Source: an uncultured Candidatus Saccharibacteria bacterium (GTDB taxonomy: Bacteria > Patescibacteriota > Minisyncoccia > JAHISW01 > Tagabacteraceae). Taken from it: a DNA stretch of 64,000 bases. The stretch covers positions 434 through 64,433 of the forward strand of contig CAZRMW010000004.1 of assembly GCA_964601305.1 (NCBI GenBank). The letters run 5' to 3'. Positions 1-64,000 of the stretch are shown piece by piece. Each line of letters begins with the position of its first letter. Positions within the stretch are counted from its first letter, which is position 1. A program made the position numbers and the translations under genes. Below the pieces are notes generated by a model, which saw only the letters and a list, made by a program, of their open reading frames with translations, was not told the DNA's origin and did no database searches.

Positions 1-1
1 T

Positions 2-3000
2 TTTGCAAGAATTGCGTTTGGCGATGAAAGCGATGATGATGTTGGTTTAATTAAATATCAACATACAACAAATGACATGAGGTTCCAGACAAACGGTGCT
101 GAGCAAGTAATAATAGACTCCTCAGGCAACGTGGGGATAGGGACAACGACGCCGGACTTTTTATTGCAAGTAGCTCAAAATGCAAATGCATTAAAATTGT
201 CTAATTATGCTAATACAACGAACCCAATTGAGATGAGAGTTGTTAGACAAAGAACAAGCGGAGCAAACAATGGTTCAACCGACGATATCTTTACATTGTC
301 TGGGTACAAGAGAGCAAGTGGTACTGATGATGAAGTTGCTGCTATTAAATTTATCGGTACTGGTAGTTCAGCTGATGAAGCTAATATTACTTTTTCAACA
401 GCTAATACAGGAGGAGCTTTAACAGAACAAATGAGGATTCAAGATGACGGCAACGTGGGGATTGGGACGAATAGTCCAAACCAGAAGCTACATGTTAACG
501 TAGCTAATGCAGTTTCTGAGAATGTTAATTTCGCGGTGTATGGAAAAATTGCCGGGGCGGCTACATGGGATACAGCCGGTGGATCATTTGCAAATATTGG
601 TACAGGAACCGGAACAAATTATGGAGTTAGTGGAACTGCTTCAGGAGCGGGTACAACTAATATTGGTGGTCATTTTTTGGCTGCAGGAGCGACGAATAAC
701 TATGGTTTAATTGTAAGTTCTGGCAACGTCGGCATTGGTACCACAACACCAGAAACATTATTGAACATACGTGGTACGGATAATACAGAATTTTTGAGAT
801 TAACCGAATCGAATTTTAATTCAGATGCAGGATTAGGTATGGAAGTGCAAGGATCTCAAACAGGGATGAGCTTCTATGTAAATGGAACACAAAAAATGAT
901 GCTAGAAGCTGATGGAGGTGTATCTATAGGAACAAATTACCAAGGTGCGACTAATCCTCCAGCCAACGGTTTGATAGTGGAAGGCAACGTGGGGATAGGG
1001 ACTGTTAGTCCAGAATCAGCACTTACTGTTCAAGACGAAGACGCACAAACAAACGCAGTTCAAAATGTATTAAATATATGGAGGAGTACAACAGGAACTG
1101 CAGCAACAGGATTAGGTGCTGGGATAATGTTCCAACTAGAAGATGACGCAGATTCACTTAGAGGAGCAGGAACAATTGGTTCTAAATGGAAATCTGCAGC
1201 GAATGGTTCCCCTCAAGCTAATTTGTTTTTTGATGACCGTGCTGGAACTACTATTATGACATTAGAACATGGCGGCAACGTGGGGATTGGGACGACGAAC
1301 CCTAATTATAAACTGGAAGTAAATGGTACAGCCTCTACAACTCGTCTATTACTTCCTACAAATAATGACCCAACAACCCCAACAGTGTCTTTTGGGGATG
1401 GCGACACTGGTTTATATGAGGTTGGAGATGACACTATTTCTTGGGCTTTTGGTGGTGCAAGAATATGGACAATAACAAGTAGTAAATTCGCATCGGAAAT
1501 TACAGGTGGTGCTCTATTGGATAGAACTGCATCTAGCGCAACAAACCCAGCACATGCATTTTTTGCCGATGAAGACACTGGAATAGGTAGAGCAGCCGCA
1601 GATACTCTTTCACTTATTACTGCAGCTACGGAAAGAATGCGTATCGACTCCTCTGGCAATGTCGGGATTGGTGTTACAGACCCAGACGAAAAACTAGAAG
1701 TTGCAGGAGCATCTCATTTTGGTAATAGGATAGATATTTATAAGGGCGGAAATGCAACTAAGGTTGCAAATTTAGGTGCTAATGATGATATAGGTTTGTC
1801 TGGTCCAGCGTCAACTGATTTTGTAATTAAAACAACAGAAGCAACGTCAGGCTTTCATGTAAGCACTAGCGGTGATAGTACACCGAATTTTAGTATTATA
1901 GATAGTGGCAACGTCGGCATCGGTACGACGAGTCCAGATGCTGGGTTAGTTGTTAATAAGTCGGGGCTTAATGCTGGTATGATTATAGAAGGCACTTCGG
2001 CGTCGTTGGGTTTTAGGGATACAGAAGCTGGTCACGATGATTTTAGGATTTTAAATGATGCCGATAAATTAAAAATTGGAGTTGATACGGGTGATGTTTT
2101 TTCTAGCGTGTCAAATCTAGTTACAATTCAACAGGACGGCAACGTCGGCATCGGGACTACGGGTCCAGGATATCAATTAGAAGTTAATGTGGATGCAAAC
2201 AGTGAAGGAATAGGTTTAAAGACTGGAGGGACACTACTGGCAGCAATTGAACGTGAAGATACAGACGCAGGAAAACTAGTATTATATGATGGTGCAGCCG
2301 GCAAAATAAAGCTTAATGCTGATGCAGGTGAAGATAGTTGGATTAACAACGGTGGCAATGTCGGCATCGGCACGACGAGTCCGGCATATGTTTTCGAATC
2401 TTATACAAGCGGAAATAATTTTGCTCTAAGTGCAGATTGTGGTGGAGAAGGTGGTTGTGTTTCGATAAAGACCGAAGACGATGCCTCTGGAATTTCTTAT
2501 TATGTGCATGCTAGAGACAAAAATAATCTAGATACAGGATTTCTTTTAGCAGACGGAGGAACTTTTCAGCTGTCCGATGTATCTGACAGAAGATTAAAGA
2601 AAAATATTCGAGAGACTTCTATCAATGGGTTGGAGGTGATAAACAATATAGATGTAAGAGATTTTGAATGGATAGAAAATGATACTACGGTTGTGGGTGG
2701 TTTTATAGCGCAGGAATTACAGTTGGCATTTGCTCCAGCAGCATTTGGCGATCCAGATTCAGACCAAATGATGTCTATCTCCAGAGACAGGTTGGTGCCG
2801 GTTATAATTAAATCTATTCAAGAAATAAGCGACACAATACACATCTCTGAAGAAGGCTATGTAGGACTAGGAAACTTCGATGGACTCACAGCAAGCACAA
2901 CACCACAATACAAGATGCATGTACTAGGCGACGTAGCCGCAGAAAGCTTTGTAAACATCTCCACACAAGAATCTAAGAAAGACATAGAGTACTACACAGA

Positions 3001-3880
3001 AACTAAATACGAAAATGCCCTCACAAAGATAAAAGAAATGAAAGTAGCTAGCTATAACTATGTGAATGATGAATGTGGAATAACGAATGAAGAATGTGAG
3101 CCACAACGACTTGGCCTAATAGCAGAAGAATCCCCAGAAGAAGTACTATCTCTAGACGGCAAAGGAGTAGATCTCTACAAATTATCTTCTTTTATGCTCG
3201 CAGGTCTTAAAGAAACCATAAACAAAGTAGACGAACTAGAAGTGAGAGTAGATAGCCTGGAAGATTTAGTCTCAAACTATGGTAGTTCAACTACGATAGT
3301 TTTGGATGAGCCAGGGCTATTTGGCAGAATGGTAGTATGGCTTACAGACAAAATTCTTTATGTAAAAAGTTTAATTGTAAACGATAAAATTTGCGTAGGG
3401 GAAACTTGTGTAGACGAAAATACACTTAAGGCGCTACTAGAAAATGCAGGGCAAGTGGCTACGACGACACCGAACTCAATTAGCGAAGTTGAACTTCCTT
3501 CGGAAGTGTCAACTTCAACCCCTCAAGACACTACCCCACCAACAATAACCCTACAAGGAAACAACCCAGCTACAGTGAGTATTGGCGCAGAGTACCACGA
3601 CCTAGGAGTAACAATCACAGATAACATGGATAGCAACCTAGGCTACGAAGTATGGAGAAACGGAGAATACCTCGACAGAAACCTTACAGGAGTAAGTGTA
3701 GATACCCAGCCGCAACTTTCGGATGCAGGCGGGCAGGCCAGCACTACAATACATACCATAAGCTACGTAGCGCAAGACCAAGCTGGCAATGTAGCGACAA
3801 GTACGAGAACCATTATAGTATCTGTTGGAGGTCCGACCTCCCTCACAGAAGAAACTGCTACAACAACCCCAACAGAATAA
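2..3880 (+). CDS. Large secreted repeat protein, 5'-partial (open to the window edge). About nine ~100-aa repeats each carry a GNVGIGT(T/S)xP motif. The C-terminus has a peptidase S74 intramolecular-chaperone domain (SDRRLKKNI...GGFIAQEL) and an Ig-like DUF5011-type domain. Phage tail-fibre-like adhesin.
   Basis: ORF 77..3880 of 1267 aa. The frame stays open from nt 2 with no stop and no RBS before the ATG at 77, and Met77 sits in repeat register (MRF/MRI before SSGNVGIG). Matching DNA repeats GGCAACGT(G/C)GG(G/C)AT(A/T/C)GG occur at ~126, 451, 721, 975, 1273, 1656, 1905, 2137 and 2353. The motif SDRRLKKNI plus IAQE matches the endosialidase/tail-fibre chaperone signature. TITLQGNNPATVSIGAEYHDLGVTITD is DUF5011-like. 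Confidence 0.6.
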   Translation, partial: FARIAFGDESDDDVGLIKYQHTTNDMRFQTNGAEQVIIDSSGNVGIGTTTPDFLLQVAQNANALKLSNYANTTNPIEMRVVRQRTSGANNGSTDDIFTLSGYKRASGTDDEVAAIKFIGTGSSADEANITFSTANTGGALTEQMRIQDDGNVGIGTNSPNQKLHVNVANAVSENVNFAVYGKIAGAATWDTAGGSFANIGTGTGTNYGVSGTASGAGTTNIGGHFLAAGATNNYGLIVSSGNVGIGTTTPETLLNIRGTDNTEFLRLTESNFNSDAGLGMEVQGSQTGMSFYVNGTQKMMLEADGGVSIGTNYQGATNPPANGLIVEGNVGIGTVSPESALTVQDEDAQTNAVQNVLNIWRSTTGTAATGLGAGIMFQLEDDADSLRGAGTIGSKWKSAANGSPQANLFFDDRAGTTIMTLEHGGNVGIGTTNPNYKLEVNGTASTTRLLLPTNNDPTTPTVSFGDGDTGLYEVGDDTISWAFGGARIWTITSSKFASEITGGALLDRTASSATNPAHAFFADEDTGIGRAAADTLSLITAATERMRIDSSGNVGIGVTDPDEKLEVAGASHFGNRIDIYKGGNATKVANLGANDDIGLSGPASTDFVIKTTEATSGFHVSTSGDSTPNFSIIDSGNVGIGTTSPDAGLVVNKSGLNAGMIIEGTSASLGFRDTEAGHDDFRILNDADKLKIGVDTGDVFSSVSNLVTIQQDGNVGIGTTGPGYQLEVNVDANSEGIGLKTGGTLLAAIEREDTDAGKLVLYDGAAGKIKLNADAGEDSWINNGGNVGIGTTSPAYVFESYTSGNNFALSADCGGEGGCVSIKTEDDASGISYYVHARDKNNLDTGFLLADGGTFQLSDVSDRRLKKNIRETSINGLEVINNIDVRDFEWIENDTTVVGGFIAQELQLAFAPAAFGDPDSDQMMSISRDRLVPVIIKSIQEISDTIHISEEGYVGLGNFDGLTASTTPQYKMHVLGDVAAESFVNISTQESKKDIEYYTETKYENALTKIKEMKVASYNYVNDECGITNEECEPQRLGLIAEESPEEVLSLDGKGVDLYKLSSFMLAGLKETINKVDELEVRVDSLEDLVSNYGSSTTIVLDEPGLFGRMVVWLTDKILYVKSLIVNDKICVGETCVDENTLKALLENAGQVATTTPNSISEVELPSEVSTSTPQDTTPPTITLQGNNPATVSIGAEYHDLGVTITDNMDSNLGYEVWRNGEYLDRNLTGVSVDTQPQLSDAGGQASTTIHTISYVAQDQAGNVATSTRTIIVSVGGPTSLTEETATTTPTE

Positions 3881-3969
3881 TGTTAGTATTGGTATCCGAA
3901 GGAGATCAGATCTCCTTCAGAAAGGTGCAAAAGGTTGAATAAATTTTGTATTTTTGATAAGGTTATTTT

Positions 3970-4329
3970 ATGGTGAAAAAACAAAAAAAAGAGCCAACAT
4001 CAAGTGATATTTTAGATGCTATTAATAATTTTGCTACTGGTGTAGACAAACGTTTTGATGGTGTAGACAAACGTTTTGATAAAATCGAAGAGAGATTAGA
4101 CAATATAGAGGAGGATATTGTTGAAATGAAAGAAGACATTAGACAAATAAAACTTGAAATAAAAAGTGTTTGGGGTAAACTCGAGGAAATAGAAAAGAGA
4201 TTAGAAAGACTAGAAAAAACAACAAAAGAAGACACAGATACGCTTTCTATAGACGTTTTGAATTTAAGAAAAAAAGTAGAATTTTTAGAAGGCGAAATAA
4301 AGGAACTTCAATTAGTTAATGCAAAATAA
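3970..4329 (+). CDS. Small coiled-coil protein of unknown function, with an exact 21-nt tandem duplication (GVDKRFD x2).
   Basis: 119-aa charged heptad-rich ORF. The DNA segment ggtgtagacaaacgttttgat occurs twice in tandem at 4039-4080. Confidence 0.4.
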   Translation: MVKKQKKEPTSSDILDAINNFATGVDKRFDGVDKRFDKIEERLDNIEEDIVEMKEDIRQIKLEIKSVWGKLEEIEKRLERLEKTTKEDTDTLSIDVLNLRKKVEFLEGEIKELQLVNAK

Positions 4330-4332
4330 AAT

Positions 4333-5022
4333 ATGTCTGAATCAAAAAATAATTTAAAGATAAAAGCTGAAAAAAGAGATATCTTTGGTAAAAAGCTAAG
4401 AGAATCAAGAAAAGAAGGCAAGTTGCCTGCTGTTTTTTACCCGTCCAAAGGCCGGGCAGGCGGTTCTAAAAAAGAAAGCACCTCTATTTTTATAGATCAA
4501 AGCGAATTTGGCAGAGCTTGGAAGAAAGCCGGAGAGTCTACAGTATTAGATTTAGAAGTAGACAATAAAGTTATTCCAGTTTTAATTTACAAAGTAGATT
4601 TAAACCCTCTTACAAGTGAACCAATTCATGTAGATTTTTACGCAGTGGATATGACTAAAAAAGTTTCTACTACAGTGCCGTTTTCTTTTGTGGGAGAAGC
4701 TCCTGCAGTAAAGCTTGGAGGCACACTAGTTGAAGTGATGAGGGAAATAGAAGTAGAAGCTATGCCAGCAGATTTACCTCACGAGATAGAGGTAGATGTT
4801 TCTGTTTTAGAAAACTTTGAAAGTAAAATAACAATTGGAGATCTAAAAATACCAGAAGGTGTAAGTGTTTCCGCAGAAAAAGAAGATGTAATAGCTTTTG
4901 TAGAAGAAGCCAAGGAAGAAGAGGAAGAAGTGCTAGAAGAAGCTGTAAGTGTTGCTGATATTGAGGTAGAGAAGAAAGGAAAACAAGAAGATGAATCAGA
5001 AGGAGAAACTCCTTCTGAATAG
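4333..5022 (+). CDS. rplY: Ribosomal protein bL25 (general stress protein Ctc family) with an acidic C-terminal tail.
   Basis: The N-terminal KRDIFGKKLRESRKEGKLPAVFY motif is typical of L25/Ctc. 229 aa with an E-rich tail. Confidence 0.75.
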   Translation: MSESKNNLKIKAEKRDIFGKKLRESRKEGKLPAVFYPSKGRAGGSKKESTSIFIDQSEFGRAWKKAGESTVLDLEVDNKVIPVLIYKVDLNPLTSEPIHVDFYAVDMTKKVSTTVPFSFVGEAPAVKLGGTLVEVMREIEVEAMPADLPHEIEVDVSVLENFESKITIGDLKIPEGVSVSAEKEDVIAFVEEAKEEEEEVLEEAVSVADIEVEKKGKQEDESEGETPSE

Positions 5023-5054
5023 TAACTAGTAACAAGTAACGGGTAACTAGTAAA
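5021..5054. repeat. Heptamer array, about five copies of AGTAAC(N). Left arm of a ~30-bp imperfect inverted repeat that encloses the four-helix-bundle gene.
   Basis: The sequence agtaactagtaacaagtaacgggtaactagtaaa lies directly between the rplY stop and the 5055 ATG. It is the reverse complement of the array at 5433-5467. Confidence 0.8.
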
Positions 5055-5426
5055 ATGGAAAATAGTATAAAAAATTTCTATGATTTAGAGGCCTGGAAAA
5101 AAGGACATGCTTTGGTTTTGAGTATCTATAAAATTACAGAAAGTTTTCCTAAAGAGGAAACATACGGTATAATTAGTCAACTAAGGAGAGCTTCTAGTTC
5201 TATTACTGCAAATATTGCTGAGGGGTTTGCTCGTTATCATTTTAGAGACAAAATTAGGTTTTATCACAATGCACGCGGCTCAGTTGCGGAGGTTCAAAAT
5301 TTTTTACTTTTAGCAAAGGATCTAAAATTTATTGGTTTAGATATATGTAAAAATTTAGGGAGAGAAGCAGTAGGTGTAAGTAAATTAATAAATGGCTTAA
5401 TAAAATCAATTGAGAAACAAATATAA
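5055..5426 (+). CDS. Four-helix-bundle protein (TIGR02436-type; the family typically encoded in 23S rRNA intervening sequences).
   Basis: 123 aa with YDLEAWKKGHAL...ITESFPKEE..YGIISQLRRASSSITANIAEGFAR...ARGSVAEVQ, a signature of this family. Confidence 0.75.
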   Translation: MENSIKNFYDLEAWKKGHALVLSIYKITESFPKEETYGIISQLRRASSSITANIAEGFARYHFRDKIRFYHNARGSVAEVQNFLLLAKDLKFIGLDICKNLGREAVGVSKLINGLIKSIEKQI

Positions 5427-6810
5427 AAAAAATTACTTGTTACTTGTTACTTGTTACTTGTTACTTGTCGTAGGCGGTGGTTTTGTTTTTGCTGAAGAAA
5501 TTAATGTGGAAAAAGCTCGCGCAGAGCTAGAAGCTGAATTGGCAGAGCTTGAAAAGCAGATGGAAGGATATAATGAAATAATAAAAGGAAAGCAAAGAGA
5601 GGCCACTTCTTTTGAAAGAGACATATCTATATTAGACGCTAAAATAAACAAAGCAAAAGCTGCTATACGATCCAGAAATCTTTCTATAGGCAAGTTAAAC
5701 TCTGGCATAGAAGACAAGAAAATATTTATAGGAGATTTAGATAAAAAAATAGAAGCTGAAAAAATTTCTTTAGCAGAGCTGATAAGAAGAGTAAATGAAA
5801 TGGACACTACAAGTGTAGTAGAAATTCTTTTGGGGTATGATTCTCTCTCGGAATTTTTTGAAGACTTCAGTTCTTTTGAGTCTATACAAAAAGAATTGCA
5901 AGTTTCTTTAGCGGAAATCAGAGGAACCCAAGAGTTAACAGAGAAGGAAAAAGAACAGCTCGAAGAAAAAAAACTAGGAGAGGTTGAATTAAAATCTATT
6001 CAAGAACTTGAAAAGAGAGGGCTTGAAGTAAAAGAAAACGAAAAACAAACACTACTTAAAATTACAAAAGGCGAGGAAGAAAAATACCAGAAAATTTTGG
6101 AAGAAAAAGAGAAATCTGCAGCTGAAATAAGAACAAGAATTTTCCGCTTGTTTGGTGGGGGAGAGTTAAGTTTTGCAGAGGCTGTAAAAATAGCCAAGAT
6201 TGCTGAAAAGGCTAGTGGTATCAGATCTGCTTTCATTTTGGCAGTGTTGGCACAAGAATCGGCACTAGATGGAGTTATTGGTAGAAATTTGGGGCAATGT
6301 TTTTATAATACACACGCAAGCAATTCTAGTGGCACTGTAATGAGTAAAAGCCAAAAGCCTTCGTTTTTGGCAATTATGAAAGAAATTGGTATGGATCCAA
6401 ACAACACTCCGGTTTCTTGCCCAATAGTTTCCGATGGGGCTCATGGTGGAGCGATGGGGCCCGCTCAGTTTATGCCAAGAACATGGTGGGATATAAATTC
6501 TAAAACTGGATACAAAAAAAGAATAGCTCAAATTACTGGCAACAATCCCCCTTCGCCATTTAATAATTCTGACGCTTTTGTGGGAACCTCGCTCTATTTA
6601 AAAGATGCTTACAATTCGAGTGCCTGCAAAAAATATGGCACAGAAAATAAACACATTTCTCCAGAACAATTGCTTAGAGAAAGGTGTGCGGCTGCGAGAT
6701 ACTATGCAGGTGGCGCTTGGTATAAATTTAGATGGGCTTATGGCGAGCCTGTTGTGGAGAGAGCTGCAGAGTTTCAGAAAGATATAAATTTAATAACCAA
6801 TACTCAATAA
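5410..6810 (+). CDS. Secreted coiled-coil protein with a C-terminal MltB-like (SLT_2) lytic murein transglycosylase domain.
   Basis: It has a signal peptide and ~230 aa of E/K-rich coiled coil. The C-terminus carries LAQESAL (catalytic Glu context), GGAMGPAQFMPRTW and NNSDAFVGTSLYLKDA, matching MltB-family motifs. Confidence 0.6.
   Translation: MRNKYKKNYLLLVTCYLLLVVGGGFVFAEEINVEKARAELEAELAELEKQMEGYNEIIKGKQREATSFERDISILDAKINKAKAAIRSRNLSIGKLNSGIEDKKIFIGDLDKKIEAEKISLAELIRRVNEMDTTSVVEILLGYDSLSEFFEDFSSFESIQKELQVSLAEIRGTQELTEKEKEQLEEKKLGEVELKSIQELEKRGLEVKENEKQTLLKITKGEEEKYQKILEEKEKSAAEIRTRIFRLFGGGELSFAEAVKIAKIAEKASGIRSAFILAVLAQESALDGVIGRNLGQCFYNTHASNSSGTVMSKSQKPSFLAIMKEIGMDPNNTPVSCPIVSDGAHGGAMGPAQFMPRTWWDINSKTGYKKRIAQITGNNPPSPFNNSDAFVGTSLYLKDAYNSSACKKYGTENKHISPEQLLRERCAAARYYAGGAWYKFRWAYGEPVVERAAEFQKDINLITNTQ
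5433..5467. repeat. Heptamer array (TTACTTG)x5, the reverse complement of the 5021-5054 array. Right arm of the inverted repeat around the four-helix-bundle gene. It also encodes part of the signal peptide of the next gene.
   Basis: The sequence is ttacttgttacttgttacttgttacttgttacttgt. Translated in the frame of ORF 5410 it gives LLLVTCYLLLV. Confidence 0.8.
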
Positions 6811-6830
6811 TCAATATTCAATACTAAAAA

Positions 6831-7604
6831 CTACTTTTTCTTCTTTTCCTTAGACTTTTCTATATACTTTATTATTTTATCTAAATTTCCGTCTAAAATC
6901 TTGTCTATGTTATGCCAAGATTTTTTAAAGCGATGATCGGTAATTCTATCTTGCATAAAATTATAGGTTCGTATTTTCTCGGATCTATCTTGTGTGCCAA
7001 CTTGGTCTCTTCTAAGTTCGCTTACAGAGGCTACTTTTTCTTCTTGCATAGCTTGCATTAGTCTTGCGGTAAGTATTCTCATGGCTTCTTCCCTGTTTCT
7101 TTGTTGGTTTCTTTCCCCTTCGCACCTTACGACAAGCCCAGTTGGTTTGTGAGTAAGTCTTACAGCTGTTTCTACTTTGTTTACATTTTGCCCTCCTTTC
7201 CCCCCAGAGTGAGTAAAGCTCATTTCTATGTCTTCCGGTTTTATTTCCATTTTTTGCTCTGGAAATATTGGAAGTAAAGAAACAGAAGCTGTAGATGTGT
7301 GTATTCGCCCAGATTTTTCTGTTGATGGTATTCTTTGTACACGATGAACCCCAGATTCGTGCGCTAGTTTTTTTGGAGCTTCTGCGTTTTTTATTTTAAA
7401 AGCAACTTCTTTTATTCCCCCCAAGTCATCTTTGGATTTACTTATAAGGTTCATTTTCCAATTTTTAGATTCTGCGTACTTTGTGTACATTCTATATAAA
7501 TCATCAGCAAAAAGCGCAGCTTCTTTTCCTCCTGCGCCAGCACGAATTTCAACTATTACACCAGTTGGTGTGTCTGCATTGTTTTGTTGTATGTTATAGT
7601 CCAC
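6831..7604 (-). CDS. prfA: Peptide chain release factor 1, short form (257 aa) lacking the N-terminal domain 1.
   Basis: [18 protein letters not shown] is the RF1-type PxT tripeptide region. The GGQ motif is [24 protein letters not shown]. The PST-to-GGQ spacing matches RF1, and only a 124-nt intergenic region lies upstream. The gene sits next to rpmE, as in the canonical prfA context. Confidence 0.75.
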
Positions 7605-7728
7605 CTTATTTAACTTTAACTATTTAAAAAATTTACAATTTCTAATTTTTAATTTTCAAACGTTTTAAAATTGGATTTTTGAAAATTTGTTGAAAATTGA
7701 GAACTGAAAATTGAGAATTATAAAAAAC

Positions 7729-7989
7729 TTATTTTTTCGTTTTCGAGAGTTTTTTATCTGTTTTCGGTTTTTTAATAACCTTGAGTTGTTTTTTTGCTGC
7801 TCGAGTTTTGAATTTTTCAACTCTACCAGCGGTGTCTATAATTTTCTTTTTGCCAGTAAAAAAAGGATGACAGTTGGCACAAATCTCTACCTCCATATCT
7901 TTTTTGGTGGAGCCTGTTTTAATTTTATTTCCACAAACACACTTTATTGTAGTGTTTGTATTGTATTCCGGGTGTATATCTTTTTTCAT
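7729..7989 (-). CDS. rpmE: Ribosomal protein bL31 with a Lys-rich C-terminal extension.
   Basis: [10 protein letters not shown]...CxC...[11 protein letters not shown] matches the L31 zinc-ribbon pattern. Confidence 0.8.
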
Positions 7990-8085
7990 GATTTTGAATT
8001 AAAAATTAATAGACTTGCAAAAACTAGATTAATTGTCTAAACTAGTCCTTATGCTGTACTAAGTATAGCAACAAGCCAATATATT

Positions 8086-8895
8086 ATGGATACCAAATTA
8101 AAAGATAAAAAGCAAGCCATGCCTGCCGGAAGGCAGGAAGAAACATTAAAAGAAAGCGAAGAAATGTATCGCAGAGGTTTTCATTTTGGGTATTCTGGGG
8201 CTTCTAGCCATCCTAAGATGAAAAGCTATATTTTTGGAAATCGCAATAATACAGAGATTTTTAACTTAGAAAAATCTTTTTCGTGTCTTGAGGATGCAAA
8301 GTCTTTCGTCGAAGAACTGGGCTCTAGAAATGCAAAAATTCTATTTGTTGGCACAAAGCCAGGAATAAGGGGTCTTGTTGAAAAATTTGCAAATAGTATT
8401 GATATGCCATATGTGTCTGGAAGATGGCTTGGGGGTACATTAACAAACTTAAAAACTATTAGAAAAAGAGTAGGGTCTTTAAAAGATCTTAGGGAAGAAA
8501 AGGAAGCCACAAATTTTTCAAATTACATCAAAAAAGAGGCGGTAAGATTAGAAAAAAAGATGGCCAAACTTGAAAGATATTTTGGTGGTCTTCAGGATTT
8601 TAAAAATCTTCCAGCAGCGTTAGTTATAGTAGACCCAAAGGAGGAAAAATCTGCAGTAGCAGAAGCACAAAAAACAAATATACCAACTATATCTCTTTTG
8701 AATAGCGATTGTAATCCTGAAGGTTTGGATTATATAGTTCCTGGAAACGACAATACAAATTTAAGTGTTGAGTATTTTTTAGAAAAAATAGCGGCTGCAT
8801 ATGCAGATGGAGTGAAAAAACCTAAAAAAGAAGAAACCCTAGACGAACAAAGTTCGTCGGGTAAAGAAGAGGTTGTGGAAAAAACTGGAAATTAA
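8086..8895 (+). CDS. rpsB: Ribosomal protein uS2.
   Basis: FHFGYSG.SSHPKM...ILFVGTKP...GGTLTN motifs are present. Confidence 0.85.
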   Translation: MDTKLKDKKQAMPAGRQEETLKESEEMYRRGFHFGYSGASSHPKMKSYIFGNRNNTEIFNLEKSFSCLEDAKSFVEELGSRNAKILFVGTKPGIRGLVEKFANSIDMPYVSGRWLGGTLTNLKTIRKRVGSLKDLREEKEATNFSNYIKKEAVRLEKKMAKLERYFGGLQDFKNLPAALVIVDPKEEKSAVAEAQKTNIPTISLLNSDCNPEGLDYIVPGNDNTNLSVEYFLEKIAAAYADGVKKPKKEETLDEQSSSGKEEVVEKTGN

Positions 8896-8919
8896 TTAAA
8901 TAATTGCTAAAATAGCACT

Positions 8920-9372
8920 ATGGATATAGATACAAATAGAATTAAATCTTTGCGAGACAAAACAGGAGTTTCTATAATGCTTTGTAAAAAAGCGCTGGAG
9001 GATTCTGGTGGTGACGAAGACAAAGCTTTAGAATGGCTAAAGAAAAATGGAGTTAGTGTTGCTGAAAAAAAATCAAGTAGAGATACAAAATCAGGTTTGG
9101 TGGAAGCGTATATACACAACAACGGGCAAGTTGGAGTACTTTTAGAAATAAAATGCGAGACGGACTTTGTTGCAAAAAACCCAGACTTTAAAGAGGTGGC
9201 ACATAACATAGCTATGCAGATTGCTGCTTCAGATCCTGCAGATGTGGATTCTTTGTTAGAGCTAGATTACATAAAAAATTCTGATTTAACTGTTTCTGCA
9301 TATATAAACGAGGCAATACAAAAATTTGGAGAAAATATGGAGATAACTCGATTTGAACGTTTTGCATTATAA
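8920..9372 (+). CDS. tsf: Elongation factor Ts, short form (150 aa).
   Basis: IKSLRDKTGVSIMLCKKALEDSGGDEDKALEWLKKNGV is the UBA-like N-terminus, and GVLLEIKCETDFVAKN is the core. Confidence 0.8.
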   Translation: MDIDTNRIKSLRDKTGVSIMLCKKALEDSGGDEDKALEWLKKNGVSVAEKKSSRDTKSGLVEAYIHNNGQVGVLLEIKCETDFVAKNPDFKEVAHNIAMQIAASDPADVDSLLELDYIKNSDLTVSAYINEAIQKFGENMEITRFERFAL

Positions 9373-9388
9373 ATAAAACTATTTTAAG

Positions 9389-9751
9389 ATGTCTTTTTTA
9401 GGTCTTTTGATTTTATTATGCTCTTTATCCTTAATTGTGGTTTTTTCTGTTTTGGGGATAAATATTTTTCTAATTAGAAGTCTAAGTAGAAAAGAAATCA
9501 ACGAGGGTATTGTTTCTGGCGGAAGTTTCCTTTGTGGTTTTGAAAAACAGATAGGGTTTTTTAAAAAGATTATTTTTTCTTCCGCAAATAAATTGTTGTT
9601 TTTTCTAAGCGAGATTTCTAAGAGCAAATGGTTTGAAAAGCATCTAAAGCGGTTCAATGATTATGTGAATGGTAGAGAATTGTTGGAGAGTAATGGATGC
9701 AATGGGTACTGGGGCAAAATAAAAGGAAAAATTAAAGTTAAGAAAAAGTAG
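9389..9751 (+). CDS. Small hypothetical membrane protein. Gene existence is uncertain, and the overlapping minus-strand ORF 9379..9657 is an alternative.
   Basis: It has a hydrophobic N-terminus. A GC hairpin follows the stop, gcctaccggcaggtaggc at 9756-9773. Confidence 0.25.
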   Translation: MSFLGLLILLCSLSLIVVFSVLGINIFLIRSLSRKEINEGIVSGGSFLCGFEKQIGFFKKIIFSSANKLLFFLSEISKSKWFEKHLKRFNDYVNGRELLESNGCNGYWGKIKGKIKVKKK

Positions 9752-9771
9752 TGCCAGCCTACCGGCAGGTA

Positions 9772-9835
9772 GGCCGATGTAGCCCTGCCCGCAGTCGCTA
9801 AAGCGACAGCTTTTGCAGGCGGGTCAGTTGGTTAG
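9772..9835 (+). other. Partial duplicate of the tRNA-Thr 5' region (acceptor/D-arm, GCCGATGTAGC...TCAGTTGGTTAGA) split by a 40-nt GC-rich double hairpin.
   Basis: gccgatgtagc at 9772-9782 and tcagttggttaga at 9823-9835 are identical to nt 1-11 and 12-24 of the intact tRNA at 10109. The insert cctgcccgcagtcgctaaagcgacagcttttgcaggcggg at 9783-9822 contains the GTCGC-TAAA-GCGAC hairpin. Confidence 0.55.
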
Positions 9836-9851
9836 ATCACTTTAAATTTAT

Positions 9852-10100
9852 ATGTATTTTACTTATGTGTTAGTAAGCAAAAAAGATAGTAATTTATATA
9901 TAGGTTTTTGTATTGACTTAAAGAAAAGAATGAATGAGCATAATCAAGGATTAGTCGTGAGTACAAAACACAGAAGACCGATGGAATTAATTTATTATGA
10001 AGCTTGTAAAAACAAAAAAGATGCTATAAAACGAGAGAAGGTTTTAAAAACAGGTTTTGGAAGAGTTTATTTAAAAAAGAGGAATAGTTTAGAAGATTAA
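9852..10100 (+). CDS. GIY-YIG nuclease family protein (short, UPF0213-like, homing-endonuclease-type).
   Basis: 82 aa with YFTYVL...LYIGFC...KKRMNEHNQG, a GIY-YIG motif pair. Confidence 0.7.
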   Translation: MYFTYVLVSKKDSNLYIGFCIDLKKRMNEHNQGLVVSTKHRRPMELIYYEACKNKKDAIKREKVLKTGFGRVYLKKRNSLED

Positions 10101-10108
10101 TAAAAAGT

Positions 10109-10185
10109 GCCGATGTAGCTCAGTTGGTTAGAGCAACGGTTTTGTAAACCGTAGGTCGTCAGTTCGAATCTGACCATCGGCTCCA
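10109..10185 (+). tRNA. tRNA-Thr (anticodon UGU), with CCA encoded.
   Basis: The sequence is GCCGATG TA GCTC AGTTGGTTAGAGC A ACGGT TTTGTAA ACCGT AGGTC GTCAG TTCGAATC CTGAC CATCGGC T CCA. It folds as a cloverleaf with a 7-nt anticodon loop and TGT at positions 34-36. Confidence 0.85.
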
Positions 10186-10235
10186 AAGAGAAAGATATTG
10201 AAAAATTACTCATTTTTTTATATACTTATTTTATT

Positions 10236-10505
10236 ATGACAATACGAATGAGACATACTAAATCTCACACAAAAAATAGGCGTTCGCACCATGGTATGAA
10301 AAAAGCGAATATTTCTTTGTGTGAAAAATGTGGAGAGCCAAAACTTCCTCACAGAGTTTGTGCTAATTGTGGTACCTATAAAAAGAGAAGTATTTTGGAT
10401 GTGCTTAAAAAACTTACAAAAAAAGAAAAGAAAAACAAAGAAAAAGAACTAGAAGCACAAGAACAAGCAAAAGGCCTAAGTGCCGAAGAACTTTCAAAAA
10501 AATAA
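10236..10505 (+). CDS. rpmF: Ribosomal protein bL32 with a Lys/Glu-rich C-terminal extension.
   Basis: TKSHTKNRRSHHGM...CEKCGEPKLPHRVCANCGTY matches the L32 zinc ribbon. Confidence 0.8.
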   Translation: MTIRMRHTKSHTKNRRSHHGMKKANISLCEKCGEPKLPHRVCANCGTYKKRSILDVLKKLTKKEKKNKEKELEAQEQAKGLSAEELSKK

Positions 10506-10514
10506 AAACAATTT

Positions 10515-11444
10515 ATGGCAAATAGACATTTATCAAGAAGTATAGCAATGCAGGTTCTTTTTGAATTGGATTTTAACGATAGTAAAAAGAATAAAGCCGA
10601 AGAAATCTTAAAAAGAAATCTCAAAGAATTTGCGCCAGGTCTGGACGACAGTAAATTTGTTGAAAAGATTGTGAAAGGTGTTTTGAAAGAGCAAAAAAAG
10701 ATAGACACAATAATCAAAAAAACAGCCCCTGAGTGGCCTTTGGAACAGATTGCGATTATAGACAGAAATGTTTTAAGGATAGGTCTTTATGAGCTCCTTT
10801 TTGGTAATCCGAAAGATGTGCCTAAAAAGGTAGCTATAAACGAGTCAATTGAACTCGCAAAAAGTTTTGGCGGGGAAACATCCGGCAAGTTTGTTAATGG
10901 TGTTTTAGGGACTGTTTATAGAGAATTGCCAGAGTCTGAGAAGGAAGACGATGGGCCAAACAAAGATCCAGAAAAAATAGATTGTGAAGAAAAAAAAGGT
11001 GGTGCCGTTGTGTATAGAAAAGAGAACTTGCCCGACAAGGCGGGAGACGATGTCTTTCTTGCGTTGGTGCACGATGTTTTTGGATACTGGACTCTTTCAA
11101 AAGGCGGGATTGAAGAAGGAGAAGATGAAAAAGAAGGAACAATTAGAGAAATAAAAGAAAAGATGGGGATAGATATAAAAATAAAAGAAAGTTTGGGGGA
11201 AAATGATTATGTAGCATCTCACCCTGAAAAAGGCAGAGTGAAAAAGAGCGTGTTTTATTTCTTGGCAGAGACAAAAGACAAAGGCCTAAAGCTTGGTGAA
11301 TCTGGTGGGCTCGACGATGTTCGCTGGTTTAAATTGGAAGATCTTGAAGGATTAAAAATATACGATGATTTAAAACCAATAATTTTAAAGGCAATTAAGA
11401 TTATAAAAACCCCGCCGAGCGGGGCAAGAAAAATAAATGGATAG
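10515..11444 (+). CDS. nusB: Fusion protein with an N-terminal NusB antitermination factor domain and a C-terminal NUDIX hydrolase domain.
   Basis: The NusB part reads RSIAMQVLFE...VLRIGLYELLFG...KKVAINESIELAKSFGGETSGKFVNGVLG, close to E. coli NusB. The Nudix box is GGIEEGEDEKEGTIREIKEKMGI. It is a single 309-aa ORF with no internal stop. Confidence 0.7.
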   Translation: MANRHLSRSIAMQVLFELDFNDSKKNKAEEILKRNLKEFAPGLDDSKFVEKIVKGVLKEQKKIDTIIKKTAPEWPLEQIAIIDRNVLRIGLYELLFGNPKDVPKKVAINESIELAKSFGGETSGKFVNGVLGTVYRELPESEKEDDGPNKDPEKIDCEEKKGGAVVYRKENLPDKAGDDVFLALVHDVFGYWTLSKGGIEEGEDEKEGTIREIKEKMGIDIKIKESLGENDYVASHPEKGRVKKSVFYFLAETKDKGLKLGESGGLDDVRWFKLEDLEGLKIYDDLKPIILKAIKIIKTPPSGARKING

Positions 11445-12129
11445 CTTGAAAGAGTTAGAAAAAAAGATTGGAATAAAATTTAGTAACAAAGATTTATTGC
11501 AAGAAGCCTTAACTCACAGGTCTTTTTTAAATGAGATGAAGGGCGGTGTAAGACACAATGAAAGGCTAGAATTTTTGGGGGACGCTGTGCTTGAGCTTTC
11601 GGTAACTAGATTTCTTTTTTCAAAGTTTGACAAAAAAAACGAAGGAGACCTCACTTCACTGAGGGCAGCTTTAGTAAATTCGAAGATGCTTTTTGAGGTT
11701 GGTGACAAACTTAAAATTTACGATTTTTTAAGGCTCTCAAAAGGAGAGGCGAGAGATTCTGGGAAAGCCAAGAGTTTTATTTTAGCAAATGCTATGGAGG
11801 CTTTGATAGGTGCAGTTTACCTAGATCAGGGTTACGAAGTTGCAGATGATTTTATAATAAAAAACATTTGTTCAAATGTAGATACTGTTTTAGAAAAAAA
11901 GCTATGGCGTGATGCAAAAAGTTTATTTCAAGAAAAATCTCAAGAAGAAATGAGCACAACACCCGTCTACAAAGTTGTAAAAGAAACTGGCCCAGATCAC
12001 AAAAAACATTTTGTTATTGGCGTTTATTTAGGTAGTGAGTTGATTGCGGAGGGCGAGGGGTTTTCTAAGCAGGAGGCACAAATGAAAGCAGCTGAAAATG
12101 CACTAAAAGAAAAAGGTTGGGAAGAGTAA
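11437..12129 (+). CDS. rnc: Ribonuclease III.
   Basis: The ERLEFLGDAVLE catalytic signature and a C-terminal dsRBD are present. The rnc-smc gene order is conserved. Confidence 0.85.
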   Translation: MDSLKELEKKIGIKFSNKDLLQEALTHRSFLNEMKGGVRHNERLEFLGDAVLELSVTRFLFSKFDKKNEGDLTSLRAALVNSKMLFEVGDKLKIYDFLRLSKGEARDSGKAKSFILANAMEALIGAVYLDQGYEVADDFIIKNICSNVDTVLEKKLWRDAKSLFQEKSQEEMSTTPVYKVVKETGPDHKKHFVIGVYLGSELIAEGEGFSKQEAQMKAAENALKEKGWEE

Positions 12130-12132
12130 ACT

Positions 12133-14304
12133 ATGCGACTTAAAAGTCTAAAAATTTCTGGTTTTAAATCTTTCAACAAGAGCACAACTCTTGGTTTTTC
12201 TAATTCTATATCTGCTATTGTTGGGCCAAATGGTTCTGGTAAATCAAACGTTGCAGAGTCTATTGCGTGGGTTTTGGGTGAGCAATCTGTAAAAAATTTG
12301 CGCGGGAAAAAGGGGGAAGATCTAATTTTTAACGGATCAGTTTCTTCTCCAAAAATGAATAAAGCATCGGTGTCTTTAATTTTTTCGAAAACACCCCGCC
12401 GGGCGGGGCAAGAAGTCTCAGAAGAGATAGTCGTTTCTCGTACTGTTTATAGAGACGGAGTTAATGAATATTTTATGAATAATACCAGAGCCAGGCTAAA
12501 AGATATTATAGAATTTTTAAACAAAGAGGGTTCTGGAGTTGTAAAACACCATATTATTAGACAAGGGGAGGCCGACCACATTTTAAATTCAAGCATAAAA
12601 GAAAGAAGAGATTTAATAGAAAATGCTCTCGGTCTTAAAATATATAAGATAAAAAAAGAAGAGGCTGAGAGAAAACTACTAAAAACAGAAGAAAATATAG
12701 AGCAAGTAAATTCTTTAAGAAAGGAAATACAGCCTCATTTGCGTTTTTTAAAAAAACAAGTTGCAAAAGCAAACGAATCTGTGGAGCTTAAAGAAGAGTT
12801 AAAAAATATTTGCTCAGAGTATTTTTCTTGGTCAGAAAACTGGATAAATCAAAGTTTGGAGAAAATTCAAGTGAATTTAACAGAGTTTAATGAAAAGATA
12901 GAAGGAAAAGAAAAAGAAATAAAAAGTTTTGAGGGTGAGGTAAAAAATTTTGAAAAAGAAAGAGAGAGATCAAGCACCATAAGAAACAAAATAAGTGATT
13001 TGGAAAGAGAAATAGGTAGGCACGAGGGGGCACTTTTTCAGATGAGAAAAACAGTGGAAAATAAAAAAGAGAAAACCCTAAACTCACAAAGTGAGTTGGG
13101 CAAGGAAGAGATAAAAATTAGATTTAGTTTTAGAGAAGTAGAAAATTTTGCAAAATACTTAGAAAAAGAAATAGAAAGGGCTTTTGGGGTGAGCGATGTA
13201 GAAAGTATTAAAAAAATACTAATATCGATCAAAAAAGAAGCAAGGTTTCTTTTTAAAAAACCTAACAGCAACCAGAAAGAAGAGCAAAAAGAAAACAATG
13301 AGACAAAGGAGTCTCTCAAGAAAATGGAAGCAAAATACAAAGAATTGCTAGTGGCTTTGGGTGACGTGAAAAAAGAAGAAGAAATCTTGCAAAAAGAAAG
13401 CAGAAAAGTATTAGACTCAGAGAGACAGCTTTATAAAATAAAAATGGAGGCAAGCGAACTAACAAACAAGAGAAATAATTTTAAAAATAAAAAAGAAGAG
13501 TTTTTGTCTAAAAAAGACTTTGTTTTTAAATACAAAAGTGAGTTGGAAAAATTCTTAAAAGAAAAAATTAAATATAATCAGACAAAGACAGATGTTGGTA
13601 ATTTTTCAGAAGAAACTTTAGAGAGGAAGAAAATAAAAATAGAAAGATTAAGAATAAAGCTAGAAGAAAGCGGTGGAGTGGGAGAAGAAATGATAAAAGA
13701 ATATGAAGAAATTAGTGGGAGAGACAATTTTTTATTAAAGGAAACTTCTGATTTAGGAGAATCATCTAAGTCTTTAAGGGTGCTAATAAAACAACTCGAA
13801 GAAAGATTAGACACTGATTTTAAAAAAGGAATTTCAAAAATTAATATAGAATTTCAAAAGTTTTTTGAAGCAATGTTTAATGGGGGAAAAGCGGAGTTGA
13901 GAATTGTAAAAGGAAAAGCAAAAATTGTTGACGAAGATAGTTTTCAAGAAGAGGGCGTAGACATAAAAGTAAGTTTGCCGAGAAAGAAAATAAATTCTCT
14001 AGGCATGCTTTCTGGTGGAGAAAGGGCGCTTACCTCTATTGCTCTTCTTTTTGCTTTGTCTCAAGTTAATCCCCCGCCGTTTTTAATTTTAGATGAAACA
14101 GACGCGGCGCTAGACGAATCTAATTCTAGAAAATATGCACAGATGCTTAAGAAGTTGAGTAGTAAAACCCAATTGATACTAATTACACACAATAGAGAAA
14201 CTATGAACATCGCCGGTATTTTATACGGAGTTACCATGGGAGGCGATGGTATATCAAAATTGCTTTCTATAAAACTAGAAGACGCCGAAGAGATGGTAGT
14301 TTAA
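12133..14304 (+). CDS. smc: SMC-family chromosome segregation ATPase, condensed form (723 aa).
   Basis: N-terminal Walker A GPNGSGKSN. Long coiled coil. C-terminal signature LSGGERALTSIALLFAL and Walker B LILDETDAALD. It follows rnc as in Firmicutes. Confidence 0.7.
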   Translation: MRLKSLKISGFKSFNKSTTLGFSNSISAIVGPNGSGKSNVAESIAWVLGEQSVKNLRGKKGEDLIFNGSVSSPKMNKASVSLIFSKTPRRAGQEVSEEIVVSRTVYRDGVNEYFMNNTRARLKDIIEFLNKEGSGVVKHHIIRQGEADHILNSSIKERRDLIENALGLKIYKIKKEEAERKLLKTEENIEQVNSLRKEIQPHLRFLKKQVAKANESVELKEELKNICSEYFSWSENWINQSLEKIQVNLTEFNEKIEGKEKEIKSFEGEVKNFEKERERSSTIRNKISDLEREIGRHEGALFQMRKTVENKKEKTLNSQSELGKEEIKIRFSFREVENFAKYLEKEIERAFGVSDVESIKKILISIKKEARFLFKKPNSNQKEEQKENNETKESLKKMEAKYKELLVALGDVKKEEEILQKESRKVLDSERQLYKIKMEASELTNKRNNFKNKKEEFLSKKDFVFKYKSELEKFLKEKIKYNQTKTDVGNFSEETLERKKIKIERLRIKLEESGGVGEEMIKEYEEISGRDNFLLKETSDLGESSKSLRVLIKQLEERLDTDFKKGISKINIEFQKFFEAMFNGGKAELRIVKGKAKIVDEDSFQEEGVDIKVSLPRKKINSLGMLSGGERALTSIALLFALSQVNPPPFLILDETDAALDESNSRKYAQMLKKLSSKTQLILITHNRETMNIAGILYGVTMGGDGISKLLSIKLEDAEEMVV

Positions 14305-14344
14305 GCAATTGACTAGATTGGGTTTTTATATATAATATAGTCTA

Positions 14345-14746
14345 ATGTTAAAGATAAGATTTACAAGAATTGGTAGAAAGCACGACCCTACTTTTAGGAT
14401 CGTTTTAACCGATTCTAGAAAAGCTCCAAGAAGTGGAGCATATATAGAAAAGCTTGGTTTTTATAATCCTACCAAAAAAGGAGATTTTAGTGTGGATGGA
14501 GAAAGGGTAAAGCATTGGATTTCTCAAGGGGCACAAGTTTCTCCTTCAGTTTTTAATCTTTTAGTTTCAGAAAAAATAGTAGAGGGTAAAAAAGTGGATG
14601 TAAGTGCGAAGAGCAAGAAGAAAGTAGCTGAAGAGCCTAAGGAGCAATCAGTAGAATCAACTGAAAACAAAAAAGACGATTCAACCTCAGACGATAAAGC
14701 AGAAGAAGAGGTTGAGGAAAAACCAGAAGAGACAAAAGAAAAATAG
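14345..14746 (+). CDS. rpsP: Ribosomal protein bS16 with a C-terminal acidic/lysine extension.
   Basis: MLKIRFTRIGRKHDPTFRIVLTDSRKAPRSG..EKLGFYNP. Confidence 0.85.
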   Translation: MLKIRFTRIGRKHDPTFRIVLTDSRKAPRSGAYIEKLGFYNPTKKGDFSVDGERVKHWISQGAQVSPSVFNLLVSEKIVEGKKVDVSAKSKKKVAEEPKEQSVESTENKKDDSTSDDKAEEEVEEKPEETKEK

Positions 14747-14753
14747 AGGATTG

Positions 14754-14809
14754 ATCCCTCACCTTTGATTGAATTTTTATGAATAAAGAACTATGCAAAG
14801 GTGAGGGAT
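14754..14809 (+). promoter_or_regulatory. Perfect 14-bp stem hairpin between rpsP and the next gene. No U-tract follows it, and its 3' edge abuts the -35 element.
   Basis: ATCCCTCACCTTTG, a 28-nt loop, then CAAAGGTGAGGGAT. Confidence 0.5.
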
Positions 14810-14836
14810 TGACAAAGAGTAGTTTTTGTGTATAAT
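14809..14836 (+). promoter_or_regulatory. Consensus sigma70-type promoter (TTGACA-16-TATAAT) upstream of the KH-domain gene.
   Basis: ttgaca at 14809-14814, a 16-nt spacer, tataat at 14831-14836. Confidence 0.6.
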
Positions 14837-14879
14837 AAAAAGATAATTTAATTCAGGTCGATTTAATAAGTTAGAATTA

Positions 14880-15227
14880 TTGGTTAAACAGAATTCAAAC
14901 ATGGCAGAAAAATTCAAAGATGCAGAATTTCTTGAGTATGTCGTGAAGGCTTTGGTAGACAGTCCAGACGCCGTAGAGGTAGATCGTCAAGTAGACGAAA
15001 TGGGTGTTTTACTAAAATTGAAAATTGACCCAGCTGATATGGGTAAAATCATTGGCCGAAGCGGTAATACTGCTAGAGCTATCCGAAATCTTTTACGTGT
15101 AGTTGGCCTTAAAAACCAAGCTCGCGTAAACCTAAAGATTGAGGAACCAGAAGGTGGTAGGAGAGCTCCTGCTCCTCGTTCTGAAGAGCCTAGTGTAGAC
15201 GATGTGGTTGATGATTTGAAGTTATAA
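14880..15227 (+). CDS. khpA: KH-domain RNA-binding protein (KhpA/YlqC-like, UPF0109). The start is probably at the MAEKF ATG at 14901.
   Basis: GKIIGRSGNTARAIRNLLRVVG is the KH GxxG-type motif. The rpsP-KH-trmD neighbourhood is conserved. Confidence 0.6.
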   Translation: MVKQNSNMAEKFKDAEFLEYVVKALVDSPDAVEVDRQVDEMGVLLKLKIDPADMGKIIGRSGNTARAIRNLLRVVGLKNQARVNLKIEEPEGGRRAPAPRSEEPSVDDVVDDLKL

Positions 15228-15252
15228 ACACTTAACTTTTTAAATCTAAGAA

Positions 15253-15286
15253 AGCCGTTCCACTTGTGGGGCGGTTTTCTGTTTTT
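15253..15286 (+). terminator. Intrinsic terminator after the KH gene.
   Basis: CCGTTCCAC-TTG-TGGGGCGG, a stem with G-U wobbles, followed by TTTTCTGTTTTT. Confidence 0.5.
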
Positions 15287-15320
15287 ACTCATTTTGGTTT
15301 TTGAGAAAGAGTAAGTTAAC

Positions 15321-15428
15321 ACAAAACCAAAACTAATTTTTTACTTTCCCTAAATTATGATAATTTAGGGAAGTGTTCGTTTTAGACTCACAAGCACGTA
15401 AAAAATTGTTTTGATTTTGTGTTTTGTA
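15321..15428. repeat. ~100-nt noncoding repeat, copy 1 of 2 (the other is at 51596-51706). It contains the CCCTAAATTAT-GA-TAATTTAGGG hairpin.
   Basis: acaaaaccaaaac...ttttttactttccctaaattatgataatttagggaagtg.tcg.tttag.ctcacaagcacgtaaaaaattgttttg.ttttgtgtttt is nearly identical to the second copy. Confidence 0.8.
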
Positions 15429-15492
15429 ATTTCCTCACAAAAATAAAAGCCTTATCCTTGCTAGTTGAAGTTGTAAAAGATAAAATTAAGAT

Positions 15493-16158
15493 ATGACAAC
15501 ATTTCATATTTTTTCTATATTTCCCGAGTCTTTTAATAGCTATTTTAATAGCTCTATTTTGGCGCGGGCGCAGAAGAAAAAATTGATTAAAATAAAAGTT
15601 TACGATATTAGAAAATTTGCTAAAGATAAACACAAAACAACAGACGATAGGCCTTTTGGCGGTGGCCCAGGTATGGTGATGAAAGCAGAACCTATTATAA
15701 AAGCTGTTGAAACAGCTTTTAAGGGTAAAACGAAAAACGAAAAAAGCAAAATATTAATAGCAATTACTTCTGCTACGGGCAAGCAGTTTAACCAAAAAAC
15801 AGCACAAAATTTTTCAAAAAAATACAAAGACATAGCAATAATTTGTGGACGCTACGAAGGTATAGATGAAAGAGTAAAAAAGATTTTAAAAGATTTTGTA
15901 CACCAAGTGCAAGAATTATCAACAGGCCCATATATTTTAACTGGAGGAGAATTACCAGCAATGACTATCGTAGACTCTGTTTCTAGACACATAAAAGGAG
16001 TGCTTGGAAAAGAAGAATCTTTAGAAGAAAAAAGTGGATCGTATCCAGTTTATACAAGACCAGAAGTTTTAGAAATAAATAATAAAAAATACAAAACCCC
16101 AAAAGTTTTAATGAGCGGTGATCATAAAAAAATAAAAGATTGGCGTAAAAACAAATGA
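15493..16158 (+). CDS. trmD: tRNA (guanine37-N1)-methyltransferase.
   Basis: FHIFSIFPE...RPFGGGPGMVMKAEP...GRYEGIDERV...TGGELPAM motifs. Confidence 0.85.
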   Translation: MTTFHIFSIFPESFNSYFNSSILARAQKKKLIKIKVYDIRKFAKDKHKTTDDRPFGGGPGMVMKAEPIIKAVETAFKGKTKNEKSKILIAITSATGKQFNQKTAQNFSKKYKDIAIICGRYEGIDERVKKILKDFVHQVQELSTGPYILTGGELPAMTIVDSVSRHIKGVLGKEESLEEKSGSYPVYTRPEVLEINNKKYKTPKVLMSGDHKKIKDWRKNK

Positions 16159-17033
16159 CAAACTGGCTCGCATTTGCCATAATTGCATACTTTTTTGCAG
16201 CAGTTGTTGCTGTAATAGACAAATTTTTAGTCCATAGAAAAACTAGAAGTCCTATAGTTTATTCTTTTTATACGGCAATTTTAAGTGCAGTGGTTCTTGT
16301 GGCTTGGCCTTTTGATTTTTCTTTTCTTTCCATTCAAACAACACTAATAGCATTATTTTCTGGCGCAACATTTTTTTTGGCGACTTTTTTCTACTACTCT
16401 ACAATGATGAAGGGCGCTATTTCTCGTTCGGCTTCAATTATTGGTGGAATTTCTCCTATAATAATTTTATTTTTGTCTTACTTTTTGCTAGAAGAAAGAC
16501 TACCTGGTTTTTGGATTGTTTCTTTTTTTGTTTTGATTTTTGGAAGCTTTCTTCTTGCGTATGGAAAAGGAAAAATCTTTTCTGTTTATGCGCTACTTGC
16601 GGCAGTTTTTTATGCACTAACATTTTTTAGTGCAAAATTGGTTTATTTGGATAGTTCTTTTATAAATGGTTTAGTGTGGATAAGGGTTGGCGGGCTTTTG
16701 GTTGCTTTGGGGCTCCTGTTTTTTCCTTTTTTCAAGAAAATATTGAAAGCTAACCCTCTAAAAGTAAATAAAAAAATATTTTTATTTTTTGTGGCAAACA
16801 AGGGATTGAGTGCGGTTTCGATTTTAATTTTAAACTATGCAATTAGTTTAGGGCCAGTTTCTATAATAAATGCTGTTCAAGGGATTCAGTACGGCATGAT
16901 TTTTATTTTAGCAATATTTGTTTCTATTTGGTTTCCAAATTTTATAAAAGAATCTTTGGAATTTAAAATTGTTGCAAGAAAAATTATTGGCATTGCCTTA
17001 GTATCTGCTGGTATAATATTTTTAGTAATTTAA
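16155..17033 (+). CDS. Integral membrane protein, ~10 TM, possibly an EamA/DMT-type transporter.
   Basis: The sequence is hydrophobic throughout, with a two-repeat TM pattern. No catalytic motifs were recognised. Confidence 0.4.
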   Translation: MTNWLAFAIIAYFFAAVVAVIDKFLVHRKTRSPIVYSFYTAILSAVVLVAWPFDFSFLSIQTTLIALFSGATFFLATFFYYSTMMKGAISRSASIIGGISPIIILFLSYFLLEERLPGFWIVSFFVLIFGSFLLAYGKGKIFSVYALLAAVFYALTFFSAKLVYLDSSFINGLVWIRVGGLLVALGLLFFPFFKKILKANPLKVNKKIFLFFVANKGLSAVSILILNYAISLGPVSIINAVQGIQYGMIFILAIFVSIWFPNFIKESLEFKIVARKIIGIALVSAGIIFLVI

Positions 17034-17042
17034 ATAAAAACA

Positions 17043-18038
17043 ATGTTTAAAAAAATATTAAAAATTTTGTTAATAATAATTTTTTTGATGGTTTGTGCTG
17101 GGTGGTTTTTTGTTAGCCGTGTGCCAAAAGTTGAGCCAAAAAATTTTGGTATTACATATTCTGTAAAAATGGCAAAAGATTTTGGTATAGACTGGCAAGA
17201 AGCTTTTGAAGCATCTTTAGAAGATTTGGGAGTTAAAAAAATAAGGATCCCTGTGTATTGGGATGAAGTTGAAAAAGAGGAGGGAGTGTGGGATTTTTCT
17301 CAAATAGATTGGATGCTTGAGCAAGCAGAAAAGTATGATGCTGAAATTGTCCTTGCTGTTGGTAAGAAGGTGCCGCGGTGGCCGGAATGCCATACCCCGC
17401 ACTGGGTGCGGGAATTTTCAATTTCCAATTCTCAATTTTCAAACGAAAAACTACTAAACTATATAGAAACTACGATTAAACGATACGACGACAAAGAGGT
17501 GGTAAAATATTGGCAAATAGAAAACGAGCCATTTTTAAAATTTGGGATTTGCCCTAATTACGATCCATATTTTGTTGATGAAGAAATTAAGCTTGTAAAA
17601 AGTTTATCGGACAAAAAAATAATAATGTCCGATGGAGGTGAATTTGGAGATTGGGTTAGGGCGTACAAAAGAACGGATGTTTTTGGGTCTACTTTGTATC
17701 GTCACATAGTTTCTAGATTTATGGGAGAATGGACATATCCAATTCCTTCTTGGGTTTTTAGATTAAGGCAGGGAATAGTAAAAACTTTTTATGGGGATAA
17801 ACCAAGAATAGTGATAGAGCTACAATCAGAGCCGTGGATAGATGGTGTGGTAAAAGACTCTACTGTAGAAAGGCAGTACGAGGGCTTTGGCCCAGAAAGA
17901 TTTAAAGAAATGATGAAGTATATAGAAGGCACTGGTTTTGATACTTTTTATTTCTGGGGTGTTGAATGGTGGTACTTCTTAAAAGAGCAAGGCCACCCAG
18001 AAATGTGGGATTTGGCTAAGGAGAAAATAAGTTCTTGA
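17043..18038 (+). CDS. Membrane-anchored glycoside hydrolase, GH5-like TIM barrel with an IENEP acid/base motif.
   Basis: N-terminal TM, then IRIPVYWDEVE...AEIVLAVG...WQIENEP. Confidence 0.45.
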   Translation: MFKKILKILLIIIFLMVCAGWFFVSRVPKVEPKNFGITYSVKMAKDFGIDWQEAFEASLEDLGVKKIRIPVYWDEVEKEEGVWDFSQIDWMLEQAEKYDAEIVLAVGKKVPRWPECHTPHWVREFSISNSQFSNEKLLNYIETTIKRYDDKEVVKYWQIENEPFLKFGICPNYDPYFVDEEIKLVKSLSDKKIIMSDGGEFGDWVRAYKRTDVFGSTLYRHIVSRFMGEWTYPIPSWVFRLRQGIVKTFYGDKPRIVIELQSEPWIDGVVKDSTVERQYEGFGPERFKEMMKYIEGTGFDTFYFWGVEWWYFLKEQGHPEMWDLAKEKISS

Positions 18039-18085
18039 CTTTTTGTTATAAGAAAGTATGATAATATAATATTAAATTATCATAT
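18035..18085 (+). promoter_or_regulatory. Promoter region with an inverted-repeat operator (TATGATAAT...ATTATCATA) upstream of the parD-like TA operon.
   Basis: TTGACT at 18035-18040. The inverted repeat occupies 18057-18065 and 18076-18084, flanking a TATAAT-like box. Confidence 0.45.
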
Positions 18086-18102
18086 AATTTTTAAATAAAA
18101 AT

Positions 18103-18321
18103 ATGACCACATTATCTGTGCCACTTTCTTCTAAACTAGAAGAATTTGTAAAAAACTCTGTTAAGCAGGGGATTGCGCCAACGAAAGCAGAAGTTGTAAG
18201 AAAAGCCCTTAAAAAAATGGCGGAGGAAGAAGCCATAAATGATGTTTTAGAAGCTCAAAAAGAAGGAAGAGAGGGAAAAATTCTTTATGGTGATCTTGAT
18301 GAGTTGATCAAAAAGATATGA
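18103..18321 (+). CDS. parD: ParD/ribbon-helix-helix type II antitoxin.
   Basis: MTTLSVPLSSKLEEFVKNSVKQG..TKAEVVRKALKKM, 72 aa. It overlaps the toxin gene by 4 nt (ATGA). Confidence 0.65.
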   Translation: MTTLSVPLSSKLEEFVKNSVKQGIAPTKAEVVRKALKKMAEEEAINDVLEAQKEGREGKILYGDLDELIKKI

Positions 18322-18593
18322 ATAACTCAAAATTTATAGTTGGTTATTCTCCCAGATTTGCAAAAAAATACAAATCTTTTGAAAAAAATCTCAGAAGTGA
18401 AGTAAAAGAGAAGATAGAACTATTAAAAGATGCAAAAAATCATAAATATTTAAAAGTCCATAAACTTCATGGGGTCTTGAGGGGTTGTTATAGTTTTTCT
18501 GTAAATTACAAAATTAGGGCTGTGTTTGAGTATATTTCAAAGGAAAAAATTTTACTTCTTGGGGTTGGCGATCACGATGTCTACAAAAAATAA
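18318..18593 (+). CDS. parE: RelE/ParE-family type II toxin.
   Basis: YKIRAVFEY...ILLLGVGDHDVYK matches the RelE/ParE C-terminal motif. 91 aa. Confidence 0.65.
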   Translation: MNNSKFIVGYSPRFAKKYKSFEKNLRSEVKEKIELLKDAKNHKYLKVHKLHGVLRGCYSFSVNYKIRAVFEYISKEKILLLGVGDHDVYKK

Positions 18594-18708
18594 ACTCAAA
18601 AAACATTCCAACATTCTGCAGAATATCAGAATGTTTTGTGTTGCTTGTGTGGTGGTGTGTTTTATGATAGTTTGAGTAAAGAACAAAAAACAAGGAGGGT
18701 TATTTTCA

Positions 18709-19100
18709 TGGAGACACATCTTACAGATATTGGGAAAGAAAAAATTGAAAAAGAACTTGAAAGACTTAAGAAATTGCGTGAAGAGAAAATTCAAGAATTA
18801 AGAAAACTAGAAGATAGTAATCTTGGTGCATGGAATACATATGGAAGTGAATTGTGTGCAGGAAGCATGTCTAACGCAGAAGAAAAAAAAGAAAAAGAAA
18901 TTAAGAGAATAAAAGAAACCGTGGTTTTACTCAAAGATGTTCTTTCTGGGGAACTTGATATATCAGCAAAAAACGAATCTGCATTGCGGTTTTCTATGCG
19001 GGAAATACATTTGAAAATAGAAGGTCTAAAAACTAAGAAAAGTGTAATGGAAGCAGAACATACTAGAGTAATCCAAGCAAGAGGTATTATAATGAGATAA
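18709..19100 (+). CDS. Hypothetical coiled-coil protein, paralog of 19375..19722. The track ORF starts at 18636, but an AGGAGG RBS precedes the ATG at 18709.
   Basis: The shared block VVLLKDVLSGELDISAKNESALRFSM in this gene aligns with ICLLKTVLFNDLDISKEKENDFRETA in the paralog. Confidence 0.45.
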
Positions 19101-19374
19101 AATAAATGGACAGTTTTGAATTTAAAGGCGGGAATACCCTCGCCTTTTTTGTTTGGGTTATAGCACCGAGTCTGTGTTTTTTCTATTAGTTTTTCTATTG
19201 TCCCTAAAATTCACGATCCCGCCAGATTTATCCACCTTCGCCAGAGGCGGGCAGGCGTGAAAAAAAGGGAAGGATAGGGGTAAGAGGACAGAAAAAGAGT
19301 TGTACGCAGGGTGCTTTTTGTGGTAGCTTAGACAAAGAATGTAAAAACAACAAGAAAAAAAAGGGGGTTTATTA

Positions 19375-19722
19375 ATGACGTCTTTTGAAAATATAAAGCG
19401 TATGGCTCATTTGAGACAAGAGAAAGAAGATGACTTAAAAAAGAACAAAGAAAAGATAATATGCAGAAAAATAGAAGAGCTTGAAGACGAACTAAAAGAT
19501 AAATCAACAGATGAATGGGAAATCGATAAAATTGAAGAGTCTATTTGTTTACTCAAAACAGTGCTTTTTAATGACCTAGATATATCCAAAGAAAAGGAAA
19601 ATGATTTTAGAGAAACTGCCTTTAAATTGGATGGAAAGATAAGAAAATTACAAATAGATAAATTTTCTGCTGAAAGTTCACGTGAGTTTGTTTCGAAAAT
19701 AAGAAGCATAGTTCTTGGTTAA
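19375..19722 (+). CDS. Hypothetical coiled-coil protein, paralog of 18709..19100.
   Basis: RBS AGGGGG, then ATG. See the shared block above. Confidence 0.45.
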   Translation: MTSFENIKRMAHLRQEKEDDLKKNKEKIICRKIEELEDELKDKSTDEWEIDKIEESICLLKTVLFNDLDISKEKENDFRETAFKLDGKIRKLQIDKFSAESSREFVSKIRSIVLG

Positions 19723-19947
19723 CATAAAAACACCCTGACATACTTCCGCCAGAGGCGGACAGGTGAGAATGTTGGGGTTTTTATTTTACTCCCTAAGCAA
19801 TGCTATCACCCCAAATGTGTGGTGTTTTTCTATTCTTTCTAAAATTAACGATCGTGAGAAATGGGTAGGATAGAATAATTCCTTGATTTATACTGTATTT
19901 CTGATACTATGAAATTATGAGTTTTATAAATTCTAAATTTTATAAAA

Positions 19948-20229
19948 ATGACAAGAATACTAGAAAAAAATAAAATAATAGCCACAAGAGTAAAAAGAAA
20001 TTATCAAATAACTATTCCGCAAAATTTGCGTAAAAAATTTGATGTGGATATTGGTGATTATGTAGAGGTAGATATAAAGCCTGTTAAACTTATTTCTGCT
20101 GATCAAGAGTATTTTCATACAAAAGAATGGCAAAAAGGCGAAGCAGGAGCTGATAAAGATATTGCAGAAGGAAGAGTTGCTGGTCCGTTTAATAGTGTTA
20201 AAGATTTAGTTAAGGAATTGAAAAATTAA
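19948..20229 (+). CDS. AbrB/MazE/SpoVT-family type II antitoxin.
   Basis: ATRVKRNYQITIPQNLRKKFDVDIGDYVEVD is swapped-hairpin barrel-like. Confidence 0.6.
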   Translation: MTRILEKNKIIATRVKRNYQITIPQNLRKKFDVDIGDYVEVDIKPVKLISADQEYFHTKEWQKGEAGADKDIAEGRVAGPFNSVKDLVKELKN

Positions 20230-20235
20230 AACTGT

Positions 20236-20493
20236 ATGAAATTTTATCGTACAGAAAAATTCAAAAAAGACTATAAAAAATTGCCTACTAAAACTAAAAA
20301 ATTAGCTGAAAAACAATTGGTGTTTTTATTGTCCAATCCTAAGCACCCCTCTTTAAATATTAAAAAAATGCAGGACAAAAGGAACATCTGGGAGATTAGA
20401 ATAACAGATTCATATAGGCTGACTTTTCAAATATCAAAAGAAGGCTACTTATTGCGTAAAATAGGAACACATAAAATTTTAAAAAATCCATAA
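20236..20493 (+). CDS. RelE/ParE (YoeB-like) type II toxin.
   Basis: FKKDYKKL...NP.HPSLNIKKMQ...WEIRITDSYRLTFQI...LLRKIGTHKIL. Confidence 0.6.
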   Translation: MKFYRTEKFKKDYKKLPTKTKKLAEKQLVFLLSNPKHPSLNIKKMQDKRNIWEIRITDSYRLTFQISKEGYLLRKIGTHKILKNP

Positions 20494-20495
20494 TT

Positions 20496-20891
20496 ATGAA
20501 CTACATATATTTAATTATTGCTGGGGTGTTGGGATATCTTTTGGGTAAAAAAACAAATCAACCTCACTATTTTAAAACAAAATCAAAAAGTGAGCTTAGA
20601 GAAATTAGGAAAAGTGCTATAGAGGCGCTAGATAAAAGAACAGAAGAAAGAAAAGAAAAGATTTTGGAGTTTATGCGAGGCGAAGCCGAGCACGGAGAAA
20701 AACTCAAAGCATGTAACTTAGATCAGGGTTCGTCGCAGGTTACTCGTGGTGACATTGAGAAGCTTTTGGATGTTTCTGATGTTACGGCTAATAAATATCT
20801 AAACGAATTAGAGTCTGAGAACAAAATTAAACAAGTTGGAAATACCGGCAAAAACGTTTATTATATCTTAATTACACAAGAACCCATATAG
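20496..20891 (+). CDS. Membrane-anchored winged-helix (HTH) protein, hypothetical.
   Basis: N-terminal TM. The C-terminal VTRGDIEKLLDVSDVTANKYLNELESENKIKQV is wHTH-like. Confidence 0.4.
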   Translation: MNYIYLIIAGVLGYLLGKKTNQPHYFKTKSKSELREIRKSAIEALDKRTEERKEKILEFMRGEAEHGEKLKACNLDQGSSQVTRGDIEKLLDVSDVTANKYLNELESENKIKQVGNTGKNVYYILITQEPI

Positions 20892-20903
20892 GTTTTTGTG
20901 TAA
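20872..20903. repeat. Palindromic hairpin repeat, copy 1 (TTACACAAGAACC-CATATA-GGTTTTTGTGTAA). The second copy is at 21604-21633.
   Basis: Two near-identical copies flank the tandem-repeat gene 21036..21554. Confidence 0.7.
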
Positions 20904-21035
20904 TGTGTGTGAAGCTAAGCTTCCAACATATTGTTTTGGTATTGATTTAGGCCATTTTGTTTGACAAAATTAAGGATACCTGCTTAAATGAGTCAAAATA
21001 CAAAAACAGGTCTTTGAAAAGAAAAGGAGGGGTAT

Positions 21036-21554
21036 ATGGAAAACTTAAAACCTTTGTTTGAAAGTTTTTTAAATTTAGATATTAAAGAGAGTATTAATTT
21101 GGAAGAAGTTTCCAACATAGACAAACTTATATCCTATTGGAAAAACACTTCTTCAGATTCAAAGCCAGAAGAACTCATCGAAGCTAGAATGGTTGTGGTT
21201 TTGGAAGAAGTTTCCAACATAGACAAACTTATATCCTACTGGGAAAACACTTCTTCAGATTCAAAACCAAAAGAACTCATCGAAGCTAGAATGGTTGTGG
21301 TTTTGGAAGAACAGCTTCCAAACATTTCCGACATAGACAAACTTATATCCTACTGGGAAAACACTTCTTCGGACTCAAAGCCAAGAAAACTCATCGAAGC
21401 TAGAATGGTTGTGGTTTTGGAAGAAGTTTCCGAAAAGAATATTGAAGATATTCCCGACTGGTTTATTGGTTTATTAAAAAACGAGGTTAAAATACCCAAT
21501 TTTTTGAAAGAAAAATTTAAAGAGAAGGCAAAGAGTATTTATCGAAATTTTTAA
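21036..21554 (+). CDS. Hypothetical protein with three near-identical tandem ~35-38-aa repeats (EEVSNIDKLISYWENTSSDSKP.ELIEARMVVVLEE).
   Basis: Strong RBS aaaggagggg. The DNA tandem repeats span ~21101-21425 and are almost identical at nucleotide level. Confidence 0.55.
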   Translation: MENLKPLFESFLNLDIKESINLEEVSNIDKLISYWKNTSSDSKPEELIEARMVVVLEEVSNIDKLISYWENTSSDSKPKELIEARMVVVLEEQLPNISDIDKLISYWENTSSDSKPRKLIEARMVVVLEEVSEKNIEDIPDWFIGLLKNEVKIPNFLKEKFKEKAKSIYRNF

Positions 21555-21603
21555 AATTTAATATTCAAAGGCAGATCAGAAATGGTCTGCTTTTTGTATT
21601 AAC

Positions 21604-21633
21604 ACACAAGAACCTATATAGGTTTTTGTGTAA
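21604..21633. repeat. Palindromic hairpin repeat, copy 2 (ACACAAGAACC-TATATA-GGTTTTTGTGTAA).
   Basis: See 20872-20903. Confidence 0.7.
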
Positions 21634-21953
21634 TTGAGAGTTGCTACACAAGGTGTTGACACTATTTTACGGGGGTGCTAAGGTACTTATCAACAGTTTT
21701 GCTGTTTGCAAAACTTATTTTTAAAGGTAATATCAAATTTAAGGTGTTTACTACGCCAATATTTCAGTAATAATAAATTAAATAAATAAGAAACCCGTTT
21801 TTAAAAAGACAGGAGGGGCTGTTTTTGGTAGATTGCGCTTTAACTCACCAGTTTCTTATTTTCAATTATTGCTACATTAATTGTTTATACAAGTTACAAC
21901 AAAGCTTGTAGTAAAAAAGTTAACTCAATTTTTTAAACTTAAATAAATTTAAA

Positions 21954-24900
21954 ATGCAAAAAGCGCGAGAACAAAAATTTTTTTCAAAATATAAAGAGCT
22001 GTTAGCTGATGTACCATCTCTAACAGAAATACAGCTTCAGTCTTTTGACCAATTTAAAACAGATGGCTTGAAACAGTTGTTTAAGGAGTTTTCACCAATA
22101 AAAGACTATACAGAAAAAGAATACGATTTAGAATTTGTAAATTTTAACATTGGAGAGCCTAAGTGTGATGAGTATTATGCTAAGGCAAACAACATGTCTT
22201 ACGAAGCTCCACTTAAGGTGGATGTAAAATTGACAAATAAAGCTTTGGGAGAGACAAAAGAGCAGGAAATCTTTTTGTCTGATTTCCCTCTTATGACAGA
22301 TCATGGCACTTTTGTGATAAATGGAGTAGAGCGTGTGATAGTTTCTCAACTTGCACGCTCTTTTGGTGTGTACTTTTCCATGAATGTTTTTAGAGGAAAG
22401 AAAAATTTTGGAGCAAAAATCATTCCAAACAGAGGAGCTTGGATAGAGATTGAAACAGAGTCAGACAATGCAATATATGCAAGAATAGACAGAAAAAGGA
22501 AAATAGCTGTAAGTGCTCTTTTGAGGGCTTTTGGTTTTTCATCAGATACCCAAATTAAAACTGCCTTCAAACATATAAAGCCTGGAGATATAGATTATAT
22601 AAAAAATACTTTAGAAAAAGATGAGTCTAAAAACTCTGACGAGGCTTTTATAGAAATTTTTAAAAGAATTAGGCCAGGTGAACTGGCTACAGCAACGAAT
22701 GCTAGAGATCTTATAGAAGCTATGTTTGGTGAAGAAAGATATGATTTGTCTTTGGTGGGTAGGTACAAACTAAATCAAAGATTAGGGCTTTCTACAGATA
22801 ATGTAAAAAAAGAAAAGAAAGTAGTTACTAAAGAAGATTTGGTAGCTGTAATTGCAGAAGTGATTAGATTAAATGATGATCCAAAATCTGAACCAGACGA
22901 TATAGATCATTTGGGAAATAGGAGAATTAGGGCTATTGGAGAAATGCTTCAAGACAGGCTCCGAGTTGGTATGGCTAGAATGAAAAAAGCTATTCAAGAC
23001 AGAATGTCTACTGTGGATGCAGAGTTAGCAACTCCAAACCAACTTGTAAATGCTAGGCCGTTTTCTGCAATAGTTAAAGAATATTTTGCAACAAATCAAT
23101 TATCTCAATTTATGAGCCAAGAGAATGTTTTGGCAGAACTAGAGCACCTAAGAACACTTTCTGCACTTGGTCCAGGAGGACTTACTAGAGAAAGAGCTGG
23201 GTTTGAGGTGAGAGACGTGCACGCTTCTCATTATGGTAGAATTTGCCCTATCCATACACCTGAAGGTCCAAACATTGGTTTGGTTGTTCATCTTGCTACT
23301 TACGCCAAATTAAATGAATATGGAATTATAGAAACTCCTTATCGTAAGGTTAAAAATGGAAAAATCACCGGAGAAGTAGTGTACTTAGATGCTTTTGAAG
23401 AAACAAAATACAATATTGCGCATGCTGGTGTAGAATACGATAAAAATGGCAAATTGCTTGACGAAATGGTAGAAGCTAGAGTTGGTCAGGTGCCGGGCAT
23501 TGTTGAAAGAAAAGAGATTAATTTTATAGATGTTTCTCCGCAACAGGCTTTTAGTATTGCAACATCTCTTATTCCATTTTTGGAGCATGATGATGCAAAC
23601 AGAGCTTTGATGGGTTCAAATATGCAAAAACAGGGAGTACCTTGTTTAAACCCAGAAGCGCCGATTGTAGCAACGGGCTGGGAAGAGAGAGCAGCTCGAG
23701 ATAGTGGTCGCTTGGTTGTTGCTAAAAATCCAGGAAAAGTAAAATATGTGGACGGTAAAAAAATAATCATAAAAACTAATGCGGGAAAAAATGATGAATA
23801 TAGTCTAATTAGCTATGTGAGATCAAACGACTTTACAGCCATAGGTCAGAGACCAATAGTAGATTTGGGAGATAATGTAAAAAAAGGACAAGTTTTGGCT
23901 GATGCAAGCTCTACAGAAAATGGACAGGCTGCAGTTGGTAAAAATATTTTAGGAGCATATCTTTCTTGGAGCGGGTCTAACTTTGAGGACGCTATTATTA
24001 TTTCTGAGCGTTTAGTCAAAGACGACATTTTTACTTCTGTTCATATTGAAGAGTTTTCTGTAAAAGTTAGGGACACAAAGCTTGGCCCAGAAATTACAAC
24101 TTACGATATTCCAAATATTGGTGAAGATAAACTAAAAGACTTAGATGAAGACGGAATAATAAGAGTTGGAGCAGAAGTTAGAGCTGGCGATATTTTGGTT
24201 GGTAAAATTTCTCCAAAAGGAGAAGTAGAGCTTACACCAGAAGAAAGGCTTCTAAGAGCGATTTTTGGTGAAAAAGCAAGGGAAGTAAAAGATTCTTCTT
24301 TAAGACTAGAGCATGGTAAGCGAGGCAGAGTTACTGGAGTGAAGGTTTTTTCAAGAGACAAAGGAGATAAACTAGAAACAGGAGTTATAAAAGAAATTAA
24401 AATAGAGTTGGCACAACTTAGAAAAATTTCAGTGGGAGACAAATTAGCAGGTCGCCACGGAAACAAGGGTGTTATCTCTAAGATTTTGCCAGCAGAAGAT
24501 ATGCCATACCTTGAAGATGGTAGACCGCTCGATATTATTTTAAATCCACTCGGTATCGCAGGAAGGATGAATTTAGGGCAAGTGCTAGAATGTCATTTGG
24601 GTTGGGCAGCAGAAAGGTTAGGCTACCAGGCTATTACTCCGCCATTTAGAGGAGTAACAGAAGAAGAAATAAGTGATGAATTAGAGGCCGCGGGTCTTCC
24701 AAGAGAAGGAAAGGTAAAACTTTACGACGGCAGAACCGGAGAAAGTTTTGAGCAAGATGTGGCAGTGGGGCAAGTATATATGCTTAAACTTATACACATG
24801 GTGGAAGATAAAATGCACATGCGTTCTATTGGTCCTTACTCTCTTATTACTCAACAGCCACTTGGAGGTAAAGCGCAAGGAGGTGGTCAGAGATTTGGAG

Positions 24901-25127
24901 AAATGGAAGTCTGGGCTCTAGAAGGATACGGAGTGTCTCATGTACTTCAAGAAGTTTTAACTGTAAAATCAGACGATGTTTTGGGGCGAACTGCGGTTTT
25001 TGACGCTATAGTGAAAGGGGAAAATTTTAGGAGTCCAAATATTCCAGCATCTTTTCATGTGCTAGTAAACGAGCTTAAAGGCTTGGCATTAAATGTAATA
25101 TTAAAAAAAGAAGACGATGAACACTAA
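21954..25127 (+). CDS. rpoB: DNA-directed RNA polymerase beta subunit, compact form.
   Basis: Multiple Rpb2 signature blocks (GRHGNKGVISKI, NMQRQ-like regions). Confidence 0.9.
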   Translation: MQKAREQKFFSKYKELLADVPSLTEIQLQSFDQFKTDGLKQLFKEFSPIKDYTEKEYDLEFVNFNIGEPKCDEYYAKANNMSYEAPLKVDVKLTNKALGETKEQEIFLSDFPLMTDHGTFVINGVERVIVSQLARSFGVYFSMNVFRGKKNFGAKIIPNRGAWIEIETESDNAIYARIDRKRKIAVSALLRAFGFSSDTQIKTAFKHIKPGDIDYIKNTLEKDESKNSDEAFIEIFKRIRPGELATATNARDLIEAMFGEERYDLSLVGRYKLNQRLGLSTDNVKKEKKVVTKEDLVAVIAEVIRLNDDPKSEPDDIDHLGNRRIRAIGEMLQDRLRVGMARMKKAIQDRMSTVDAELATPNQLVNARPFSAIVKEYFATNQLSQFMSQENVLAELEHLRTLSALGPGGLTRERAGFEVRDVHASHYGRICPIHTPEGPNIGLVVHLATYAKLNEYGIIETPYRKVKNGKITGEVVYLDAFEETKYNIAHAGVEYDKNGKLLDEMVEARVGQVPGIVERKEINFIDVSPQQAFSIATSLIPFLEHDDANRALMGSNMQKQGVPCLNPEAPIVATGWEERAARDSGRLVVAKNPGKVKYVDGKKIIIKTNAGKNDEYSLISYVRSNDFTAIGQRPIVDLGDNVKKGQVLADASSTENGQAAVGKNILGAYLSWSGSNFEDAIIISERLVKDDIFTSVHIEEFSVKVRDTKLGPEITTYDIPNIGEDKLKDLDEDGIIRVGAEVRAGDILVGKISPKGEVELTPEERLLRAIFGEKAREVKDSSLRLEHGKRGRVTGVKVFSRDKGDKLETGVIKEIKIELAQLRKISVGDKLAGRHGNKGVISKILPAEDMPYLEDGRPLDIILNPLGIAGRMNLGQVLECHLGWAAERLGYQAITPPFRGVTEEEISDELEAAGLPREGKVKLYDGRTGESFEQDVAVGQVYMLKLIHMVEDKMHMRSIGPYSLITQQPLGGKAQGGGQRFGEMEVWALEGYGVSHVLQEVLTVKSDDVLGRTAVFDAIVKGENFRSPNIPASFHVLVNELKGLALNVILKKEDDEH

Positions 25128-28100
25128 AACAACAGATTTTGATTCAATAGTTTTAAAACTTGCTTCTCCGGAAGATGTTTTAGGGTGGTCGCATGGCGAG
25201 GTTACAAAAGCAGAAACTATTAATTATAGAACTCAGCGCGCAGAGCGCGAAGGTCTTTTTGATGAAAGAATTTTTGGCCCAGAAAAAGACTACGAATGTT
25301 ATTGTGGTAAATATCGGAGAATTAGATACAAAGGAATTGTTTGTGAAAAATGTGGAGTGGAAGTAACCAGATCTATTGTAAGAAGAGAAAGAATGGGGCA
25401 CATAGCTCTTGCCGCACCCGTGGCACACATTTGGTTCTTGAGGGGTATACCTTCAAGAATTGGCCTGCTTTTCGATATTTCTATAGCTAACCTTGAAAAA
25501 GTAATTTATTTTGCAGGATATATTGTTACCAAAGTAAACGATGATGAAAGGCAAGAAATATCTGCTCAAATTAAAAAAGAATATAAAGTAAAATCTAAAA
25601 CATTAACAGATGCGAAAGATAAGGTAAATCTAAAAAGTGCTTTGTCTACAGCAGAAAAAGAGCTTACAAGTATTTCTAAGCATAAAGTTTTAGATGAAAT
25701 AGAGTACAGAAAACTTAGTCTAAAATATGGAGAGCTTTTTGAAGCAAAGTCTGGAGCCGAAGCACTTCACGAAATTTGTAAAGATTTAGATTTAGAAAAA
25801 CTATTTCAAAGATTAGAAAAAGAATACGAAACAGCTTCGACACAAAACAAGAAAAAATTACTAAAAAGAATTTCTTTTGTAAGACTTATGAAAAAATCTG
25901 GTATAAGACCAGAGTGGATGTTTATGACTGTAATTCCTGTGATACCTCCAGCTCTAAGACCCATGGTTCAATTAGATGGAGGAAGGCACGCCACCTCAGA
26001 TGTAAACGATCTTTATAGAAGAGTTTTAAATAGAAACAACAGGCTTAAAAAACTTTTAGATTTAAATGCACCAGATGTAATTGTAAAAAACGAAAAAAGA
26101 ATGCTTCAAGAATCTGTGGATGCGCTTATAGACAACTCTATCAGAAGAAGTCAGGGAGCAGTTGTTAGCCAGTGGCAAAAGAGGCCACTAAAATCTTTGG
26201 CAGATTCTTTGCGAGGAAAACAGGGAAGATTTAGACAAAATCTTCTTGGAAAAAGAGTAGACTATTCTGGGCGTTCAGTTATTGTTGTTGGACCAAATCT
26301 AAAACTAGACCAGTGTGGATTGCCTAAACATATGGCACTAGAGCTTTTCAGACCTTTTGTTATTTCTCAGCTTATAAAAAGAGAATTTGCATATAACATT
26401 CGAGGCGCAAATAAACTTATAGATGAAAAAACAGACGATGTTTGGGAAATTTTAGAGCAAGTAATAGAAGACAAACATGTATTATTAAACCGTGCGCCAA
26501 CTTTGCACAGGCTTGGTATTCAGGCTTTTAGGCCAATTCTTATAGACGGCAAAGCTATTCAAGTTCACCCTCTTGTTTGTAGTGCGTTTAATGCCGACTT
26601 CGATGGAGACCAAATGGCTGTACATGTGCCACTAAGTAAAGAAGCACAAGAAGAGGCAAAAGAAATAATGGCTTCTGTAAAAAATCTTCTTCTTCCTAGA
26701 ACGGGTGCTCCAGTGGTAAATCCTTCTCAAGATATTGTTTTGGGATGTTATTTTATGACTCGTATTAAAAAGGGAGCTATTGGTGAAGGACAGTATTTTT
26801 CTGGCCCAAACGAGGCTATTACTTCTTACGATTTTGGCTTTACCGATCTACAAGCTTTAGTGAAAGTTAAAATAGGTAGTTCTAAAAAATATGCGCATCT
26901 TCTTAAAGAAGGTATTATAGAAACTACAGTTGGTAGACTACTTTTCAATAGTGTTTTACCTTCAGAATTTGATTTTATAAACGAGGAGTTTACAAAGAAA
27001 AAATTAGCAAAAACTATTCAAGATTTAATCGCAGAGTTTGGGGTAGATGCCGTGCCTGGTGTTTTAGATAAAATAAAAACTTTTGGATATGAATATGCTA
27101 CAAGGTCTGGCGTTTCTTGGGGAATGAAAGATATTGTGGAGCCTGAACAAAAAGAAAAAATTCTAAAAGAAGCAGAGGTAAAAGATCAAGAAAATTATGA
27201 TCAGTACAACGAAGGTCTTCTGTCTGAAGACGAACGTTATCAAAAATCATTAACTATTTGGCAAGATGCGCAGGGAAGAGTAAACGATTTAGTGCCAAAA
27301 TCTTTAAATGAATTTGGTCCAGTTAATAGTATGGTGTCTTGTGCAGCTAGGGGATCTTGGGGGCAAATTAGCCAGATGGCAGGAATGAAAGGATTAGTGA
27401 TGAATCCATCTGGGAAAATTATAGACTTCCCTATTCGCTCATCTTACAAAGAGGGACTAAATGTTTTAGAATATTTCATTTCTACTCACGGTGCTAGAAA
27501 AGGTACTGCTGACACAGCTCTTAAAACAGCTAAGGCAGGATATCTTACAAGGCGTCTTGTGGATGTGTCGCAAGATATAGTGGTTAGTGAAGAAAATTGT
27601 GGAACTAAAAAAGGTATCTTTTTAGAAAGACCGAAAGATGAAGCTTTTGGAGGAAGTTTTTCTTCAAGACTAAAAGGCAGGACTTTGCTTAAAGAAGTTG
27701 TTGTAGACAAAGAAAAACTAAAAGCTGGCCATTTGATTGCATTTAAAGATGCTGAAAATATAGAAAATTCTGATGTCAGTGGTGTTTGGGTAAGGTCTCC
27801 GCTCACTTGCGAATCTGGTTGGGGAGTATGTCAAAAGTGCTATGGATACGATCTTGGGTTTAATAAATTAGTAAAGCTTGGTGAAGCAGTTGGTATTGTG
27901 GCAGCTCAGGCTATTGGAGAGCCTGGTACACAGCTTACTATGAGAACTTTCCATGTTGGTGGTGTAGCCACAAAAAGTGGTGATATTACCTTAGGCCTTC
28001 CTAGGGTGGAAGAGCTTTTTGAAACAAGGACGCCCTCAAATGCTGCTCTTATAGCAGAGTTTGATGGTTCGGTTGTAGATATAAAAGAATCTGAAGAAGG

Positions 28101-28824
28101 AGGAAGAGAAAAAACAGTTACTATTTTACCAACTTCTGAAGATGTAAAAAAAGCCAACCTTGCAGCAAGGAGAACAAAAACAACCAAAAAAGATAAAAAA
28201 CCAACAGAATCTAAAGATTACACTGTGGTTTTTGGAAAGAGAGTTTTAGTTGAAAAAGGCAAAGATATAAAAGCAGGGGATCCACTAACAGATGGCCCAA
28301 TCGATGTAAAAGAATTGTTTAAAGTTGCCGGTGTTGAACCTGCTCAAAATTATATTCTAAAAGAGGTTGGAAGAGTTTATGATATACAAGGAGTGTCTAT
28401 AAATAGAAAGCATTTAGAAGTTGTTGTGCGTCAAATGTTTTCTCGAGTAAAAATAAAATCTTCTGGAGATACAAACTTAGATAAAGGGAAAATTATAGAA
28501 AAAACATTGTTTTTAGAAGAAAACAAAAAAGCAAAAGAAGCTGGCGGTGAAGAAGCTGTTGGTAAACAACTTTTAATGGGAATGACTAAGGTTTCTTTAA
28601 GCACTGTTAGTTTCCTTTCTTCAGCTTCTTTCCAAGATACTTCGAGAGTTCTTATTTCTACAGCAACAGAAGGTGGAGAAGACAAGCTAAGAGGATTAAA
28701 AGAAAATGTTATTATTGGGCGATTGATACCAGCAGGAACAGGTTTTAGGAGAGACTTAAAAAGTCAAAACAAAGAAGAAGAGGTAGAAAACGAAGATAAA
28801 GTTGAAGAAGAAGTAGAAGAGTAA
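25117..28824 (+). CDS. rpoC: DNA-directed RNA polymerase beta' subunit.
   Basis: Zinc-binding CxxC...CxxC N-terminus, NADFDGDQMAVH catalytic motif, acidic C-terminal tail. Confidence 0.9.
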   Translation: MNTKTTDFDSIVLKLASPEDVLGWSHGEVTKAETINYRTQRAEREGLFDERIFGPEKDYECYCGKYRRIRYKGIVCEKCGVEVTRSIVRRERMGHIALAAPVAHIWFLRGIPSRIGLLFDISIANLEKVIYFAGYIVTKVNDDERQEISAQIKKEYKVKSKTLTDAKDKVNLKSALSTAEKELTSISKHKVLDEIEYRKLSLKYGELFEAKSGAEALHEICKDLDLEKLFQRLEKEYETASTQNKKKLLKRISFVRLMKKSGIRPEWMFMTVIPVIPPALRPMVQLDGGRHATSDVNDLYRRVLNRNNRLKKLLDLNAPDVIVKNEKRMLQESVDALIDNSIRRSQGAVVSQWQKRPLKSLADSLRGKQGRFRQNLLGKRVDYSGRSVIVVGPNLKLDQCGLPKHMALELFRPFVISQLIKREFAYNIRGANKLIDEKTDDVWEILEQVIEDKHVLLNRAPTLHRLGIQAFRPILIDGKAIQVHPLVCSAFNADFDGDQMAVHVPLSKEAQEEAKEIMASVKNLLLPRTGAPVVNPSQDIVLGCYFMTRIKKGAIGEGQYFSGPNEAITSYDFGFTDLQALVKVKIGSSKKYAHLLKEGIIETTVGRLLFNSVLPSEFDFINEEFTKKKLAKTIQDLIAEFGVDAVPGVLDKIKTFGYEYATRSGVSWGMKDIVEPEQKEKILKEAEVKDQENYDQYNEGLLSEDERYQKSLTIWQDAQGRVNDLVPKSLNEFGPVNSMVSCAARGSWGQISQMAGMKGLVMNPSGKIIDFPIRSSYKEGLNVLEYFISTHGARKGTADTALKTAKAGYLTRRLVDVSQDIVVSEENCGTKKGIFLERPKDEAFGGSFSSRLKGRTLLKEVVVDKEKLKAGHLIAFKDAENIENSDVSGVWVRSPLTCESGWGVCQKCYGYDLGFNKLVKLGEAVGIVAAQAIGEPGTQLTMRTFHVGGVATKSGDITLGLPRVEELFETRTPSNAALIAEFDGSVVDIKESEEGGREKTVTILPTSEDVKKANLAARRTKTTKKDKKPTESKDYTVVFGKRVLVEKGKDIKAGDPLTDGPIDVKELFKVAGVEPAQNYILKEVGRVYDIQGVSINRKHLEVVVRQMFSRVKIKSSGDTNLDKGKIIEKTLFLEENKKAKEAGGEEAVGKQLLMGMTKVSLSTVSFLSSASFQDTSRVLISTATEGGEDKLRGLKENVIIGRLIPAGTGFRRDLKSQNKEEEVENEDKVEEEVEE

Positions 28825-28923
28825 TATTTATGTAAAAACTGATAAACACAAAAATTTCTGGCTTTTGCTGGAAATTTTTGTATTATGAAAGGAAAGATAT
28901 TTGAAAACTAGGAGGAAATTATC

Positions 28924-29760
28924 ATGAAATTTTTTATAGCTTTTATAATCATATTTCTTTTTTCCTTTAATGTTCAAGCGTCAGAAAGCGAACTAAATAT
29001 ATCAAGATCTTTTTTGGGTGCATATAAGAAAACAGTGCGTTTTGAAGAAGATATTAAAAAACACAGAAGAAAGTACGACATAAACAGAGAGCTGGCTTTT
29101 GCTATTGCCATGTTTGAGACAGGTGGGAATGAAGAACTTGTCTCTTCAATGGGTGCACAAAAACTTTTTCAGGTAATGCCCGCAACTTTTAGGGCAATGA
29201 ATGTTCCAAGCAACATTGAGGCTGGAATAAAATATTTAAAAATATTAAGCAAGATTTTTAAAAAAAGAGACGATATAATTATGGCTTACAATGGTGGACC
29301 GAGCAGAGTAAAAAGAAGAAAACCAAAAACAGAAACACAACAGTATCTTTTGGGCGTTAATGCTTATCTTGATTTGTTAGAAAACAAAAAATCAAGAATA
29401 AAAAAAATTATACAGGGCTTAAAAATTATAAAACTTGAAAAGGATTATGCTTGGGAAGATTTATCTAAAAAATTGCAGGTTTCTATTGTTGAACTTCGTT
29501 TATATAATCCCTTTATCGCGTACAGAAGCAAAAAAATAATAAAAAGTGGTGGGATTATTGTTTATCCTAAAATTTCACAAAAAGTTGTTAGCGACGATGG
29601 TTATTATACGGTGAGGCAAGGAGATATTCTGCATCACTTAGCAAATGCTTTTGGTTTTAGTTATGATGAAATGAGAGAAAGAACCAACACTGCTATGGTA
29701 GAGTCAATAAAACCAGGTACAAAGATAGATGTTTCTGATTCTCATTTCATACAAAAATAA
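28924..29760 (+). CDS. Secreted SLT-domain lytic transglycosylase with two LysM domains.
   Basis: Signal peptide. AMFETGGNEELVSSMGAQKLFQVMPATF is SLT. YYTVRQGDILHHLANAFG...IKPGTKIDV is LysM. Confidence 0.6.
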   Translation: MKFFIAFIIIFLFSFNVQASESELNISRSFLGAYKKTVRFEEDIKKHRRKYDINRELAFAIAMFETGGNEELVSSMGAQKLFQVMPATFRAMNVPSNIEAGIKYLKILSKIFKKRDDIIMAYNGGPSRVKRRKPKTETQQYLLGVNAYLDLLENKKSRIKKIIQGLKIIKLEKDYAWEDLSKKLQVSIVELRLYNPFIAYRSKKIIKSGGIIVYPKISQKVVSDDGYYTVRQGDILHHLANAFGFSYDEMRERTNTAMVESIKPGTKIDVSDSHFIQK

Positions 29761-29795
29761 AAAACCCTGTTCCAGGCTAGGAATGGGGTTTTGTG

Positions 29796-30191
29796 TTACA
29801 TTTTTTGAAGTACCTTAATTTTATAATAACTACAAGCATAGCTCACAATGTCTAGCGCCATTTGTCGCGTCAGTGTTTTGTTGGCCATGGCGTATTTTAT
29901 TTCTGAAAGAGTTGAGTCTATACTTGTCTTTTTAAAAACAGTCTTTGGGTCTCCCATTTTTGCTATAAAAATTTCTGTTGGCTTAATTTCAAATTTTGAT
30001 ATTAAAAGACCTGTTAGTTTTATAATATCTTTTTTTTCAAAGACCCTATATTTTATTTTGTTGTTTAGTTGAATAACCATTGTAGTGCAGTATTTGTTGT
30101 CAAAATTTGCTGCAGGAATAAAATTTTTTCTTCTTTCTTTTTTCTCTCTTTCTTTTTGTAGGTCTTCAAATTTTATTATATTATTTGCCAT
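29796..30191 (-). CDS. Hypothetical protein of 131 aa. The start is taken at the MANNIIK ATG, which overlaps the upstream gene's stop by 1 nt.
   Basis: The ORF is coupled to 30191..30799. No recognised motifs. Confidence 0.4.
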   Translation of the reverse strand: MANNIIKFEDLQKEREKKERRKNFIPAANFDNKYCTTMVIQLNNKIKYRVFEKKDIIKLTGLLISKFEIKPTEIFIAKMGDPKTVFKKTSIDSTLSEIKYAMANKTLTRQMALDIVSYACSYYKIKVLQKM

Positions 30192-30799
30192 TATTGCGAC
30201 ACCTTTTTTCTGTGTTTCTTTATTTTTGTTTTTATAAAAATTTTTAGAGCATTGTCTTGGCTTTTGCACTCAAGTTCTGAAATTTCTTCGGTAAGTTTGT
30301 TTAAAAATAAAAACAAAACAGAATACAAAACATTGAAATGAAGTTTTTTACATCCAAATTCTTTCAAATTTGGTTTTTCAATTTTTTCAAGAGAAAGATT
30401 CTCTTCTGTAAAAATATTAAACATCATACTAAGAAATTTTTGTTTTGCCATCTCTACAATAAAACCGACAACCATTTCACAACTTATATTTTCAGTATCT
30501 ACAACCTGGTCAATAAATGAACAACTTATACGATGGTCTCTTTTAAGTTCCATGGCAGTCATAGCAATTGCTCTTATAAGCATTGAATCTAGAGGACTTT
30601 TTGTAAAAGTTTCTTTTGTTTGTTCTGTATGAAAACTAAAAACTCTTTCATCTTTATTTAAATCAAGGCTGACTGGCAAATTCAATTCTGTCCATTTGCC
30701 TAGTATTTTTTCATCGTAGTTGATTTCTTTTTTCAAAAGATTAGTAAGCTCAAAAACAAAAGTGTCTTTATCTTTCAAGATGTTTTTTTGGAGCCTCAT
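30191..30799 (-). CDS. Hypothetical protein of 202 aa.
   Basis: Long ORF with a protein-like composition. No recognised motifs. Its upstream region contains GC palindromes at 30815-30860. Confidence 0.4.
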   Translation of the reverse strand: MRLQKNILKDKDTFVFELTNLLKKEINYDEKILGKWTELNLPVSLDLNKDERVFSFHTEQTKETFTKSPLDSMLIRAIAMTAMELKRDHRISCSFIDQVVDTENISCEMVVGFIVEMAKQKFLSMMFNIFTEENLSLEKIEKPNLKEFGCKKLHFNVLYSVLFLFLNKLTEEISELECKSQDNALKIFIKTKIKKHRKKVSQ

Positions 30800-30957
30800 T
30801 TTTGCACCTCGTATCCCGCCAGAGGCGGATAAATTTCAATGTTTACCCGCCTTTGGCGGGTTCTTTCTTCAGTATTCCACAATTTCACCAAAAATCAACC
30901 TTCTAGCAGGCGAGCAAGTCTTTTGATTTTTGGGGGGTAAAAAGTTAGTATAGATGT

Positions 30958-32637
30958 ATGAGCAGTTCTACTGTAGATCAAATAAAACAAAGGCTTAGTG
31001 TTGCGGATGTGGTGGGTTCCTATATCAAAATACAAAAGGCAGGTGCTAATTTTAGAGCTTGCTGCCCCTTTCATAATGAAAAAACACCTTCTTTTTACGT
31101 CTCTCCATCTCGTGAAATATGGCATTGTTTTGGGTGTGGCGCAGGTGGAGATTTGTTCGAATTTGTAAAAAGAATAGAGGGTATAGATTTTCCGGAAGCA
31201 TTAAAAGTGCTTGCCGACAGAGCCGGAGTTCAGATAGTTCACCAAAACCCAAAACTTTATAATGAAAAAACAAAGCTTTTAGAATTAATGAAAGAAGCAG
31301 TTCTTTTTTATCAAAAAAAACTTACAGAAAACAAAGAGGCTTTAAATTATCTTTGGGATAGGGGTCTAAAAAATGAAACTTTAAAAAATTTTAATATAGG
31401 CTTTTCTCCAGAAGAAGATGGAGGAAGCTGGAGGAACCTTTTTTATCACTTAAAAAACAAGGGCTATACTGGGCAGGAAATGGAAAAAGCCGGATTGGTA
31501 ATTAAAAAAAGTAGCGAGGATTTTTATGATAGATTTCGTGGGCGTATAATGTTTCCCCTAAAAGATGCTTCGGGCAGGTTTGTGGGTTTTTCAGGAAGAA
31601 TATTTAATGAAGTAAAAAAAGACGTGGGGAAATATATAAATACACCACAAACAATTTTATACGATAAGTCTAAAATTTTGTACGGGTTCGATAGGGCAAA
31701 AGTGGAAATAACAAAAGAAGATTCGTGTGTTTTGGTTGAGGGGCAAATGGACGTACTAATGTCTCATCAGTCGGGCATAGAAAACACCGTAGCTGTTTCG
31801 GGCACAGCTCTTACAGAAGGGCACCTAAGCATAATTCACAGACTAACTAACAATATTATTATGGCTTTCGACAGTGACGAGGCGGGGGAAAGTGCCGCAA
31901 AAAGAAGTATAGATATTTCTCTTCAGGAGGGGTTTGAAGTGGAGGCTATATCTTTACCAGAAGACGAGGACCCTGCAGATGTAATTTTAAAAGACAAAGA
32001 AAAATGGAAAGGGTTGGTTGAAAATTCAGTCCATATTATAGAATTTTATTTAACTGTTTTAAGAAGTAGGTACAAGGACGAAAGAAAGTTTAAACTAGCG
32101 GTGGAAAAAAGTGTATTGCCATATATTTTGTTTATACAAAGTGGGGTAGATAGAAGCCATTGGGTGAAAGAAATATCTAATCGTCTTGGGGTGAAAGAAG
32201 AAGTTATTTTAGAAGAGCTTAGAAAAATAAATAGAAACAAAAAAGACATTGTTGGTGCTCAAAAAAAAGAAAATAACAATATAAAAACTAAAAAAGAACT
32301 ACTAAAAGAAAAATTGGCAGGTATTTTTTTGTGGAAAAAGGAGAAGATAGAATTGCCAGAAATGGTTTTAAAAGAAATAAAAGAGTTTACAAAAAATCTA
32401 AAAGAGGAAAATAAAAATAAAATAATTTTGGAAGCAGAACTTTTTTATGGTGAAGATACGGGCTTGAAAAAAGAAGTTGAAAATTTGTCTAAAGAATTAA
32501 AAACAGAAATTACAAAAGAAAAACTGAATAATTTAGCTGAAGAGGTGAGGGGGCTGGAGGCAAAGGGTGAGTCTGAAAAACTAGAAAAAAAATTAGAAGA
32601 GTTTCAAACTTTATCCCGCGAACTCGCAGGGATATAA
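30958..32637 (+). CDS. dnaG: DNA primase.
   Basis: CHC2 zinc finger CPFHNEKTPSF..HCFGCGAGGD. TOPRIM VLVEGQMDVLMSHQSG. Confidence 0.85.
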   Translation: MSSSTVDQIKQRLSVADVVGSYIKIQKAGANFRACCPFHNEKTPSFYVSPSREIWHCFGCGAGGDLFEFVKRIEGIDFPEALKVLADRAGVQIVHQNPKLYNEKTKLLELMKEAVLFYQKKLTENKEALNYLWDRGLKNETLKNFNIGFSPEEDGGSWRNLFYHLKNKGYTGQEMEKAGLVIKKSSEDFYDRFRGRIMFPLKDASGRFVGFSGRIFNEVKKDVGKYINTPQTILYDKSKILYGFDRAKVEITKEDSCVLVEGQMDVLMSHQSGIENTVAVSGTALTEGHLSIIHRLTNNIIMAFDSDEAGESAAKRSIDISLQEGFEVEAISLPEDEDPADVILKDKEKWKGLVENSVHIIEFYLTVLRSRYKDERKFKLAVEKSVLPYILFIQSGVDRSHWVKEISNRLGVKEEVILEELRKINRNKKDIVGAQKKENNNIKTKKELLKEKLAGIFLWKKEKIELPEMVLKEIKEFTKNLKEENKNKIILEAELFYGEDTGLKKEVENLSKELKTEITKEKLNNLAEEVRGLEAKGESEKLEKKLEEFQTLSRELAGI

Positions 32638-32642
32638 AGCAG

Positions 32643-32678
32643 TTGACACAAGATACCATTAGTATATACTGATGGTAT
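32643..32678 (+). promoter_or_regulatory. Promoter TTGACA-16-TATACT, with an overlapping near-perfect palindrome operator (ATACCATTAGTA TA TACTGATGGTAT) for the relB/dinJ-yafQ operon.
   Basis: ttgaca at 32643-32648. The palindrome at 32653-32678 spans the -10 element. Confidence 0.55.
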
Positions 32679-32701
32679 ATAAGCAATAAAGTTAAAATTT
32701 T

Positions 32702-32971
32702 ATGAAAACACAAATTAATTTAAAAATAGACCCGGGTGTAAAAAAAATGGCTCAAAAAAAAGCTAAAGATATTGGTCTTTCTTTAAGTTCGGTTGTAAAT
32801 GCTTCTCTTAAACAATTTGCTAATACGGGAGAGTTGCATTTGTATTCTAGTTACAAAATGACTCCGAAGTTAGAAAAGATAGTTGAAAAGGCAAGAGAAG
32901 AATACAAAAAGGGAAAAAGTTTTGGTCCTTTTTCTACCGTCAGTGAATTGATGGATAGTCTAAATAGTTAG
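32702..32971 (+). CDS. dinJ: RelB/DinJ-family antitoxin.
   Basis: INLKIDPGVKKMAQKKAKDIGLSLSSVVNASLKQF. Confidence 0.65.
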   Translation: MKTQINLKIDPGVKKMAQKKAKDIGLSLSSVVNASLKQFANTGELHLYSSYKMTPKLEKIVEKAREEYKKGKSFGPFSTVSELMDSLNS

Positions 32972-32978
32972 AGTTTTT

Positions 32979-33236
32979 ATGAGACTAAGATATTCGAGTA
33001 ATTTTAAAAGGCAATACAAAAAACTACCTAAAAATATTAAAAAGAAGACTGGCGAAAGAATAAAAATATTTTTAGAGAATCCAAGAAATTCATTGCTTAG
33101 AGTTCACAGATTGTTGGGGAAATTACAAAATTCTTGGAGTATGAATATAACCGGCAATATTCGAATTGTCTTTGATTATGATAAAAACGGTCTTTTCTTA
33201 ATCGCAATTGGAACACATAGTGAGTTGTATAAATGA
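32979..33236 (+). CDS. yafQ: YafQ/RelE-family toxin (mRNA interferase).
   Basis: FKRQYKKLPKNIKKK...ENPRNSLLRVHRLLGKL...IRIVFDYDKNGLFLIAIGTHSELY. Confidence 0.65.
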   Translation: MRLRYSSNFKRQYKKLPKNIKKKTGERIKIFLENPRNSLLRVHRLLGKLQNSWSMNITGNIRIVFDYDKNGLFLIAIGTHSELYK

Positions 33237-33253
33237 ATATATAAAATAAATTT

Positions 33254-33730
33254 ATGAATGAAATTCCTAAAAATATCAAAATTGACAAAAACTTATCTTG
33301 CTCTCTTCATGACGACAAAAACAACAAAAAAATACTTGAAATATTAAAATCTGAAAATAGAAACTGGTATCATTATACAGATGTAAAAAAACCAGAATCT
33401 ATTGAAGATGTGAATAAATATACTGGGTCTGGGAAAATGTTTTTTGATATTTTTTATAAAAACAATTTGATTGGGATGGTTGAGTTTAACTCTGAAAAAA
33501 ATTATTTGAGCTATTGGTTGGCTTCAAAATTTCACAATAAAGGAATTATGTCGAAAATTCTTAAAAATATCTCGGACTTGTTTTTAGAACTAGGGCTTTC
33601 AGAAGTTTTTGTGCATATTCAGGATGAAAATATAGCGAGTATTCGCGTAGCAGAAAAAAGTGGGTTTAAACTAAAAAGAAGAAAAGTTTATGATGAAGAC
33701 GACATAATGCTTTTGTTTTCTAAAAAATAA
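33254..33730 (+). CDS. GNAT-family N-acetyltransferase.
   Basis: GLSEVFVHIQDENIASIRVAEKSGFK is the acetyl-CoA binding motif region. Confidence 0.55.
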   Translation: MNEIPKNIKIDKNLSCSLHDDKNNKKILEILKSENRNWYHYTDVKKPESIEDVNKYTGSGKMFFDIFYKNNLIGMVEFNSEKNYLSYWLASKFHNKGIMSKILKNISDLFLELGLSEVFVHIQDENIASIRVAEKSGFKLKRRKVYDEDDIMLLFSKK

Positions 33731-33782
33731 ATTTGTATATTTTGTATATAAAACAAGCGACCGCTTAAACTCTATATTTTTT

Positions 33783-33910
33783 AAAACCTACTCTAAGACA
33801 CGCTATCGCTCCAGTTAGGGTAGGTTTTGGAATTTTGACCTTGGTTTTAAAGTTTAATTTTTGAAAAGGTACAAAGTCTAGCGGTCGCGGAGGTTTGTAT
33901 CTTTTGTTTT
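33783..33910. repeat. Composite repeat R1, copy 1. A 12-bp-stem hairpin AAACCTAC.CTA...TAGGGTAGGTTT with a GCTATCGC loop core is followed by the AAAAGGTACAAAGTCTAGCGGTCGCGGAGGTTTGTA module.
   Basis: It matches 42601-42700 (both modules) and 58974-59019 (hairpin only). Confidence 0.8.
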
Positions 33911-34005
33911 TATAAACTATAGACAAGAAATATAATGTGTGTTAGTTTTGTCTGCAGAAACATAAAATAATTAACCAGCGCTACACAAAGAAAAGGAGGA
34001 AGAAA

Positions 34006-34482
34006 ATGGGCATTTTGAATAAATACCTGGTAAGAAAGGCAATTTGGTTGGCAACACCGAGCATCTTGAAAATTTTGGAACACAAAGGTGCAACTTGGGG
34101 TCCGAAGTGGGTAACAGGCTTTGTGTCGATCCCTGATCGTGAAGAATGGATTGATTTTCAGATAGGAGAAGATCCGGAAGAAAAATGGTCGTCGGAATGG
34201 GGGAATCCTGACAGGTTTTTTGAAATAGCTGGAAAGAAAATGGCTGTGGTTGAGAGAGAAGGAAAAGCGACCAGTGTTGTGGTTGCAACCCGGCCCTGGC
34301 GTTTGAAAGACGGAGAGTATCTTTATCCTGGCGGAGCAACTCGCGATGGTATATCCGTGGTGGCTTCGGGAGCGAAAGGACGAGCAGATGAGGCAATTTC
34401 TGAAATTATTCTTTCTGCTATTCGGATGCTTGCATTTCTTAAGGCTGATGTAAAGGTTGAAGCACACGAGATGAAAATTTAA
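34006..34482 (+). CDS. DUF336 (GlcG/HbpS-like, putative heme-binding) protein. It is markedly more GC-rich than its neighbours.
   Basis: YPGGATRDGISVVASGAKGRADEAI fits the DUF336 GG.P...G..vGAiGvSG...D core. Strong RBS aaaggagga. Codon usage is rich in GGC, CCG and GCG. Confidence 0.5.
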   Translation: MGILNKYLVRKAIWLATPSILKILEHKGATWGPKWVTGFVSIPDREEWIDFQIGEDPEEKWSSEWGNPDRFFEIAGKKMAVVEREGKATSVVVATRPWRLKDGEYLYPGGATRDGISVVASGAKGRADEAISEIILSAIRMLAFLKADVKVEAHEMKI

Positions 34483-34505
34483 TAAATTTGGTTATAAAAA
34501 CAAAC

Positions 34506-34530
34506 ACCGCCTGCAAATGCAGGCGGTGTA
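34506..34530. terminator. Bidirectional intrinsic terminator (CACCGCCTGC-AAAT-GCAGGCGGTG) shared by the DUF336 gene and the convergent rnpB.
   Basis: A perfect 10-bp GC stem with T-runs on both sides. Confidence 0.65.
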
Positions 34531-34935
34531 GTTCGTTTTGAGTATCATAAGCCGAATTCTGTTTTCACTAAATAGTGAATGTAGTCATTTATCTGTCGCG
34601 TTAGTTACCTAACGGATCAAGCGACACAGACTAGGCACTAGCCACTAGGGACTAGTTACTAGAATACGGTCTTGCACTTGGGTAGGAATTTAGCACGTTT
34701 CACCTCTAATATTACTATTAGAGCTCGCCCAGTCATTCGACTGGGCGATTTTATCTTTGCAGATAAAATCGTCTCTGTTCGCATCCCGTGGATTACTCCA
34801 GAAGGGTATTACCCTCTACCTTGCTGCTTTGTCTTGTTTTAACCACGCTTAGACAAAGCAAGTGTTCGGACTTTCCTCTCCGATGCTCGCCTTTGGCGAG
34901 AGCGGAGCAACTACTCAACTCAAAACTACTACAAG
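34531..34935 (-). ncRNA. rnpB: RNase P RNA (bacterial type A-like).
   Basis: On the minus strand the conserved elements appear in order. P4 5' strand GAGGAAAGTCCGAAC. P3 hairpin CTCGCCAAAGGCGAG. P8/P9 GGGTAATACCC and GGAGTAATCC. ACAGAGA junction. AGGTGAAACGTGC matches CR-III. The L15 region TAGGTAAC. AGATAAATGACT matches CR-IV. P18 hairpin. ACAGAATTCGGCTTATGA matches CR-V and completes P4. P1 pairs GTTTTGAGT with ACTCAAAAC. Confidence 0.8.
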
Positions 34936-35093
34936 CATACCATATATAAATAATATTGTAAATGGTTCTACAGGCGCTTTTTATCCCCATTTTATCATTT
35001 TGGAGATGCTTGCCCTGAGTTTAATCGAAAAGGTATAATAAAAAATAAGTTATTTGTTGTTTAAATTATTTTAAAAATTAAAAATAAAAATAT

Positions 35094-37493
35094 ATGAGGA
35101 AAAAAAAAGAAGAAACAGAGGTTTCTCTTGAGGAAACCATTATTGAAGATTATTCGCCTGGTAAAAATGCAAGCAAATGGAAGAATTTTTCTTACTATTT
35201 GTTTTTAGCACTTGCTTTTCTTTTGCCTTTTTGGGCAGTGCCTGTAGCAGGTTTTGGACTATCTGCAAGCAAAAGCCTCCTTACTTTTGTGTTTGTGCTT
35301 CTGGCTGCGGTTTTTTATTTAGTGCACATTTTACAGAAGGGTAAAATTAGATATCCCGGAAGCGTGGCTTTTTGGGCAATTGGCGCAGCACTGTTTATTA
35401 CTTTACTTTCTACTATTTTTTCTGTTTCTTTTGGTTCGTCTATGTTTGGAGCGGGCGTAGGAACTTTTAGCTCTTTGGTGATATTAAGCATTGCTTTTTT
35501 CTTAGTCGCTACACTTTTTCAGTCAGAAAAATACGTCCTTAATTTTTTCTTTTTGTTTATCGTTTCTTCTTTGATTGTGTTTGTTGCACAAGTTTTCAGG
35601 TCTATTTTTGGTATAAGTTTTTGGGGTCTTTTGCCAAATACGACAGATAGCTTGGTAGGTTCGTGGAACGAATTAAGTATATTTTTTGGTTTTATAGCTT
35701 TACTCTCTGTTATTGTCTTAGAGTTTTTTGGAGAGAAATTGGCAGAAATAGAATCTGGAAGAAAATGGAGAATATTTTTGTTTTTTATTTTAGGTGTATC
35801 ACTATTGGTGATGGTGTTTGTCAATTTTGTTTCAGCTTGGGTCGTTTTGGGGCTATTACTTTTAATTTTTCTTGTATATTTATTTTCTGCTTTTGGAGTT
35901 AAAAGGAGTTTTGTTAGATTACCCTTTTTTGTTATTCTTATTGCTTTGTTTTTTATTTTAGCAAGACCGCTTGTTGGAGATGTTGTTTCTTCTCTCGGCT
36001 TCGGTGTTTATGATGTAAGACCGTCTTGGGGGGCTACTTTTGCTGTGGTGAAGGACACACTTGGTGATGGTGCGAAAAATACTATTTTGGGTTCTGGTCC
36101 AAATACCTTTGTTTATGATTGGGTAAAATTTAAACCAGCAGAAATTAACCAAACAATCTTTTGGAATGTTAGATTTCAAAATGGAATAGGTCTTTTACCT
36201 ACATTTTTGGCAACAACGGGCGTGCTTAGTGTAATTGCTTGGCTTGTATTTTTAGGCTTTGTTGTTTTTTACGGTCTTAAAACGGTGGGATATTCCGAAA
36301 ACAGTATGACCAAGGGTCTGCTTTTTGGCTCTTTTCTAGGATCTGTTTATCTTTGGATTTTTTCTATTATTTATGTACCAGGCAATCTTCTTTTGTCTTT
36401 AACGTTTTTGGTTACTGGCTTATTCTTTGCCATGTTGGTAAAGACAGGCTTTCTTGAGATGAAAGAATTTTCTTTCGAAAAAAAGGCAAGCACTGGGTTT
36501 ATTTCTTCTTTAACGGTTGTGGTTTTGATTTTGGTGGGCGTCTCTAGTTTTTATACAGTTTTTCAAAAGAATTTTGCTTCATACTCTTATATTCAAGGAT
36601 TAAAAGCTTTCAACATTGAGGGCAATCTAGACAAAGCTGAGAAGTCTTTTTTGAGAGCTGCTCGCTTTGACAAAAAAGATGTTTATTATAGAACCTTAAC
36701 CGAACTTGGGATGGTTCGTTTATCTTTACTACTGCAACAAACAAACATGCCACAAGAAGAAGCTAGAACAGTTTTTCAAAATACTTTGGCGACAACAATT
36801 CAAAATGCAAAGACGGCAGCAAGTTTAAACAAGAATGATCCCAGAAACTGGATGATGTTGGGCAATGTGTATAGAGAAATAATCCCTTTTAATATAGAGG
36901 GGGCTAGAGAGGCAGCACTCGATGCTTATGCGAAGGTATTGGAGATTGCTCCTACTGATCCAAGTCCGTTTCTTTCTGCGGCTCAATTAGAACTACAGGC
37001 AAAAAATATTGATGTTGCAAAAAACTACCTAAACTCTGCTTTGACGTTGAAGGGTAATTATACCGATGCTTTGTTCTTACTGTCTCAAATTGCTGCACAA
37101 GAGGGAGATTTGGAAAGTGCAATTAGGCAGACGGAGATTGCTAGGCTTACCGCACCTAACGATGTGGGTATTCTTTTCCAGTTGGGGATGTTGTATTATC
37201 AAAACAAAGACCTTGCTAGTGCGCAAAGTGTTTTTGAAAGACTTGTTTCTGTAAGCCCGAGCTATTCTAATGCAAGATATTTCTTAGGTCTCATTTATGA
37301 AAAAAACGACAATATAAAGGGTGCTATAGAGCAATTTAAGACCATAGAATCATTAAATCCGGATAATGAGGAAATAAAAACAATATTGTCTAACCTAAAC
37401 AAGGGAAGATCTGCTTTGTCTAATATTTCTCCACCTCAGCCAGCACCAGAAGAAAGAGACGAAGCTCCAATAGATGAAGACGAAGAAGAATAA
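35094..37493 (+). CDS. Polytopic membrane protein with a C-terminal TPR domain, of the O-antigen ligase/polymerase (Wzy_C-like) plus TPR architecture.
   Basis: ~12 TM helices, then TPR repeats (AKVLEIAPTDPSPFL...), with an acidic C-terminus. Confidence 0.4.
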   Translation: MRKKKEETEVSLEETIIEDYSPGKNASKWKNFSYYLFLALAFLLPFWAVPVAGFGLSASKSLLTFVFVLLAAVFYLVHILQKGKIRYPGSVAFWAIGAALFITLLSTIFSVSFGSSMFGAGVGTFSSLVILSIAFFLVATLFQSEKYVLNFFFLFIVSSLIVFVAQVFRSIFGISFWGLLPNTTDSLVGSWNELSIFFGFIALLSVIVLEFFGEKLAEIESGRKWRIFLFFILGVSLLVMVFVNFVSAWVVLGLLLLIFLVYLFSAFGVKRSFVRLPFFVILIALFFILARPLVGDVVSSLGFGVYDVRPSWGATFAVVKDTLGDGAKNTILGSGPNTFVYDWVKFKPAEINQTIFWNVRFQNGIGLLPTFLATTGVLSVIAWLVFLGFVVFYGLKTVGYSENSMTKGLLFGSFLGSVYLWIFSIIYVPGNLLLSLTFLVTGLFFAMLVKTGFLEMKEFSFEKKASTGFISSLTVVVLILVGVSSFYTVFQKNFASYSYIQGLKAFNIEGNLDKAEKSFLRAARFDKKDVYYRTLTELGMVRLSLLLQQTNMPQEEARTVFQNTLATTIQNAKTAASLNKNDPRNWMMLGNVYREIIPFNIEGAREAALDAYAKVLEIAPTDPSPFLSAAQLELQAKNIDVAKNYLNSALTLKGNYTDALFLLSQIAAQEGDLESAIRQTEIARLTAPNDVGILFQLGMLYYQNKDLASAQSVFERLVSVSPSYSNARYFLGLIYEKNDNIKGAIEQFKTIESLNPDNEEIKTILSNLNKGRSALSNISPPQPAPEERDEAPIDEDEEE

Positions 37494-37515
37494 AATAAAG
37501 GATGAACCCCGTACG

Positions 37516-37584
37516 AAATATCTAGAATATTGTCTACGGGAAAAGTAAGTGAACAAAGATTAGTTAATCGAATTTCGTACGGGA
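37516..37584 (+). promoter_or_regulatory. Perfect 12-bp inverted repeat (CCCGTACGAAAT...ATTTCGTACGGG) whose right arm abuts the probable murJ start codon.
   Basis: The arms are at 37516-37527 and 37573-37584, and the ATG is at 37584. Confidence 0.4.
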
Positions 37585-39266
37585 TGAAGATTTTAAAATT
37601 TTTAGACAAAGAAGTAAATGGTTTGCACCAGGCCGCGTTTTTCTTAGCCTTTGCCTCAATAGGGGCAAAGGTTTTGGCTGTGCTCCGAGACAGATTACTT
37701 GCTTCTAGTTTTGGGGCAGGTGAAATGCTTGATGTTTATTATGCATCTTTTAGGGTGCCAGATATCATTTATGTATTTACTCTTTTTATCGTTTCAACTA
37801 CAGCTCTTATACCAATTTTCTTAGGAAAAAAAGATAAAAAAGGGGAAGCAAGGGTTTTTATAAATAGTATTTTCACCGTTTTTTTTATAGCCATAATTAT
37901 TCTTTTGGCGTTTTCTTATTTTTTAATTCCTTTTGTAGTAGATGTTATAGCCCCTGGTTTTTCCGAAGAAAATACCAACACACTAATTGATTTAAGTAGA
38001 GTCTTGCTTTTGTCTCCACTATTTTTAGGTATTTCGAATTTAGTCTCAAGCGTCATACAGTCTTATAGAAGGTTTCTGGCATATGCACTTAGTGGTGTCG
38101 TTTATAATGCAGGGATTATTGTTGGAGTGGTTTTTCTTTATCCTAAAATGGGCATATTAGGTGTGGCTTGGGGTGTTGTTTTTGGAGCACTCTTTCATTT
38201 TTTGATTCAAGTTCCTTCGATAATACAATTAGGATATTTCCCTGTTTTTAGTTTTTCTTTTTTAAGAAAAGAAATATTATTTGACATTAAAAGGGTTATA
38301 AAACTTTCTTTTCCAAGAACTTTAGGTCTGACATTAAATCAACTGGTCTTGGTGGTAATTACATCTCTAGCATCGTTTTTGGCAGCAGGGAGTATAGCTA
38401 TTTTTAACTTAGCTTCTAACCTTCAGGCAATACCTTTGGGGGTAATAGCCTTAAGTTATAGTGTTGCTGCTTTTCCATCACTGGCAAAAAGTTTTTTAAG
38501 AAAAGATATAAAAAAATTCGTATCGTCCGTGGTGTCTTCTTTAAGACATATTCTTTTTTGGCTTTTACCTGCTTCAGTTCTTTTTATTGTTCTTAGGGCT
38601 CAAGTTGTGAGAGTTGTTTTGGGTGCAGGAGAATTTAGTTGGGCAGACACCAGGCTAACAGCGGCGGCGCTGGCTTTGTTTGCAGTATCTCTTTTTGCTC
38701 AAGGACTTATTTTACTTTTGGTGAGAGCTTTTTATGCTTCAGGAGAAACAAAAATTCCTCTTTTTGTTAATATATTTTCTTCTTTAATTATTGTGATTTT
38801 TTCTTTTGGATTAGTTTATATATTTAAAAGCTTTGTTTTTGTTCAGACATTTTTTGACAGGATGCTCAGAGTAGAAGATGTTTCTGGTACTACTATTTTG
38901 GCTTTGGCGTTGGCTTTTTCTTTGGGGACTATCATTAACTTCTTAATTTTATTTTTATTTTTTGAGAAAAAGTTTGGGAATATATTGCCACATATAAAGA
39001 AGTCTGTTTGCCAGATTTTGTTTGTGTCTATTCTGATTGGAATTGTTGCATATCTGGGGCTGATAGTATTTGATGATTTTTTTAATCTAGACACCTTTTG
39101 GGGGATTTTTCTTCAAGGGTTATTATCTGGAATAATAGCAATTGCCTGCGGATTTATTTTGCTTAAAATTTTGAAAAATAAAGAGTTTGAAGAAATATCA
39201 GAATCTTTAAAGAAAAAGTTTTTCAGCAAACCAGCATCTGGGCCAGAAGTAGAAGACTTGTTATAA
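37584..39266 (+). CDS. murJ: Lipid II flippase MurJ (MviN). The ATG at 37530 is an alternative start.
   Basis: LAFASIGAKVLAVLRDRLLASSFGAG.MLDVYYASFRVPD is the MurJ N-terminal signature. ~14 TM. Confidence 0.7.
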   Translation: MKILKFLDKEVNGLHQAAFFLAFASIGAKVLAVLRDRLLASSFGAGEMLDVYYASFRVPDIIYVFTLFIVSTTALIPIFLGKKDKKGEARVFINSIFTVFFIAIIILLAFSYFLIPFVVDVIAPGFSEENTNTLIDLSRVLLLSPLFLGISNLVSSVIQSYRRFLAYALSGVVYNAGIIVGVVFLYPKMGILGVAWGVVFGALFHFLIQVPSIIQLGYFPVFSFSFLRKEILFDIKRVIKLSFPRTLGLTLNQLVLVVITSLASFLAAGSIAIFNLASNLQAIPLGVIALSYSVAAFPSLAKSFLRKDIKKFVSSVVSSLRHILFWLLPASVLFIVLRAQVVRVVLGAGEFSWADTRLTAAALALFAVSLFAQGLILLLVRAFYASGETKIPLFVNIFSSLIIVIFSFGLVYIFKSFVFVQTFFDRMLRVEDVSGTTILALALAFSLGTIINFLILFLFFEKKFGNILPHIKKSVCQILFVSILIGIVAYLGLIVFDDFFNLDTFWGIFLQGLLSGIIAIACGFILLKILKNKEFEEISESLKKKFFSKPASGPEVEDLL

Positions 39267-39271
39267 AAAGT

Positions 39272-39300
39272 AAAAGCTCCAACGCAAATTGGAGCTTTTT
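39272..39300. terminator. Bidirectional intrinsic terminator (AAAGCTCCAA-CGCAAA-TTGGAGCTTTT).
   Basis: A perfect stem with flanking A/T runs, between convergent murJ and the lipoprotein gene. Confidence 0.6.
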
Positions 39301-39314
39301 ATATAAATATTTTT

Positions 39315-39686
39315 CTAGAATTCTATTCTTATCAAAGCCTTTGCTTCGTTTTCAAAAGGCCTTATTTTTAGAGAGACAGAGGTTCTATCTAAAAGTGTTT
39401 TGATTTGTGTTTTTTCTTTTTTGCTATCTACGTCTGAAGTCTTTTTTATGCGATCACGAATCTCTCCTAAATTCCAATTGGGAGAAAATTTTTCTCCGTA
39501 GCCTTCAATTCTTTTTGCAACTTCTTCTATGTGAGGACCATAGTCTTTCCACGATGGGTTTTCTACCCGCACGACTTCTAGCGGTCTGTAAATACTCTTT
39601 TTGCCGACCGTCTTGCATCCTAACAACAAAAAAACACTAGATAAAACAAAACAAATCATTAATAACGCCTTATTTTTGGCATACAT
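39315..39686 (-). CDS. Lipoprotein, hypothetical. The start is taken at MYAKNK, because the longer ORF would overlap the divergent lepA start.
   Basis: Signal peptide with the lipobox LLLGC. Confidence 0.45.
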   Translation of the reverse strand: MYAKNKALLMICFVLSSVFLLLGCKTVGKKSIYRPLEVVRVENPSWKDYGPHIEEVAKRIEGYGEKFSPNWNLGEIRDRIKKTSDVDSKKEKTQIKTLLDRTSVSLKIRPFENEAKALIRIEF

Positions 39687-39764
39687 TTTTCTTTTCCTTG
39701 TCTTTTTAGTTGTGAAAGTCTCTGTTTTTTGCTCTAATATTAAGAAAGCATATAGAATGTAAAG

Positions 39765-42071
39765 ATGCAAGAGAACAAAAAAACAACTGAAAATATACGC
39801 AATTTTTGTATTATTGCACACATAGACCATGGTAAATCTACCTTGGCTGATAGGCTATTGGAATTAACAAATACAGTTGAAGAAAGGAAAATGAAAAATC
39901 AAGTTTTAGACCAAATGGAACTTGAGAGGGAAAGAGGTATAACTATAAAAATGCAGCCTGTTAAAATGATTTACCTGATAAACCATTTTAACCGCGGACT
40001 TACGCAGAAAAAGACGCAGAAAAACGCGGAAAAGCTTTTGTATAGCGATCTTACTTATAAGATTCGTGGGATATTATTTAATGTTAGAAAAAAAATTGGG
40101 TTAGGCCACAAAGAACAAGTTTATCATAATGCGTTAGAAATAGAATTTAAAAATGCAGGGTTGAGATTTGAGAGCAAAAAGAATATTCCAATTTTATACA
40201 ATAACAAAAAAATAGGCATGTACCAGCCTGATTTTTTGGTAGAGGATAAGGTTATGATTGAATTAAAAGCCCTGCCAGAAATAGGAAGAACGCAGAGAGA
40301 GCAGATTTGGTCTTATCTAAAAGGGTGTGAATATAAACTTGCTTTGTTGGTTAATTTTGGTTCTAGGGATTTGGAAATTAAAAGAATTGTTTACGATACA
40401 GCTCGGGAGTTTTCTGCGTCTTCTGCGTTAAGTCTGCGGGATTCAGCGGGAGTGGAAGATAAGATTGAGAATTATATTCTCAATCTTATCGACACTCCAG
40501 GGCATATAGATTTTTCTTACGAAGTTTCCAGGTCTTTAAAGGCTGTCGAGGGAGCAGTGCTTTTGGTTGATGCCACACAAGGAGTGCAAGCACAAACTAT
40601 TTCTAATCTAGAAATAGCAAGATCTCTCGATTTAGTAATTGTACCAGTGATAAACAAGATAGATAGTCCACTAGCAAGAACAGACGAGGTAAAGAAAGAA
40701 ATTGTGGAGATACTTAATTGTAAAGAAGAAGATGTTTTGGAGGTGTCAGCAAAAACTAGCGAGGGGGTAGAAAAACTTCTTGAAGAAGTCATCTCTCGTG
40801 TTCCTTCTCCGCGTCGAAGCCAGGCTTTGACGCAAAATTTGAAAGCTCTAGTTTTCGATTTTGAATACTCTTCGCATAAAGGGATAATACTTTATGTTAG
40901 GATTATGGGTGGATCTATAAAAAAGGGAGACAAAGTTTTTCTTTTTCAAACCGGCAAAGATTTTATTGCTAGCGAAGTGGGTATTTTTACCCCATCTCCA
41001 AAAAGTAAAAATAGTTTAGAAAATGGAGAAATAGGATATATAATAACTAGTCTGAAAGAAACAAACATTGCTTCTGTTGGTGATACTTTGTTTTCTTTTT
41101 CTGAAAAAAATAATCCAGATTTATTACCACTGAAGGGGTACAAAACACCCTCGCCAGTAGTTTGGGCTAGTATTTATCCAGAATCTCAAGATGATTTTAT
41201 GAGCCTGAGACAATCACTAGAAAGGCTTAGTTTGGCAGATAGCTCTTTAAGTTTTGAAGAGGAAGAAAGCGGTATTTTGGGGCGTGGATTTAGGTGTGGT
41301 TTTTTGGGAATGCTACACCTTGAGATTGTTGCAGAGCGTCTTAAAAGAGAGTTTAATCTTGATTTGATTGTAGCTACTCCAAGCGTCGTTTATAAAATTG
41401 AAGATCAAAATGGCAATGAGAAAGAAATATATTCAGCAGCACTTTTTCCAGAAAGTCATCAAATAAAAAAAATTTTTGAGCCGTGGGTAGACATAAAAAT
41501 AATGACTCCTTTTGAAAAAATGAATGACGTAATGCAGGTACTTAAAAGACACAAGGCAATAATTGGTGATACTGAAGATTTTGGTAGTGACAGAATAGTA
41601 ATAAAAAATCAAATGCCACTTAGAGAGATGATGAACAATTTCTTTGAGGATTTAAAGAGTGCTACATCGGGCTATGCATCACTTAGCTACGAAATTATAG
41701 ACGAAAGACCCGGAGACCTTGTTTGTTTAAAAGTTTTGTTAAACGATGAGGTTATTCCTGCTTTTTCAAAAATTGTAGAAAGGGGAGATATACAAAGAGA
41801 GGCGAAAAATTTAGCTGAAAAACTGAAGAAATTTTTACCTAAAGCTCTGTTTGTTATAAAAATTCAGGTAAAAGCCTTGGGAAGAATTTTGGCAGCTCAA
41901 AGAATTTCGGCTTTAAAAAAGGATGTGACAGGGCATTTGTACGGGGGAGATATAAGCAGAAAACAAAAACTTTGGAAAAAACAAAAAAAGGGTAAAGAAA
42001 AATTAAAAAAACACGGGAAGGTAAATATTCCTCACAGTGTTTTTATAAATATGATAAAAAATAGGGATTAG
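39765..42071 (+). CDS. lepA: Elongation factor 4 (LepA) carrying a ~165-aa in-frame insertion between the G2 and G3 motifs.
   Basis: FCIIAHIDHGKSTLADRLL, GITIKMQ, [insert], LIDTPGHIDFSYEVSRSL, VVPVINKID, plus the LepA C-terminal domain. The total is 768 aa against ~600 typical. Confidence 0.85.
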   Translation: MQENKKTTENIRNFCIIAHIDHGKSTLADRLLELTNTVEERKMKNQVLDQMELERERGITIKMQPVKMIYLINHFNRGLTQKKTQKNAEKLLYSDLTYKIRGILFNVRKKIGLGHKEQVYHNALEIEFKNAGLRFESKKNIPILYNNKKIGMYQPDFLVEDKVMIELKALPEIGRTQREQIWSYLKGCEYKLALLVNFGSRDLEIKRIVYDTAREFSASSALSLRDSAGVEDKIENYILNLIDTPGHIDFSYEVSRSLKAVEGAVLLVDATQGVQAQTISNLEIARSLDLVIVPVINKIDSPLARTDEVKKEIVEILNCKEEDVLEVSAKTSEGVEKLLEEVISRVPSPRRSQALTQNLKALVFDFEYSSHKGIILYVRIMGGSIKKGDKVFLFQTGKDFIASEVGIFTPSPKSKNSLENGEIGYIITSLKETNIASVGDTLFSFSEKNNPDLLPLKGYKTPSPVVWASIYPESQDDFMSLRQSLERLSLADSSLSFEEEESGILGRGFRCGFLGMLHLEIVAERLKREFNLDLIVATPSVVYKIEDQNGNEKEIYSAALFPESHQIKKIFEPWVDIKIMTPFEKMNDVMQVLKRHKAIIGDTEDFGSDRIVIKNQMPLREMMNNFFEDLKSATSGYASLSYEIIDERPGDLVCLKVLLNDEVIPAFSKIVERGDIQREAKNLAEKLKKFLPKALFVIKIQVKALGRILAAQRISALKKDVTGHLYGGDISRKQKLWKKQKKGKEKLKKHGKVNIPHSVFINMIKNRD
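39978..40478 (+). mobile_element. IVS-type insertion within lepA. It encodes a GxxExxY-family (TIGR04256-like, PD-(D/E)xK-like) domain and is bounded by ~30-bp imperfect inverted repeats.
   Basis: The GHKEQVY motif and NALEIEF are present. The left arm aaccgcggacttacgcagaaaaagacgcagaaaaacgcgg at 39990-40029 is the reverse complement, with ~85% identity, of the right arm gagttttctgcgtcttctgcgttaagtctgcggg at 40407-40440. Confidence 0.65.
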
Positions 42072-42214
42072 AACTTCTTAATAAAAAAGTGGTACAATTA
42101 AGTAGGCGACCATACTAATGATAACGATAACGCCTATAAATGACCAAATAATTCTATTTATTTTTTTACTTTTTTTAGAAAATAACATCCTTTAATTATA
42201 CCTCAAAACAATCT

Positions 42215-42601
42215 ATGAAAGAAATAAGACAAAGAAGCCGTTTTAGAAAGATGTTTTTTTCTTTGCCGGTTCTTTTGTTCTTTTTAGCTGTTTGTGTGTT
42301 TTTTTCTGTTTCCTTGCTAAAGATTTATAAAAAAAGTAGAAACGCAGTTTTAAGCAACGAATCAGTAATAGAAGAAATAGGGAAAATAGAAAAAAGAGAG
42401 AAGGATTTGTCGGCAAGCATTAATCAATTGAGGGGCGGGTTTGGTGCAGAAAAAGAATTACGCGAAAAATTTAATGTAAAAAAACCAGGAGAGGAGTTTG
42501 TGGTAATAATAGATAATAGTAAAAAGGGTGAAGAGGACACAGACAAAGAAAAGAAGGATCAGGGATTTTTCAAAAAAGTTTTAGAATTACTAAAGTTTTA
42601 A
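42215..42601 (+). CDS. Septum formation initiator (FtsB/DivIC-like) protein.
   Basis: N-terminal TM, a coiled coil, then LRGGFGAEKELREKFNVKKPGEEFVVI. Confidence 0.5.
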   Translation: MKEIRQRSRFRKMFFSLPVLLFFLAVCVFFSVSLLKIYKKSRNAVLSNESVIEEIGKIEKREKDLSASINQLRGGFGAEKELREKFNVKKPGEEFVVIIDNSKKGEEDTDKEKKDQGFFKKVLELLKF

Positions 42602-42700
42602 AAACCTACCCTATAGCACGCTATCGCCCGAGTTAGAGTAGGTTTCAAAAAAGGTACAAAGTCTAGTGGTCGCGGAGGTTTGTACTTTTTTGTTTTTGGT
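42601..42700. repeat. Composite repeat R1, copy 2.
   Basis: aaacctaccctatagcacgctatcgcccgagttagagtaggttt followed by aaaaaggtacaaagtctagtggtcgcggaggtttgtac. Confidence 0.8.
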
Positions 42701-42787
42701 GGCGTAAAGTAGTTTAATATGCTAGCTTTAGGATAGAAAAAATAAATTTTCTTTAACATTTAATGCGCTTAACAGGAGGGGTCGAAC

Positions 42788-44446
42788 ATGACGATATCCA
42801 GAGAAGATAAATTGTTAATAGCTTCAATGTCTGAAGCAGTTAATCATGCAAAAGAAATGGTTATTGAAGAGACAAGTAAGCTTTCTGGAGCAATAGAGAG
42901 AATTAAGCCATTTTTTATTTCTTTTTCTGCTTGTGAGCCTGGTGCTTTAAAACTCGAGCTTTCGAGAGGATCTGTGGTGGAAAAAAAAGAAGATAGAAAC
43001 GAAAAACAAAGGCTTAGTTCTAGAGCTGAATTAAGATTAGGTTCACCGACCCTAGGTGGACATATGGAGAAATTTACACCAGAAATTCCTTTCGATAGAG
43101 ACCCGGATTATTTAAAAAGATTTTTTTGGGTTAAAGCTAATGAAGCCATGTATGACGCAAGAGAGGCTTTTGGTAAAAAAATAAGCAAAGCTTCTCATAG
43201 GGAAAATAAGCTTTTTACTCCTTTTTCTTTTTTCTCTGAGGAAAAAATAATTAAAGATTTTTTGAGAGACAAGAAAATAGAAGTAGATCTTAATTTTTGG
43301 ATAGATGTTTTAAAGCCTGTCTCAAAGCTTTTTGAAAGAAAAGAAATAGTTATTTCCAAAGTACTTTTAGATTATACTTTTGAAAAATTTTTTTATGTTA
43401 ATTCTGAAGGGACACAAATAATTGAGTCTTTTCCTGTTTTGAGCATAAAGTTTCGCGCAGGAATTTTGGGAAAAAATAATTTGATTTTTGGAGACCAAAA
43501 ATCTTTTTATTTTAATGATTTAGATACATTGCCAACTCAAGAAGCATTAATGATTGCTGCTGAAGAATTTATTAGGGATCTGTACGAGATTAAGGATGCT
43601 CCCTTCCAAACAGCAGGTGCTTTCCCCACAATTTTAGACAGTGCTAATTCTGGTTTTATGCTGCATGAGATGCTTCATAGTGCCGAGGGTATCAGGCCAG
43701 ACGAAGACCAAAGAGACGACGAAGAAGATATTTGGGGCGGGTCTGAATTTTTACTTACTTTTAAAGGTAAAATTGGCGAAAGGGTTGCTCCTGAGTTTTT
43801 GTCTGTATACGATGACCCAGGGTTATTCGAAGGATTTGTAAATTCAAGATATGATGCTGAAGGTATTCCCATGCAAAAGACAAAAATTATTGAAAAAGGA
43901 GTTCTTAAAAACTTTTTACACTCAAGAGAAAGTGCGGGGTTTTTTACAAATTTGTATCGTAAAAAATTTAGATCAAATGGTCATGCACGATCTGATATTA
44001 CTGCTAATCCGATTCCCAGAATGACAAATTTGGTTCTTGATTCAAAAAAAGAACACTCTATGGATGAATTAAAAGAAATGCTTTTTAGACAATGCCACAA
44101 AGATGGAAAAAAATTTGGCCTGTTGTTAAAAGGTAATTTGATGGGGGAGGCAATGACAGGGTCTATAAAATTTACTCCTCGCCATATTTTTCGGTTGTAT
44201 CCCAACGGTAGAATCAAGAGGGTAAAGGGAGTATATGTACATAATTCTCCACATCAAATGCTTGAAAATATTGTTGCTACATCCAATGAGCACGGATTCT
44301 GTCGTGGTATATGTGGTGCTGAATCAGGTTATTTGCCGGTGTGTGAAAAAACACCCGATGTTTTTGTAAAACAAGTCGGTTTTGAAAAAATACCTTTGAT
44401 GGAGTATGAAAATTGGTATCCTTTTCTTTTACCTTCCCCTGTTTAA
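42788..44446 (+). CDS. TldD/PmbA-family metallopeptidase-like protein.
   Basis: An HEMLH zinc-binding-like motif, and a C-terminal [17 protein letters not shown] block resembling the PmbA_TldD C-terminal GxC motif. Confidence 0.45.
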
Positions 44447-44455
44447 ATTTATAAA

Positions 44456-44485
44456 AATAAAACGCGCCAAACGGCGCGTTTTTGC
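44456..44485 (+). terminator. Intrinsic terminator (AAACGCGCC-AAAC-GGCGCGTTTTTG).
   Basis: A perfect GC stem and a U-tract after the tldD-like gene. Confidence 0.6.
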
Positions 44486-44549
44486 TTGTATTGAGCTTGT
44501 CGAATGGCTTGTTTTTGGGTCTAAAAAATGCTACAATTTAAATACAAAC

Positions 44550-45272
44550 ATGAGTAATAAAACCGCTAAAAATAAGCCCCAAAGGGGGCATTTGCACGCA
44601 TTAACTCAAGTCACAAAAGAGATGACAGATATTTTTGAATCTATGGGTTTTGGTGTGGTTTTGGGCCCAGATGTAGAAACAGAACACTACAATTTCGATG
44701 CTTTAAATATTCCTAAAAACCATCCAGCTCGCGATATGTGGGACACTTTTTGGCTAAAAGATGGAAATCTTTTACGTACGCACACAAGCCCAATGCAGGC
44801 AAGATATATGGAAAGCAATCAACCTCCTTACAAAATTGTTGTTCCTGGAAGATGTTATAGATACGAAGCTACCGATAGTACCCACGAAGTCCAGTTTTAT
44901 CAATTAGAAGGACTTATGATAGATAAAAATATTACAATGGCGAATTTGAAGGGGACGCTAGAAGTTTTTTTAAGAAAACTTTTTGGTGACGATAAAATAG
45001 AAGTTAGGTTTAGGCCGAGCTATTTTCCTTTTGTGGAGCCTGGTCTTGAGGTAGATATGAAATGGAAGGGCGGTTGGCTAGAAATCGCTGGAGCAGGTAT
45101 GGTACACCCGCAAGTTTTAAAGAATATGAAATTAGATTCAAGCGCTAAAGAAGAAAGATGGCAAGGTTTTGCTTTTGGGATAGGTATAGATAGAGTAGCA
45201 ATGCTTAAATATAAAATAGAAGATATCAGGCTTTTTTATGGAAGCGATATGCGTTTCTTGAAACAGTTCTAA
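44550..45272 (+). CDS. pheS: Phenylalanine--tRNA ligase alpha subunit, short form. The start is at the MSNKT ATG.
   Basis: Class II motifs [12 protein letters not shown] and GAGMVHP..L, and [14 protein letters not shown]. Confidence 0.85.
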
Positions 45273-45281
45273 AAATAAAAC

Positions 45282-49354
<4,073 letters not shown>

Positions 49355-49370
49355 AGTTTTGATTTAAGGA

Positions 49371-51194
49371 ATGACTAAAACAAACAAAAACAAAAAACTA
49401 TCTTTTGATGCTGTAAAAAATATATTCATAAACGCTGGGCGTTTATGGAAAATTTTATGGCGAAAAAATAAAGGAATTATAGCTATTTCGTTTTTTACTA
49501 TCTTGCTGATTTCCACAACCCCATTCTTAAGTAGCGGTGTTTGGGGGCTTTTGATTAATGAACTTGTAAAAATGATTGGCGCAAAGGAAATATCTGACTA
49601 CTTTATTTTAATACTAGGAGCGTTTGTTTTTATAGCACTATTTAGTTCCTTAATAATCTCAGTAAGGAAATATCTAGATATGGTTTTTTGGTTTATTTTG
49701 GAAGAGAAGTTTGAATTTCTCATTTTAAAAAAGAGAGGAGGTCTTGATGTTGCTATACATGAGGATCCCAAGAAAAATGATTTATTAAATAAAATAAGCG
49801 AAAATGGTACTTGGAGAATAAAAAATTTTGTTGATAGACAATTTTATATTTTACAAGACATCATTAAGGTTGTGATTGCTTCTGTAGTTATAATTATATT
49901 TAATTGGTGGGTGTTTTTAGTTATTTTAATTGGTACATTTCCTGAATTTTTTGTAGAAGCCAAATATGGAAGAAGAGTTTGGGATATACACACTAGTGGT
50001 GCTGAAACAAGAAGAAAATATTGGAATCTGAGAAATCATTTTTTTGATATTTCTAGGGTGGTAGAATTAAAGCTTTTTCAGAATATAAAGTATTTTCTAG
50101 GTGAGGTAAAAAAACTTTTTGTTGTTTTTTTAAAAAAACAGAAGAAAAGCGAAAAAGAAAAATTTGCTTTTTCTTCAGTGGCGGCTGTTTTATCAGAAAT
50201 AGTAATTGTTTTTTCACTTATTTATTTTGTATTTCAGGTTATTTATGGAGACTTACAAATCGGTACATTAACTTTTATAAGTGCATCTATTGCTAGTCTA
50301 AGGAGTGCTTTTTCTGGTTTGTTTATGTCGCTTGGCAGACAATACCAAGACAGTTTATTTGTTAGTGATGTGTTTGAATTTTTAGATATTGAAAAAGCTG
50401 TAGAAGAGCCGGAAAAATCCATTAAACTTAAAAAAGGGAAAACTCCAGAAATAAATTTTGAAAATGTTTCTTTTGCTTACCCTGGTACAGATAGAGTAGT
50501 TTTAAAAAACCTAAATTTAAAGATAGAACCTGGCGAAAAAGTGGCAATAATTGGAGTAAATGGAGCAGGGAAGACGACTTTAATAAAATTGCTGTGCAGG
50601 TTTTACGATACTACAAAGGGGAATATTTCTATTGGCGGGCATAGCATTAAAGAAATAGATTTAAAAAGTTGGTATAAAAAAATTGGGGCAATTTTTCAAG
50701 ATTATGCCAATTATCATTTTTTAGTAAAAGATTCTATTGCAATTGGTAGAACTGGTAAAAAGACAGATCTACAAAAAGTAAAAGATGCAGCCAAAGCCAG
50801 CGAGGCAGATATTTTTATTGAGGAGTGGGAAAAGAAATACAAGCAAATGCTTGGTAAGCAATTTACTGGTGGGTTGGAGCCTTCTGTAGGCCAGTGGCAG
50901 AAATTAGCTCTTGCTAGAACTTTTTATAGAGATCCGCGCGTACTTATTTTAGATGAGCCAACATCTTCAATAGACGCGGAAGCAGAAGCAAAAATTTTTG
51001 AAAGGTTAGAAAAACTTCCAAAAGACAGAACAGTGATTTTGATTTCTCATAGATTTTCTACCGTGCGCCATGCAGACAAAATTGCAGTAATAGAAAAAGG
51101 AACTATAAAAGAATATGGCACACATGAAGAATTAATGAAACTAAACAAAACTTACGCCAAACTCTTCAAACTCCAAGCAAAAGGATACAAGTAA
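49371..51194 (+). CDS. ABC transporter, fused permease/ATP-binding exporter.
   Basis: Six N-terminal TM helices, Walker A GVNGAGKTT, signature-like GGLEPSVGQWQKLALAR, Walker B ILDEPTSSID. Confidence 0.7.
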   Translation: MTKTNKNKKLSFDAVKNIFINAGRLWKILWRKNKGIIAISFFTILLISTTPFLSSGVWGLLINELVKMIGAKEISDYFILILGAFVFIALFSSLIISVRKYLDMVFWFILEEKFEFLILKKRGGLDVAIHEDPKKNDLLNKISENGTWRIKNFVDRQFYILQDIIKVVIASVVIIIFNWWVFLVILIGTFPEFFVEAKYGRRVWDIHTSGAETRRKYWNLRNHFFDISRVVELKLFQNIKYFLGEVKKLFVVFLKKQKKSEKEKFAFSSVAAVLSEIVIVFSLIYFVFQVIYGDLQIGTLTFISASIASLRSAFSGLFMSLGRQYQDSLFVSDVFEFLDIEKAVEEPEKSIKLKKGKTPEINFENVSFAYPGTDRVVLKNLNLKIEPGEKVAIIGVNGAGKTTLIKLLCRFYDTTKGNISIGGHSIKEIDLKSWYKKIGAIFQDYANYHFLVKDSIAIGRTGKKTDLQKVKDAAKASEADIFIEEWEKKYKQMLGKQFTGGLEPSVGQWQKLALARTFYRDPRVLILDEPTSSIDAEAEAKIFERLEKLPKDRTVILISHRFSTVRHADKIAVIEKGTIKEYGTHEELMKLNKTYAKLFKLQAKGYK

Positions 51195-51195
51195 A

Positions 51196-51227
51196 AATAG
51201 TGAAGTCGAACTTCACTATTTTTACTT
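51196..51227 (+). terminator. Intrinsic terminator hairpin AATAGTGAAGT-CGA-ACTTCACTATT.
   Basis: A perfect 11-bp stem immediately after the ABC transporter stop. Confidence 0.55.
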
Positions 51228-51477
51228 TATTTTGGAGCTATATTGTGTAAGAAAAAGCTCCGTTTTAATATTGCTATCGCTTTATTAATACGATGGTTTT
51301 TGTCTTATCACATATACTGACCTATCGCACCAAATGTGTGACGGTTGAAAGGTTGAAAGAAAGATGGAAAATTTGGGTACATAGTTTATAATAAAGGTAG
51401 AAATTGAGTAGCTGGCCAGGCAGGTTAAAAACTTCTGAACAAAAGTAGCTTCGAAGTTCTGTCTGGCTATTACAAAT

Positions 51478-51576
51478 TGCGGGTGTATAAAATAGAAGAG
51501 TAAGCAATACAAATTAAGTGGCAACGCTTTCGTTCCCAACGGGAGTATGTGGGTTCAAATCCCGCCGTCCGCTCCA
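51478..51576 (+). ncRNA. tRNA-like module with a T-arm GTGGG-TTCAAAT-CCCGC, the 3' acceptor strand CGTCCGC, discriminator T and CCA. A candidate 5' acceptor strand GCGGGTG lies at 51478. It does not fold as a canonical 76-nt tRNA.
   Basis: GGGTTCAAATCCC is a T-loop. GCGGGTG pairs with CGTCCGC using two G-U wobbles. The ~62-nt body lacks recognisable D and anticodon arms. It may be a tmRNA-type or other tRNA-like domain. Confidence 0.35.
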
Positions 51577-51595
51577 GATTTTGTAAGTTTTTTTT

Positions 51596-51706
51596 ACACA
51601 AAACCAAAACCGAATTTTTTACTTTCCCTAAATTATGATAATTTAGGAAAGTGCTCGCTTTAGGCTCACAAGCACGTAAAAAATTGTTTTGGTTTTGTGT
51701 TTTTAC
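51596..51706. repeat. ~100-nt noncoding repeat, copy 2 of 2 (the other is at 15321-15428).
   Basis: Near-identical, including the CCCTAAATTATGATAATTTAGG hairpin and CTCACAAGCACGTAAAAAATTGTTTTG. Confidence 0.8.
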
Positions 51707-51712
51707 AGCCCC

Positions 51713-51740
51713 TTGACAAGAGTTGTTATATAAGTATAAT
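51713..51740 (+). promoter_or_regulatory. Perfect consensus promoter TTGACA-16-TATAAT.
   Basis: ttgaca at 51713-51718, tataat at 51735-51740. Confidence 0.65.
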
Positions 51741-51746
51741 AGAATG

Positions 51747-52330
51747 TAGACCTTGGCAAGATGAGTTGTTCCAAATTTCACCATTTCACCGTAACTTCAG
51801 CAATGGAGGCTAAAATGGTAGGTTTTCGAATAAGTTAGGGCTTACCAGTTGACCTGACCAACTGGTGCCCACGTCGCCGGGCTAGATGCGGTTTTTCGCG
51901 GGCGGCAAGAACATAGTCAACCTTTGTATTCTAGCCCCCGGCGGCTATTGTCGGGGGCATCCTTAAAAACCTTCAAAGAACCCGATGAAAGGCGGTAAAA
52001 ATGAATTTGTTACTTTACGAGTGATAGAACTTCGCGAAGAGCAAACACACTTTTTCGAACCATACAGCGTGCGATGATCCATCCGGCAAGGCGGGGCCAT
52101 GTAGTAAACCGAGTTTTGGTACCACTGGAGGGTGTTCTCGGGGTTTGATGTAGAGGCTTGGGCGGCCAATGCATAATTCAAAACACTGACACTTTGTGGG
52201 AACTCCGCGGCAGGCGGGCACGAGGTAGGACCTCAAAAGAATCCCGACTGGGGAATAAAAAGAGTACTCAGTCTAAACAAAATTAGTCAACAAGAAAGCC
52301 TCGGGCGCAAATGCGCTCCGGGGCTTCTCT
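51747..52330 (+). ncRNA. Candidate large structured noncoding RNA of ~580 nt. It is GC-enriched and ORF-free, lies between a consensus promoter and an intrinsic terminator, and is of unknown class.
   Basis: Its GC content is far above the genome background. Multiple complementary segments are present: GCCGGGCTAG with CTAGCCCCCGGC, GCCCCCG...CGGGGGC, and ACCAGTTGACCTGACCAACTGGT. Only short spurious ORFs occur on either strand. The terminator AAGCCTCGGGCGC-AAAT-GCGCTCCGGGGCTT plus a T-run is at 52286-52330. Confidence 0.5.
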
Positions 52331-52398
52331 CTTTTGTAAATTTAAATATGCCATACTCATACGATCGTGAGAGTTTGGCATTTTCTTTTTTTAATTAA

Positions 52399-52430
52399 TA
52401 AAGTCCGACTTCCTTTGGGAGTCGGACTTT
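52399..52430. terminator. Bidirectional terminator AAAGTCCGACT-TCCTTTGGG-AGTCGGACTTT, between the unknown RNA and convergent thrS.
   Basis: A perfect 11-bp stem with A/T runs on both sides. Confidence 0.6.
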
Positions 52431-52460
52431 GCTGGTTGAATTCCTAAACTTTTCGTCGAT

Positions 52461-52495
52461 TACTTGTTACTAGTTACTTTTTACTTGTTACTTCG
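52461..52495. repeat. Heptamer array, third copy of the AGTAACA-type array. It overlaps the last 7 codons and the stop of thrS.
   Basis: Plus strand tacttgttactagttactttttacttgttacttcg. The minus-strand reading gives D-E-V-T-S-K-K-stop. Confidence 0.75.
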
Positions 52496-53745
52496 TCTAT
52501 AATCTTTTCTACAAACTCTTCTAGCTTCATTGTTTCTTGCCCGCCTCGCGTCGATGAGTCTCCGCGAGTCGAGGCGGGCTCTCCATCGCGCGGATTTACT
52601 GCCACAGTGCCATCTTTTTCTTCTTTTTCGCCAACTACCAAAATGTATGGTAGTTTTTCTTTTTTTGTGTTAGCAATTTTTTTACCCAAAGTCTCGTTGT
52701 CTAAATCTATCTCCGCGCGAATATTATTTTCTTTCAAGATTTCTAAAACTTTATTTCCATAATCATTAAATTTTTCACTAACGGGAAGCACTTTTACTTG
52801 CACAGGCGAGAGCCACACAGGAAATGCCCCCTGATACTGCTCAATAAGCATGGCCATAGTACGCTCAAGAGCACCAATAGAAGATCTATGAATTATCATT
52901 GGGCGGTGTTTTCCTCCGTCTTTTCCTTCGTATGTCATATCAAATCTTTCTGGCAAGGCAAAATCTATTTGAATAGTAAAAATAGTATCTTCTTTACCAA
53001 AGACATTTTTCATTTCTACATCTAACTTTGGTCCATAAAAGGCGGCTTCGCCATCAGCTTCTTCGTACTTAAGACCCATCTTGTCAATAATTTTTTTCAT
53101 CATTTTTTGGGAGTTTTTCCAGGCCTCTGGATTGTCTATATATTTTTCTTTGTCTTTGGGATTCCATTTAGAAAATCTATACCAGTAGTTTTCAAAGCCA
53201 AGAGATTTCATTACATATTGTACCAAGTCTACAACATTTTCAAATTCTTCTTCGAGCTGTTCAGGTAGGCAAATAATGTGTGCGTCGGCCAAAGTAAATT
53301 GACGTACACGAATAAGACCGTGCATTTCTCCAGATTGTTCGTTTCTAAAAAGACTTGCAATCTCGGCGTATTTAATTGGTAGGTCTCTGTAACTTCTGGG
53401 CTTGGACTTGTAAATCATAAATTGGTGAGGACATGTCATTGGCCTAAGTACTAGTTCTTCGTCTCCACAATCAAAAACAAACATACTTTCTTTGTAGTGG
53501 TCTAAGTGGCCAGAAATTTTATATAAGTCACTTTTTGCTAGCACTGGAGTATCTGTGTATTCGTAGCCTCTTTTTATTTCTTCGTCTTCTATAAATCTTC
53601 TTAAAATTCTTTTAAGTGTAGCGCCCTTTGGAGTAAGAAGTGGTAAACCACGCCCAATAACATCGCTTTGCACAAAGAGATCTAATTCTTTCCCTATTTT
53701 TATATGGTCCTTCTTGTTTTCTTTATCCATTTTTATTTTCTTCAT
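52474..53745 (-). CDS. thrS: Threonine--tRNA ligase, short form (class II core plus anticodon-binding domain, no N-terminal editing/TGS domains).
   Basis: Motifs FRNEQSGEMHGLIRVRQFT, HRSSIGALERTMAMLIE, the anticodon-binding PVQVKVLPVSEK, and the characteristic ThrRS zinc-site context. Confidence 0.8.
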   Translation of the reverse strand: MKKIKMDKENKKDHIKIGKELDLFVQSDVIGRGLPLLTPKGATLKRILRRFIEDEEIKRGYEYTDTPVLAKSDLYKISGHLDHYKESMFVFDCGDEELVLRPMTCPHQFMIYKSKPRSYRDLPIKYAEIASLFRNEQSGEMHGLIRVRQFTLADAHIICLPEQLEEEFENVVDLVQYVMKSLGFENYWYRFSKWNPKDKEKYIDNPEAWKNSQKMMKKIIDKMGLKYEEADGEAAFYGPKLDVEMKNVFGKEDTIFTIQIDFALPERFDMTYEGKDGGKHRPMIIHRSSIGALERTMAMLIEQYQGAFPVWLSPVQVKVLPVSEKFNDYGNKVLEILKENNIRAEIDLDNETLGKKIANTKKEKLPYILVVGEKEEKDGTVAVNPRDGEPASTRGDSSTRGGQETMKLEEFVEKIIDEVTSKK

Positions 53746-53759
53746 TAATTTCTTTTCTT

Positions 53760-56700
53760 TTAATCCTTAAGTTCTAAAACTTGCTCACAAATAATACTTG
53801 CTTCGTCGTTTCTGGTACTAACTTTGCCCTTTATTATAACACATTTATCTTCCACTAAAAGATCTCCAAAATCGTTTAAAACTCTTGGAAAAACTACCAT
53901 TTCCATATCTCCACTAAGATCGGCAACTTTCATAAAAGCCATTGGATCTCCTTTTTTTGTTAAGATATTTTTCACACTTTCTACCATTGCCATAAAGGTA
54001 ACAGGTGTTTGGTTTTTAAATTTTTTGATTGCGGAAATATTTAGTTTTGTTTGTGCCATTTTTTCTCTGTACTTATCCATTGGGTGGCCGGATATATAAA
54101 GACCCAAAAGTTCTTTTTCGTGTTTTAGTCTTTCTTCAGGCTTCATTGGTGAAGTTTTTTCTAGTTGTATTGTTGGAAGCTCGATAGAGTTTTCTAGCCC
54201 TCCAAAGAGGGAAGATTGGTTAGAGGTTTTTTGGCTTTTACTTTCTTTTTGATAGGCTAAAATATTGTCGATATTTTGAAGCAGTGTGTTTCTTTCTTCG
54301 AATTTATCAAAAGCCCCAGCTTTTATTAAAGATTCCAAAGATTTTTTGTTTAAATCTCGAGATTGCACTCTTTCAAGTAAATCTTCTAGCGAAGCAAATG
54401 GACCGTTTTCTTTTCTTTCTGTAATGATATTTTTTACTACATTTTCGCCAACGTTTTTTACAGCTAAAAGTCCAAACCTTATAGCTCTTTCTCCATCGTG
54501 GTTTTCTTTGCTTGCTCCATCTTCTAGCTTTGCAGGGTTGACCAAAGAAAAATCGGTAAAACTTTCATTTATATCTGGCGGTAGTATTTTTATGTTCATT
54601 CTGTTGCATTCAGCGATTATTTCAGCCATTTTATCCATGTCTCCGGACTCTGCGGTTAATACCGCTGTCATAAATTCTCCAGGGTAATTTGCTTTCATAT
54701 ATGCGGTTTGGTAAGAGATCATTCCGTAGCTTGCGGCGTGTGCTTTGTTGAAGCTATAACCCTTGAAAGGATCAAGTAAACTCCAAAGATCTTCTGCTTT
54801 TTGTTTTGTGAGGCCACCATGTTTTTGGCAATCTTCTACAAAAGTTTTTCCTAACTTTGCCATTAATTCTGGTTGTTTTTTGCCAATAGCTTTTCTAAAT
54901 TTATCCACCGTTGCCCATGTATATCCAGCAAGCTCTATAGCTAAAAGCATTACATCTTCTTGGTAAGTGATCACTCCATAAGTTTTTTCTAGAATTTTTT
55001 CAAGTCTCGGATCTGGGTAGCTAATAGGTTCTCTTCCATGTTTCCTGTTTATGTAATGAGGAATATTGTCCATTGGTCCTGGCCTAAAGAGTGAAATCAT
55101 AGCAAAGATATCTGTAATGACAGTTGGCTTAAGTTCTTTTAGATATCTAGTCATTCCAGCGCCATTTAACTGGAAAAGCCCAATAGTTTCTCCACGAGCT
55201 AGAAGTTCAAAACTTTTTTTATCGTCTATTGGTATGTTTAATAAATCTACTTTTATATCTCTTAGTCTTTCTACAAGCTCCACGGCGCGTCCTAAAATAG
55301 AGAGGTTTCTAATTCCTAGAAAATCTAATTTTACAAGCCCAGCATCTTCCGTGGCGTGCATATCAAATTGGGTGATAACGCTATCTCCGCGAGACTCTGA
55401 TTGCAAAGGCAAAAAATCTGTAAGTGGCCCAGGGCTAATTACTACTCCCGCAGCGTGCACAGATACGTGGCGCGCGGAGCCTTCTATTTTTTGAGCAAAA
55501 TCCATAATCTCTTTTGCTTCTTTTTTGTTTTCATATAAATCTTTTAGCTCTGGCACTTGGTCTTTTGCTTTTTGAATGGTCATTGGGTTGCCTTGTGCGC
55601 CCAAAGGAATCATTTTGGCGATTTTGTCGCCAGTGCTGTATTCGTGCCCTAAAACTCTGGTTATGTCTCTTACCGCGGCGCGCGCCATCATAGTTCCAAA
55701 TGTGCCAATTTGCGCGACTTTGTCGTGGCCGTATCTTTGTTTGGCGTACTCAATAAGTTCATCGCGCCTATCATCTGCAAAATCTAAATCTATATCAGGC
55801 AAAGATGGTCTGTATGGATTTAAAAATCTTTCAAAAGGGAGCATATACTCTAGTGGGTCTACATCACTAATTCCGATGAGATAAGAAACTAAAGATCCAG
55901 CAGCAGAGCCTCTGGTGTTTGTAACCACACCTCTTTTTTTAGCTTCGTTTACAAAGTCAGCCACTATTAAAAAATACGCGGCGTATCCTTTGTCGTTTAT
56001 TATTTTTAATTCGTATTCTATTCTTTCAAGTGCTTCTTTTTTTCTTTCTTCATTAAAGTGGCTCCCCCGAGTTTTTAATCCTTCAAAGGTAAGCTTTTTT
56101 AGATAGCTTTTGTCTGTTTCTCCTTTTGGAAGTTCAAAAATAGGGAAAACCCAGTTTGCAATTTCTAATTCGGCATTGCACATTTCGGCAATTTTTAAAG
56201 TATTTTCTATAGCTTGTGGTGCATAGGAAAAATCTCGTATCATTTCTTCTGTTGTTTTAAAAGAAAAATCTTCGTCTTTCATGGAAAGGCGGTTTGTTTC
56301 GTTTACAAGAGTGTTTGTTTGGATGGCAATAAGCGCGTCTTGCGCGGCAGCGTCTTCTTTGTTTAGGTAATGCGAGTCTTGTGTAGCGATAACAGGTATG
56401 TCTAAATTTTTGCTAAGCTCCAAAATTCTTTTGTTTGCTAATTCTTGATGCTCTATGCTCGGGTGGTTTTGAATTTCTAGGAAAAAATTTTCTTTTCCAA
56501 AAATATCTTGATATTTTTTTGCAACCTCTTTGGCTTTCTCTATTCTGTCTGCTACTAGAAGGCGAGGGATTTCTCCACCAAGACAAGCTGTGGAAGCAAT
56601 AATTCCTTTTGAATACTTTTCTAAAATCTCTAAATCCACTCGAGGCTTATAATAAAAACCTTCAAGATGAGCGAGACTAGTGAGCTTGAGCAAGTTTTTA

Positions 56701-56996
56701 TAACCCTCCAAATTTTTTGCTAAAAGTAAAAGGTGATATGGCTTTACATCTACGTGGGCTTCTTTTTGGTGGCGAGAGCGATTGGCTACGTATGCTTCAA
56801 AACCTAAAATTGGTTTTACCTCTGCCTTTTTTGCGGTTTTAAAAAACTCGATAGCTCCATGCATATTGCCATGGTCTGTAAGCGCGACGGCGGGCATATT
56901 GTATTTTTTTGTAGCATCAACAAGAGGGCCAATCTTAGTAAGACCGTCTAAGAGTGAATAGTGAGAATGATTGTGTAAGTGTACGAATTTGGACAT
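53760..56996 (-). CDS. dnaE: DNA polymerase III alpha subunit. The probable start is at MSKFVHLHNHSH, since the track ORF extends to 57137 and overlaps the upstream NYN gene.
   Basis: PHP domain HLHNHSHYSLLDG, polymerase core, OB-fold C-terminus. Confidence 0.85.
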   Translation of the reverse strand: MSKFVHLHNHSHYSLLDGLTKIGPLVDATKKYNMPAVALTDHGNMHGAIEFFKTAKKAEVKPILGFEAYVANRSRHQKEAHVDVKPYHLLLLAKNLEGYKNLLKLTSLAHLEGFYYKPRVDLEILEKYSKGIIASTACLGGEIPRLLVADRIEKAKEVAKKYQDIFGKENFFLEIQNHPSIEHQELANKRILELSKNLDIPVIATQDSHYLNKEDAAAQDALIAIQTNTLVNETNRLSMKDEDFSFKTTEEMIRDFSYAPQAIENTLKIAEMCNAELEIANWVFPIFELPKGETDKSYLKKLTFEGLKTRGSHFNEERKKEALERIEYELKIINDKGYAAYFLIVADFVNEAKKRGVVTNTRGSAAGSLVSYLIGISDVDPLEYMLPFERFLNPYRPSLPDIDLDFADDRRDELIEYAKQRYGHDKVAQIGTFGTMMARAAVRDITRVLGHEYSTGDKIAKMIPLGAQGNPMTIQKAKDQVPELKDLYENKKEAKEIMDFAQKIEGSARHVSVHAAGVVISPGPLTDFLPLQSESRGDSVITQFDMHATEDAGLVKLDFLGIRNLSILGRAVELVERLRDIKVDLLNIPIDDKKSFELLARGETIGLFQLNGAGMTRYLKELKPTVITDIFAMISLFRPGPMDNIPHYINRKHGREPISYPDPRLEKILEKTYGVITYQEDVMLLAIELAGYTWATVDKFRKAIGKKQPELMAKLGKTFVEDCQKHGGLTKQKAEDLWSLLDPFKGYSFNKAHAASYGMISYQTAYMKANYPGEFMTAVLTAESGDMDKMAEIIAECNRMNIKILPPDINESFTDFSLVNPAKLEDGASKENHDGERAIRFGLLAVKNVGENVVKNIITERKENGPFASLEDLLERVQSRDLNKKSLESLIKAGAFDKFEERNTLLQNIDNILAYQKESKSQKTSNQSSLFGGLENSIELPTIQLEKTSPMKPEERLKHEKELLGLYISGHPMDKYREKMAQTKLNISAIKKFKNQTPVTFMAMVESVKNILTKKGDPMAFMKVADLSGDMEMVVFPRVLNDFGDLLVEDKCVIIKGKVSTRNDEASIICEQVLELKD

Positions 56997-57078
56997 TGAC
57001 TTTTTTTTTTGATTTGTTAGTATATAAGGACTAAACGTGGGGCGGATATTTCGTATGTCCGTCTCTTCTTTTGTCTGT

Positions 57079-57726
57079 CTATTTGAATTGTATATATTTT
57101 TTAAGCCTAGAAAAATCTCTAAACTTTCCACCAGCAAATTGCTTAATTTCTTTGGCAGTTCTAGAGCTTCTTGATAATATTATAATTTCTTTTTCCTCTT
57201 CTTTTAAGTATTTCAAAACTGGTAAAAAATCTCCATCTCCAGATAAAATAATAGCACGGTCAAAACTATCTTTTTCTTTCATTAAATAAAAAGCCATTTC
57301 TACATCGCAATTGGCTTTCTTTATGGTTTTTTCATTTTCTTGAGAATAGAGTTTTACAGGTTTTAATAAAAGTCTATAACCAAACTTTTTTAGTTTTGCA
57401 TAAAATTTAATGCGCTTAATATGTTGCTTGGCTTCGAGATTTTCTTTTTGAATTAGTTTGTCGAGGTATTTTTCTAATTTTTCTATTGGGATAGTCTCTT
57501 CTTTTAAATAATTATATTTAAAATTGTGTATTTCTGCACCACCAAAATAAAAAGCTTTGCTAACGCCATATTTATCTTCCAAATATTTTAGGAGTTTTTG
57601 ATAGTCTATTTTCCAGCCTAAACTTTTTTCTCCACCATAAAACAAATTGGAAGCGTCTATAAAAACATAAGTTGTCATTGATTTTATACTACAAGATTTT
57701 TCTAAATTTATCCAAATTTTATTCAT
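57079..57726 (-). CDS. NYN-domain (LabA/DUF88-like) predicted ribonuclease.
   Basis: VFIDASNLFYG...KANCDVEMAFYLMK...ILSGDGDFLPVLKYLKE. Confidence 0.55.
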   Translation of the reverse strand: MNKIWINLEKSCSIKSMTTYVFIDASNLFYGGEKSLGWKIDYQKLLKYLEDKYGVSKAFYFGGAEIHNFKYNYLKEETIPIEKLEKYLDKLIQKENLEAKQHIKRIKFYAKLKKFGYRLLLKPVKLYSQENEKTIKKANCDVEMAFYLMKEKDSFDRAIILSGDGDFLPVLKYLKEEEKEIIILSRSSRTAKEIKQFAGGKFRDFSRLKKYIQFK

Positions 57727-57961
57727 TTTTTATTTTTTATAAAAAGGTACAACTCTCGTGCTATAGCATAGGTGTTGTTCCTATTTACTTTTTTCTTAAG
57801 GTGTGGTAACTATAAATCAGTTAGTTTTTTGACAGCATCACATTGGCTAGAGTCGCGTTGTTTTTACAAAAAATTTTTTTTGCGAGAACAGGGCAGGTTG
57901 ATTGCTTAATTAACAGCAATTTTTTAACCAATCCCGCCGAGCGGGGCAAGGAGTAAACAAA

Positions 57962-58825
57962 ATGAGAACATTAAAAATTGATGATCCAGAAAAAAACAGT
58001 GTGAAAGAACAACAGAGTCGAGGATTTTTTGAGGATTTTTGTGTCTTTTGGAAGAGTAATGATAATTTATCTATAGCTCTTGTGTTTATAAGGGGTCTAT
58101 CAAAAGTCGGGCCTCTCAGTGAGTATCCTGGAGGGAGTGGCTCTATGTACGAGAAATTTGGGTGTTTACAACATGTGTTAAATACAAGTGGTTCTCATTC
58201 CCATGTTGTTAAAAATGGAATATATCGAGCTGTTTTAGAGACTTTTCTAGAATTAGATTCTAAATGGCCAGATAAAAAATATACGGTTTATACATCTTGT
58301 CGGTGCAAAATTTTAACTATTCTTTCTTCTTCAAATTTTCGCGAGTACACGATAGGTCTTGAGGGGAAAATAAAAAAGTTTATGCGGTCGTATCTCAATG
58401 CTGTAAAGAAAAAAGATATGGATGGGCACGATATTCTCCATGTTTTAATGAATTTCAGAATGTACAACGAGATGGAGACTTATGGCTTTACAAAAACTCA
58501 TCATCTTGCTTATTTGTGGGACCATGCTTTTTGGGGTTCTGTAGGGTATAAAAAGGAGTCTCACGACTCTAAATTTAACGGCGGGCTTGCTTGGAATTTG
58601 TTTGAAGTAAAAGATGGAGAAAGATATCTTGCAAATTTTTATGATAGAAAAATAGGGGAGGCATTTATAAAAATGCTTTTTACTCCATCTGAAAAAGTAA
58701 AAAATCCCAGAAGCTTGGAATTTATCCGCAAAGTAATGATCAATAAAGGAATCATTCACAATATTTTCAGGTTGGGTGATACTGATATTAAGGAGTTTCT
58801 TGAAGACAAAAGTTTTGCAGACTAA
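57962..58825 (+). CDS. Hypothetical protein of 287 aa. It is immediately preceded by the GC palindrome CCCGCCGAGCGGGG and an RBS.
   Basis: Long ORF with a protein-like composition and a GGAG RBS. No recognised domain. Confidence 0.45.
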   Translation: MRTLKIDDPEKNSVKEQQSRGFFEDFCVFWKSNDNLSIALVFIRGLSKVGPLSEYPGGSGSMYEKFGCLQHVLNTSGSHSHVVKNGIYRAVLETFLELDSKWPDKKYTVYTSCRCKILTILSSSNFREYTIGLEGKIKKFMRSYLNAVKKKDMDGHDILHVLMNFRMYNEMETYGFTKTHHLAYLWDHAFWGSVGYKKESHDSKFNGGLAWNLFEVKDGERYLANFYDRKIGEAFIKMLFTPSEKVKNPRSLEFIRKVMINKGIIHNIFRLGDTDIKEFLEDKSFAD

Positions 58826-58852
58826 ATGATATGTAGTCGGTTAAACAACATT

Positions 58853-58888
58853 GCCCTGCGAGCATTGCGCTCCGCAGGGCGTTTTTTG
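58853..58888 (+). terminator. Intrinsic terminator GCCCTGCG-AGCATTGCGCTC-CGCAGGGC followed by TTTTTT. Copy 1 of a duplicated terminator.
   Basis: The copy at 60648-60684 has an identical stem-loop sequence. Confidence 0.7.
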
Positions 58889-58973
58889 ACTTTAAAACCT
58901 AATGATTGAAGTTGGACTTCAATCATAAACCAGTCAAACCACCTAAATCTAGGGCTAGATTTAGGTGGTTCCA

Positions 58974-59019
58974 AAAACCTACTCTAAGCGGTGCTATCGC
59001 CCCAGTTAGGGTAGGTTTT
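58974..59019. repeat. R1 hairpin module, copy 3 (AAAACCTACTCTAAG...TTAGGGTAGGTTTT). It is preceded by two further perfect hairpins at 58901-58926 and 58937-58966.
   Basis: ATGATTGAAGT-TGG-ACTTCAATCAT and CCACCTAAATCTAG-GG-CTAGATTTAGGTGG. Confidence 0.7.
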
Positions 59020-59100
59020 ATTTTTCTTGACAGGAGTGTTTTTGTTGTGTTAATTTTTGTGTAGGTTTAAGTGATTTTGAAAATTGAATAAAAACTAACA
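59020..59100 (+). promoter_or_regulatory. Duplicated promoter/leader-like module, copy 1 (TTTTTCTTGACAGGAGTG...GTTAATTTTTGTGTAGGTTTAAGTGATTTTGAAAATTGAATAA).
   Basis: It is ~85% identical to 60808-60890. A TTGACA -35-like hexamer is present. Confidence 0.5.
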
Positions 59101-59198
59101 ATCAACCCAAACAGCCCGCCGCAAATTTATACCACGCCTGCAGAAGCTATGCTTCAGCATTGCGGGCAGGTATGCAGGCGGGCAAGAGCGAGGTAAAA

Positions 59199-60632
59199 AT
59201 GGAATTTACAGTAAGTACAGAGAGAAAATTTCCAAGCACGGTTCTTTTTGTTTCAAGCAGGGACGAGACATATACTTTTGCTAAAGATGTTGGTCATGGA
59301 GAAATTCAGATTGCTCTTGGAAAAGATTTTGAAAGAATTACTGAAGCAGAATTTGTAATGAAGTGCAGAGAAATTGTTTTGGAGGCGAGAAAGTTTAATA
59401 TAAAGTATCTTGATATAGATATCGAACATTTGCCCACGGCACTTAGTGGAAAAATTGCCTTAAGTAATTTAATCGAAATTTTGACGCTTAATCTTGTTTT
59501 GGCAGATTATGAGTTTAACAGGTACAAAAAAGAACCCAAAGATGGATGGAAAAATTTGAAGGAAGTAAATATTTTATCGAAAATGTTTGATTCGGATAGA
59601 TCGAAGGGCGTCCATAAAAAGATAATTGATAGACAAAAAATGATTGCCGAGGGGATTAATGCCTGTCGCGAGCTTTCAAACAGGCGTGGAAATGATGTAA
59701 ATCCAGGAGTATTTACGCAACATGTGTTAGACAACGTTCGTTGTCTGAAAATGAATCGTCCAGAGTATGAGCTAGATTTGAAAGTTTTTGAGGCAAAACA
59801 AATAGGAACAGGGGGTATGGGTGGAATTTTGGCTGTTGGAGGTGGCTCAGACAATGAACCCTATTTGTTGGTTTTAGAATACAATGGTGGTAAGTCAAAA
59901 GAAAAACCACTTGTTCTTGTAGGGAAAGGTGTAACTTTTGACTCTGGTGGTATCAATCTGAAATCTGATGGTGGCGAGGACATGCATTTGGATAAAACTG
60001 GTGCATGTGTGGCTCTTTATACAGTTTTGCTTGCTCAAAAACTGGGTTTAAAGAAAAACCTCGTGGCCGTAATTCCACTTGTGGAAAATATGCCGTCGGG
60101 AACATCGTACAAAAGGGGTGATGTGCTAACAATGTACGGCGGAAAAACTGTTGAGGTTGCAAATACTGATGCTGAAGGAAGACTTATCTTGGCAGATGCC
60201 ATTGCCTATGCTTGCGACAAGTTTGAGCCTTATGCGGTGATAGATATTGCCACGCTCACGGGCGCAGCGTGCGTAGCGCTTGGGAGCTATCGTACAGCAG
60301 TCTTTTCAAATGCCTCGGGAAGAGATATAAGGCTTGAGCTCAGTGGTTTAGGAGAGTTGGTTGCTGACCCTATGTGGCACATACCTCTAGATCCACAGTT
60401 TTCTAAAGAGATTAAGAGTGATGTGGCAGATATTAAAAATATTGGAGAAAAAATGGGCGGAGCGAGTAGCGCGGCAGCATTTTTGAAAGAGTTTGTTGAA
60501 AAAGATGTGCCGTGGATACATCTAGATGTTGCTCCCAGGATGAAGGCGCACAGTAGCGACAAACTTGTCGACAAAGGCTCTGTGGCACCGACAATGCTTG
60601 CCCTGATCAATATGATTTTGATAGCAGAGTAA
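59199..60632 (+). CDS. pepA: Leucyl aminopeptidase (M17 family). The start is at the MEFTV ATG, which follows a GAGG RBS.
   Basis: NTDAEGRLILADA is the M17 signature. VGKGVTFDSGG is the metal-site region. Confidence 0.8.
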   Translation: MEFTVSTERKFPSTVLFVSSRDETYTFAKDVGHGEIQIALGKDFERITEAEFVMKCREIVLEARKFNIKYLDIDIEHLPTALSGKIALSNLIEILTLNLVLADYEFNRYKKEPKDGWKNLKEVNILSKMFDSDRSKGVHKKIIDRQKMIAEGINACRELSNRRGNDVNPGVFTQHVLDNVRCLKMNRPEYELDLKVFEAKQIGTGGMGGILAVGGGSDNEPYLLVLEYNGGKSKEKPLVLVGKGVTFDSGGINLKSDGGEDMHLDKTGACVALYTVLLAQKLGLKKNLVAVIPLVENMPSGTSYKRGDVLTMYGGKTVEVANTDAEGRLILADAIAYACDKFEPYAVIDIATLTGAACVALGSYRTAVFSNASGRDIRLELSGLGELVADPMWHIPLDPQFSKEIKSDVADIKNIGEKMGGASSAAAFLKEFVEKDVPWIHLDVAPRMKAHSSDKLVDKGSVAPTMLALINMILIAE

Positions 60633-60647
60633 AAACAAAAAACAATA

Positions 60648-60684
60648 CCGCCCTGCGAGCATTGCGCTCCGCAGGGCGTTTTTT
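60648..60684 (+). terminator. Intrinsic terminator, copy 2 of the duplicated GCCCTGCGAGCATTGCGCTCCGCAGGGCGTTTTTT element.
   Basis: It is identical to the copy at 58853-58888. Confidence 0.7.
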
Positions 60685-60807
60685 ATGCCCCAAAACAGTT
60701 AATTCCATCAAATCTAGGGCCGTTTTGATAGAATTAGACCTTTTTTGCGGGATTTTACCCATATTTTCTGGAATATTTACATCGACATCCGATGTCGATG
60801 TAGACTA

Positions 60808-60890
60808 TTTTTCTTGACGAGGGTCTTTGGTTGTGTTAGTTTTTGTGTAGGTTTAAGTGATTTTGAAAACTGAATAACTAACAAAAAGAG
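60808..60890 (+). promoter_or_regulatory. Duplicated promoter/leader-like module, copy 2. It ends 8 nt before the ATG of the small ORF 60898.
   Basis: tttttcttgacgagggtctttggttgtgttagtttttgtgtaggtttaagtgattttgaaaactgaataa. Confidence 0.5.
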
Positions 60891-60897
60891 GCAAAAA

Positions 60898-61191
60898 ATG
60901 GATGCTTCGAGCGAACAAAAAGGCGATAAAAAAAATTTACAACACCCAACAAATGGAACAGTTCATGGGCAAGGTACTCCTTGGAGATTGTTTGGTCCGG
61001 CTTGTGGGGCAAAAAAAACTTCATTTTTGTCTCAGATAAATATTACTATTTCTAAGACAGGGATATTAATACAAAAAAAATTGTCGCCAAAATTTGTTGA
61101 AACAGAAAGAAAAATAAATTGTAAAAATTGTTTGAAAATATTTGAAAGAAGTTGTTTTTATAAAATTAAACAGAGAGGTTTTATATGTTAA
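60898..61191 (+). CDS. Small hypothetical Cys-containing protein of 97 aa.
   Basis: RBS aagagg. The ORF is translationally coupled to the next gene (the ATG overlaps the TAA). Confidence 0.35.
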   Translation: MDASSEQKGDKKNLQHPTNGTVHGQGTPWRLFGPACGAKKTSFLSQINITISKTGILIQKKLSPKFVETERKINCKNCLKIFERSCFYKIKQRGFIC

Positions 61192-61616
61192 AAAAATTTA
61201 GGTTTTGGTTGAGCAATCTTTTTTTTGAAAAGTTTTTGAAACGGGATCCAGTAAAAGATGTGGCAAAGAAAATTATTAAAGAAACAGATTTGTATAATGA
61301 AGAACATAATAGTCCTCGATGCCTTGGGATTACTTGTAATAATAAAGACGTTAGAGAGCAGCGAACTGGAAGCGAAGGCCTCTTTACTCAACCTCATAAA
61401 TATTGGGTATGTGTAGAATGTGGACACGTACAAGATAATAATGGAGCAAGCTACAAACGGGATTTTGAAGAATTAGACAAGAAAAGAATAATAAAAGATG
61501 GCGATACTTACAGGTATAGATTTTTTACAAATGAACAAATAGCTGGGATTTATGGTATTGGAACTGTTTTAATAGTTTTTTTAATATTTCTTTACTATAT
61601 TTTTAAAACTTTCTAA
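61185..61616 (+). CDS. Small hypothetical protein with zinc-ribbon-like CxxxxC...CxxC motifs and a C-terminal TM anchor.
   Basis: PRCLGITCNN...CVECGH, and C-terminal IAGIYGIGTVLIVFLIFLYYIF. Confidence 0.4.
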   Translation: MLKKFRFWLSNLFFEKFLKRDPVKDVAKKIIKETDLYNEEHNSPRCLGITCNNKDVREQRTGSEGLFTQPHKYWVCVECGHVQDNNGASYKRDFEELDKKRIIKDGDTYRYRFFTNEQIAGIYGIGTVLIVFLIFLYYIFKTF

Positions 61617-61639
61617 AATTTATCTCAAATTTAAAGGGC

Positions 61640-61672
61640 CCACGACTTTGCGTCGGGGTCTTTTGTTTTTTT
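61640..61672. terminator. Terminator hairpin between convergent genes (CCCACGAC-TTTG-CGTCGGGG plus a T-run).
   Basis: A GC stem followed by TCTTTTGTTTTTTTG. Confidence 0.5.
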
Positions 61673-61674
61673 GT

Positions 61675-62124
61675 TTATAGAGAAAAAAGGATCAAAGCTA
61701 AAATAGTTGTTAGGTAATACCCCCTTGGAAATGGTCCCCACCAGTTTTTGTGCCAAGGGATGTTTTTGGATTTAAATTTTGAAATACCAAAAGCTGGATT
61801 GAAAACAAACCATAAAAAATCTTCAACCATTAAAAAGAGCAAAAAACCTCCAACGATGGTTGTTTCTACAGAAATACTCCATTTTATTCCCCAAAACAGA
61901 GGTAAGTGGAAAAAGAAAAGCGTCAAAGCCCAGAGAGATAAATGGTATCCAGTGAGCTCTTTTTTATTTAGTAAAAAACATAAAATCCTTGAAGACAGTT
62001 TTTTTGGATTAGAGCGCCATGTGGGAAGATTTTTTGCCCAACCGCAAGGGCCTTCTATTTGTATTTCTAAAATAGCTAAAATAATGGCGGCAACAAAAAT
62101 AAAAATTAAAAATTGTATTAACAT
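61675..62124 (-). CDS. Hypothetical integral membrane protein, ~4 TM, Trp-rich.
   Basis: Its hydrophobic helix pattern is more convincing than the overlapping plus-strand ORF 61748..62131. Confidence 0.4.
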   Translation of the reverse strand: MLIQFLIFIFVAAIILAILEIQIEGPCGWAKNLPTWRSNPKKLSSRILCFLLNKKELTGYHLSLWALTLFFFHLPLFWGIKWSISVETTIVGGFLLFLMVEDFLWFVFNPAFGISKFKSKNIPWHKNWWGPFPRGYYLTTILALILFSL

Positions 62125-62146
62125 ATGTTAGAATTATAACAACAAT

Positions 62147-63394
62147 ATGAGAATTTTTAAGTGGATAATAATAGTTTTAATATTTTTGGCTTTGGTTTTT
62201 TCTTTGTTTCTTTTTGATGTACCTTTTTTGAGTAGGGCTCTAGATAATATCGCAGGTCCTTTTTTTGCACAAAAAATTACTACTGATGAATTGAGACATA
62301 AATACGATAGGGGCAAAATTAGTGTACTTGTAGTTCCTGGGCACGACAATATTTCTACAGGAGGGCAATACAAAAGACTTCAAGAAAACGATTTGAATAT
62401 AGAGCTAGCCCAGTATCTCCACGAGTATTTTTTAGAGGATGAAAATTTTTCAGTATTTAAAACGCGCGATAGGTGGGGGAATTATAACTCTTGGTTTTTA
62501 GAGTATTTGGAAAAAGAAGGAGAATCTGTAAGCAGATTTAGAGATAGTGTTAAAAAATATATGTCTTATGTGCTGGGGGAGGGGCTTGTGGAGCGCGCCG
62601 TGAAAGTTTTTCACAATCCAGCTGCAGATAACGTGTCTTTAAATCTGTATGCAATAAACAAATGGGCAAATGACAATAATATAGATATAGTTATTCACGT
62701 CCATTTTAATGATTATCCGACGAGGTATTATGGTTGGCCAGGTAAATATTCCGGTTTTTCTATTTATGTGCCTGAGAGTCAGCTCCCAAACTCTGAGGCT
62801 AGTATAGATTTGGCAAACAATATAAGGGGGAGGCTAGAAAAATATTTTGCAAAGAGCAATTTTCCTGGAGAGGCTGATACTGTTGTGGAAGATCAGCAGC
62901 TTATTGCGGTTGGTTCTAATGCGTCTAGAGATGGAGTATCCGTTCTTGTTGAATACGGCTATATTTATGAGCCACAAATTAGAAGTAATAGTCTTAGATC
63001 TACAACAATGAAAGAGATGGCTTTTCAGACCTTTTTGGGAACAAAAGATTTTTTTAGAAAAAATTTATCTGAGGGAGATTCCCGCCCGCCATCGCAAGAC
63101 TCAGGCGTTGCGGGCGCGGCGATCTCCAACAGAACTACTTTGTTGCCGTATAAATGGGAAAATGTTTTACAAAAAGGCATTAAAGATTCTTTAGACGTAT
63201 TGCATTTGCAGGCAGCTCTCCATGAAAGTGGTTTTTATCCTCCAAAAGGGAAAACTTTGTCTAACTGCCCAATGAGTGGAAATTTTGGAAATTGTACTTG
63301 GGAGGCGGTGTGTGAATTTCAGAAAAAATATGATTTGGGCTGCGTTGGCGTCGTAGGCCCAAATACACTTGAAAAGTTAAATGAGTTATATTAA
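62147..63394 (+). CDS. N-acetylmuramoyl-L-alanine amidase (Amidase_3-like) with a C-terminal peptidoglycan-binding domain.
   Basis: N-terminal TM. VVPGHDNISTGGQ...ELAQYL...IVIHVHFNDYP...GFSIYVP. The C-terminal LHLQAALHESGFYP...VGPNTLEKL is PG_binding_1-like. Confidence 0.6.
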   Translation: MRIFKWIIIVLIFLALVFSLFLFDVPFLSRALDNIAGPFFAQKITTDELRHKYDRGKISVLVVPGHDNISTGGQYKRLQENDLNIELAQYLHEYFLEDENFSVFKTRDRWGNYNSWFLEYLEKEGESVSRFRDSVKKYMSYVLGEGLVERAVKVFHNPAADNVSLNLYAINKWANDNNIDIVIHVHFNDYPTRYYGWPGKYSGFSIYVPESQLPNSEASIDLANNIRGRLEKYFAKSNFPGEADTVVEDQQLIAVGSNASRDGVSVLVEYGYIYEPQIRSNSLRSTTMKEMAFQTFLGTKDFFRKNLSEGDSRPPSQDSGVAGAAISNRTTLLPYKWENVLQKGIKDSLDVLHLQAALHESGFYPPKGKTLSNCPMSGNFGNCTWEAVCEFQKKYDLGCVGVVGPNTLEKLNELY

Positions 63395-63403
63395 TTTGCT
63401 TGA

Positions 63404-63710
63404 CTTTTTATTTTTATAGAATACAATTATTTGTACTAATAGATTATGTCTATTAGTTGTTTTTTGAGAACTGAATTAAGAGAAACACAATTTGTGCAAC
63501 AAATATTTTTTAACACATCATAATATCTTTTATTTTGTTCCGTTCTGATCTTACTCACGAATGAAGTGAGTGATTTGTAAGATCTGAACCCCGAGATAAA
63601 TTCTTAGAATTTATTTTTCGGGGTTCGTATTATTGCCACGAAAAATGAAATTATTTAAATAATTTCATCTCGTGGCTCTAATAAATACAATCACGATCCT
63701 CGTGAGTATT
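63404..63710 (+). promoter_or_regulatory. rRNA operon promoter and 16S leader. It contains several long hairpins that are likely processing stems.
   Basis: TTGACT-like box at ~63404. Hairpins GATCTTACTCAC...GTGAGTGATTTGTAAGATC, CCCCGAGATAAATTCT-TAG-AATTTATTTTTCGGGG and CCACGAAAAATGAAATTATT-TAA-ATAATTTCATCTCGTGG. Confidence 0.5.
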
Positions 63711-64000
63711 TATTGAGAGTTTGATCCTAGCTCAGGATGAACGCTGGCGACGTGGATAAGGCATGCAAGTCAAGGGGGTTTAATTTATTAAACAACCGGC
63801 AAACGGGGTAGTAACACGTAGGAATCTGCCCTAATCTCGGGAATAACCCATCGAAAGATGGACTAATACCCGATAGTCCCTTCGGGGTAAAGGTGCTCTT
63901 CGGAGTTTCCGGATTAGGATGAGCCTGCGGGCTATCAGCTTGTTGGTGGGGTAAAAGCCCACCAAGGCGATGACGGCTAGGGGAGGTGAGAGCCTGACCC
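63711..64000 (+). rRNA. rrs: 16S ribosomal RNA, 5' portion. It continues beyond the window end.
   Basis: The sequence begins TTGAGAGTTTGATCCTAGCTCAGGATGAACGCTGGCG, the universal 5' end and 27F site. GC rises downstream, and conserved helices such as ACACGTAGGAATCTGCC follow. Confidence 0.9.

Follow-up and report, generated by a model that had tools for sequence, protein, structure and literature searches.

The fiber gene and its chromosomal context

Within the 64,000-nucleotide stretch of DNA analyzed here (the window), nt 2 to 3880 of the + strand constitute the 3′ three-quarters of a giant gene resembling those of phage tail fibers. Its reading frame continues without interruption from nt 2, at the window edge, to a TAA at nt 3878 to 3880 and comprises 1,292 codons plus the stop. 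A contig identical to the window (L002) prolongs this open frame upstream by 382 codons, in agreement with the preliminary description, in which the gene runs off the 5′ edge; since L002 is also cut at its 5′ side, the gene has at least 1,674 codons. The encoded protein is rich in Gly, Thr, Asn, and Ser, and its domains are ordered as a repeat shaft, an S74 domain (S74a), an extra shaft unit, a second S74 domain (S74b), a helix, a Cys module, a Thr/Ser/Pro linker, and an Ig-like domain. No NCBIfam family matches the protein, and no close relative was found when it was scanned against species-representative genomes. A search for the 5′ end among JGI metagenome contigs, using the upstream 382 aa of L002 as the query, recovered only relatives with ~30% identity. 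L121, which gave a 76% local match in this search, proved to be an unrelated phage-type fiber that has only a short repeat-core stretch (...NVGIGVTDPDEKLEV) in common with the gene.

Downstream, rplY (nt 4333 to 5022, + strand; L25/Ctc, with the Pfam domains Ribosomal_L25p and TL5_C) marks the context as chromosomal. The fiber gene had been placed next to rplY, which is indeed close by, but a 119-aa coiled-coil ORF with only sub-threshold coiled-coil Pfam matches (nt 3970 to 4329, + strand) intervenes. This small ORF was considered as a fiber partner and rejected, as it is absent beside the homologs in L135, L136, and L137. Besides rplY, the rest of the window holds rpsB, tsf, rpoBC, gyrB, dnaE, the RNase P RNA, and the 16S gene, all core chromosomal genes. 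The genes scanned in the remaining ~60 kb are housekeeping genes or have no match to a phage family; no prophage is visible within the window, in line with the absence of phage context described earlier. The gene itself has a strong S74 and tail-fiber similarity. An Avd-like 23S_rRNA_IVP neighbor raised the idea that the fiber gene is a DGR target, which was dropped, as there is no RT among the ORFs scanned and no template repeat. In addition, no long repeat of the fiber gene occurs elsewhere in the window. The best match of RpoB (68%) is a Patescibacteria MAG, and the next matches (62 to 65%) are mostly labeled Paceibacterota, Nomurabacteria, Lloydbacteria, or "uncultured Candidatus Saccharibacteria." These matches place the organism in Patescibacteria and support a CPR (Patescibacteria) origin.

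The shaft and its repeats

The shaft (nt 2 to 2581, + strand), delineated by motif positions and by phmmer, profile, and PHROG searches, is composed of degenerate beta-rich units of 64 to 127 aa, each with a GNVGIGTxxPxxxL "capping-loop" motif. Repeat cores lie at nt 125, 449, 722, 914 (degenerate), 983, 1274, 1655, 1907, 2138, and 2354. Exact GNVGIG is found at nine sites in the protein (aa 42, 150, 241, 328, 425, 552, 636, 713, and 785), and there are two degenerate cores, GGVSIG at aa 305 and GYVGLG at aa 952, the latter between the two S74 domains. The cores are 64 to 127 aa apart, except for the degenerate copy at aa 305, which is 23 aa ahead of the next core, and these counts bear out the nine or more GNVGIG-centered repeats of ~100 aa reported previously. 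GNVGIG is absent elsewhere in the window in all six frames. In all, the shaft comprises 15 or more such degenerate, beta-rich units, which carry the GNVGIGTxxP capping motif.

A ninefold repeat had also been claimed at the nucleotide level. The IUPAC pattern given for it, GGCAACGTSGGSATYGG, matches five times (0 expected by chance), and nine copies are obtained with the looser pattern GGNAAYGTNGGNATNGG; outside the 17-nt core, nucleotide identity between repeats is just 60 to 76%. The proposal that the repeats make the gene recombinogenic is accordingly weak for the 17-nt cores and finds better support in an exact cassette duplication. A 271-nt cassette bounded by two repeat cores (nt 1653 to 1923, + strand) has an exact duplicate 2,298 nt upstream, outside the window, in L002, where the two copies have unrelated flanks (31 to 43% identity). 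An independent JGI contig, L003, begins exactly at nt 1653. The exact duplication suggests that fiber length can change by recombination.

In a phmmer comparison, the shaft matches Bd2133 (PDB 8OND; E = 7.8e-9), one of the mosaic adhesive trimeric (MAT) fibers of Bdellovibrio bacteriovorus, which include an S74 subgroup with members such as Bd3182 (Caulton et al. 2024; PMC10769870). A shaft profile built from alignment A2 matches 8OND with an E value of 1.1e-29, as well as 8OML, 8OJN, 8OL4, and 8ON4. The PDB matches of this profile represent five distinct MAT chain sequences in 9 PDB entries, and no further PDB match beyond MAT fibers was found at E <= 0.01. Judged from these comparisons, the shaft is homologous to the crystallized trimeric beta-helix fibers of Bdellovibrio. 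The fiber protein, including the shaft and both S74 domains, also matches PHROG tail-fiber families (E = 2.6e-56 and 1.4e-38). When the shaft (aa 535 to 860, 18-sequence alignment) was modeled as a monomer with AF2, the pLDDT was 49 and the model was unusable.

Tandem S74 domains and the C-terminal modules

In a Pfam search with the whole protein, Peptidase_S74 (PF13884) scores 62.8 bits (cutoff, 22; E = 3.6e-17) and begins exactly at S861 of SDRRLKKNI, the motif from which an S74 domain had been predicted. This domain, S74a (nt 2582 to 2842, + strand), is a canonical intramolecular-chaperone/autoprotease domain with the motif SDRRLK; it scores 44.6 bits alone, with S861 at profile position 1, and is 53% identical to the phage tail-fiber protein P0138. 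Its putative nucleophile is S861 (nt 2582 to 2584), and its putative base is K866 (nt 2597 to 2599). The preliminary description had a single S74 domain followed by DUF5011 and missed a second S74 domain, which sits between them. The two S74 domains are separated by an extra shaft-type unit (nt 2843 to 2959, + strand; GYVGLG at nt 2855 to 2872 ... TPQYKMHV ... GDVAAESFVNI), which is kept in the S74b subfamily as GN(I/V)GIG..TP.YKLHV.GDVAATSFVNI. S74b (nt 2960 to 3238, + strand; motif STQESK; pLDDT ~90) scores 27.2 bits alone against the cutoff of 22 and is of a distinct, always-internal subtype. Its putative catalytic residues are S987 (nt 2960 to 2962) and K992 (nt 2975 to 2977), with Thr replacing the Asp of SDxxxK at the same spacing. 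Both pairs, S861/K866 and S987/K992, fall on Pfam profile positions 1 and 6, and the Ser..Lys pair is kept in all 47 a-type relatives (47/47) and in 82 of 83 b-type relatives.

In contrast to canonical S74 domains, which are released, the two found here lie inside the chain. From each catalytic serine to the end of the protein, there are 432 (S861) and 306 (S987) residues. The median number of residues after the S74 domain is 254 in 86 b-type relatives versus ~10 in conventional and phage relatives; the sequences downstream of b-type domains span 90 to 460 residues and often contain Ig-like domains typical of adhesin tips. By sequence comparison, S74b is a member of a populated, mostly CPR, always-internal subfamily. 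In a Foldseek search, the AF2 model of aa 840 to 1292 (pLDDT 74) matches the ICA domain of MyRF (7DC3) with a probability of 1.0, a TM score of 0.54 to 0.58, and an E value of ~8e-3, which is modest owing to the multidomain query. The model also matches phage "intramolecular chaperone auto-processing" and tail-fiber models. When the domains were compared with the PDB by sequence, S74b had no meaningful match, and S74a had only a weak one, to the phage tail fiber 8JOV (E = 0.049).

A long helix of 35 residues leaves S74b (nt 3173 to 3277, + strand; AF2 model residues 219 to 253; pLDDT 92 to 95, falling to 81 in the last block) and would probably form a trimeric coiled coil. It is followed by a beta-hairpin and helix module defined from AF2 secondary structure (nt 3332 to 3448, + strand), with a C-V-G-x-T-C-V motif (C1131 and C1136) that also occurs in P0159 and P0162. 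The Ig-like domain (nt 3542 to 3823, + strand; pLDDT ~94) was identified in the preliminary description as DUF5011 and is recovered by Pfam as Bact_surface_Ig-like PF16403, the present name of that family (37 bits; cutoff, 27), with Foldseek matches to Ig/PKD-like adhesin domains. The short C-terminal tail (nt 3824 to 3877, + strand) is rich in Thr, Pro, and Glu and has neither an LPxTG motif nor a TM segment.

Relatives of the fiber gene

The C-terminal module recurs in three relatives, on contigs of 22 to 187 kb. The L135 relative lies between gyrB/tgt and uvrBAC, and that of L137 lies between gatB and GAPDH/rpiB/rpe/tkt, so that both have chromosomal flanks on both sides; the L136 relative has them downstream only, lying upstream of an IVP gene and GAPDH/rpiB/rpe/tkt, with no genes called on its upstream side. 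Other b-type representatives are found on contigs of up to 642 kb, and the named ones are Parcubacteria or Paceibacterota. P0138, the closest S74a relative, belongs to a true myovirus-like tail/baseplate module. A single-protein scan of viral contigs, alignment A1 being too diverse as a seed, yielded nothing closely related to the C-terminal module. Viral b-like S74 domains are only 25 to 34% identical, and 10 of the 11 examined are terminal, with 4 to 29 residues after the domain.

At the N terminus, the L135 relative has an HTH_17 domain (31.9 bits) and a hydrophobic helix (aa 63 to 98), P0118 has an HTH-like N terminus and a hydrophobic segment (aa 162 to 181), and P0111 has an HTH-like N terminus. 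Among these three full-length HTH-type relatives, the two scanned for a membrane helix, L135 and P0118, have one after the HTH-type N terminus. An obvious N-terminal hydrophobic segment is lacking in many family members (19/111). P0125, taken as a candidate free-standing C-terminal module of 503 aa, is really the end of a ~2,180-aa gene split by an N run.

Comparison with known systems

The protein resembles the MAT fibers in being a giant fiber encoded by a cell and not by a phage, in its homologous shaft repeat with the common capping-loop motif V-G-x-x-x-x-P-x-x-x-L, and in the SDxxxK-type S74 domain after the shaft. A further likeness would be a carrier living on or in other bacteria, which for the lineage of the CPR gene is an assumption. 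For the S74 subgroup of MAT fibers, self-cleavage at SDxxxK and surface display have been shown in Bdellovibrio (PMC10769870). However, these members end in one S74 domain, whereas the protein here has two, followed by a predicted coiled coil and an Ig-like domain. MAT fibers have a signal peptide and a conserved beta-rich N-terminal domain of ~130 aa, whereas CPR relatives have an HTH-type domain, with a TM helix after it in the two scanned, and MAT fibers are typically ~1,000 aa long compared with at least 1,674 aa here. MAT fibers end in an S74 domain or, alternatively, in an adhesive tip domain of another type, whereas both kinds occur here in series (S74-S74-coiled coil-Ig), an arrangement not described in PMC10769870. 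The portion of its supplementary text that was searched mentions no CPR member.

The S74 domains of phage tailspikes and tail fibers, such as the K1F endosialidase and the T5 L-shaped tail fiber, share PF13884 membership and the Ser-Lys dyad with the present protein, whose shaft also matches phage tail-fiber PHROGs. In contrast, the phage domains lie at the C terminus and are discarded, whereas in the present protein the two serines are followed by 432 and 306 residues, and the gene lies among ribosomal and other core genes. Myelin regulatory factor (MyRF) is a eukaryotic transcription factor of the ER membrane, in which cleavage at an internal S74 domain parts the N-terminal portion from a substantial C-terminal remainder; the released part is a DNA-binding domain, and the downstream part is a TM anchor. 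Among S74-type structures in the PDB, its ICA domain (7DC3) matches the AF2 model best, and its S74 domain is likewise internal, but MyRF has no fiber shaft and only one S74 domain.

Possible function and alternative explanations

The gene likely encodes a very long (at least 1,674 aa) putative cell-surface fiber of the MAT and phage-tail-fiber type on a Patescibacteria (CPR) chromosome, and we extend the same degree of confidence to this identification taken together with the following mechanism. By analogy with phage tailspikes and Bdellovibrio MAT fibers, the S74 domains would act from the C-terminal side to nucleate trimerization and the folding of the intertwined shaft. As in other S74 proteins, the chain would then be cut just ahead of the serine at S861, S987, or both, giving a C-terminal fragment of 432 aa or 306 aa, respectively. 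The N-terminal fiber would remain attached to the cell, as the membrane helix of the two scanned HTH-type relatives suggests, and the C-terminal fragment would be either shed, exposing the fiber tip, or kept as a cap. The role of the fiber would most likely be contact with, or attachment to, the surface of another cell. An episymbiotic lifestyle with adhesion is assumed for the lineage of this gene, and the title of one paper reports free-living Parcubacteria (PMC12625730).

A more speculative possibility, to which we give limited credence, is that the b-type S74 domain of CPR fibers acts as a MyRF-like release switch and not as a disposable chaperone. Once the fiber had trimerized extracellularly, cleavage at S861 and S987 would free a separate trimeric coiled-coil/Ig-like particle (aa 987 to 1292), along with a small S74a fragment, and the freed piece would have a function of its own. 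It is unlikely, in our view, that the S74 domains are structural trimerization nodes only, none or one of which cleaves, so that the coiled coil and Ig-like domain stay covalently joined as a distal adhesive tip similar to the non-S74 MAT tips. The residues always present after b-type domains (90 to 460, often including Ig-like domains as in adhesin tips) speak for such a tip, discarding so elaborate and conserved a module seems wasteful, and diverse C-terminal tip domains are known on MAT fibers (PMC10769870). However, the Ser/Lys dyad is conserved in both subtypes (82/83 b-type and 47/47 a-type domains), which is difficult to account for unless the domains are catalytic, and the dyad cleaves in every studied S74 protein (PMC10769870).

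Two further explanations concern what kind of protein this is, and we regard each of them as highly improbable. A phage or prophage tail-fiber gene, possibly a remnant, with its structural module upstream of the window would account for the PHROG matches of the shaft and both S74 domains and for the 53% identity of S74a with P0138 from a myovirus-like tail/baseplate module, and the upstream side of the gene is not covered by any contig found. Against this, the ~60 kb downstream is purely housekeeping, chromosomal genes border the relatives that share the module (at both flanks in L135 and L137 and at the downstream flank in L136), the C-terminal module has no close relative on viral contigs, and the viral b-like domains are both divergent (25 to 34% identity) and mostly terminal (10/11 examined, with 4 to 29 residues after the domain). 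The large, repetitive, Gly/Thr/Asn/Ser-rich protein also resembles many surface-coat proteins and might take no part in cell-cell attachment, being instead an envelope, S-layer-like, or decoy protein, such as a structural surface coat or a phage-receptor mimic. However, its homology is specifically to fiber-forming adhesins with solved trimeric structures and not to S-layer families, and Pfam and NCBIfam profile searches revealed neither an S-layer nor an SLH domain.

Implications for CPR biology

With the putative surface fiber as the preferred reading, no new principle is involved; a known kind of cell-encoded S74/MAT fiber is extended to a new lineage and a new domain order. Beyond the preliminary description, what is new is the homology of the shaft to MAT and phage fibers, the tandem S74 domains with both Ser...Lys pairs, and the internal, mostly CPR S74b subfamily. 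How the ultrasmall CPR/Patescibacteria recognize and hold their hosts is largely unexplained. The attachment papers retrieved in our literature search concern type IV pili in Saccharibacteria, and no paper tying Patescibacteria to S74 or tail-fiber proteins was found in the literature searched. CPR genomes of the Paceibacteria type carry chromosomal fibers of the kind used by Bdellovibrio for prey and by phages for host recognition, and their architecture, with tandem or internal S74 domains and then Ig-like domains, is distinctive and recurrent. The signature GDVAATSFVNISTxxxKKDI...RLGLIAEEAP...GKGVD.YKL can be used to find CPR fibers elsewhere, and S861 and S987 are concrete mutable residues with predicted cleavage products. 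If the release switch exists, the freed particle could, for example, act on the host surface as a soluble lectin-like factor, marking or priming it, or could instead be a cap that masks the fiber tip until contact. The fiber is thus a testable candidate for how CPR bacteria attach to other cells.

Tandem S74 domains and the C-terminal module

The fiber protein, whose residues are numbered here from the window edge (gene at 2-3880, plus strand), matched Peptidase_S74 in two stretches (Pfam, E = 3.6e-17) and also Bact_surface_Ig-like, the former DUF5011. When the scan was repeated on separate pieces of the protein, residues 861-911 scored 44.6 bits and residues 990-1044 scored 27.2 bits, both above the cut-off of 22, and the protein therefore contains two tandem S74 domains, S74a and S74b. 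The preliminary description had correctly placed an S74 chaperone at SDRRLK but had missed the second domain; the DUF5011 module that it located downstream was recovered in the C-terminal piece (37 bits, cut-off 27). The first position of the S74 profile falls on S861 (SDRRLK) and, by extrapolation, on S987 (STQESK), and thus both copies keep a serine with a lysine five residues on, the pair described as catalytic in this domain family (PMC10769870). Sequence comparison showed that the dyads are intact and conserved in both domains. An extra shaft-type unit (GYVGLG...TPQYKMHV...GDVAAESFVNI) lies between S74a and S74b, and the order of domains looks as if "last shaft unit plus S74" had been duplicated.

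An AF2 model of residues 840-1292 had a mean pLDDT of 74; confidence was about 94 in the Ig domain and about 90 across S74b with its helix, but only moderate in S74a. In this model, S74b is followed by a 35-residue, coiled-coil-like helix, a small β-hairpin/helix module with the pattern C-V-G-E-T-C-V, a disordered Thr/Ser/Pro linker, and an Ig-like sandwich. In a Foldseek search against the PDB, the model matched the S74 (ICA) domain of MyRF (7DC3; probability 1.0, TM 0.54-0.58) and many Ig/PKD-like adhesin domains; matches among viral models were tail fibers and "intramolecular chaperone auto-processing" proteins.

The S74b type forms a subfamily with a characteristic internal position. An exhaustive search with the stretch from S74b to the protein end as query returned 4408 proteins at E <= 1e-3; 151 of them reached E <= 1e-30, including dozens of end-to-end matches at 40-50% identity. 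Among 86 retrieved proteins, in which the b-type domain was assigned with profiles built in this analysis, it was internal in every case, with 90 to 460 residues after it (median, 254); the median in conventional S74 relatives was 10. A second S74 domain just upstream was present in 40 of the 86 and absent from 32, the other 14 being fragments. The b-like domains on viral contigs showed only 25-34% identity, and 10 of the 11 examined were terminal, with 4 to 29 residues after the domain.

Members of the b-type subfamily sit in chromosomal neighborhoods, with the gene orders gyrB-tgt-fiber-uvrBAC on contig L135, fiber-IVP-...-GAPDH-rpiB-rpe-tkt on L136 (upstream genes uncalled), and gatB-...-fiber-...-GAPDH-...-rpiB-...-rpe-tkt on L137. 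These contigs are 22 to 187 kb long; those of other b-type representatives reach 642 kb, and the named organisms among the latter are Parcubacteria or Paceibacterota. Three full-length members (the L135 protein, P0111 on L137, and P0118) have an HTH_17-type N-terminal domain, followed by a hydrophobic helix in the two that were scanned, the L135 protein and P0118, which suggests an N-in/C-out membrane anchor in these relatives. The fiber gene of P0111 (L137 8404-16419, 2671 aa) also holds an intein (Intein_splicing) and an NYN domain, and the protein has a second HTH-like segment at residues 1466-1516.

Shaft homology and possible exchange with phages

In a search of the whole fiber protein against PDB sequences, Bdellovibrio Bd2133 (8OND) was matched at E = 7.8e-9, together with two "cell wall surface anchor family" chains. 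The profile A2, built from homologous segments of the shaft region, matched 8OND at 1.1e-29 and also 8OML, 8OJN, 8OL4, and 8ON4, with no other PDB match at E <= 0.01. All five are mosaic adhesive trimeric (MAT) fibers of Caulton et al. 2024, which are cell-encoded, surface-displayed trimeric β-helices with capping loops; of the 21 in Bdellovibrio, 13 have a C-terminal S74 domain with autocleavage at SDxxxK (PMC10769870). The shaft also matched "tail fiber protein" PHROGs (2.6e-56 and 1.4e-38), and the repeat type is therefore common to phages and cells. The AF2 model of the shaft monomer was unusable (pLDDT 49); from its homology to MAT fibers, the shaft is probably a trimeric β-helix.

The longer fiber copy had 4039 relatives of 1100 to 2900 aa at E <= 1e-5. 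Where much of the query was covered, identity did not exceed 31%, and the two relatives at 43-45% align with only 9% of it. Many are labeled "tail fiber domain-containing protein," from Kaiserbacteria, Pacebacteria, Parcubacteria, Verrucomicrobia, Flavobacteriales, or Margulisbacteria, and some of the relatives have the entire C-terminal module in common with it. S74a itself is closest to P0138 (53% identity), a tail fiber within a myovirus-like tail/baseplate module, and the likeness takes in the residues immediately ahead of the predicted cleavage site (GTFQLSDVSDRRIK), which suggests a recent exchange between a phage and the CPR fiber gene. The phage contig that carries P0138 (L133 1-21281, Logan SRR9178386) has this module complete.

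Gene extent, repeats, and possible recombination

The plus-strand frame is open from nucleotide 2 to the TAA at 3878-3880 (1292 codons). By exact look-up, 11 metagenome contigs carry the small downstream ORF, and 6 of them were fetched. Over the compared sequence, L001 to L003 and L005 show no difference from the window and L006 shows one at a single base, while L004 becomes divergent toward its far end. L002 extends the ORF by 382 codons and still cuts it at the 5' end, so that the gene, which had rightly been described as running off the window edge, has at least 1674 codons. Every contig found for this locus stops within the fiber gene. Neither a transmembrane-like segment nor an LPxTG motif was found in the visible 1674 aa. 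Positions 3897-3917, 17 nt past the stop codon, hold a perfect palindrome of 10 bp (GAAGGAGATC A GATCTCCTTC); it has no T-run and was not called by a consensus terminator scan.

Nine exact GNVGIG motifs, one degenerate GGVSIG, and, further downstream, one GYVGLG bear out the nine or more repeats reported previously. Their spacing is 64 to 127 aa, except that GGVSIG lies 23 aa ahead of the next core, and GNVGIG is absent from all other frames of the window. The nucleotide pattern said to occur nine times was matched five times (0 expected by chance), and nine copies were reached only with two more positions made degenerate; outside the 17-nt core, the copies share just 60-76% nucleotide identity. 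The suggestion that these repeats make the gene recombinogenic needs amendment: the 17-nt cores by themselves are poor recombination substrates, but L002 contains an exact 271-nt direct duplication, with one copy at window 1653-1923 and the other 2298 nt upstream, an in-frame offset of 766 codons. The duplicated piece extends between successive GNVGIG cores, and the sequences that flank it at the two sites are unrelated (31-43% identity). L003, an independent JGI assembly, has its first base precisely at 1653, the kind of break that a genuine repeat would cause in assembly. Together, these observations support cassette-level gene conversion or duplication. Variation of fiber length by recombination is plausible.

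Genomic context

The rest of the window encodes translation and RNA functions (rplY, a release factor, rpsB, tsf, nusB, tRNA-Thr, trmD, lepA, pheT, a class II aaRS, RNase P RNA, and the start of 16S rRNA), transcription and replication functions (rpoB, rpoC, dnaG, gyrB, dnaE, and an SMC-like ATPase), and envelope functions (murJ and cell-wall hydrolases). No phage structural gene was found in it, in line with the lack of phage context noted in the preliminary description, and the PHROG matches of neighbors were coiled-coil noise and one Avd-like four-helix protein. RpoB showed at most 68% identity to any species representative; the top match was a Patescibacteria MAG, and the next (62-65%) mostly carried Paceibacterota, Nomurabacteria, Lloydbacteria, or "uncultured Candidatus Saccharibacteria" labels, which supports the CPR assignment. 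The GC content is 35%.

Several other features were observed. The 23S_rRNA_IVP/Avd-like four-helix gene (5055-5426, plus strand) is flanked by inverted GTTACTT heptamer arrays (5025-5060 and 5433-5468, 81% complementary), and a similar array lies at 52445-52507; on L136, an IVP gene directly follows the fiber homolog. A DGR at this gene was ruled out, since neither an RT nor a template repeat was found. The release factor ORF (6831-7604, minus strand) has only 257 aa, matches the PCRF profile from position 100, and appears to lack the N-terminal domain; no CTTTGAC frameshift site was found near it, and L001 gives the identical call. LepA (EF4; 39765-42071, plus strand) has a PD-(D/E)XK nuclease domain (PF13366, 111 bits) inserted at residues 95-208, within the GTPase domain; the insert may be specific to CPR bacteria, or a mobile insertion without an intein. 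Short palindromic intergenic repeats (33783-33828, 42601-42646, and 58974-59019; pairs 58843-58887/60640-60684 and 33864-33911/42649-42696), with 83-94% identity between copies within families, may be REP-like elements or shared terminator hairpins. A 103-nt repeat occurs at 15323-15425 and 51601-51703 (91% identity, 36 kb between copies), and three tandem 107-nt copies (91-93% identity) occupy 21109-21431 within ORF 21036-21554. Cell-wall-active enzymes of SLT_2-like, SLT+LysM, Amidase_3+PG_binding_1, and glycoside-hydrolase-like types (5410-6810, 28924-29760, 62147-63394, and 17043-18038, all plus strand) could function in turnover of the organism's own wall or in an attack on that of a host.

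Proposed function

The observation is borne out, and the earlier interpretation is essentially right. The protein is a cell-encoded S74/MAT-type fiber, a known kind related to phage tail fibers, and automatic annotation already labels such CPR proteins "tail fiber domain-containing." For three features, no description was found in the searchable literature, and these are new: the pairing of two S74 domains in tandem, a separate S74 subtype that is internal in every case and precedes coiled-coil and Ig-like domains, and the recurrence of this subtype on CPR chromosomes.

The S74 domains would drive trimerization and shaft folding from the C-terminal side, and autoproteolysis just before S861 and/or S987 would then release a 432-aa fragment, or fragments of 126 and 306 aa. 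The closest precedent is MyRF, in which cleavage at an internal S74 domain parts two functional pieces. The N-terminal fiber would remain anchored on the cell and contact another cell, the episymbiotic lifestyle of the organism being an assumption, and the conserved post-S74 module may be shed, kept as a cap or tip, or active by itself.

Follow-up and report, generated by a model that had tools for sequence, protein, structure and literature searches.

We propose that a selfish element of ~360 bases, comprising a nuclease gene and a palindrome, now occupies the 5΄ part of a tRNA-Thr gene, having inserted there and duplicated its target so that the tRNA remains intact, a reading to which we assign a probability of roughly 0.8 and in which the movement itself is inferred. 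The locus lies in a stretch of 64,000 nucleotides (hereafter, the window) from an uncultured Candidatus Saccharibacteria bacterium. The best reading of the insert is a miniature selfish unit in which one gene, encoding an 82-aa nuclease, is paired with its cognate GC-rich imperfect palindrome, mobility again being an inference.

Two consecutive segments of the tRNA-Thr(UGU) gene each occur exactly twice in the 64 kb window, where shuffled sequences lead one to expect approximately none. Nucleotides 1–11 (GCCGATGTAGC) are found at 9773–9783 and 10109–10119, and nucleotides 12–24 (TCAGTTGGTTAGA) at 9824–9836 and 10120–10132. A preliminary description of this DNA had already recognized that the first 24 nt of the tRNA recur upstream and are split after position 11, and the repeats are indeed exact; the spacing that it gave, 337 nt, should read 336 nt from the start of the upstream fragment to that of the intact tRNA. 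Its 24 nt also proved to be the core of the duplicate and not its full length. The upstream copy continues as far as tRNA position 27, the two copies differing at one base (TAGAtCA versus TAGAgCA; nucleotides 12–27, TCAGTTGGTTAGAtCA, at 9824–9839), and the 12-nt 5΄ leader is duplicated as well (TTAAgAAAAAGT at 9738–9749 versus TTAAtAAAAAGT at 10097–10108, 11 of 12 positions being identical), so that the full duplicate spans –12 to +27 of tRNA-Thr, or 39 bp. Both ARAGORN and Rfam reported a single complete tRNA-Thr(UGU) at 10109–10185 (76.9 bits in Rfam), which we interpret as the regenerated target, and neither scan called a tRNA in the upstream copy, of which 9773–9783 forms the left half of a dead fragment. 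Rfam gave no match for the upstream fragment or for the palindrome that divides it. Compared with shuffled versions of itself, the segment 9745–9850 has a more stable fold (z = –4.3).

All of these copies, and the nuclease gene, lie on the forward (+) strand. The upstream leader copy (TTAAGAAAAAGT) doubles as the 3΄ end of a 120-aa ORF, for which a homologue search returned only the ORF itself. It is separated from the upstream tRNA copy by a small GC-rich palindromic insert of ~23 nt (AGTGCCAGCCTACCGGCAGGTAG, 9750–9772) that folds into a hairpin with the stem CCTACC/GGTAGG. This insert is unique in the window and is missing from the downstream copy, where AAAAAGT runs directly into GCCGATG; repeats of AGT and GCC make its exact edges ambiguous. 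Between the upstream tRNA copy and the nuclease start codon lies an AT-rich spacer of 12 nt (9840–9851), read directly from the sequence, whose equivalent is not conserved between loci. The nuclease gene follows at 9852–10100; the downstream leader copy (TTAATAAAAAGT) overlaps its final codon and stop, and the intact tRNA-Thr starts 8 nt after the stop codon. A promoter scan revealed no convincing promoter dedicated to the ORF.

The block that interrupts the upstream tRNA copy (CCTGCCCGC...GCAGGCGGG) is a GC-rich imperfect palindrome of 40 nt located between tRNA positions 11 and 12, at the boundary of the D-stem and D-loop. Such a block had been placed at 9783–9822; it exists, one base further to the right, at 9784–9823, and is unique in the window at up to three mismatches. 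The block, earlier characterized as a double hairpin, is a member of a conserved palindrome family that occurs with these genes or alone. It matches the family pattern CC[CT]GCC[CT]GC...GC[AG]GGC[AG]GG in the 'R' orientation, its reverse complement aligning with the family, and the stems show compensatory changes. Three copies of the family are present in the window (at 9784, 59133 and 63081), and that at 63081–63118 lies in-frame within a protein gene.

We then compared the tRNA-Thr loci of related genomes, and retrieved unoccupied sites from the protein database. Six relatives (L099, L101/L102, L103, L105, L106 and L107) share the synteny rpsB, tsf, small membrane ORF, tRNA-Thr, rpmF and nusB-nudix, and all six lack the GIY-YIG gene, the palindrome and the matching duplicate. 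In L099 and L101, tRNA-Thr is identical to that of the window through nucleotide 73, and the stop codon of the upstream gene abuts the tRNA. Occupied and unoccupied alleles of one site thus both exist among related genomes, and because the syntenic sites of the relatives are empty, positions 9750–10108 of the window are, as far as sequence comparison can establish, a derived insertion of ~359 nt in the 5΄ portion of tRNA-Thr(UGU). Scanning metagenomes with the NusB-NUDIX protein gave no match. Two observations would have refuted the preliminary description, namely a conserved tandem tRNA array without the endonuclease in relatives, or a tRNA match attributable to shared, unrelated low-complexity sequence; neither was made.

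The 82-aa GIY-YIG gene that had been noted between the fragment and the intact tRNA is borne out by Pfam, in which PF01541 (GIY-YIG) covers residues 1–71 with a score of 62.2 bits (curated threshold 22.6; E = 5.7e-17). Across 25 homologues no substitution occurs at Y5, Y16, G18 or E62, and conservation at R26 and H30 reaches 90% or more; on the basis of what is known of I-TevI and UvrC, we take the Tyr of 'GIY', the Tyr-x-Gly of 'YIG', the Arg and the metal-binding Glu to have catalytic roles. The conserved core ends at ...YLKKRN, and the last codons and the TAA stop fall in the duplicated leader. Sequence comparison with PDB entries gave 1zg2 (E = 2.5e-8) and 1ywl (E = 4.8e-6), with I-TevI at 0.009 and UvrC at 0.4. 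The AlphaFold2 model (pLDDT 91.3) displays the element order E-E-H-E-H-H of the GIY-YIG fold, and Foldseek ranked 1zg2 (UPF0213) first, then Slx1 (6sei_C, rmsd 2.1 A over 72 columns) and then I-TevI. Domain searches of the 82-aa protein detected no other domain and, specifically, no DNA-binding domain; NCBIfam gave merely a below-threshold match to a group I intron endonuclease model, and PHROGs gave no match. Judged by these matches and the predicted structure, the protein is a minimal Slx1/UPF0213-like GIY-YIG nuclease, for which structure-specific cleavage is inferred. Eukaryotic Slx1 cleaves branched and stem-loop DNA.

Relatives of the nuclease are numerous and recur at RNA genes. At least 582 were found in GTDB species genomes versus one in 2.9 million viral contigs, and proteins 60–70% identical occur in unrelated phyla; a phage-borne element was considered and rejected, given the single viral match and the lack of a PHROGs match. 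In the 80 related loci that we analyzed, a same-strand tRNA begins no more than 25 nt after the nuclease stop codon in 39 and no more than 130 nt after it in 11 more, where, by a rough estimate, chance would give ~0.1 in 80. The adjoining tRNAs represent 14 amino-acid identities, and tmRNA is also a target (L065 and L079, and the arrangement smpB-ORF-ssrA). The majority layout is tRNA[1..k], palindrome, tRNA[k+1..m], ORF and intact tRNA. An upstream region of the form tRNA[–x..k], palindrome, tRNA[k+1..m] is present in 40 loci and usually matches the local tRNA; one exception is L006, where upstream fragment (GCCGGAG...) and downstream tRNA (GCCACCC...) do not correspond. The duplicate measures 15–40 bp in ~40 loci (by a strict measure, median ~24 nt and up to 36–40 nt), and its left edge clusters near tRNA +1 (median x = 1). 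Palindromes and duplicate junctions were mapped with a motif-anchored, exact-run method, which replaced an earlier hairpin finder and zero-extension gapped aligner because these produced spurious small blocks. The proposal that a mobile endonuclease inserted here and left part of the targeted tRNA duplicated is accordingly supported by six unoccupied syntenic sites and ~40 parallel cases.

The identity of the targeted tRNA is scattered over the protein tree, and the palindrome subtype follows the tree. Serial insertions at one tRNA were observed in L038, L051, L016, L023 and L039, and in L077 and L081 the duplication likewise occurs at the 5΄ ends of two protein genes, where it covers 35–41 nt counted from the ATG onward. 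Four Microgenomates-type genomes (L019, L025, L037 and L039) carry a tRNA-Gln(CUG) element at an identical position, a pattern compatible with vertical descent and with repeated insertion alike. No near-identical pair of elements was found at two different tRNAs, the best reaching 77% nucleotide identity, which leaves the precise limits of the mobile unit undefined. A full-text literature search found no description of the tRNA-fragment/palindrome/nuclease architecture, and this element design at many candidate-phyla tRNA genes seems to be undescribed.

When the hairpin was sought elsewhere, the palindrome family proved to be widespread, with and without the nuclease gene. An exact 36-mer occurs in at least 120 metagenome contigs, in genomes of 33–62% GC; the ORF is missing in 76 of the 81 analyzed copies, and only ~5 of the 81 adjoin tRNA-like sequence. 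By comparison, 58 of the 64 palindromes in ~375 kb of loci lie within 62 nt of the ORF. Since so few solo copies are near a tRNA, independent insertion cannot explain the near-constant position of the palindrome in the dead fragment beside the ORF. Both strands of the palindrome fold alike, compensatory changes are present and both orientations relative to the ORF occur, which points to a role at the DNA level. A simple in-register hairpin is only partly true of the structure, the compensatory changes backing two overlapping mirrored inner stems. A short target duplication of the palindrome's own was rejected, an exact repeat of at least 4 nt being found in 2 of 76 solo copies, equal to the shifted control. 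With its dispersed gene-less copies and conserved palindromic structure, the 40-nt block meets MITE/REP-like criteria. In L053, L077 and L081 the palindrome arms flank the ORF as terminal inverted repeats, as they do in a clade of 84–86 aa proteins from outside the candidate phyla (TTTACCCnGTTAAATA ... inverted). At most tRNA loci, and in the window too, both arms are joined as one palindrome upstream of the ORF.

The alternative that survives best, which we nevertheless regard as unlikely, is a classical free-standing homing endonuclease such as T4 SegB, which cuts ORF-less alleles and is copied into them by double-strand-break repair, the duplication having arisen once per lineage and been inherited with the cassette. 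The protein does contain a GIY-YIG domain, SegB lies within the T4 tRNA gene cluster and cleaves there (PMC2330249), the same-position tRNA-Gln(CUG) elements agree with it, and the mismatched fragment of L006 suggests that fragment, palindrome and ORF can recombine as a block. Homing requires one cognate target and allelic gene conversion, however, and this is not met by a family that is found at 14 tRNA identities, tmRNA and two protein genes, mostly with a duplicate matching the local target, and whose tRNA identities are scattered in the protein tree. Break-repair copying between tRNA species would moreover give chimeric tRNAs with mismatched acceptor stems, and the 82-aa protein has no DNA-binding domain and a fold closer to Slx1/UPF0213 than to I-TevI. 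Allelic homing following an initial transposition is not excluded.

More improbable still is a domesticated nuclease that serves the host in DNA repair or RNA metabolism, its gene being merely co-transcribed with tRNAs, next to a tRNA fragment left by an old tandem duplication and an unrelated MITE palindrome that fell into dispensable sequence. Bacterial Slx1-like proteins were judged to be mostly vertical in inheritance, which counts against mobility, and a fusion of one of them with TrmH, the tRNA Gm18 methyltransferase, is known (Dunin-Horkawicz et al. 2006, PMC1564403); the palindrome is mostly found alone (76/81), across genomes of very different GC content (33–62%). This account is difficult to reconcile with the joint lack of gene, palindrome and matching duplicate in 6/6 syntenic relatives, with an ORF that always sits exactly between the fragment and the intact gene, or with the proximity of locus palindromes to the ORF (58/64 within 62 nt, versus ~5/81 solo copies near tRNA-like sequence). 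The 60–70% identity of proteins in unrelated phyla and the serial arrays at one tRNA also argue against it.

Direct repeats of partial tRNA sequence flanking inserted DNA are a hallmark of tRNA-targeting islands, and an integrase-type integrative element or its remnant, with an attachment site containing the 5΄ tRNA part, would produce such repeats. We consider this hardly credible: the insert of ~359 nt holds a single 82-aa ORF, such islands normally duplicate the 3΄ part of the tRNA, and this tiny layout is seen again at tRNAs of 14 identities. The lack of any tyrosine or serine recombinase between the repeats already excludes an element of this type, insofar as gene content within the duplicated boundaries can decide. 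Equally remote is an RNA-level feature, that is, a split or intron-containing tRNA or, as the preliminary description had suggested, a decayed tRNA copy with an intron-like insertion. In its favour, the insert interrupts a recognizable 5΄ portion of a tRNA in a stably folding region; against it, the downstream tRNA lacks nothing (76.9 bits), the fragment breaks off at position 27 with no 3΄ half as a partner, relatives have a single tRNA, an Rfam intron/ribozyme search gave no match at E up to 10, and the palindrome occurs in both orientations with strands that fold alike. The choice between a homing-endonuclease and an integrative insertion was thus right as to insertion, whereas neither an integrase-type event nor classical homing of the I-TevI/Seg type fits.

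Under the preferred reading of a selfish nuclease–palindrome element, insertion would have been accompanied by a direct target duplication of ~39 bp, from leader –12 to tRNA +27, such that the downstream copy runs into a complete, functional tRNA and the upstream copy is left as a dead 5΄ fragment, which the palindrome splits at the D-arm. The family would move between RNA genes (at least 14 tRNA identities and tmRNA), always in the same orientation as its targets, with a duplicate that is usually target-specific, and the palindrome would also spread alone as a far more numerous MITE-like partner. We infer that the nuclease may be structure-specific and nick DNA stem-loops, formed both by its own palindrome and by tRNA genes folded at the D-arm or the acceptor base, and that nicks on opposite strands 25–40 nt apart, followed by fill-in, could account for a duplication that is long and varies in length. 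As each tRNA is essential, we infer that only insertions whose duplication reaches the gene end would survive. Without an evident promoter, the ORF might be expressed by host read-through, RNase P then freeing the tRNA.

A bolder reading, which we put forward only tentatively and at somewhat less than even odds, is an unrecognized class of prokaryotic DNA transposon that combines a Slx1-like nuclease and a palindrome, hairpin pasting and insertion at the 5΄ ends of RNA genes. Here the nuclease would nick hairpins formed by either strand of the palindrome and by folded parts of tRNA or tmRNA genes, and the palindrome alone would move as a single-stranded hairpin pasted into nicks, which would explain the lack of target duplication, the two orientations and the nesting in other hairpin loops. 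The ORF-bearing form would enter the 5΄ ends of highly expressed RNA genes, where a duplication of 25–40 bp would both regenerate the gene and put the nuclease under a host promoter, and the identical 36-nt palindromes in genomes of 33–62% GC would represent cross-phylum MITEs.

There is no biochemical or genetic evidence for nuclease-driven movement, and some other factor might mobilize the element. Simple staggered-cut duplication also leaves unexplained why the palindrome lies within the left duplicate and not at the insert end, and random staggered cuts with selection would spread the left edges more widely than around +1. Duplication from the transcription start (an R-loop or bubble model) was rejected: –10 boxes lie 9–18 nt upstream of tRNA +1 (seen in L013, L019, L025, L036, L069 and L073), and the duplicate usually begins at about +1. 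A fixed-length duplication filtered by selection likewise received weak support, the correlation between leader length x and end m being –0.15.

If the proposal is true, a nuclease-only mobile element of ~0.3 kb joins the short list of modes of bacterial DNA movement; to our knowledge, no established prokaryotic transposon relies on a GIY-YIG enzyme. It would also give a biological role to the large, uncharacterized bacterial Slx1/UPF0213 family, and would indicate that a parasite can sit in single-copy essential tRNA and tmRNA genes of the very small candidate-phyla genomes while the host survives, the 5΄ end of the gene being rebuilt by the element and host transcription apparently borrowed. 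For annotation, it would explain many stray tRNA 5΄ fragments and 'GIY-YIG family protein' calls, as well as GC-rich peptide inserts in AT-rich genes such as the amidase of the window. The palindrome–nuclease pair is small and readily tested in vitro.

The protein resembles the stand-alone UPF0213 proteins (BH0048, PDB 1zg2; EF2693, 1ywl), which are likewise minimal GIY-YIG proteins of ~80–100 aa without an accessory domain and which head both the sequence ranking of solved structures and the fold ranking, at an identity of just ~27%. No assigned function, mobile context or link to tRNA genes or palindromes has been described for UPF0213/Slx1-like proteins (PMC1564403). The element shares with T4 Seg genes (SegB) and I-TevI a selfish GIY-YIG gene among or near tRNA genes and a patchy presence. 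Those enzymes, however, are of 200–250 aa, possess DNA-binding domains and spread by allelic double-strand-break repair without a long target duplication or palindrome, whereas the window ORF encodes 82 aa and its relatives occupy many targets with a duplicate that usually matches locally.

Like REP/RAYT systems, Rickettsia palindromic elements and MITEs, the family has short imperfect palindromes in many copies, some of them in-frame in protein genes, and as in REP/RAYT the single nuclease gene almost always has a palindrome copy beside it; RAYTs, however, are HUH/Y1 enzymes, not GIY-YIG enzymes, and REPs have no association with tRNA 5΄ ends or gene-regenerating duplications. The 'peel and paste' elements IS200/IS605 are similar in their hairpin DNA signals, in recognition that depends more on structure than on sequence and in solo copies without target duplication (2/76 with any), but their transposase is a tyrosine HUH enzyme that works through a covalent intermediate on fixed targets of four or five nucleotides, and they generate no duplication of 25–40 bp. 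The GIY-YIG nickase of Penelope-like retroelements makes two nicks at variable spacing and so yields a target duplication of variable length (PMC8557442), a feature common to both systems; Penelope-like elements are eukaryotic and need a reverse transcriptase, of which there is none in the window element. As with tRNA-targeting islands and prophages, a tRNA gene is entered, part of it is duplicated and one intact copy is left, but those elements measure kilobases, depend on an integrase and usually involve the 3΄ part, whereas the window insert is ~360 bp, lacks a recombinase and involves the 5΄ part. Finally, a direct target duplication around the insert is a property of insertion sequences and DNA transposons in general; it is typically 2–14 bp in bacterial insertion sequences, and at 39 bp that of the window element is far longer.

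The AT-rich window (35% GC), which gene content and closest relatives assign to Patescibacteria/candidate-phyla bacteria, contains a single tRNA gene in its 64 kb, tRNA-Thr(UGU) at positions 10109–10185 (ARAGORN, Rfam). The first 11 nt of this gene, GCCGATGTAGC, are repeated at 9773–9783 and the next 13 nt, TCAGTTGGTTAGA, at 9824–9836, each occurring twice in the window compared with approximately zero times in shuffled sequences. A GC-rich 40-nt block (9784–9823) separates the two pieces of the upstream copy, and an 82-aa ORF with a GIY-YIG domain occupies 9852–10100. The preliminary description had located these features correctly to within one base. It had also recognized the 5΄ duplicate of the tRNA but understated its length: the duplicate reaches as far as tRNA position 27, with a single mismatch, and takes in a 12-nt leader (9738–9749 versus 10097–10108, 11/12 identical). 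Because of this leader, the stop codon of the nuclease gene lies inside the duplicated target sequence. The upstream copy alone carries a second palindromic insert of ~23 nt (9750–9772). This insert, which adjoins the dead tRNA-Thr fragment on its 5΄ side, is of a smaller, second GC-rich type, CCTACCGGCAGGTAGG; a similar palindrome, CCTGCCTGCCGGCAGGCAGG, lies 3΄ of a tRNA in L017, one of the loci fetched from relatives.

Starting from the NusB-NUDIX fusion protein encoded downstream, we looked for homologues and fetched their contigs; in six relatives (NusB-NUDIX identity, 67–76%), rpsB, tsf, a small membrane ORF, tRNA-Thr(UGU), rpmF and nusB-nudix follow one another in conserved order. At the tRNA-Thr site, all six lack a GIY-YIG gene and a palindrome, and none has a matching duplicate of the tRNA there. 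In two of them (L099 and L101), the tRNA-Thr is identical to that of the window through nucleotide 73 and starts immediately 3΄ of the upstream ORF stop (...aaaTAA and ...cttTAA, respectively, each followed directly by GCCGATG). Aligned with the unoccupied sites, the window has ~359 extra nucleotides. The tRNA-Thr locus of the window carries an insertion. One of the syntenic relatives, L106, has at 1063–1200 a tRNA-Thr(UGU) 5΄ fragment (nt 1–36, GCCAGGA type) followed by a different complete tRNA-Thr (GCTGGAG type), which lies between the arms of an inverted repeat, CCCCGTTAGAG/CTCTAACGGGG; the arrangement, which includes no GIY-YIG gene, resembles the outcome of a tRNA replacement.

Elsewhere in the window, a 3΄ end resembling that of a tRNA (T-arm, acceptor strand and CCA; GGGTTCAAATCCCGCCGTCCGCTCCA) lies at 51535–51577; ARAGORN called no 5΄ half for it, and a weak tmRNA 3΄-end (11.5 bits) is its sole Rfam match. 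It is followed by ~500 nt of unannotated sequence (51838–52340) that is GC-rich and apparently structured. The region 51535–52340 may represent a tmRNA of unusual or permuted form, or else the 3΄ fragment of a tRNA. A class A RNase P RNA (34531–34926, minus strand; 106.7 bits, just over the 100-bit threshold) and the beginning of a 16S rRNA (63709–64000) are ordinary landmarks.

The nuclease has many relatives with 50–77% identity, in Paceibacterota, Gottesmanbacteria, Buchananbacteria and other groups. A search with each GTDB species represented by a single genome yielded at least 582 relatives, and a scan of 2.9 million viral contigs only one. In 39 of 80 fetched loci, a tRNA on the same strand starts within 25 nt of the nuclease stop, and in 11 further loci within 130 nt, compared with a rough chance expectation of ~0.1 in 80. 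The conserved ORF end, ...RR(L/I), is often followed at once by the stop, with 0–18 nt to the tRNA. The targets include tRNAs for Gln, Lys, Ile, Thr, Met, Phe, His, Asn, Arg, Val, Pro, Glu, Leu and Ala; a tmRNA lies downstream of the gene in two loci (L065 and L079), and in two abundant lineages the gene has smpB on one side and, on the other, the space left for ssrA, the tmRNA gene. In 40 loci, including the window, the sequence 5΄ of the nuclease ATG has the layout tRNA[–x..k], palindrome, tRNA[k+1..m], where x is the leader length, k the palindrome junction and m the duplicate end, and the fragment usually corresponds to the downstream tRNA of the same locus. Values of k are mostly 9–21, m ranges from 14 to 32, and x is at most ~13 (median, 1); the junctions quoted (e.g. 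TA^GCTC, TAGC^TCAG, GG^TA, GGTA^GAGC) all fall within the D-arm or at its edges. Insertion, a duplication mostly matching the local target, and co-orientation with the target gene are matters of observation. In one fetched locus (L021, 2416–2900), the order is tRNA-Ala, GIY-YIG gene, palindrome; judged by eye, the sequence past the palindrome looks like a 23S rRNA 5΄ end, which would put the element in an rRNA operon spacer.

The palindrome is linked to the nuclease gene. The motif CC[CT]GCC[CT]GC ... GC[AG]GGC[AG]GG occurs 64 times in ~375 kb of loci, 58 of them within 62 nt of a nuclease ORF. Relative to the ORF it takes two orientations, each the exact reverse complement of the other: when reverse-complemented, the L057 palindrome equals the 36-mer of L032, L036 and L037, and the window palindrome is an L028-like sequence in reverse orientation. 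In the family alignment, the outer stem is invariant, with a conserved C·A mismatch and a conserved U·G pair, and two overlapping inner stems are mirror images. Compensatory double changes in the inner stems numbered 22 and 18 sequence-by-pair cells, compared with 6.9 and 4.0 in shuffled alignments, and the observed counts were reached in 0 of 500 shuffles. Both strands therefore fold alike, which points to a signal at the DNA level rather than the RNA level.

Palindromes of this family also occur alone. The window has two more, at 59133–59170 and 63081–63118. The latter, CCCGCCCGCCATCGCAAGACTCAGGCGTTGCGGGCGCG, is in frame within an amidase-like gene (ORF 62147–63394) and adds the GC-rich peptide ...SRPPSQDSGVAGAA... 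to the protein, its inverted repeat being lengthened by GGAGAT/ATCTCC flanks; Rickettsia palindromic elements similarly lie inside coding genes. The former, CACGCCTGCAGAAGCTATGCTTCAGCATTGCGGGCAGG, is followed by a partial extra arm, TATGCAGGCGGGCAAG (59133–59185 in all), just 5΄ of the likely start of a leucyl aminopeptidase gene (ATG at ~59200). One exact 36-mer is shared by at least 120 metagenome contigs; their GC content spans 33–62%, meaning that very different organisms carry it. Among 81 copies analyzed, 76 had no GIY-YIG gene within 700 nt, ~5 adjoined tRNA-like sequence, and no regular target duplication was found. Because solo copies are rarely in tRNA sequence, independent insertion cannot explain the presence of the palindrome, in almost all cases, in the dead tRNA fragment beside the ORF; either palindrome and ORF arrive together, or the nuclease acts preferentially near its own gene. 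The ORF–palindrome coupling, the target range and the excess of solo palindromes are likewise observed directly. In the metagenome contigs (L108–L187), the 36-nt palindrome is often within arrays of 7–8 nt tandem repeats (e.g. CATCCAA, GGAATTT, GGATAATT). Palindromes are also nested in the loops of others (L019, 2414–2485; L039, 2423–2491; L047, 2406–2459; L161; L167) and in an unrelated repeated hairpin, GTCATTCCCG...CGGGAAT; this nesting suggests a preference for insertion into hairpin loops.

Several signs of movement between targets were found. The identity of the tRNA is scattered across the protein tree, and palindrome subtype roughly tracks the tree. Several tRNAs bear serial units; in L038 and L051, fragment–palindrome–ORF is followed by fragment–palindrome and then the intact tRNA. 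Three loci (L016, L023 and L039) contain members of another GIY-YIG subfamily, which matches the profile of nuclease homologues with E = 1e-12 to 1e-15 and has its own distinct hairpin, for example CCCCGATTAAATCGGGG or TCGCCTCATCGGCGA. Its sites are tRNA D-loops or tRNA 3΄ ends, and in the copies at 3΄ ends (L037 and L043) the tRNA 3΄ part is duplicated instead; copies were seen on the 5΄ side in L016, L023 and L039, on the 3΄ side in L037 (~2917) and L043 (~2942), and in L013 (~2901). For two relatives the site is the 5΄ end of a protein gene, and the duplication, of 35–41 nt, starts at the ATG; in L081, L077 and L053 the palindrome arms bracket the ORF like terminal inverted repeats. An 84–86 aa clade from Desulfobacterota, Planctomycetota, Verrucomicrobiota, Cloacimonadota and other phyla has neither GC-rich palindrome nor tRNA, and has 15-nt inverted repeats, TTTACCCnGTTAAATA ... 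TATTTAACnGGGTAAA, at its borders (L030, L033, L048, L052, L054, L061, L072, L075, L080, L084 and others). The L030 copy appears to interrupt a gene whose translation, read by eye, looks like a four-helix-bundle ('23S rRNA intervening sequence') protein.

Invariant or near-invariant residues of the nuclease are Y5, Y16, G18, R26, H30 and E62. By sequence, the nearest solved structures are the UPF0213 proteins 1zg2 and 1ywl, then Slx1, then I-TevI; the confident AlphaFold2 model (pLDDT 91) likewise matches 1zg2 and Slx1 (6sei_C, 2.1 Å over 72 columns) ahead of I-TevI. The Slx1/UPF0213 branch is a minimal stand-alone GIY-YIG domain of unknown function (Dunin-Horkawicz et al. 2006, PMC1564403). 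The 82-aa protein has no DNA-binding domain and no PHROGs match, and its NCBIfam match is sub-threshold only.

We infer that the nuclease may be structure-specific and Slx1-like, nicking stem-loops formed by the palindrome and, in folded tRNA genes, by the D-arm or acceptor base. Opposite-strand nicks 25–40 nt apart, followed by fill-in, would yield a long, variable duplication; the GIY-YIG nickase of Penelope-like elements, which gives variable-length duplications, is a precedent (PMC8557442). Selection might retain only events whose duplication reaches the gene end, which would explain why insertions lie near the 5΄ end or, for another subfamily, near the 3΄ end, but never mid-gene. A promoter scan found no convincing promoter for the nuclease ORF itself; its expression presumably depends on read-through from the host unit, after which RNase P would release the tRNA. 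This mechanism does not account for the position of the palindrome within the left duplicate instead of at the insert end, the clustering of the left edge of the duplicate at ~+1, or the L006 fragment, which mismatches its own downstream tRNA.

The full-text literature searched contained no description of tRNA 5΄ ends that carry GIY-YIG genes or palindromes; it leaves out most subscription journals, so that an earlier description is not excluded. The element behaves partly as a free-standing homing endonuclease gene and partly as a REP/RAYT or MITE pair. Its working partly resembles that of the former, such as T4 SegB (PMC2330249); however, it fails the test of a homing endonuclease in lacking a DNA-binding domain and in having many targets instead of one. 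REP/RAYT and IS200/IS605 systems use an HUH nuclease, whereas the nuclease here is not of that type, and tRNA-integrating islands would be expected to encode a recombinase, which the element lacks. We rate the element as a variant among selfish nuclease elements, with a substantial chance that it represents a new transposon class.

What the first reader, a model, noticed from the sequence alone, without database searches (positions are those of the whole stretch)
10515..11444. NusB-NUDIX hydrolase fusion protein
A single uninterrupted 309-aa ORF joins a canonical NusB, highly similar to E. coli NusB through KFVNGVLG, to a complete Nudix domain with the box GGIEEGEDEKEGTIREIKEKMGI. NusB is normally a stand-alone ~140-aa antitermination factor. 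Fusion to a Nudix enzyme hints at coupling rRNA antitermination complexes to nucleotide or RNA 5'-cap-like (NAD or Np4A cap) surveillance or decapping. The gene also ends in the GC palindrome CCCGCCGAGCGGGG, just before the rnc start.
Basis: partly seen in the sequence, partly recalled or inferred. Interest (0 to 1): 0.55.

Follow-up and report, generated by a model that had tools for sequence, protein, structure and literature searches.

The report
NusB fused to a Nudix domain
This is a real gene, conserved across Parcubacteria-type (candidate phyla radiation) bacteria, that tethers the rRNA antitermination factor NusB to an Ap4A-hydrolase-like Nudix domain next to the RNase III gene; it hints at a link between rRNA transcription and nucleotide groups on RNA 5' ends, but this copy and at least a third of its relatives have altered catalytic residues.

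Summary
The 309-aa ORF at 10515..11444 is real. It has a bona fide NusB half (TIGR01951 131 bits, cut-off 88), a flexible linker of about 25 aa, and a Nudix fold closest to Ap4A/ApnA hydrolases (Aquifex aq_158, CT771, NUDT2). It is not an assembly artefact. The same DNA appears in two other assemblies. All 120 best protein clusters and 80 of 80 best species genomes have both domains, 79 of them as one ORF. The order rpmF–nusB::nudix–rnc holds in 79 of 80.

- The Nudix box is not complete. Here the last Glu of REUxEE is Lys. Across 236 family members 35% lack at least one of the five key box residues, yet the nucleotide-stacking and phosphate-binding residues stay at 95% or more. Binding, not hydrolysis, looks like the common function.
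- The GC palindrome is one copy of a dispersed genome-specific repeat, not a nusB–rnc signal.

The window's own rRNA leader has promoter, 5' hairpin and boxA-like element within about 35 nt, so NusB would sit next to the transcript's 5' end. Best guess (inferred): a NusB-tethered module that binds, and in canonical members hydrolyses, the 5'-terminal nucleotide polyphosphate or cap. I found no paper describing this fusion.

The parts
10515..11444 (+). nusB::nudix fusion ORF, 309 aa
   Evidence: Identical DNA in two other assemblies.
10515..10925 (+). NusB domain (aa 1-137), seven helices
   Evidence: Pfam and TIGR01951 above cut-offs. AF2 pLDDT above 90. Foldseek to T. maritima NusB (TMt 0.86) and to Aquifex NusB in the NusB-NusE-BoxA complex (TMt 0.87-0.88). 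F126 aligns to Aquifex F122, which stacks on BoxA U8; D83 aligns to E81.
10926..10994 (+). Flexible linker (aa 138-160). Family consensus begins E-x-GEPGKD; this copy reads ELPESEKEDD.
   Evidence: pLDDT below 50 at aa 145-151 and pTM 0.52. Linker length 12-35 aa, mostly 24-28, in 79 genomes, and it is the least conserved segment. Rare in-frame stops fall exactly here.
10995..11408 (+). Nudix-fold domain (aa 161-298), Ap4A-hydrolase-like
   Evidence: Pfam NUDIX. PDB sequence hits NUDT2 (2.7e-9), Aquifex aq_158, CT771, C. elegans Ap4A hydrolase. Foldseek 3i7u E 2e-11, TMt 0.87.
11103..11171 (+). Nudix box GGIEEGEDEKEGTIREIKEKMGI (aa 197-219)
   Evidence: Read directly from the sequence. Compared with the family.
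11160..11162 (+). AAG codon for Lys216, replacing the last Glu of REUxEE
   Evidence: The nearest relative has GAA. Glu in 222 of 236 family members.
11025..11042 (+). Lineage-specific 6-aa insertion NLPDKA (aa 171-176) in a beta-hairpin
   Evidence: Gap in 97% of 236 homologues. pLDDT dips here.
11410..11424 (.). GC palindrome, core of a dispersed ~20-nt repeat. It encodes part of the lineage-specific tail TPPSGARKING.
   Evidence: The tail is absent from more than 90% of homologues and from the nearest relative.
10236..10505 (+). rpmF (ribosomal protein L32), conserved upstream neighbour
   Evidence: Pfam. Present upstream in 79 of 80 genomes.
11437..12129 (+). rnc (RNase III), conserved downstream neighbour, 8-nt overlap with the fusion ORF
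   Evidence: Pfam. Present downstream in 79 of 80 genomes.
12133..14304 (+). smc (short, 723 aa), next gene in the conserved cluster
   Evidence: Pfam. Present in 70 of 80 genomes.
63400..63427 (+). Predicted rRNA promoter TTGACT-N16-TACAAT
   Evidence: 10 of 12 match. Prediction only.
63435..63457 (+). Predicted 5'-terminal leader hairpin (boxB-like position)
   Evidence: RNAfold -8.6 kcal/mol, z -5.3. An equivalent hairpin is found in 30 of 31 related leaders.
63458..63470 (+). boxA-like element TGTTTTTTGAGAA (followed by ctGAAT), the presumed NusB-S10 binding site
   Evidence: The composite motif YTTTGANAA-N1-4-GAAT occurs in 18 of 109 related leaders on the forward strand, 0 on the reverse strand, and 0.1 on average after shuffling. 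The 9-mer alone is not significant.
63709..64000 (+). 5' end of the 16S rRNA gene
   Evidence: Rfam RF00177, 225 bits.

Best explanation
SHOWN:
- The gene encodes one polypeptide. A functional-looking NusB, which keeps the aligned BoxA/S10-contact residues checked, is joined by a disordered linker of about 25 aa to a Nudix-fold domain of the Ap4A-hydrolase / NUDT2 type.
- This architecture is conserved in Parcubacteria/Paceibacterota-type genomes.
- It sits in a conserved rpmF–nusB::nudix–rnc(–smc) cluster.
- Across the family the nucleotide pocket is nearly invariant. This covers the Lys aligned with NUDT2 K42 and the two aromatic residues aligned with the adenine-stacking Y82 and F128.
- The catalytic and metal-binding glutamates have been lost many times independently. 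This copy has lost one (E216K).

INFERRED:
- The NusB half, with S10, binds the boxA-like element of the rRNA leader.
- That element lies about 20-40 nt from the transcript start, just after a 5'-terminal hairpin. The tethered Nudix domain can therefore reach the 5'-terminal purine nucleotide with its tri- or diphosphate or Np4N-type cap.
- It binds that end. In members with an intact box it also hydrolyses it, in the manner of RppH or NUDT2.
- This would fix or mark the 5' end of the leader during co-transcriptional folding and RNase III processing.
- In this window's protein, Lys216 probably weakens or abolishes hydrolysis, leaving a 5'-end or nucleotide binding role.
For: - Domains and fold.
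- Two independent domains on a flexible tether: pTM 0.52 and linker pLDDT below 50.
- Conservation of the fusion: 120 of 120 top clusters; 80 of 80 top species genomes, 79 as one ORF.
- Synteny with rnc in 79 of 80 genomes.
- Pocket residues D187, W192, T193, K196, Y232, W271 and Y283 are at 95% or more even in box-variant members, while box Glu16 is lost in 66 of 236.
- Mapping to NUDT2 K42, Y82, F128 and E58. Roles of those residues: PMC4734340 and PMC8616924.
- Leader anatomy in the window and in relatives.
- RsmB is a precedent for a NusB-like domain that carries an rRNA-directed enzyme.
- In one lineage a stop separates the two halves, and there the Nudix carries its own Rho_N/SAP-like nucleic-acid-binding tail.
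Against: - There is no biochemical data for any member.
- The transcription start is predicted, not mapped.
- The 109 comparison leaders come from CPR-type 16S loci that are not proven to belong to fusion-encoding genomes.
- The boxA-like 9-mer alone is not enriched in the window.
- The pocket residues are generic to Ap4A hydrolases, so they fit free Ap4A as well as an RNA 5' end.
- The score against RppH models is far below cut-off (30 against 118 bits).
- No 5'-monophosphate-dependent RNase could be identified among the ORFs checked in the window.
- Frequent loss of catalytic residues argues against hydrolysis as the core role.
Confidence: 0.4

Rival explanations
1. Free-nucleotide sensor or local hydrolase. 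The Nudix half binds, and in canonical members degrades, a free dinucleoside polyphosphate or related alarmone such as Ap4A, Ap5A or possibly (p)ppGpp. It thereby tunes NusB-dependent rRNA antitermination to stress or growth state, as the Nudix domains of NrtR regulators or CF Im25 do.
For: - The best structural and sequence matches are Ap4A/ApnA hydrolases.
- The adenine-stacking pair and the phosphate-binding Lys are invariant, while catalytic Glu residues are dispensable.
- CF Im25 binds but does not hydrolyse Ap4A within an RNA-processing complex (PMC2425470).
- Non-enzymatic Nudix regulators are a recognised class (PMC5389931).
- The NrtR Nudix domain is among the fold hits.
Against: - The flexible tether and low pTM give no sign of an allosteric interface between the halves.
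- About two thirds of members keep a fully canonical catalytic box, which a pure sensor would not need.
- The model does not explain the conserved linkage to rnc or the proximity of boxA to the 5' end.
Confidence: 0.25
2. Functionally independent fusion. A housekeeping Ap4A hydrolase gene became fused to nusB in a streamlined genome for co-expression only, and the two halves work separately.
For: - Tiny CPR genomes are prone to gene fusion.
- The two domains fold independently.
- In-frame stops in the linker occur in two lineages without loss of either half.
- The closest stand-alone relatives are not next to nusB.
Against: - A housekeeping hydrolase should keep its catalytic residues, yet 83 of 236 members have lost at least one of the five key box residues, in at least about 30 independent events. 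Their domains remain otherwise conserved.
- The fusion and its gene order are maintained across lineages only 52-76% identical to each other.
- No compensating Nudix gene lies nearby in variant lineages.
Confidence: 0.18
3. Structural subunit. The Nudix fold serves as a protein-protein or protein-RNA scaffold in the rRNA antitermination complex, filling a role like that of the enzyme-fold protein SuhB in E. coli, with the nucleotide pocket being vestigial.
For: - SuhB, an inositol monophosphatase, is an integral rrn antitermination subunit (PMC6614801; PMC8632103).
- Catalytic residues are dispensable in many members.
- Protein-interaction roles are documented for Nudix folds.
Against: - The positions that stay invariant are the substrate-pocket residues typical of Ap4A hydrolases, not a new surface.
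- Presence or absence of SuhB in these genomes was not tested.
Confidence: 0.12
4. Assembly or sequencing artefact. A missed stop or frameshift joined two adjacent genes.
For: One of 80 genomes (L016) has frameshifts in the Nudix half. Two metagenomic contigs have an in-frame TAA in the linker.
Against: - The same DNA is found in three assemblies.
- There is one ORF in 79 of 80 species genomes.
- All 120 top clusters carry both domains.
- The linker carries its own conserved motif (GEPGKD) read in the same frame.
Confidence: 0.01

Closest known systems
Stand-alone NusB (E. coli, T. maritima, Aquifex aeolicus)
   Same: The N-terminal 137 aa pass the NusB equivalog model. They have the all-helical fold (TM 0.86-0.88) and keep the Phe that stacks on BoxA U8 and the acidic residue that reads it. 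A boxA-like element is present in the organism's rRNA leader.
   Different: It carries about 170 extra C-terminal residues (linker plus Nudix domain). The position of E. coli D118 / Aquifex K118 is Thr. The gene lies between rpmF and rnc.
Nudix Ap4A/ApnA hydrolases (human NUDT2, Aquifex aq_158, Chlamydia CT771, C. elegans Ap4A hydrolase, Thermus Ndx1) and their relative RppH
   Same: Same fold (TMt up to 0.87), 24-28% identity, the xWTxxKG loop, the phosphate-binding Lys and the two adenine-stacking aromatics. NUDT2 and RppH also act on RNA 5' tri- or diphosphates.
   Different: The known enzymes are stand-alone with intact boxes. Here the domain is tethered to NusB, Pro-Pro in the loop is Leu-Ser, the stacking Tyr is 13 rather than 17 residues after the box, and catalytic Glu residues are often replaced (Lys216 here). 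RppH models score far below cut-off.
Non-catalytic Nudix modules (CF Im25/NUDT21, NrtR regulators, TRPM2 NUDT9-H; the last from my own knowledge)
   Same: A Nudix fold with box glutamates replaced but the ligand pocket kept, used as a binding module inside an RNA-processing or transcription-regulatory protein.
   Different: These belong to different Nudix subfamilies and have different partners. In the NusB fusion about two thirds of members still have a canonical box, so the family is a mix of probable enzymes and probable binders.
RsmB/Sun 16S rRNA m5C967 methyltransferase
   Same: A NusB-like N-terminal domain is fused to an enzyme that acts on rRNA. RsmB models hit the NusB half at E 8e-19.
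   Different: The partner domain in RsmB is a SAM methyltransferase. The RsmB N-domain is a NusB paralogue, whereas here the N-domain passes the true NusB equivalog model.
SuhB in the E. coli rrn antitermination complex
   Same: A small-molecule-phosphatase-type fold recruited into the NusB-containing rRNA transcription complex.
   Different: SuhB has an unrelated fold (inositol monophosphatase), is a separate polypeptide and binds NusA and RNA polymerase. Nothing shows that the Nudix domain makes such contacts.
Dcp2 mRNA decapping enzyme
   Same: A helical N-terminal regulatory domain followed by a Nudix domain that acts on RNA 5' ends. It appears among the Foldseek hits over about 250 columns.
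   Different: The rmsd is about 15 Å and identity 12-15%. The helical domain is not NusB-like, so this is an analogy of architecture only.

Membership tests
NusB (transcription antitermination factor) | Matches the curated equivalog and family models above cut-off | tested here: met
   TIGR01951 131.1 bits (cut-off 88.35). PF01029 125 bits (cut-off 23).
NusB (transcription antitermination factor) | All-alpha seven-helix NusB fold | tested here: met
   AF2 shows helices 2-137 with pLDDT above 90. Foldseek to 1tzv TMt 0.86 and to 3r2c TMt 0.87-0.88.
NusB (transcription antitermination factor) | Residues that read BoxA at the NusB-S10 interface (Aquifex F122 and E81) and the aromatic at E. coli Y18 | tested here: met
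   F126 and D83 are invariant in the family, and F16 is at least 90% conserved. Aquifex K118 / E. coli D118 is Thr122 here.
NusB (transcription antitermination factor) | A BoxA element in the rRNA leader of the same organism | tested here: inconclusive
   TGTTTTTTGAGAA at 63458-63470 fits a strand-specific conserved leader motif. It has C3U and C5U changes relative to E. coli BoxA, and the 9-mer alone is not enriched.
NusB (transcription antitermination factor) | Heterodimer with S10 (NusE) and antitermination activity | not testable with these tools
   Needs biochemistry or complementation of an E. coli nusB deletion.
Nudix hydrolase superfamily | [quoted passage not shown] | tested here: met
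   52.4 bits (cut-off 21.1). Foldseek E 2e-11 to 3i7u.
Nudix hydrolase superfamily | Complete Nudix box GX5EX7REUXEEXGU | tested here: not met
   The window reads G-x5-E-x7-R-E-I-K-E-K-M-G-I, with the last Glu as Lys216. In the family 153 of 236 are canonical and 83 of 236 are not.
Nudix hydrolase superfamily | Mg-dependent pyrophosphohydrolase activity | not testable with these tools
By analogy, the aligned NUDT2 E58A mutant is inactive.
Nudix Ap4A hydrolase subfamily (NUDT2-like) | Tyr/Phe downstream of the box plus a second aromatic that sandwich the adenine, and a Lys in the xWxxxKG loop that binds phosphate | tested here: met
   Y232, Y283 and K196 align to NUDT2 Y82, F128 and K42 and are 98-100% conserved. 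The Tyr lies 13 rather than 17 residues after the box.
RppH (RNA pyrophosphohydrolase) | Matches RppH equivalog models above cut-off | tested here: not met
   Best hit PRK00714.1-3 at 30.5 bits against a cut-off of 118, covering only aa 178-220.
NudC-type NAD-cap decapping Nudix | Match to the NAD(+) diphosphatase model, including its SQPWPFPxS motif | tested here: not met
   NF001299 E 0.12, 11.8 bits against a cut-off of 158. The motif is not present in the sequence.

The most novel reading that the evidence does not exclude
In Parcubacteria the rRNA antitermination factor NusB carries its own reader, and in many lineages eraser, of the RNA 5' end. Once NusB-S10 docks on BoxA, the tethered NUDT2-like Nudix domain captures the 5'-terminal (p)ppN or Np4N cap of the nascent pre-rRNA, which a 5' hairpin holds next to BoxA. 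It anchors the 5' end to the elongation complex for RNase III stem formation. Where the box is intact, it converts the end to a monophosphate, licensing leader decay. This would be a new, co-transcriptional coupling between antitermination and 5'-end chemistry.
Probability: 0.3. Interest if true: 0.8.

Novelty: new variant of a known kind. Interest (0 to 1): 0.55.

Why it matters
NusB is treated as a small stand-alone adaptor. Here a whole bacterial lineage has attached to it a domain from the enzyme family that handles Ap4A alarmones and RNA 5' triphosphates or caps, and keeps the gene beside RNase III.

If the domain acts on the nascent rRNA 5' end, it would reveal a direct physical link between antitermination-complex assembly and 5'-end recognition or processing. 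It would also give a natural system in which catalytic and binding-only versions of the same tethered Nudix can be compared.

If it senses free Np4N instead, it would be a direct route from an alarmone to rRNA synthesis in organisms with minimal regulatory repertoires.

Either way, current annotation calls it only 'NusB' or 'MutT/NUDIX' and so hides the feature.

Tried and rejected
1. Assembly artefact: rejected.
2. The GC palindrome as a conserved nusB–rnc regulatory hairpin or terminator: rejected.
   - It is a dispersed repeat, with 5 hits against 0.15 expected.
   - Only 1 of 79 relatives has any GC hairpin before rnc.
   - On the + strand no T-run follows it.
3. The repeat as an insertion into coding sequence: it explains the C-terminal tail here, but the smc copy replaces a variable loop of equal length, so insertion is not demonstrated there.
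4. The boxA call from the 9-mer alone: not significant, 35 against 22.5 ± 5.3. It was accepted only after comparative analysis.
5. An ancestral operon of separate nusB and nudix genes: not supported.
   - Two stand-alone relatives lie in unrelated contexts.
   - The apparent split genes are a late-start gene call (L208) or single in-frame TAA stops in the linker (L209 and L210).
6. Compensation of degenerate boxes by an adjacent canonical Nudix gene: no association, 2 of 40 against 0 of 39.
7. Counting the family:
   - The '595' includes generic NusB pattern hits and is not a count of fusions.
   - One search returned mostly partial gene calls.
8. A second NusB or Nudix in the window: none.
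9. RNase J/Y/E in the window: none among the ten large ORFs scanned.
10. The afdb50 fold library was unavailable.
11. Literature: three searches found no description of the fusion, and the 2017 Nudix-clan survey does not mention NusB.
Full report
**1. The observation**

The window holds a single ATG-initiated ORF at 10515..11444 (+) of 309 aa.
- Pfam finds NusB (PF01029, aa 7-136, 125 bits, cut-off 23) and NUDIX (PF00293, aa 190-281, 52 bits, cut-off 21).
- The NCBI equivalog model for NusB, TIGR01951, is passed at 131 bits against 88.
- E. coli NusB aligns at E 1.5e-15, with a near-identical KVAINExIELAKSFG…KFVNGVL stretch.
- The quoted box lies at aa 197-219, and the palindrome at 11410-11424, 12 nt before the rnc ATG.
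- The ORF continues past the palindrome and overlaps rnc by 8 nt.

The box reads G-x5-E-x7-R-E-I-K-E-K-M-G-I, so the last Glu of the REUxEE core is Lys216 (codon AAG at 11160-11162).

**2. It is not an artefact**

- The identical gene, including the Lys codon and the palindrome-encoded tail, occurs at 100% DNA identity over 1722 nt in contigs assembled from two other samples.
- In a database of 5.8 billion proteins, all 120 best clusters (59-76% identical, 275-337 aa, many independent contigs) carry both Pfam domains. Sources that name them mostly call them just 'NusB'.
- A scan of species-representative genomes kept 80 loci, all matching across aa 1 to about 297. Their names are Parcubacteria/Paceibacterota lineages (Nomura-, Niyogi-, Yonath-, Giovannoni-, Vogel-, Kaiser-, Zambryski-, Taylor- and Lloydbacteria, Minisyncoccia).
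- In 79 of the 80 loci the two halves lie in one frame with no stop between them. The exception, L016, has several frameshifts.
- The figure '595 relatives' includes hits to a generic NusB peptide pattern and is not a count of fusions.

**3. Context**

- Pfam confirms the local gene order rpsB, tsf, a hypothetical gene, a GIY-YIG gene, tRNA-Thr, rpmF, nusB::nudix, rnc, smc, rpsP.
- The order rpmF–nusB::nudix–rnc holds in 79 of 80 genomes, and smc follows in 70.
- No other NusB or Nudix is encoded in the window.

**4. Anatomy**

- AlphaFold2 with a 52-sequence alignment gives mean pLDDT 89 but pTM 0.52, and pLDDT below 50 at aa 145-151. This indicates two well-folded domains with no fixed mutual orientation.
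- The linker is 12-35 aa long, mostly 24-28, between the invariant E137 and E159. In the family it begins with a conserved GEPGKD motif; this copy reads ELPESEKEDD at that point. It is otherwise the least conserved segment.
- The N-terminal half superposes on T. maritima NusB (TMt 0.86) and on Aquifex NusB from the NusB–NusE–BoxA complex (TMt 0.87-0.88).
- Using the alignment and the contacts described in PMC3177189, Aquifex F122, which stacks on BoxA U8, corresponds to the invariant F126. Aquifex E81 corresponds to the invariant D83. E. coli Y18 corresponds to F16.
- The C-terminal half is closest to Ap4A/ApnA hydrolases. By sequence: NUDT2 2.7e-9, Aquifex aq_158, Chlamydia CT771, C. elegans Ap4A hydrolase and Thermus Ndx1. 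By fold: 3i7u E 2e-11 with TMt 0.87, then CT771, M. tuberculosis Rv2985 and NUDT2.
- RppH and NudC models score far below their cut-offs.

**5. The key finding: the pocket is conserved but catalysis is not**

- Among the 120 closest homologues the box is nearly always canonical. The window's EK is an exception shared with a few others.
- Among 79 more divergent species representatives only 40 keep all five key box residues (E7, R15, E16, E19, E20).
- In 236 non-redundant full-length members, 153 are canonical and 83 (35%) are not. The 'RE' glutamate is replaced in 66 (K 22, V 14, A 14, I 9 and others), E19 in 33 and E20 in 14.
- On a neighbour-joining tree of the NusB halves this requires at least about 33 changes. 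That tree is noisy, so the number is rough, but nine different replacement residues show multiple events.
- The 'RE' glutamate aligns with NUDT2 E58. The E58A mutant is inactive on PPP-RNA (PMC8616924).
- The Nudix halves of the variants are only slightly more diverged than expected from their NusB halves (residual −0.024 against +0.013).
- D187, F189, W192, T193, K196, Y232, W271 and Y283 remain at 95% or more in the variants.
- K196, Y232 and Y283 align with NUDT2 K42, Y82 and F128. Those are the phosphate-binding Lys and Tyr and the two aromatics that sandwich the adenine ring (PMC4734340; PMC2425470).
- The family-wide constant is therefore a purine-nucleotide-polyphosphate pocket. Hydrolysis is retained in many lineages and dispensable in many others.
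- CF Im25 is a documented precedent. It is a Nudix that lacks two box glutamates and binds but does not hydrolyse Ap4A and ATP, within an RNA-processing complex. Non-enzymatic Nudix proteins are a recognised class.

**6. The NusB target in this organism**

- The window ends with the 5' end of a 16S rRNA gene at 63709.
- Upstream lie, in order:
  - the best promoter match, TTGACT-N16-TACAAT, at 63400-63427;
  - a hairpin at 63435-63457;
  - TGTTTTTTGAGAActGAAT at 63458 onward.
- The bare 9-mer TGYTYTTTR is not significant in the window, at 35 matches against 22.5 ± 5.3 expected.
- I therefore fetched loci sharing this 16S 5' end; 109 leaders were usable.
- Unbiased k-mer counting recovered boxA-like words.
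- CTTTGAMAA occurs in 35 of 109 leaders on the forward strand, 3 on the reverse strand, and 0.6 on average after shuffling.
- The composite YTTTGANAA-N1-4-GAAT, which the window fits, occurs in 18 forward, 0 reverse and 0.1 after shuffling.
- In 42 leaders with a strong promoter, the element starts a median of 45 nt after the −10 hexamer (IQR 38-78). In the window the distance is 30 nt.
- In 30 of 31 leaders the RNA between the predicted start and the element folds far better than shuffles (median z −2.9), with the helix starting within the first few nucleotides.
- This matches the boxB–boxA–boxC order of rrn nut-like sites. [quoted passage not shown]
- Caveats: the transcription starts are predicted, and these leaders are not proven to come from genomes that encode the fusion.

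**7. Mechanism**

- What is shown:
  - the architecture and its conservation;
  - the flexible tether;
  - the subfamily assignment;
  - the split between a conserved pocket and variable catalytic residues;
  - the linkage to rnc;
  - the layout of the leader.
- My preferred inference (confidence about 0.4): NusB–S10 docks on BoxA about 20-40 nt from the 5' end. The tethered NUDT2-like domain then binds the 5'-terminal nucleotide with its polyphosphate or Np4N cap, and in canonical members hydrolyses it.
- NUDT2 works on base-paired and hairpin 5' ends, which fits the 5' hairpin.
- The genetic link between nusB and rnc in E. coli fits the conserved operon.
- In one lineage an in-frame stop separates the halves, and there the Nudix protein has acquired a C-terminal Rho_N/SAP-like nucleic-acid-binding tail. 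This is consistent with a need to be held on nucleic acid.
- For this window's protein, Lys216 at a metal-ligand position probably leaves binding but little hydrolysis.
- Rivals:
  - a free-Np4N or alarmone sensor or local hydrolase (0.25);
  - a functionally independent housekeeping fusion (0.18), weakened by repeated loss of catalytic residues with retention of the domain;
  - a SuhB-like structural subunit (0.12), weakened because the invariant residues are those of the pocket;
  - an artefact (0.01).

**8. The palindrome**

- CCCGC-N3-GCGGG with at most one mismatch occurs 5 times in the window against 0.15 expected; none of 100 shuffles reached 5.
- The shared unit is about 20 nt, CCCCGCCGRGCGGGGCAAGRA. 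Copies lie at 11410, at 12394 (inside smc), at 45922 (minus strand, inside pheT) and at 57933 (just 5' of a Shine-Dalgarno sequence).
- Only 1 of 79 relatives has any GC hairpin before rnc.
- The nearest relative ends …KLIKIE* 6 nt before rnc, without the repeat.
- The repeat therefore explains this lineage's extra tail TPPSGARKING and the overlap with rnc. It is not part of the conserved system.
- The smc copy does not add length relative to homologues.

**9. Comparison with the known, and novelty**

- The N-terminal half qualifies as a NusB.
- The C-terminal half is a Nudix-fold domain of the Ap4A-hydrolase type, but it fails the full-box criterion in this copy.
- Related precedents exist:
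  - RsmB, a NusB-like domain plus an rRNA enzyme;
  - CF Im25, NrtR and NUDT9-H, which are binding-only Nudix modules;
  - SuhB, an enzyme fold in the rrn complex;
  - Dcp2, a helical domain plus a Nudix acting on 5' ends.
- None of these is this architecture.
- Three full-text searches and the 2017 Nudix-clan survey show no description of a NusB–Nudix fusion.
- The sequences are in public databases under generic names.
- I rate it a new variant of a known kind. It is of moderate-to-good interest because it makes a specific hypothesis directly testable: that antitermination is coupled to 5'-end or Np4N chemistry.

Noticed in passing
window 11410-11424, 12394-12408, 45922-45936 (-), 57933-57945; weaker copy at 52083: A dispersed ~20-nt GC-rich palindromic repeat (CCCCGCCGRGCGGGGCAAGRA) in a 35%-GC genome, with 5 hits against 0.15 expected. 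Three copies lie inside ORFs (nusB::nudix, smc, pheT) in different reading frames, and one lies just upstream of a Shine-Dalgarno sequence. A second all-GC hairpin, CCGCCAGAGGCGG, occurs three times (19746, 30816, 45318).
   Followed up: partly
window ~63527-63545; loci L081-L200, about 40 nt upstream of the 16S pattern: The motif TTGTTYCGTT(C) is the most widely shared element of CPR-type 16S leaders (53 of 109 forward, 1 reverse, 0.1 after shuffling). It usually lies about 43 nt before the 16S 5' end, but about 180 nt before it in this window, where extra hairpins intervene. Its function is unknown.
   Followed up: partly
L209 2956-2958; L210 466-468: Two metagenomic relatives carry a single in-frame TAA exactly at the NusB/linker boundary, with the linker and Nudix continuing in frame. 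In L210 the stop replaces the otherwise invariant Glu137. This could be nonsense mutation, sequencing error, or regulated readthrough or reinitiation that yields both NusB and NusB-Nudix.
   Followed up: partly
L210 529-1128 (P0384); P0360: In the lineage with the stop, the Nudix protein has a C-terminal Rho_N/SAP-like helix-extension-helix tail (PF07498, 25.2 bits, cut-off 24.9). The gene order nusB–nudix::Rho_N–rnc is kept.
   Followed up: partly
window 39765-42071: LepA (EF4) carries a PD-(D/E)XK nuclease domain (PF13366, E 5e-32) inserted at aa 95-208 within its GTPase domain.
   Followed up: no
window 8920-9372 and 12133-14304: EF-Ts is only 150 aa; the Pfam EF_TS match covers profile positions 1-75 of 204. 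SMC is only 723 aa. Both are much shorter than in model bacteria, as far as I recall.
   Followed up: no
window 9852-10185, compared with L205 2023-2577: Between tsf and rpmF this genome has a small GIY-YIG ORF (82 aa) plus tRNA-Thr(TGT). The nearest relative has a PaaX_M-domain gene there instead, so this is a variable spot in an otherwise syntenic region.
   Followed up: no
L208 1791-2249 and 2590-3501: A Zambryskibacteria genome has a second, stand-alone Nudix gene just upstream of rpmF. Its fused copy has a strongly degenerate box (RRKVPLELGV). The public gene call for the fused copy starts inside the linker and misses the NusB half.
   Followed up: yes
window 11025-11042 (aa 171-176): A 6-aa insertion, NLPDKA, in the first beta-hairpin of the Nudix domain is specific to this lineage (gap in 97% of homologues).
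   Followed up: no
window 34531-34926 (-): A bacterial class A RNase P RNA scores only just above the Rfam gathering threshold (106.7 against 100 bits), suggesting a divergent or reduced RNase P RNA.
   Followed up: no
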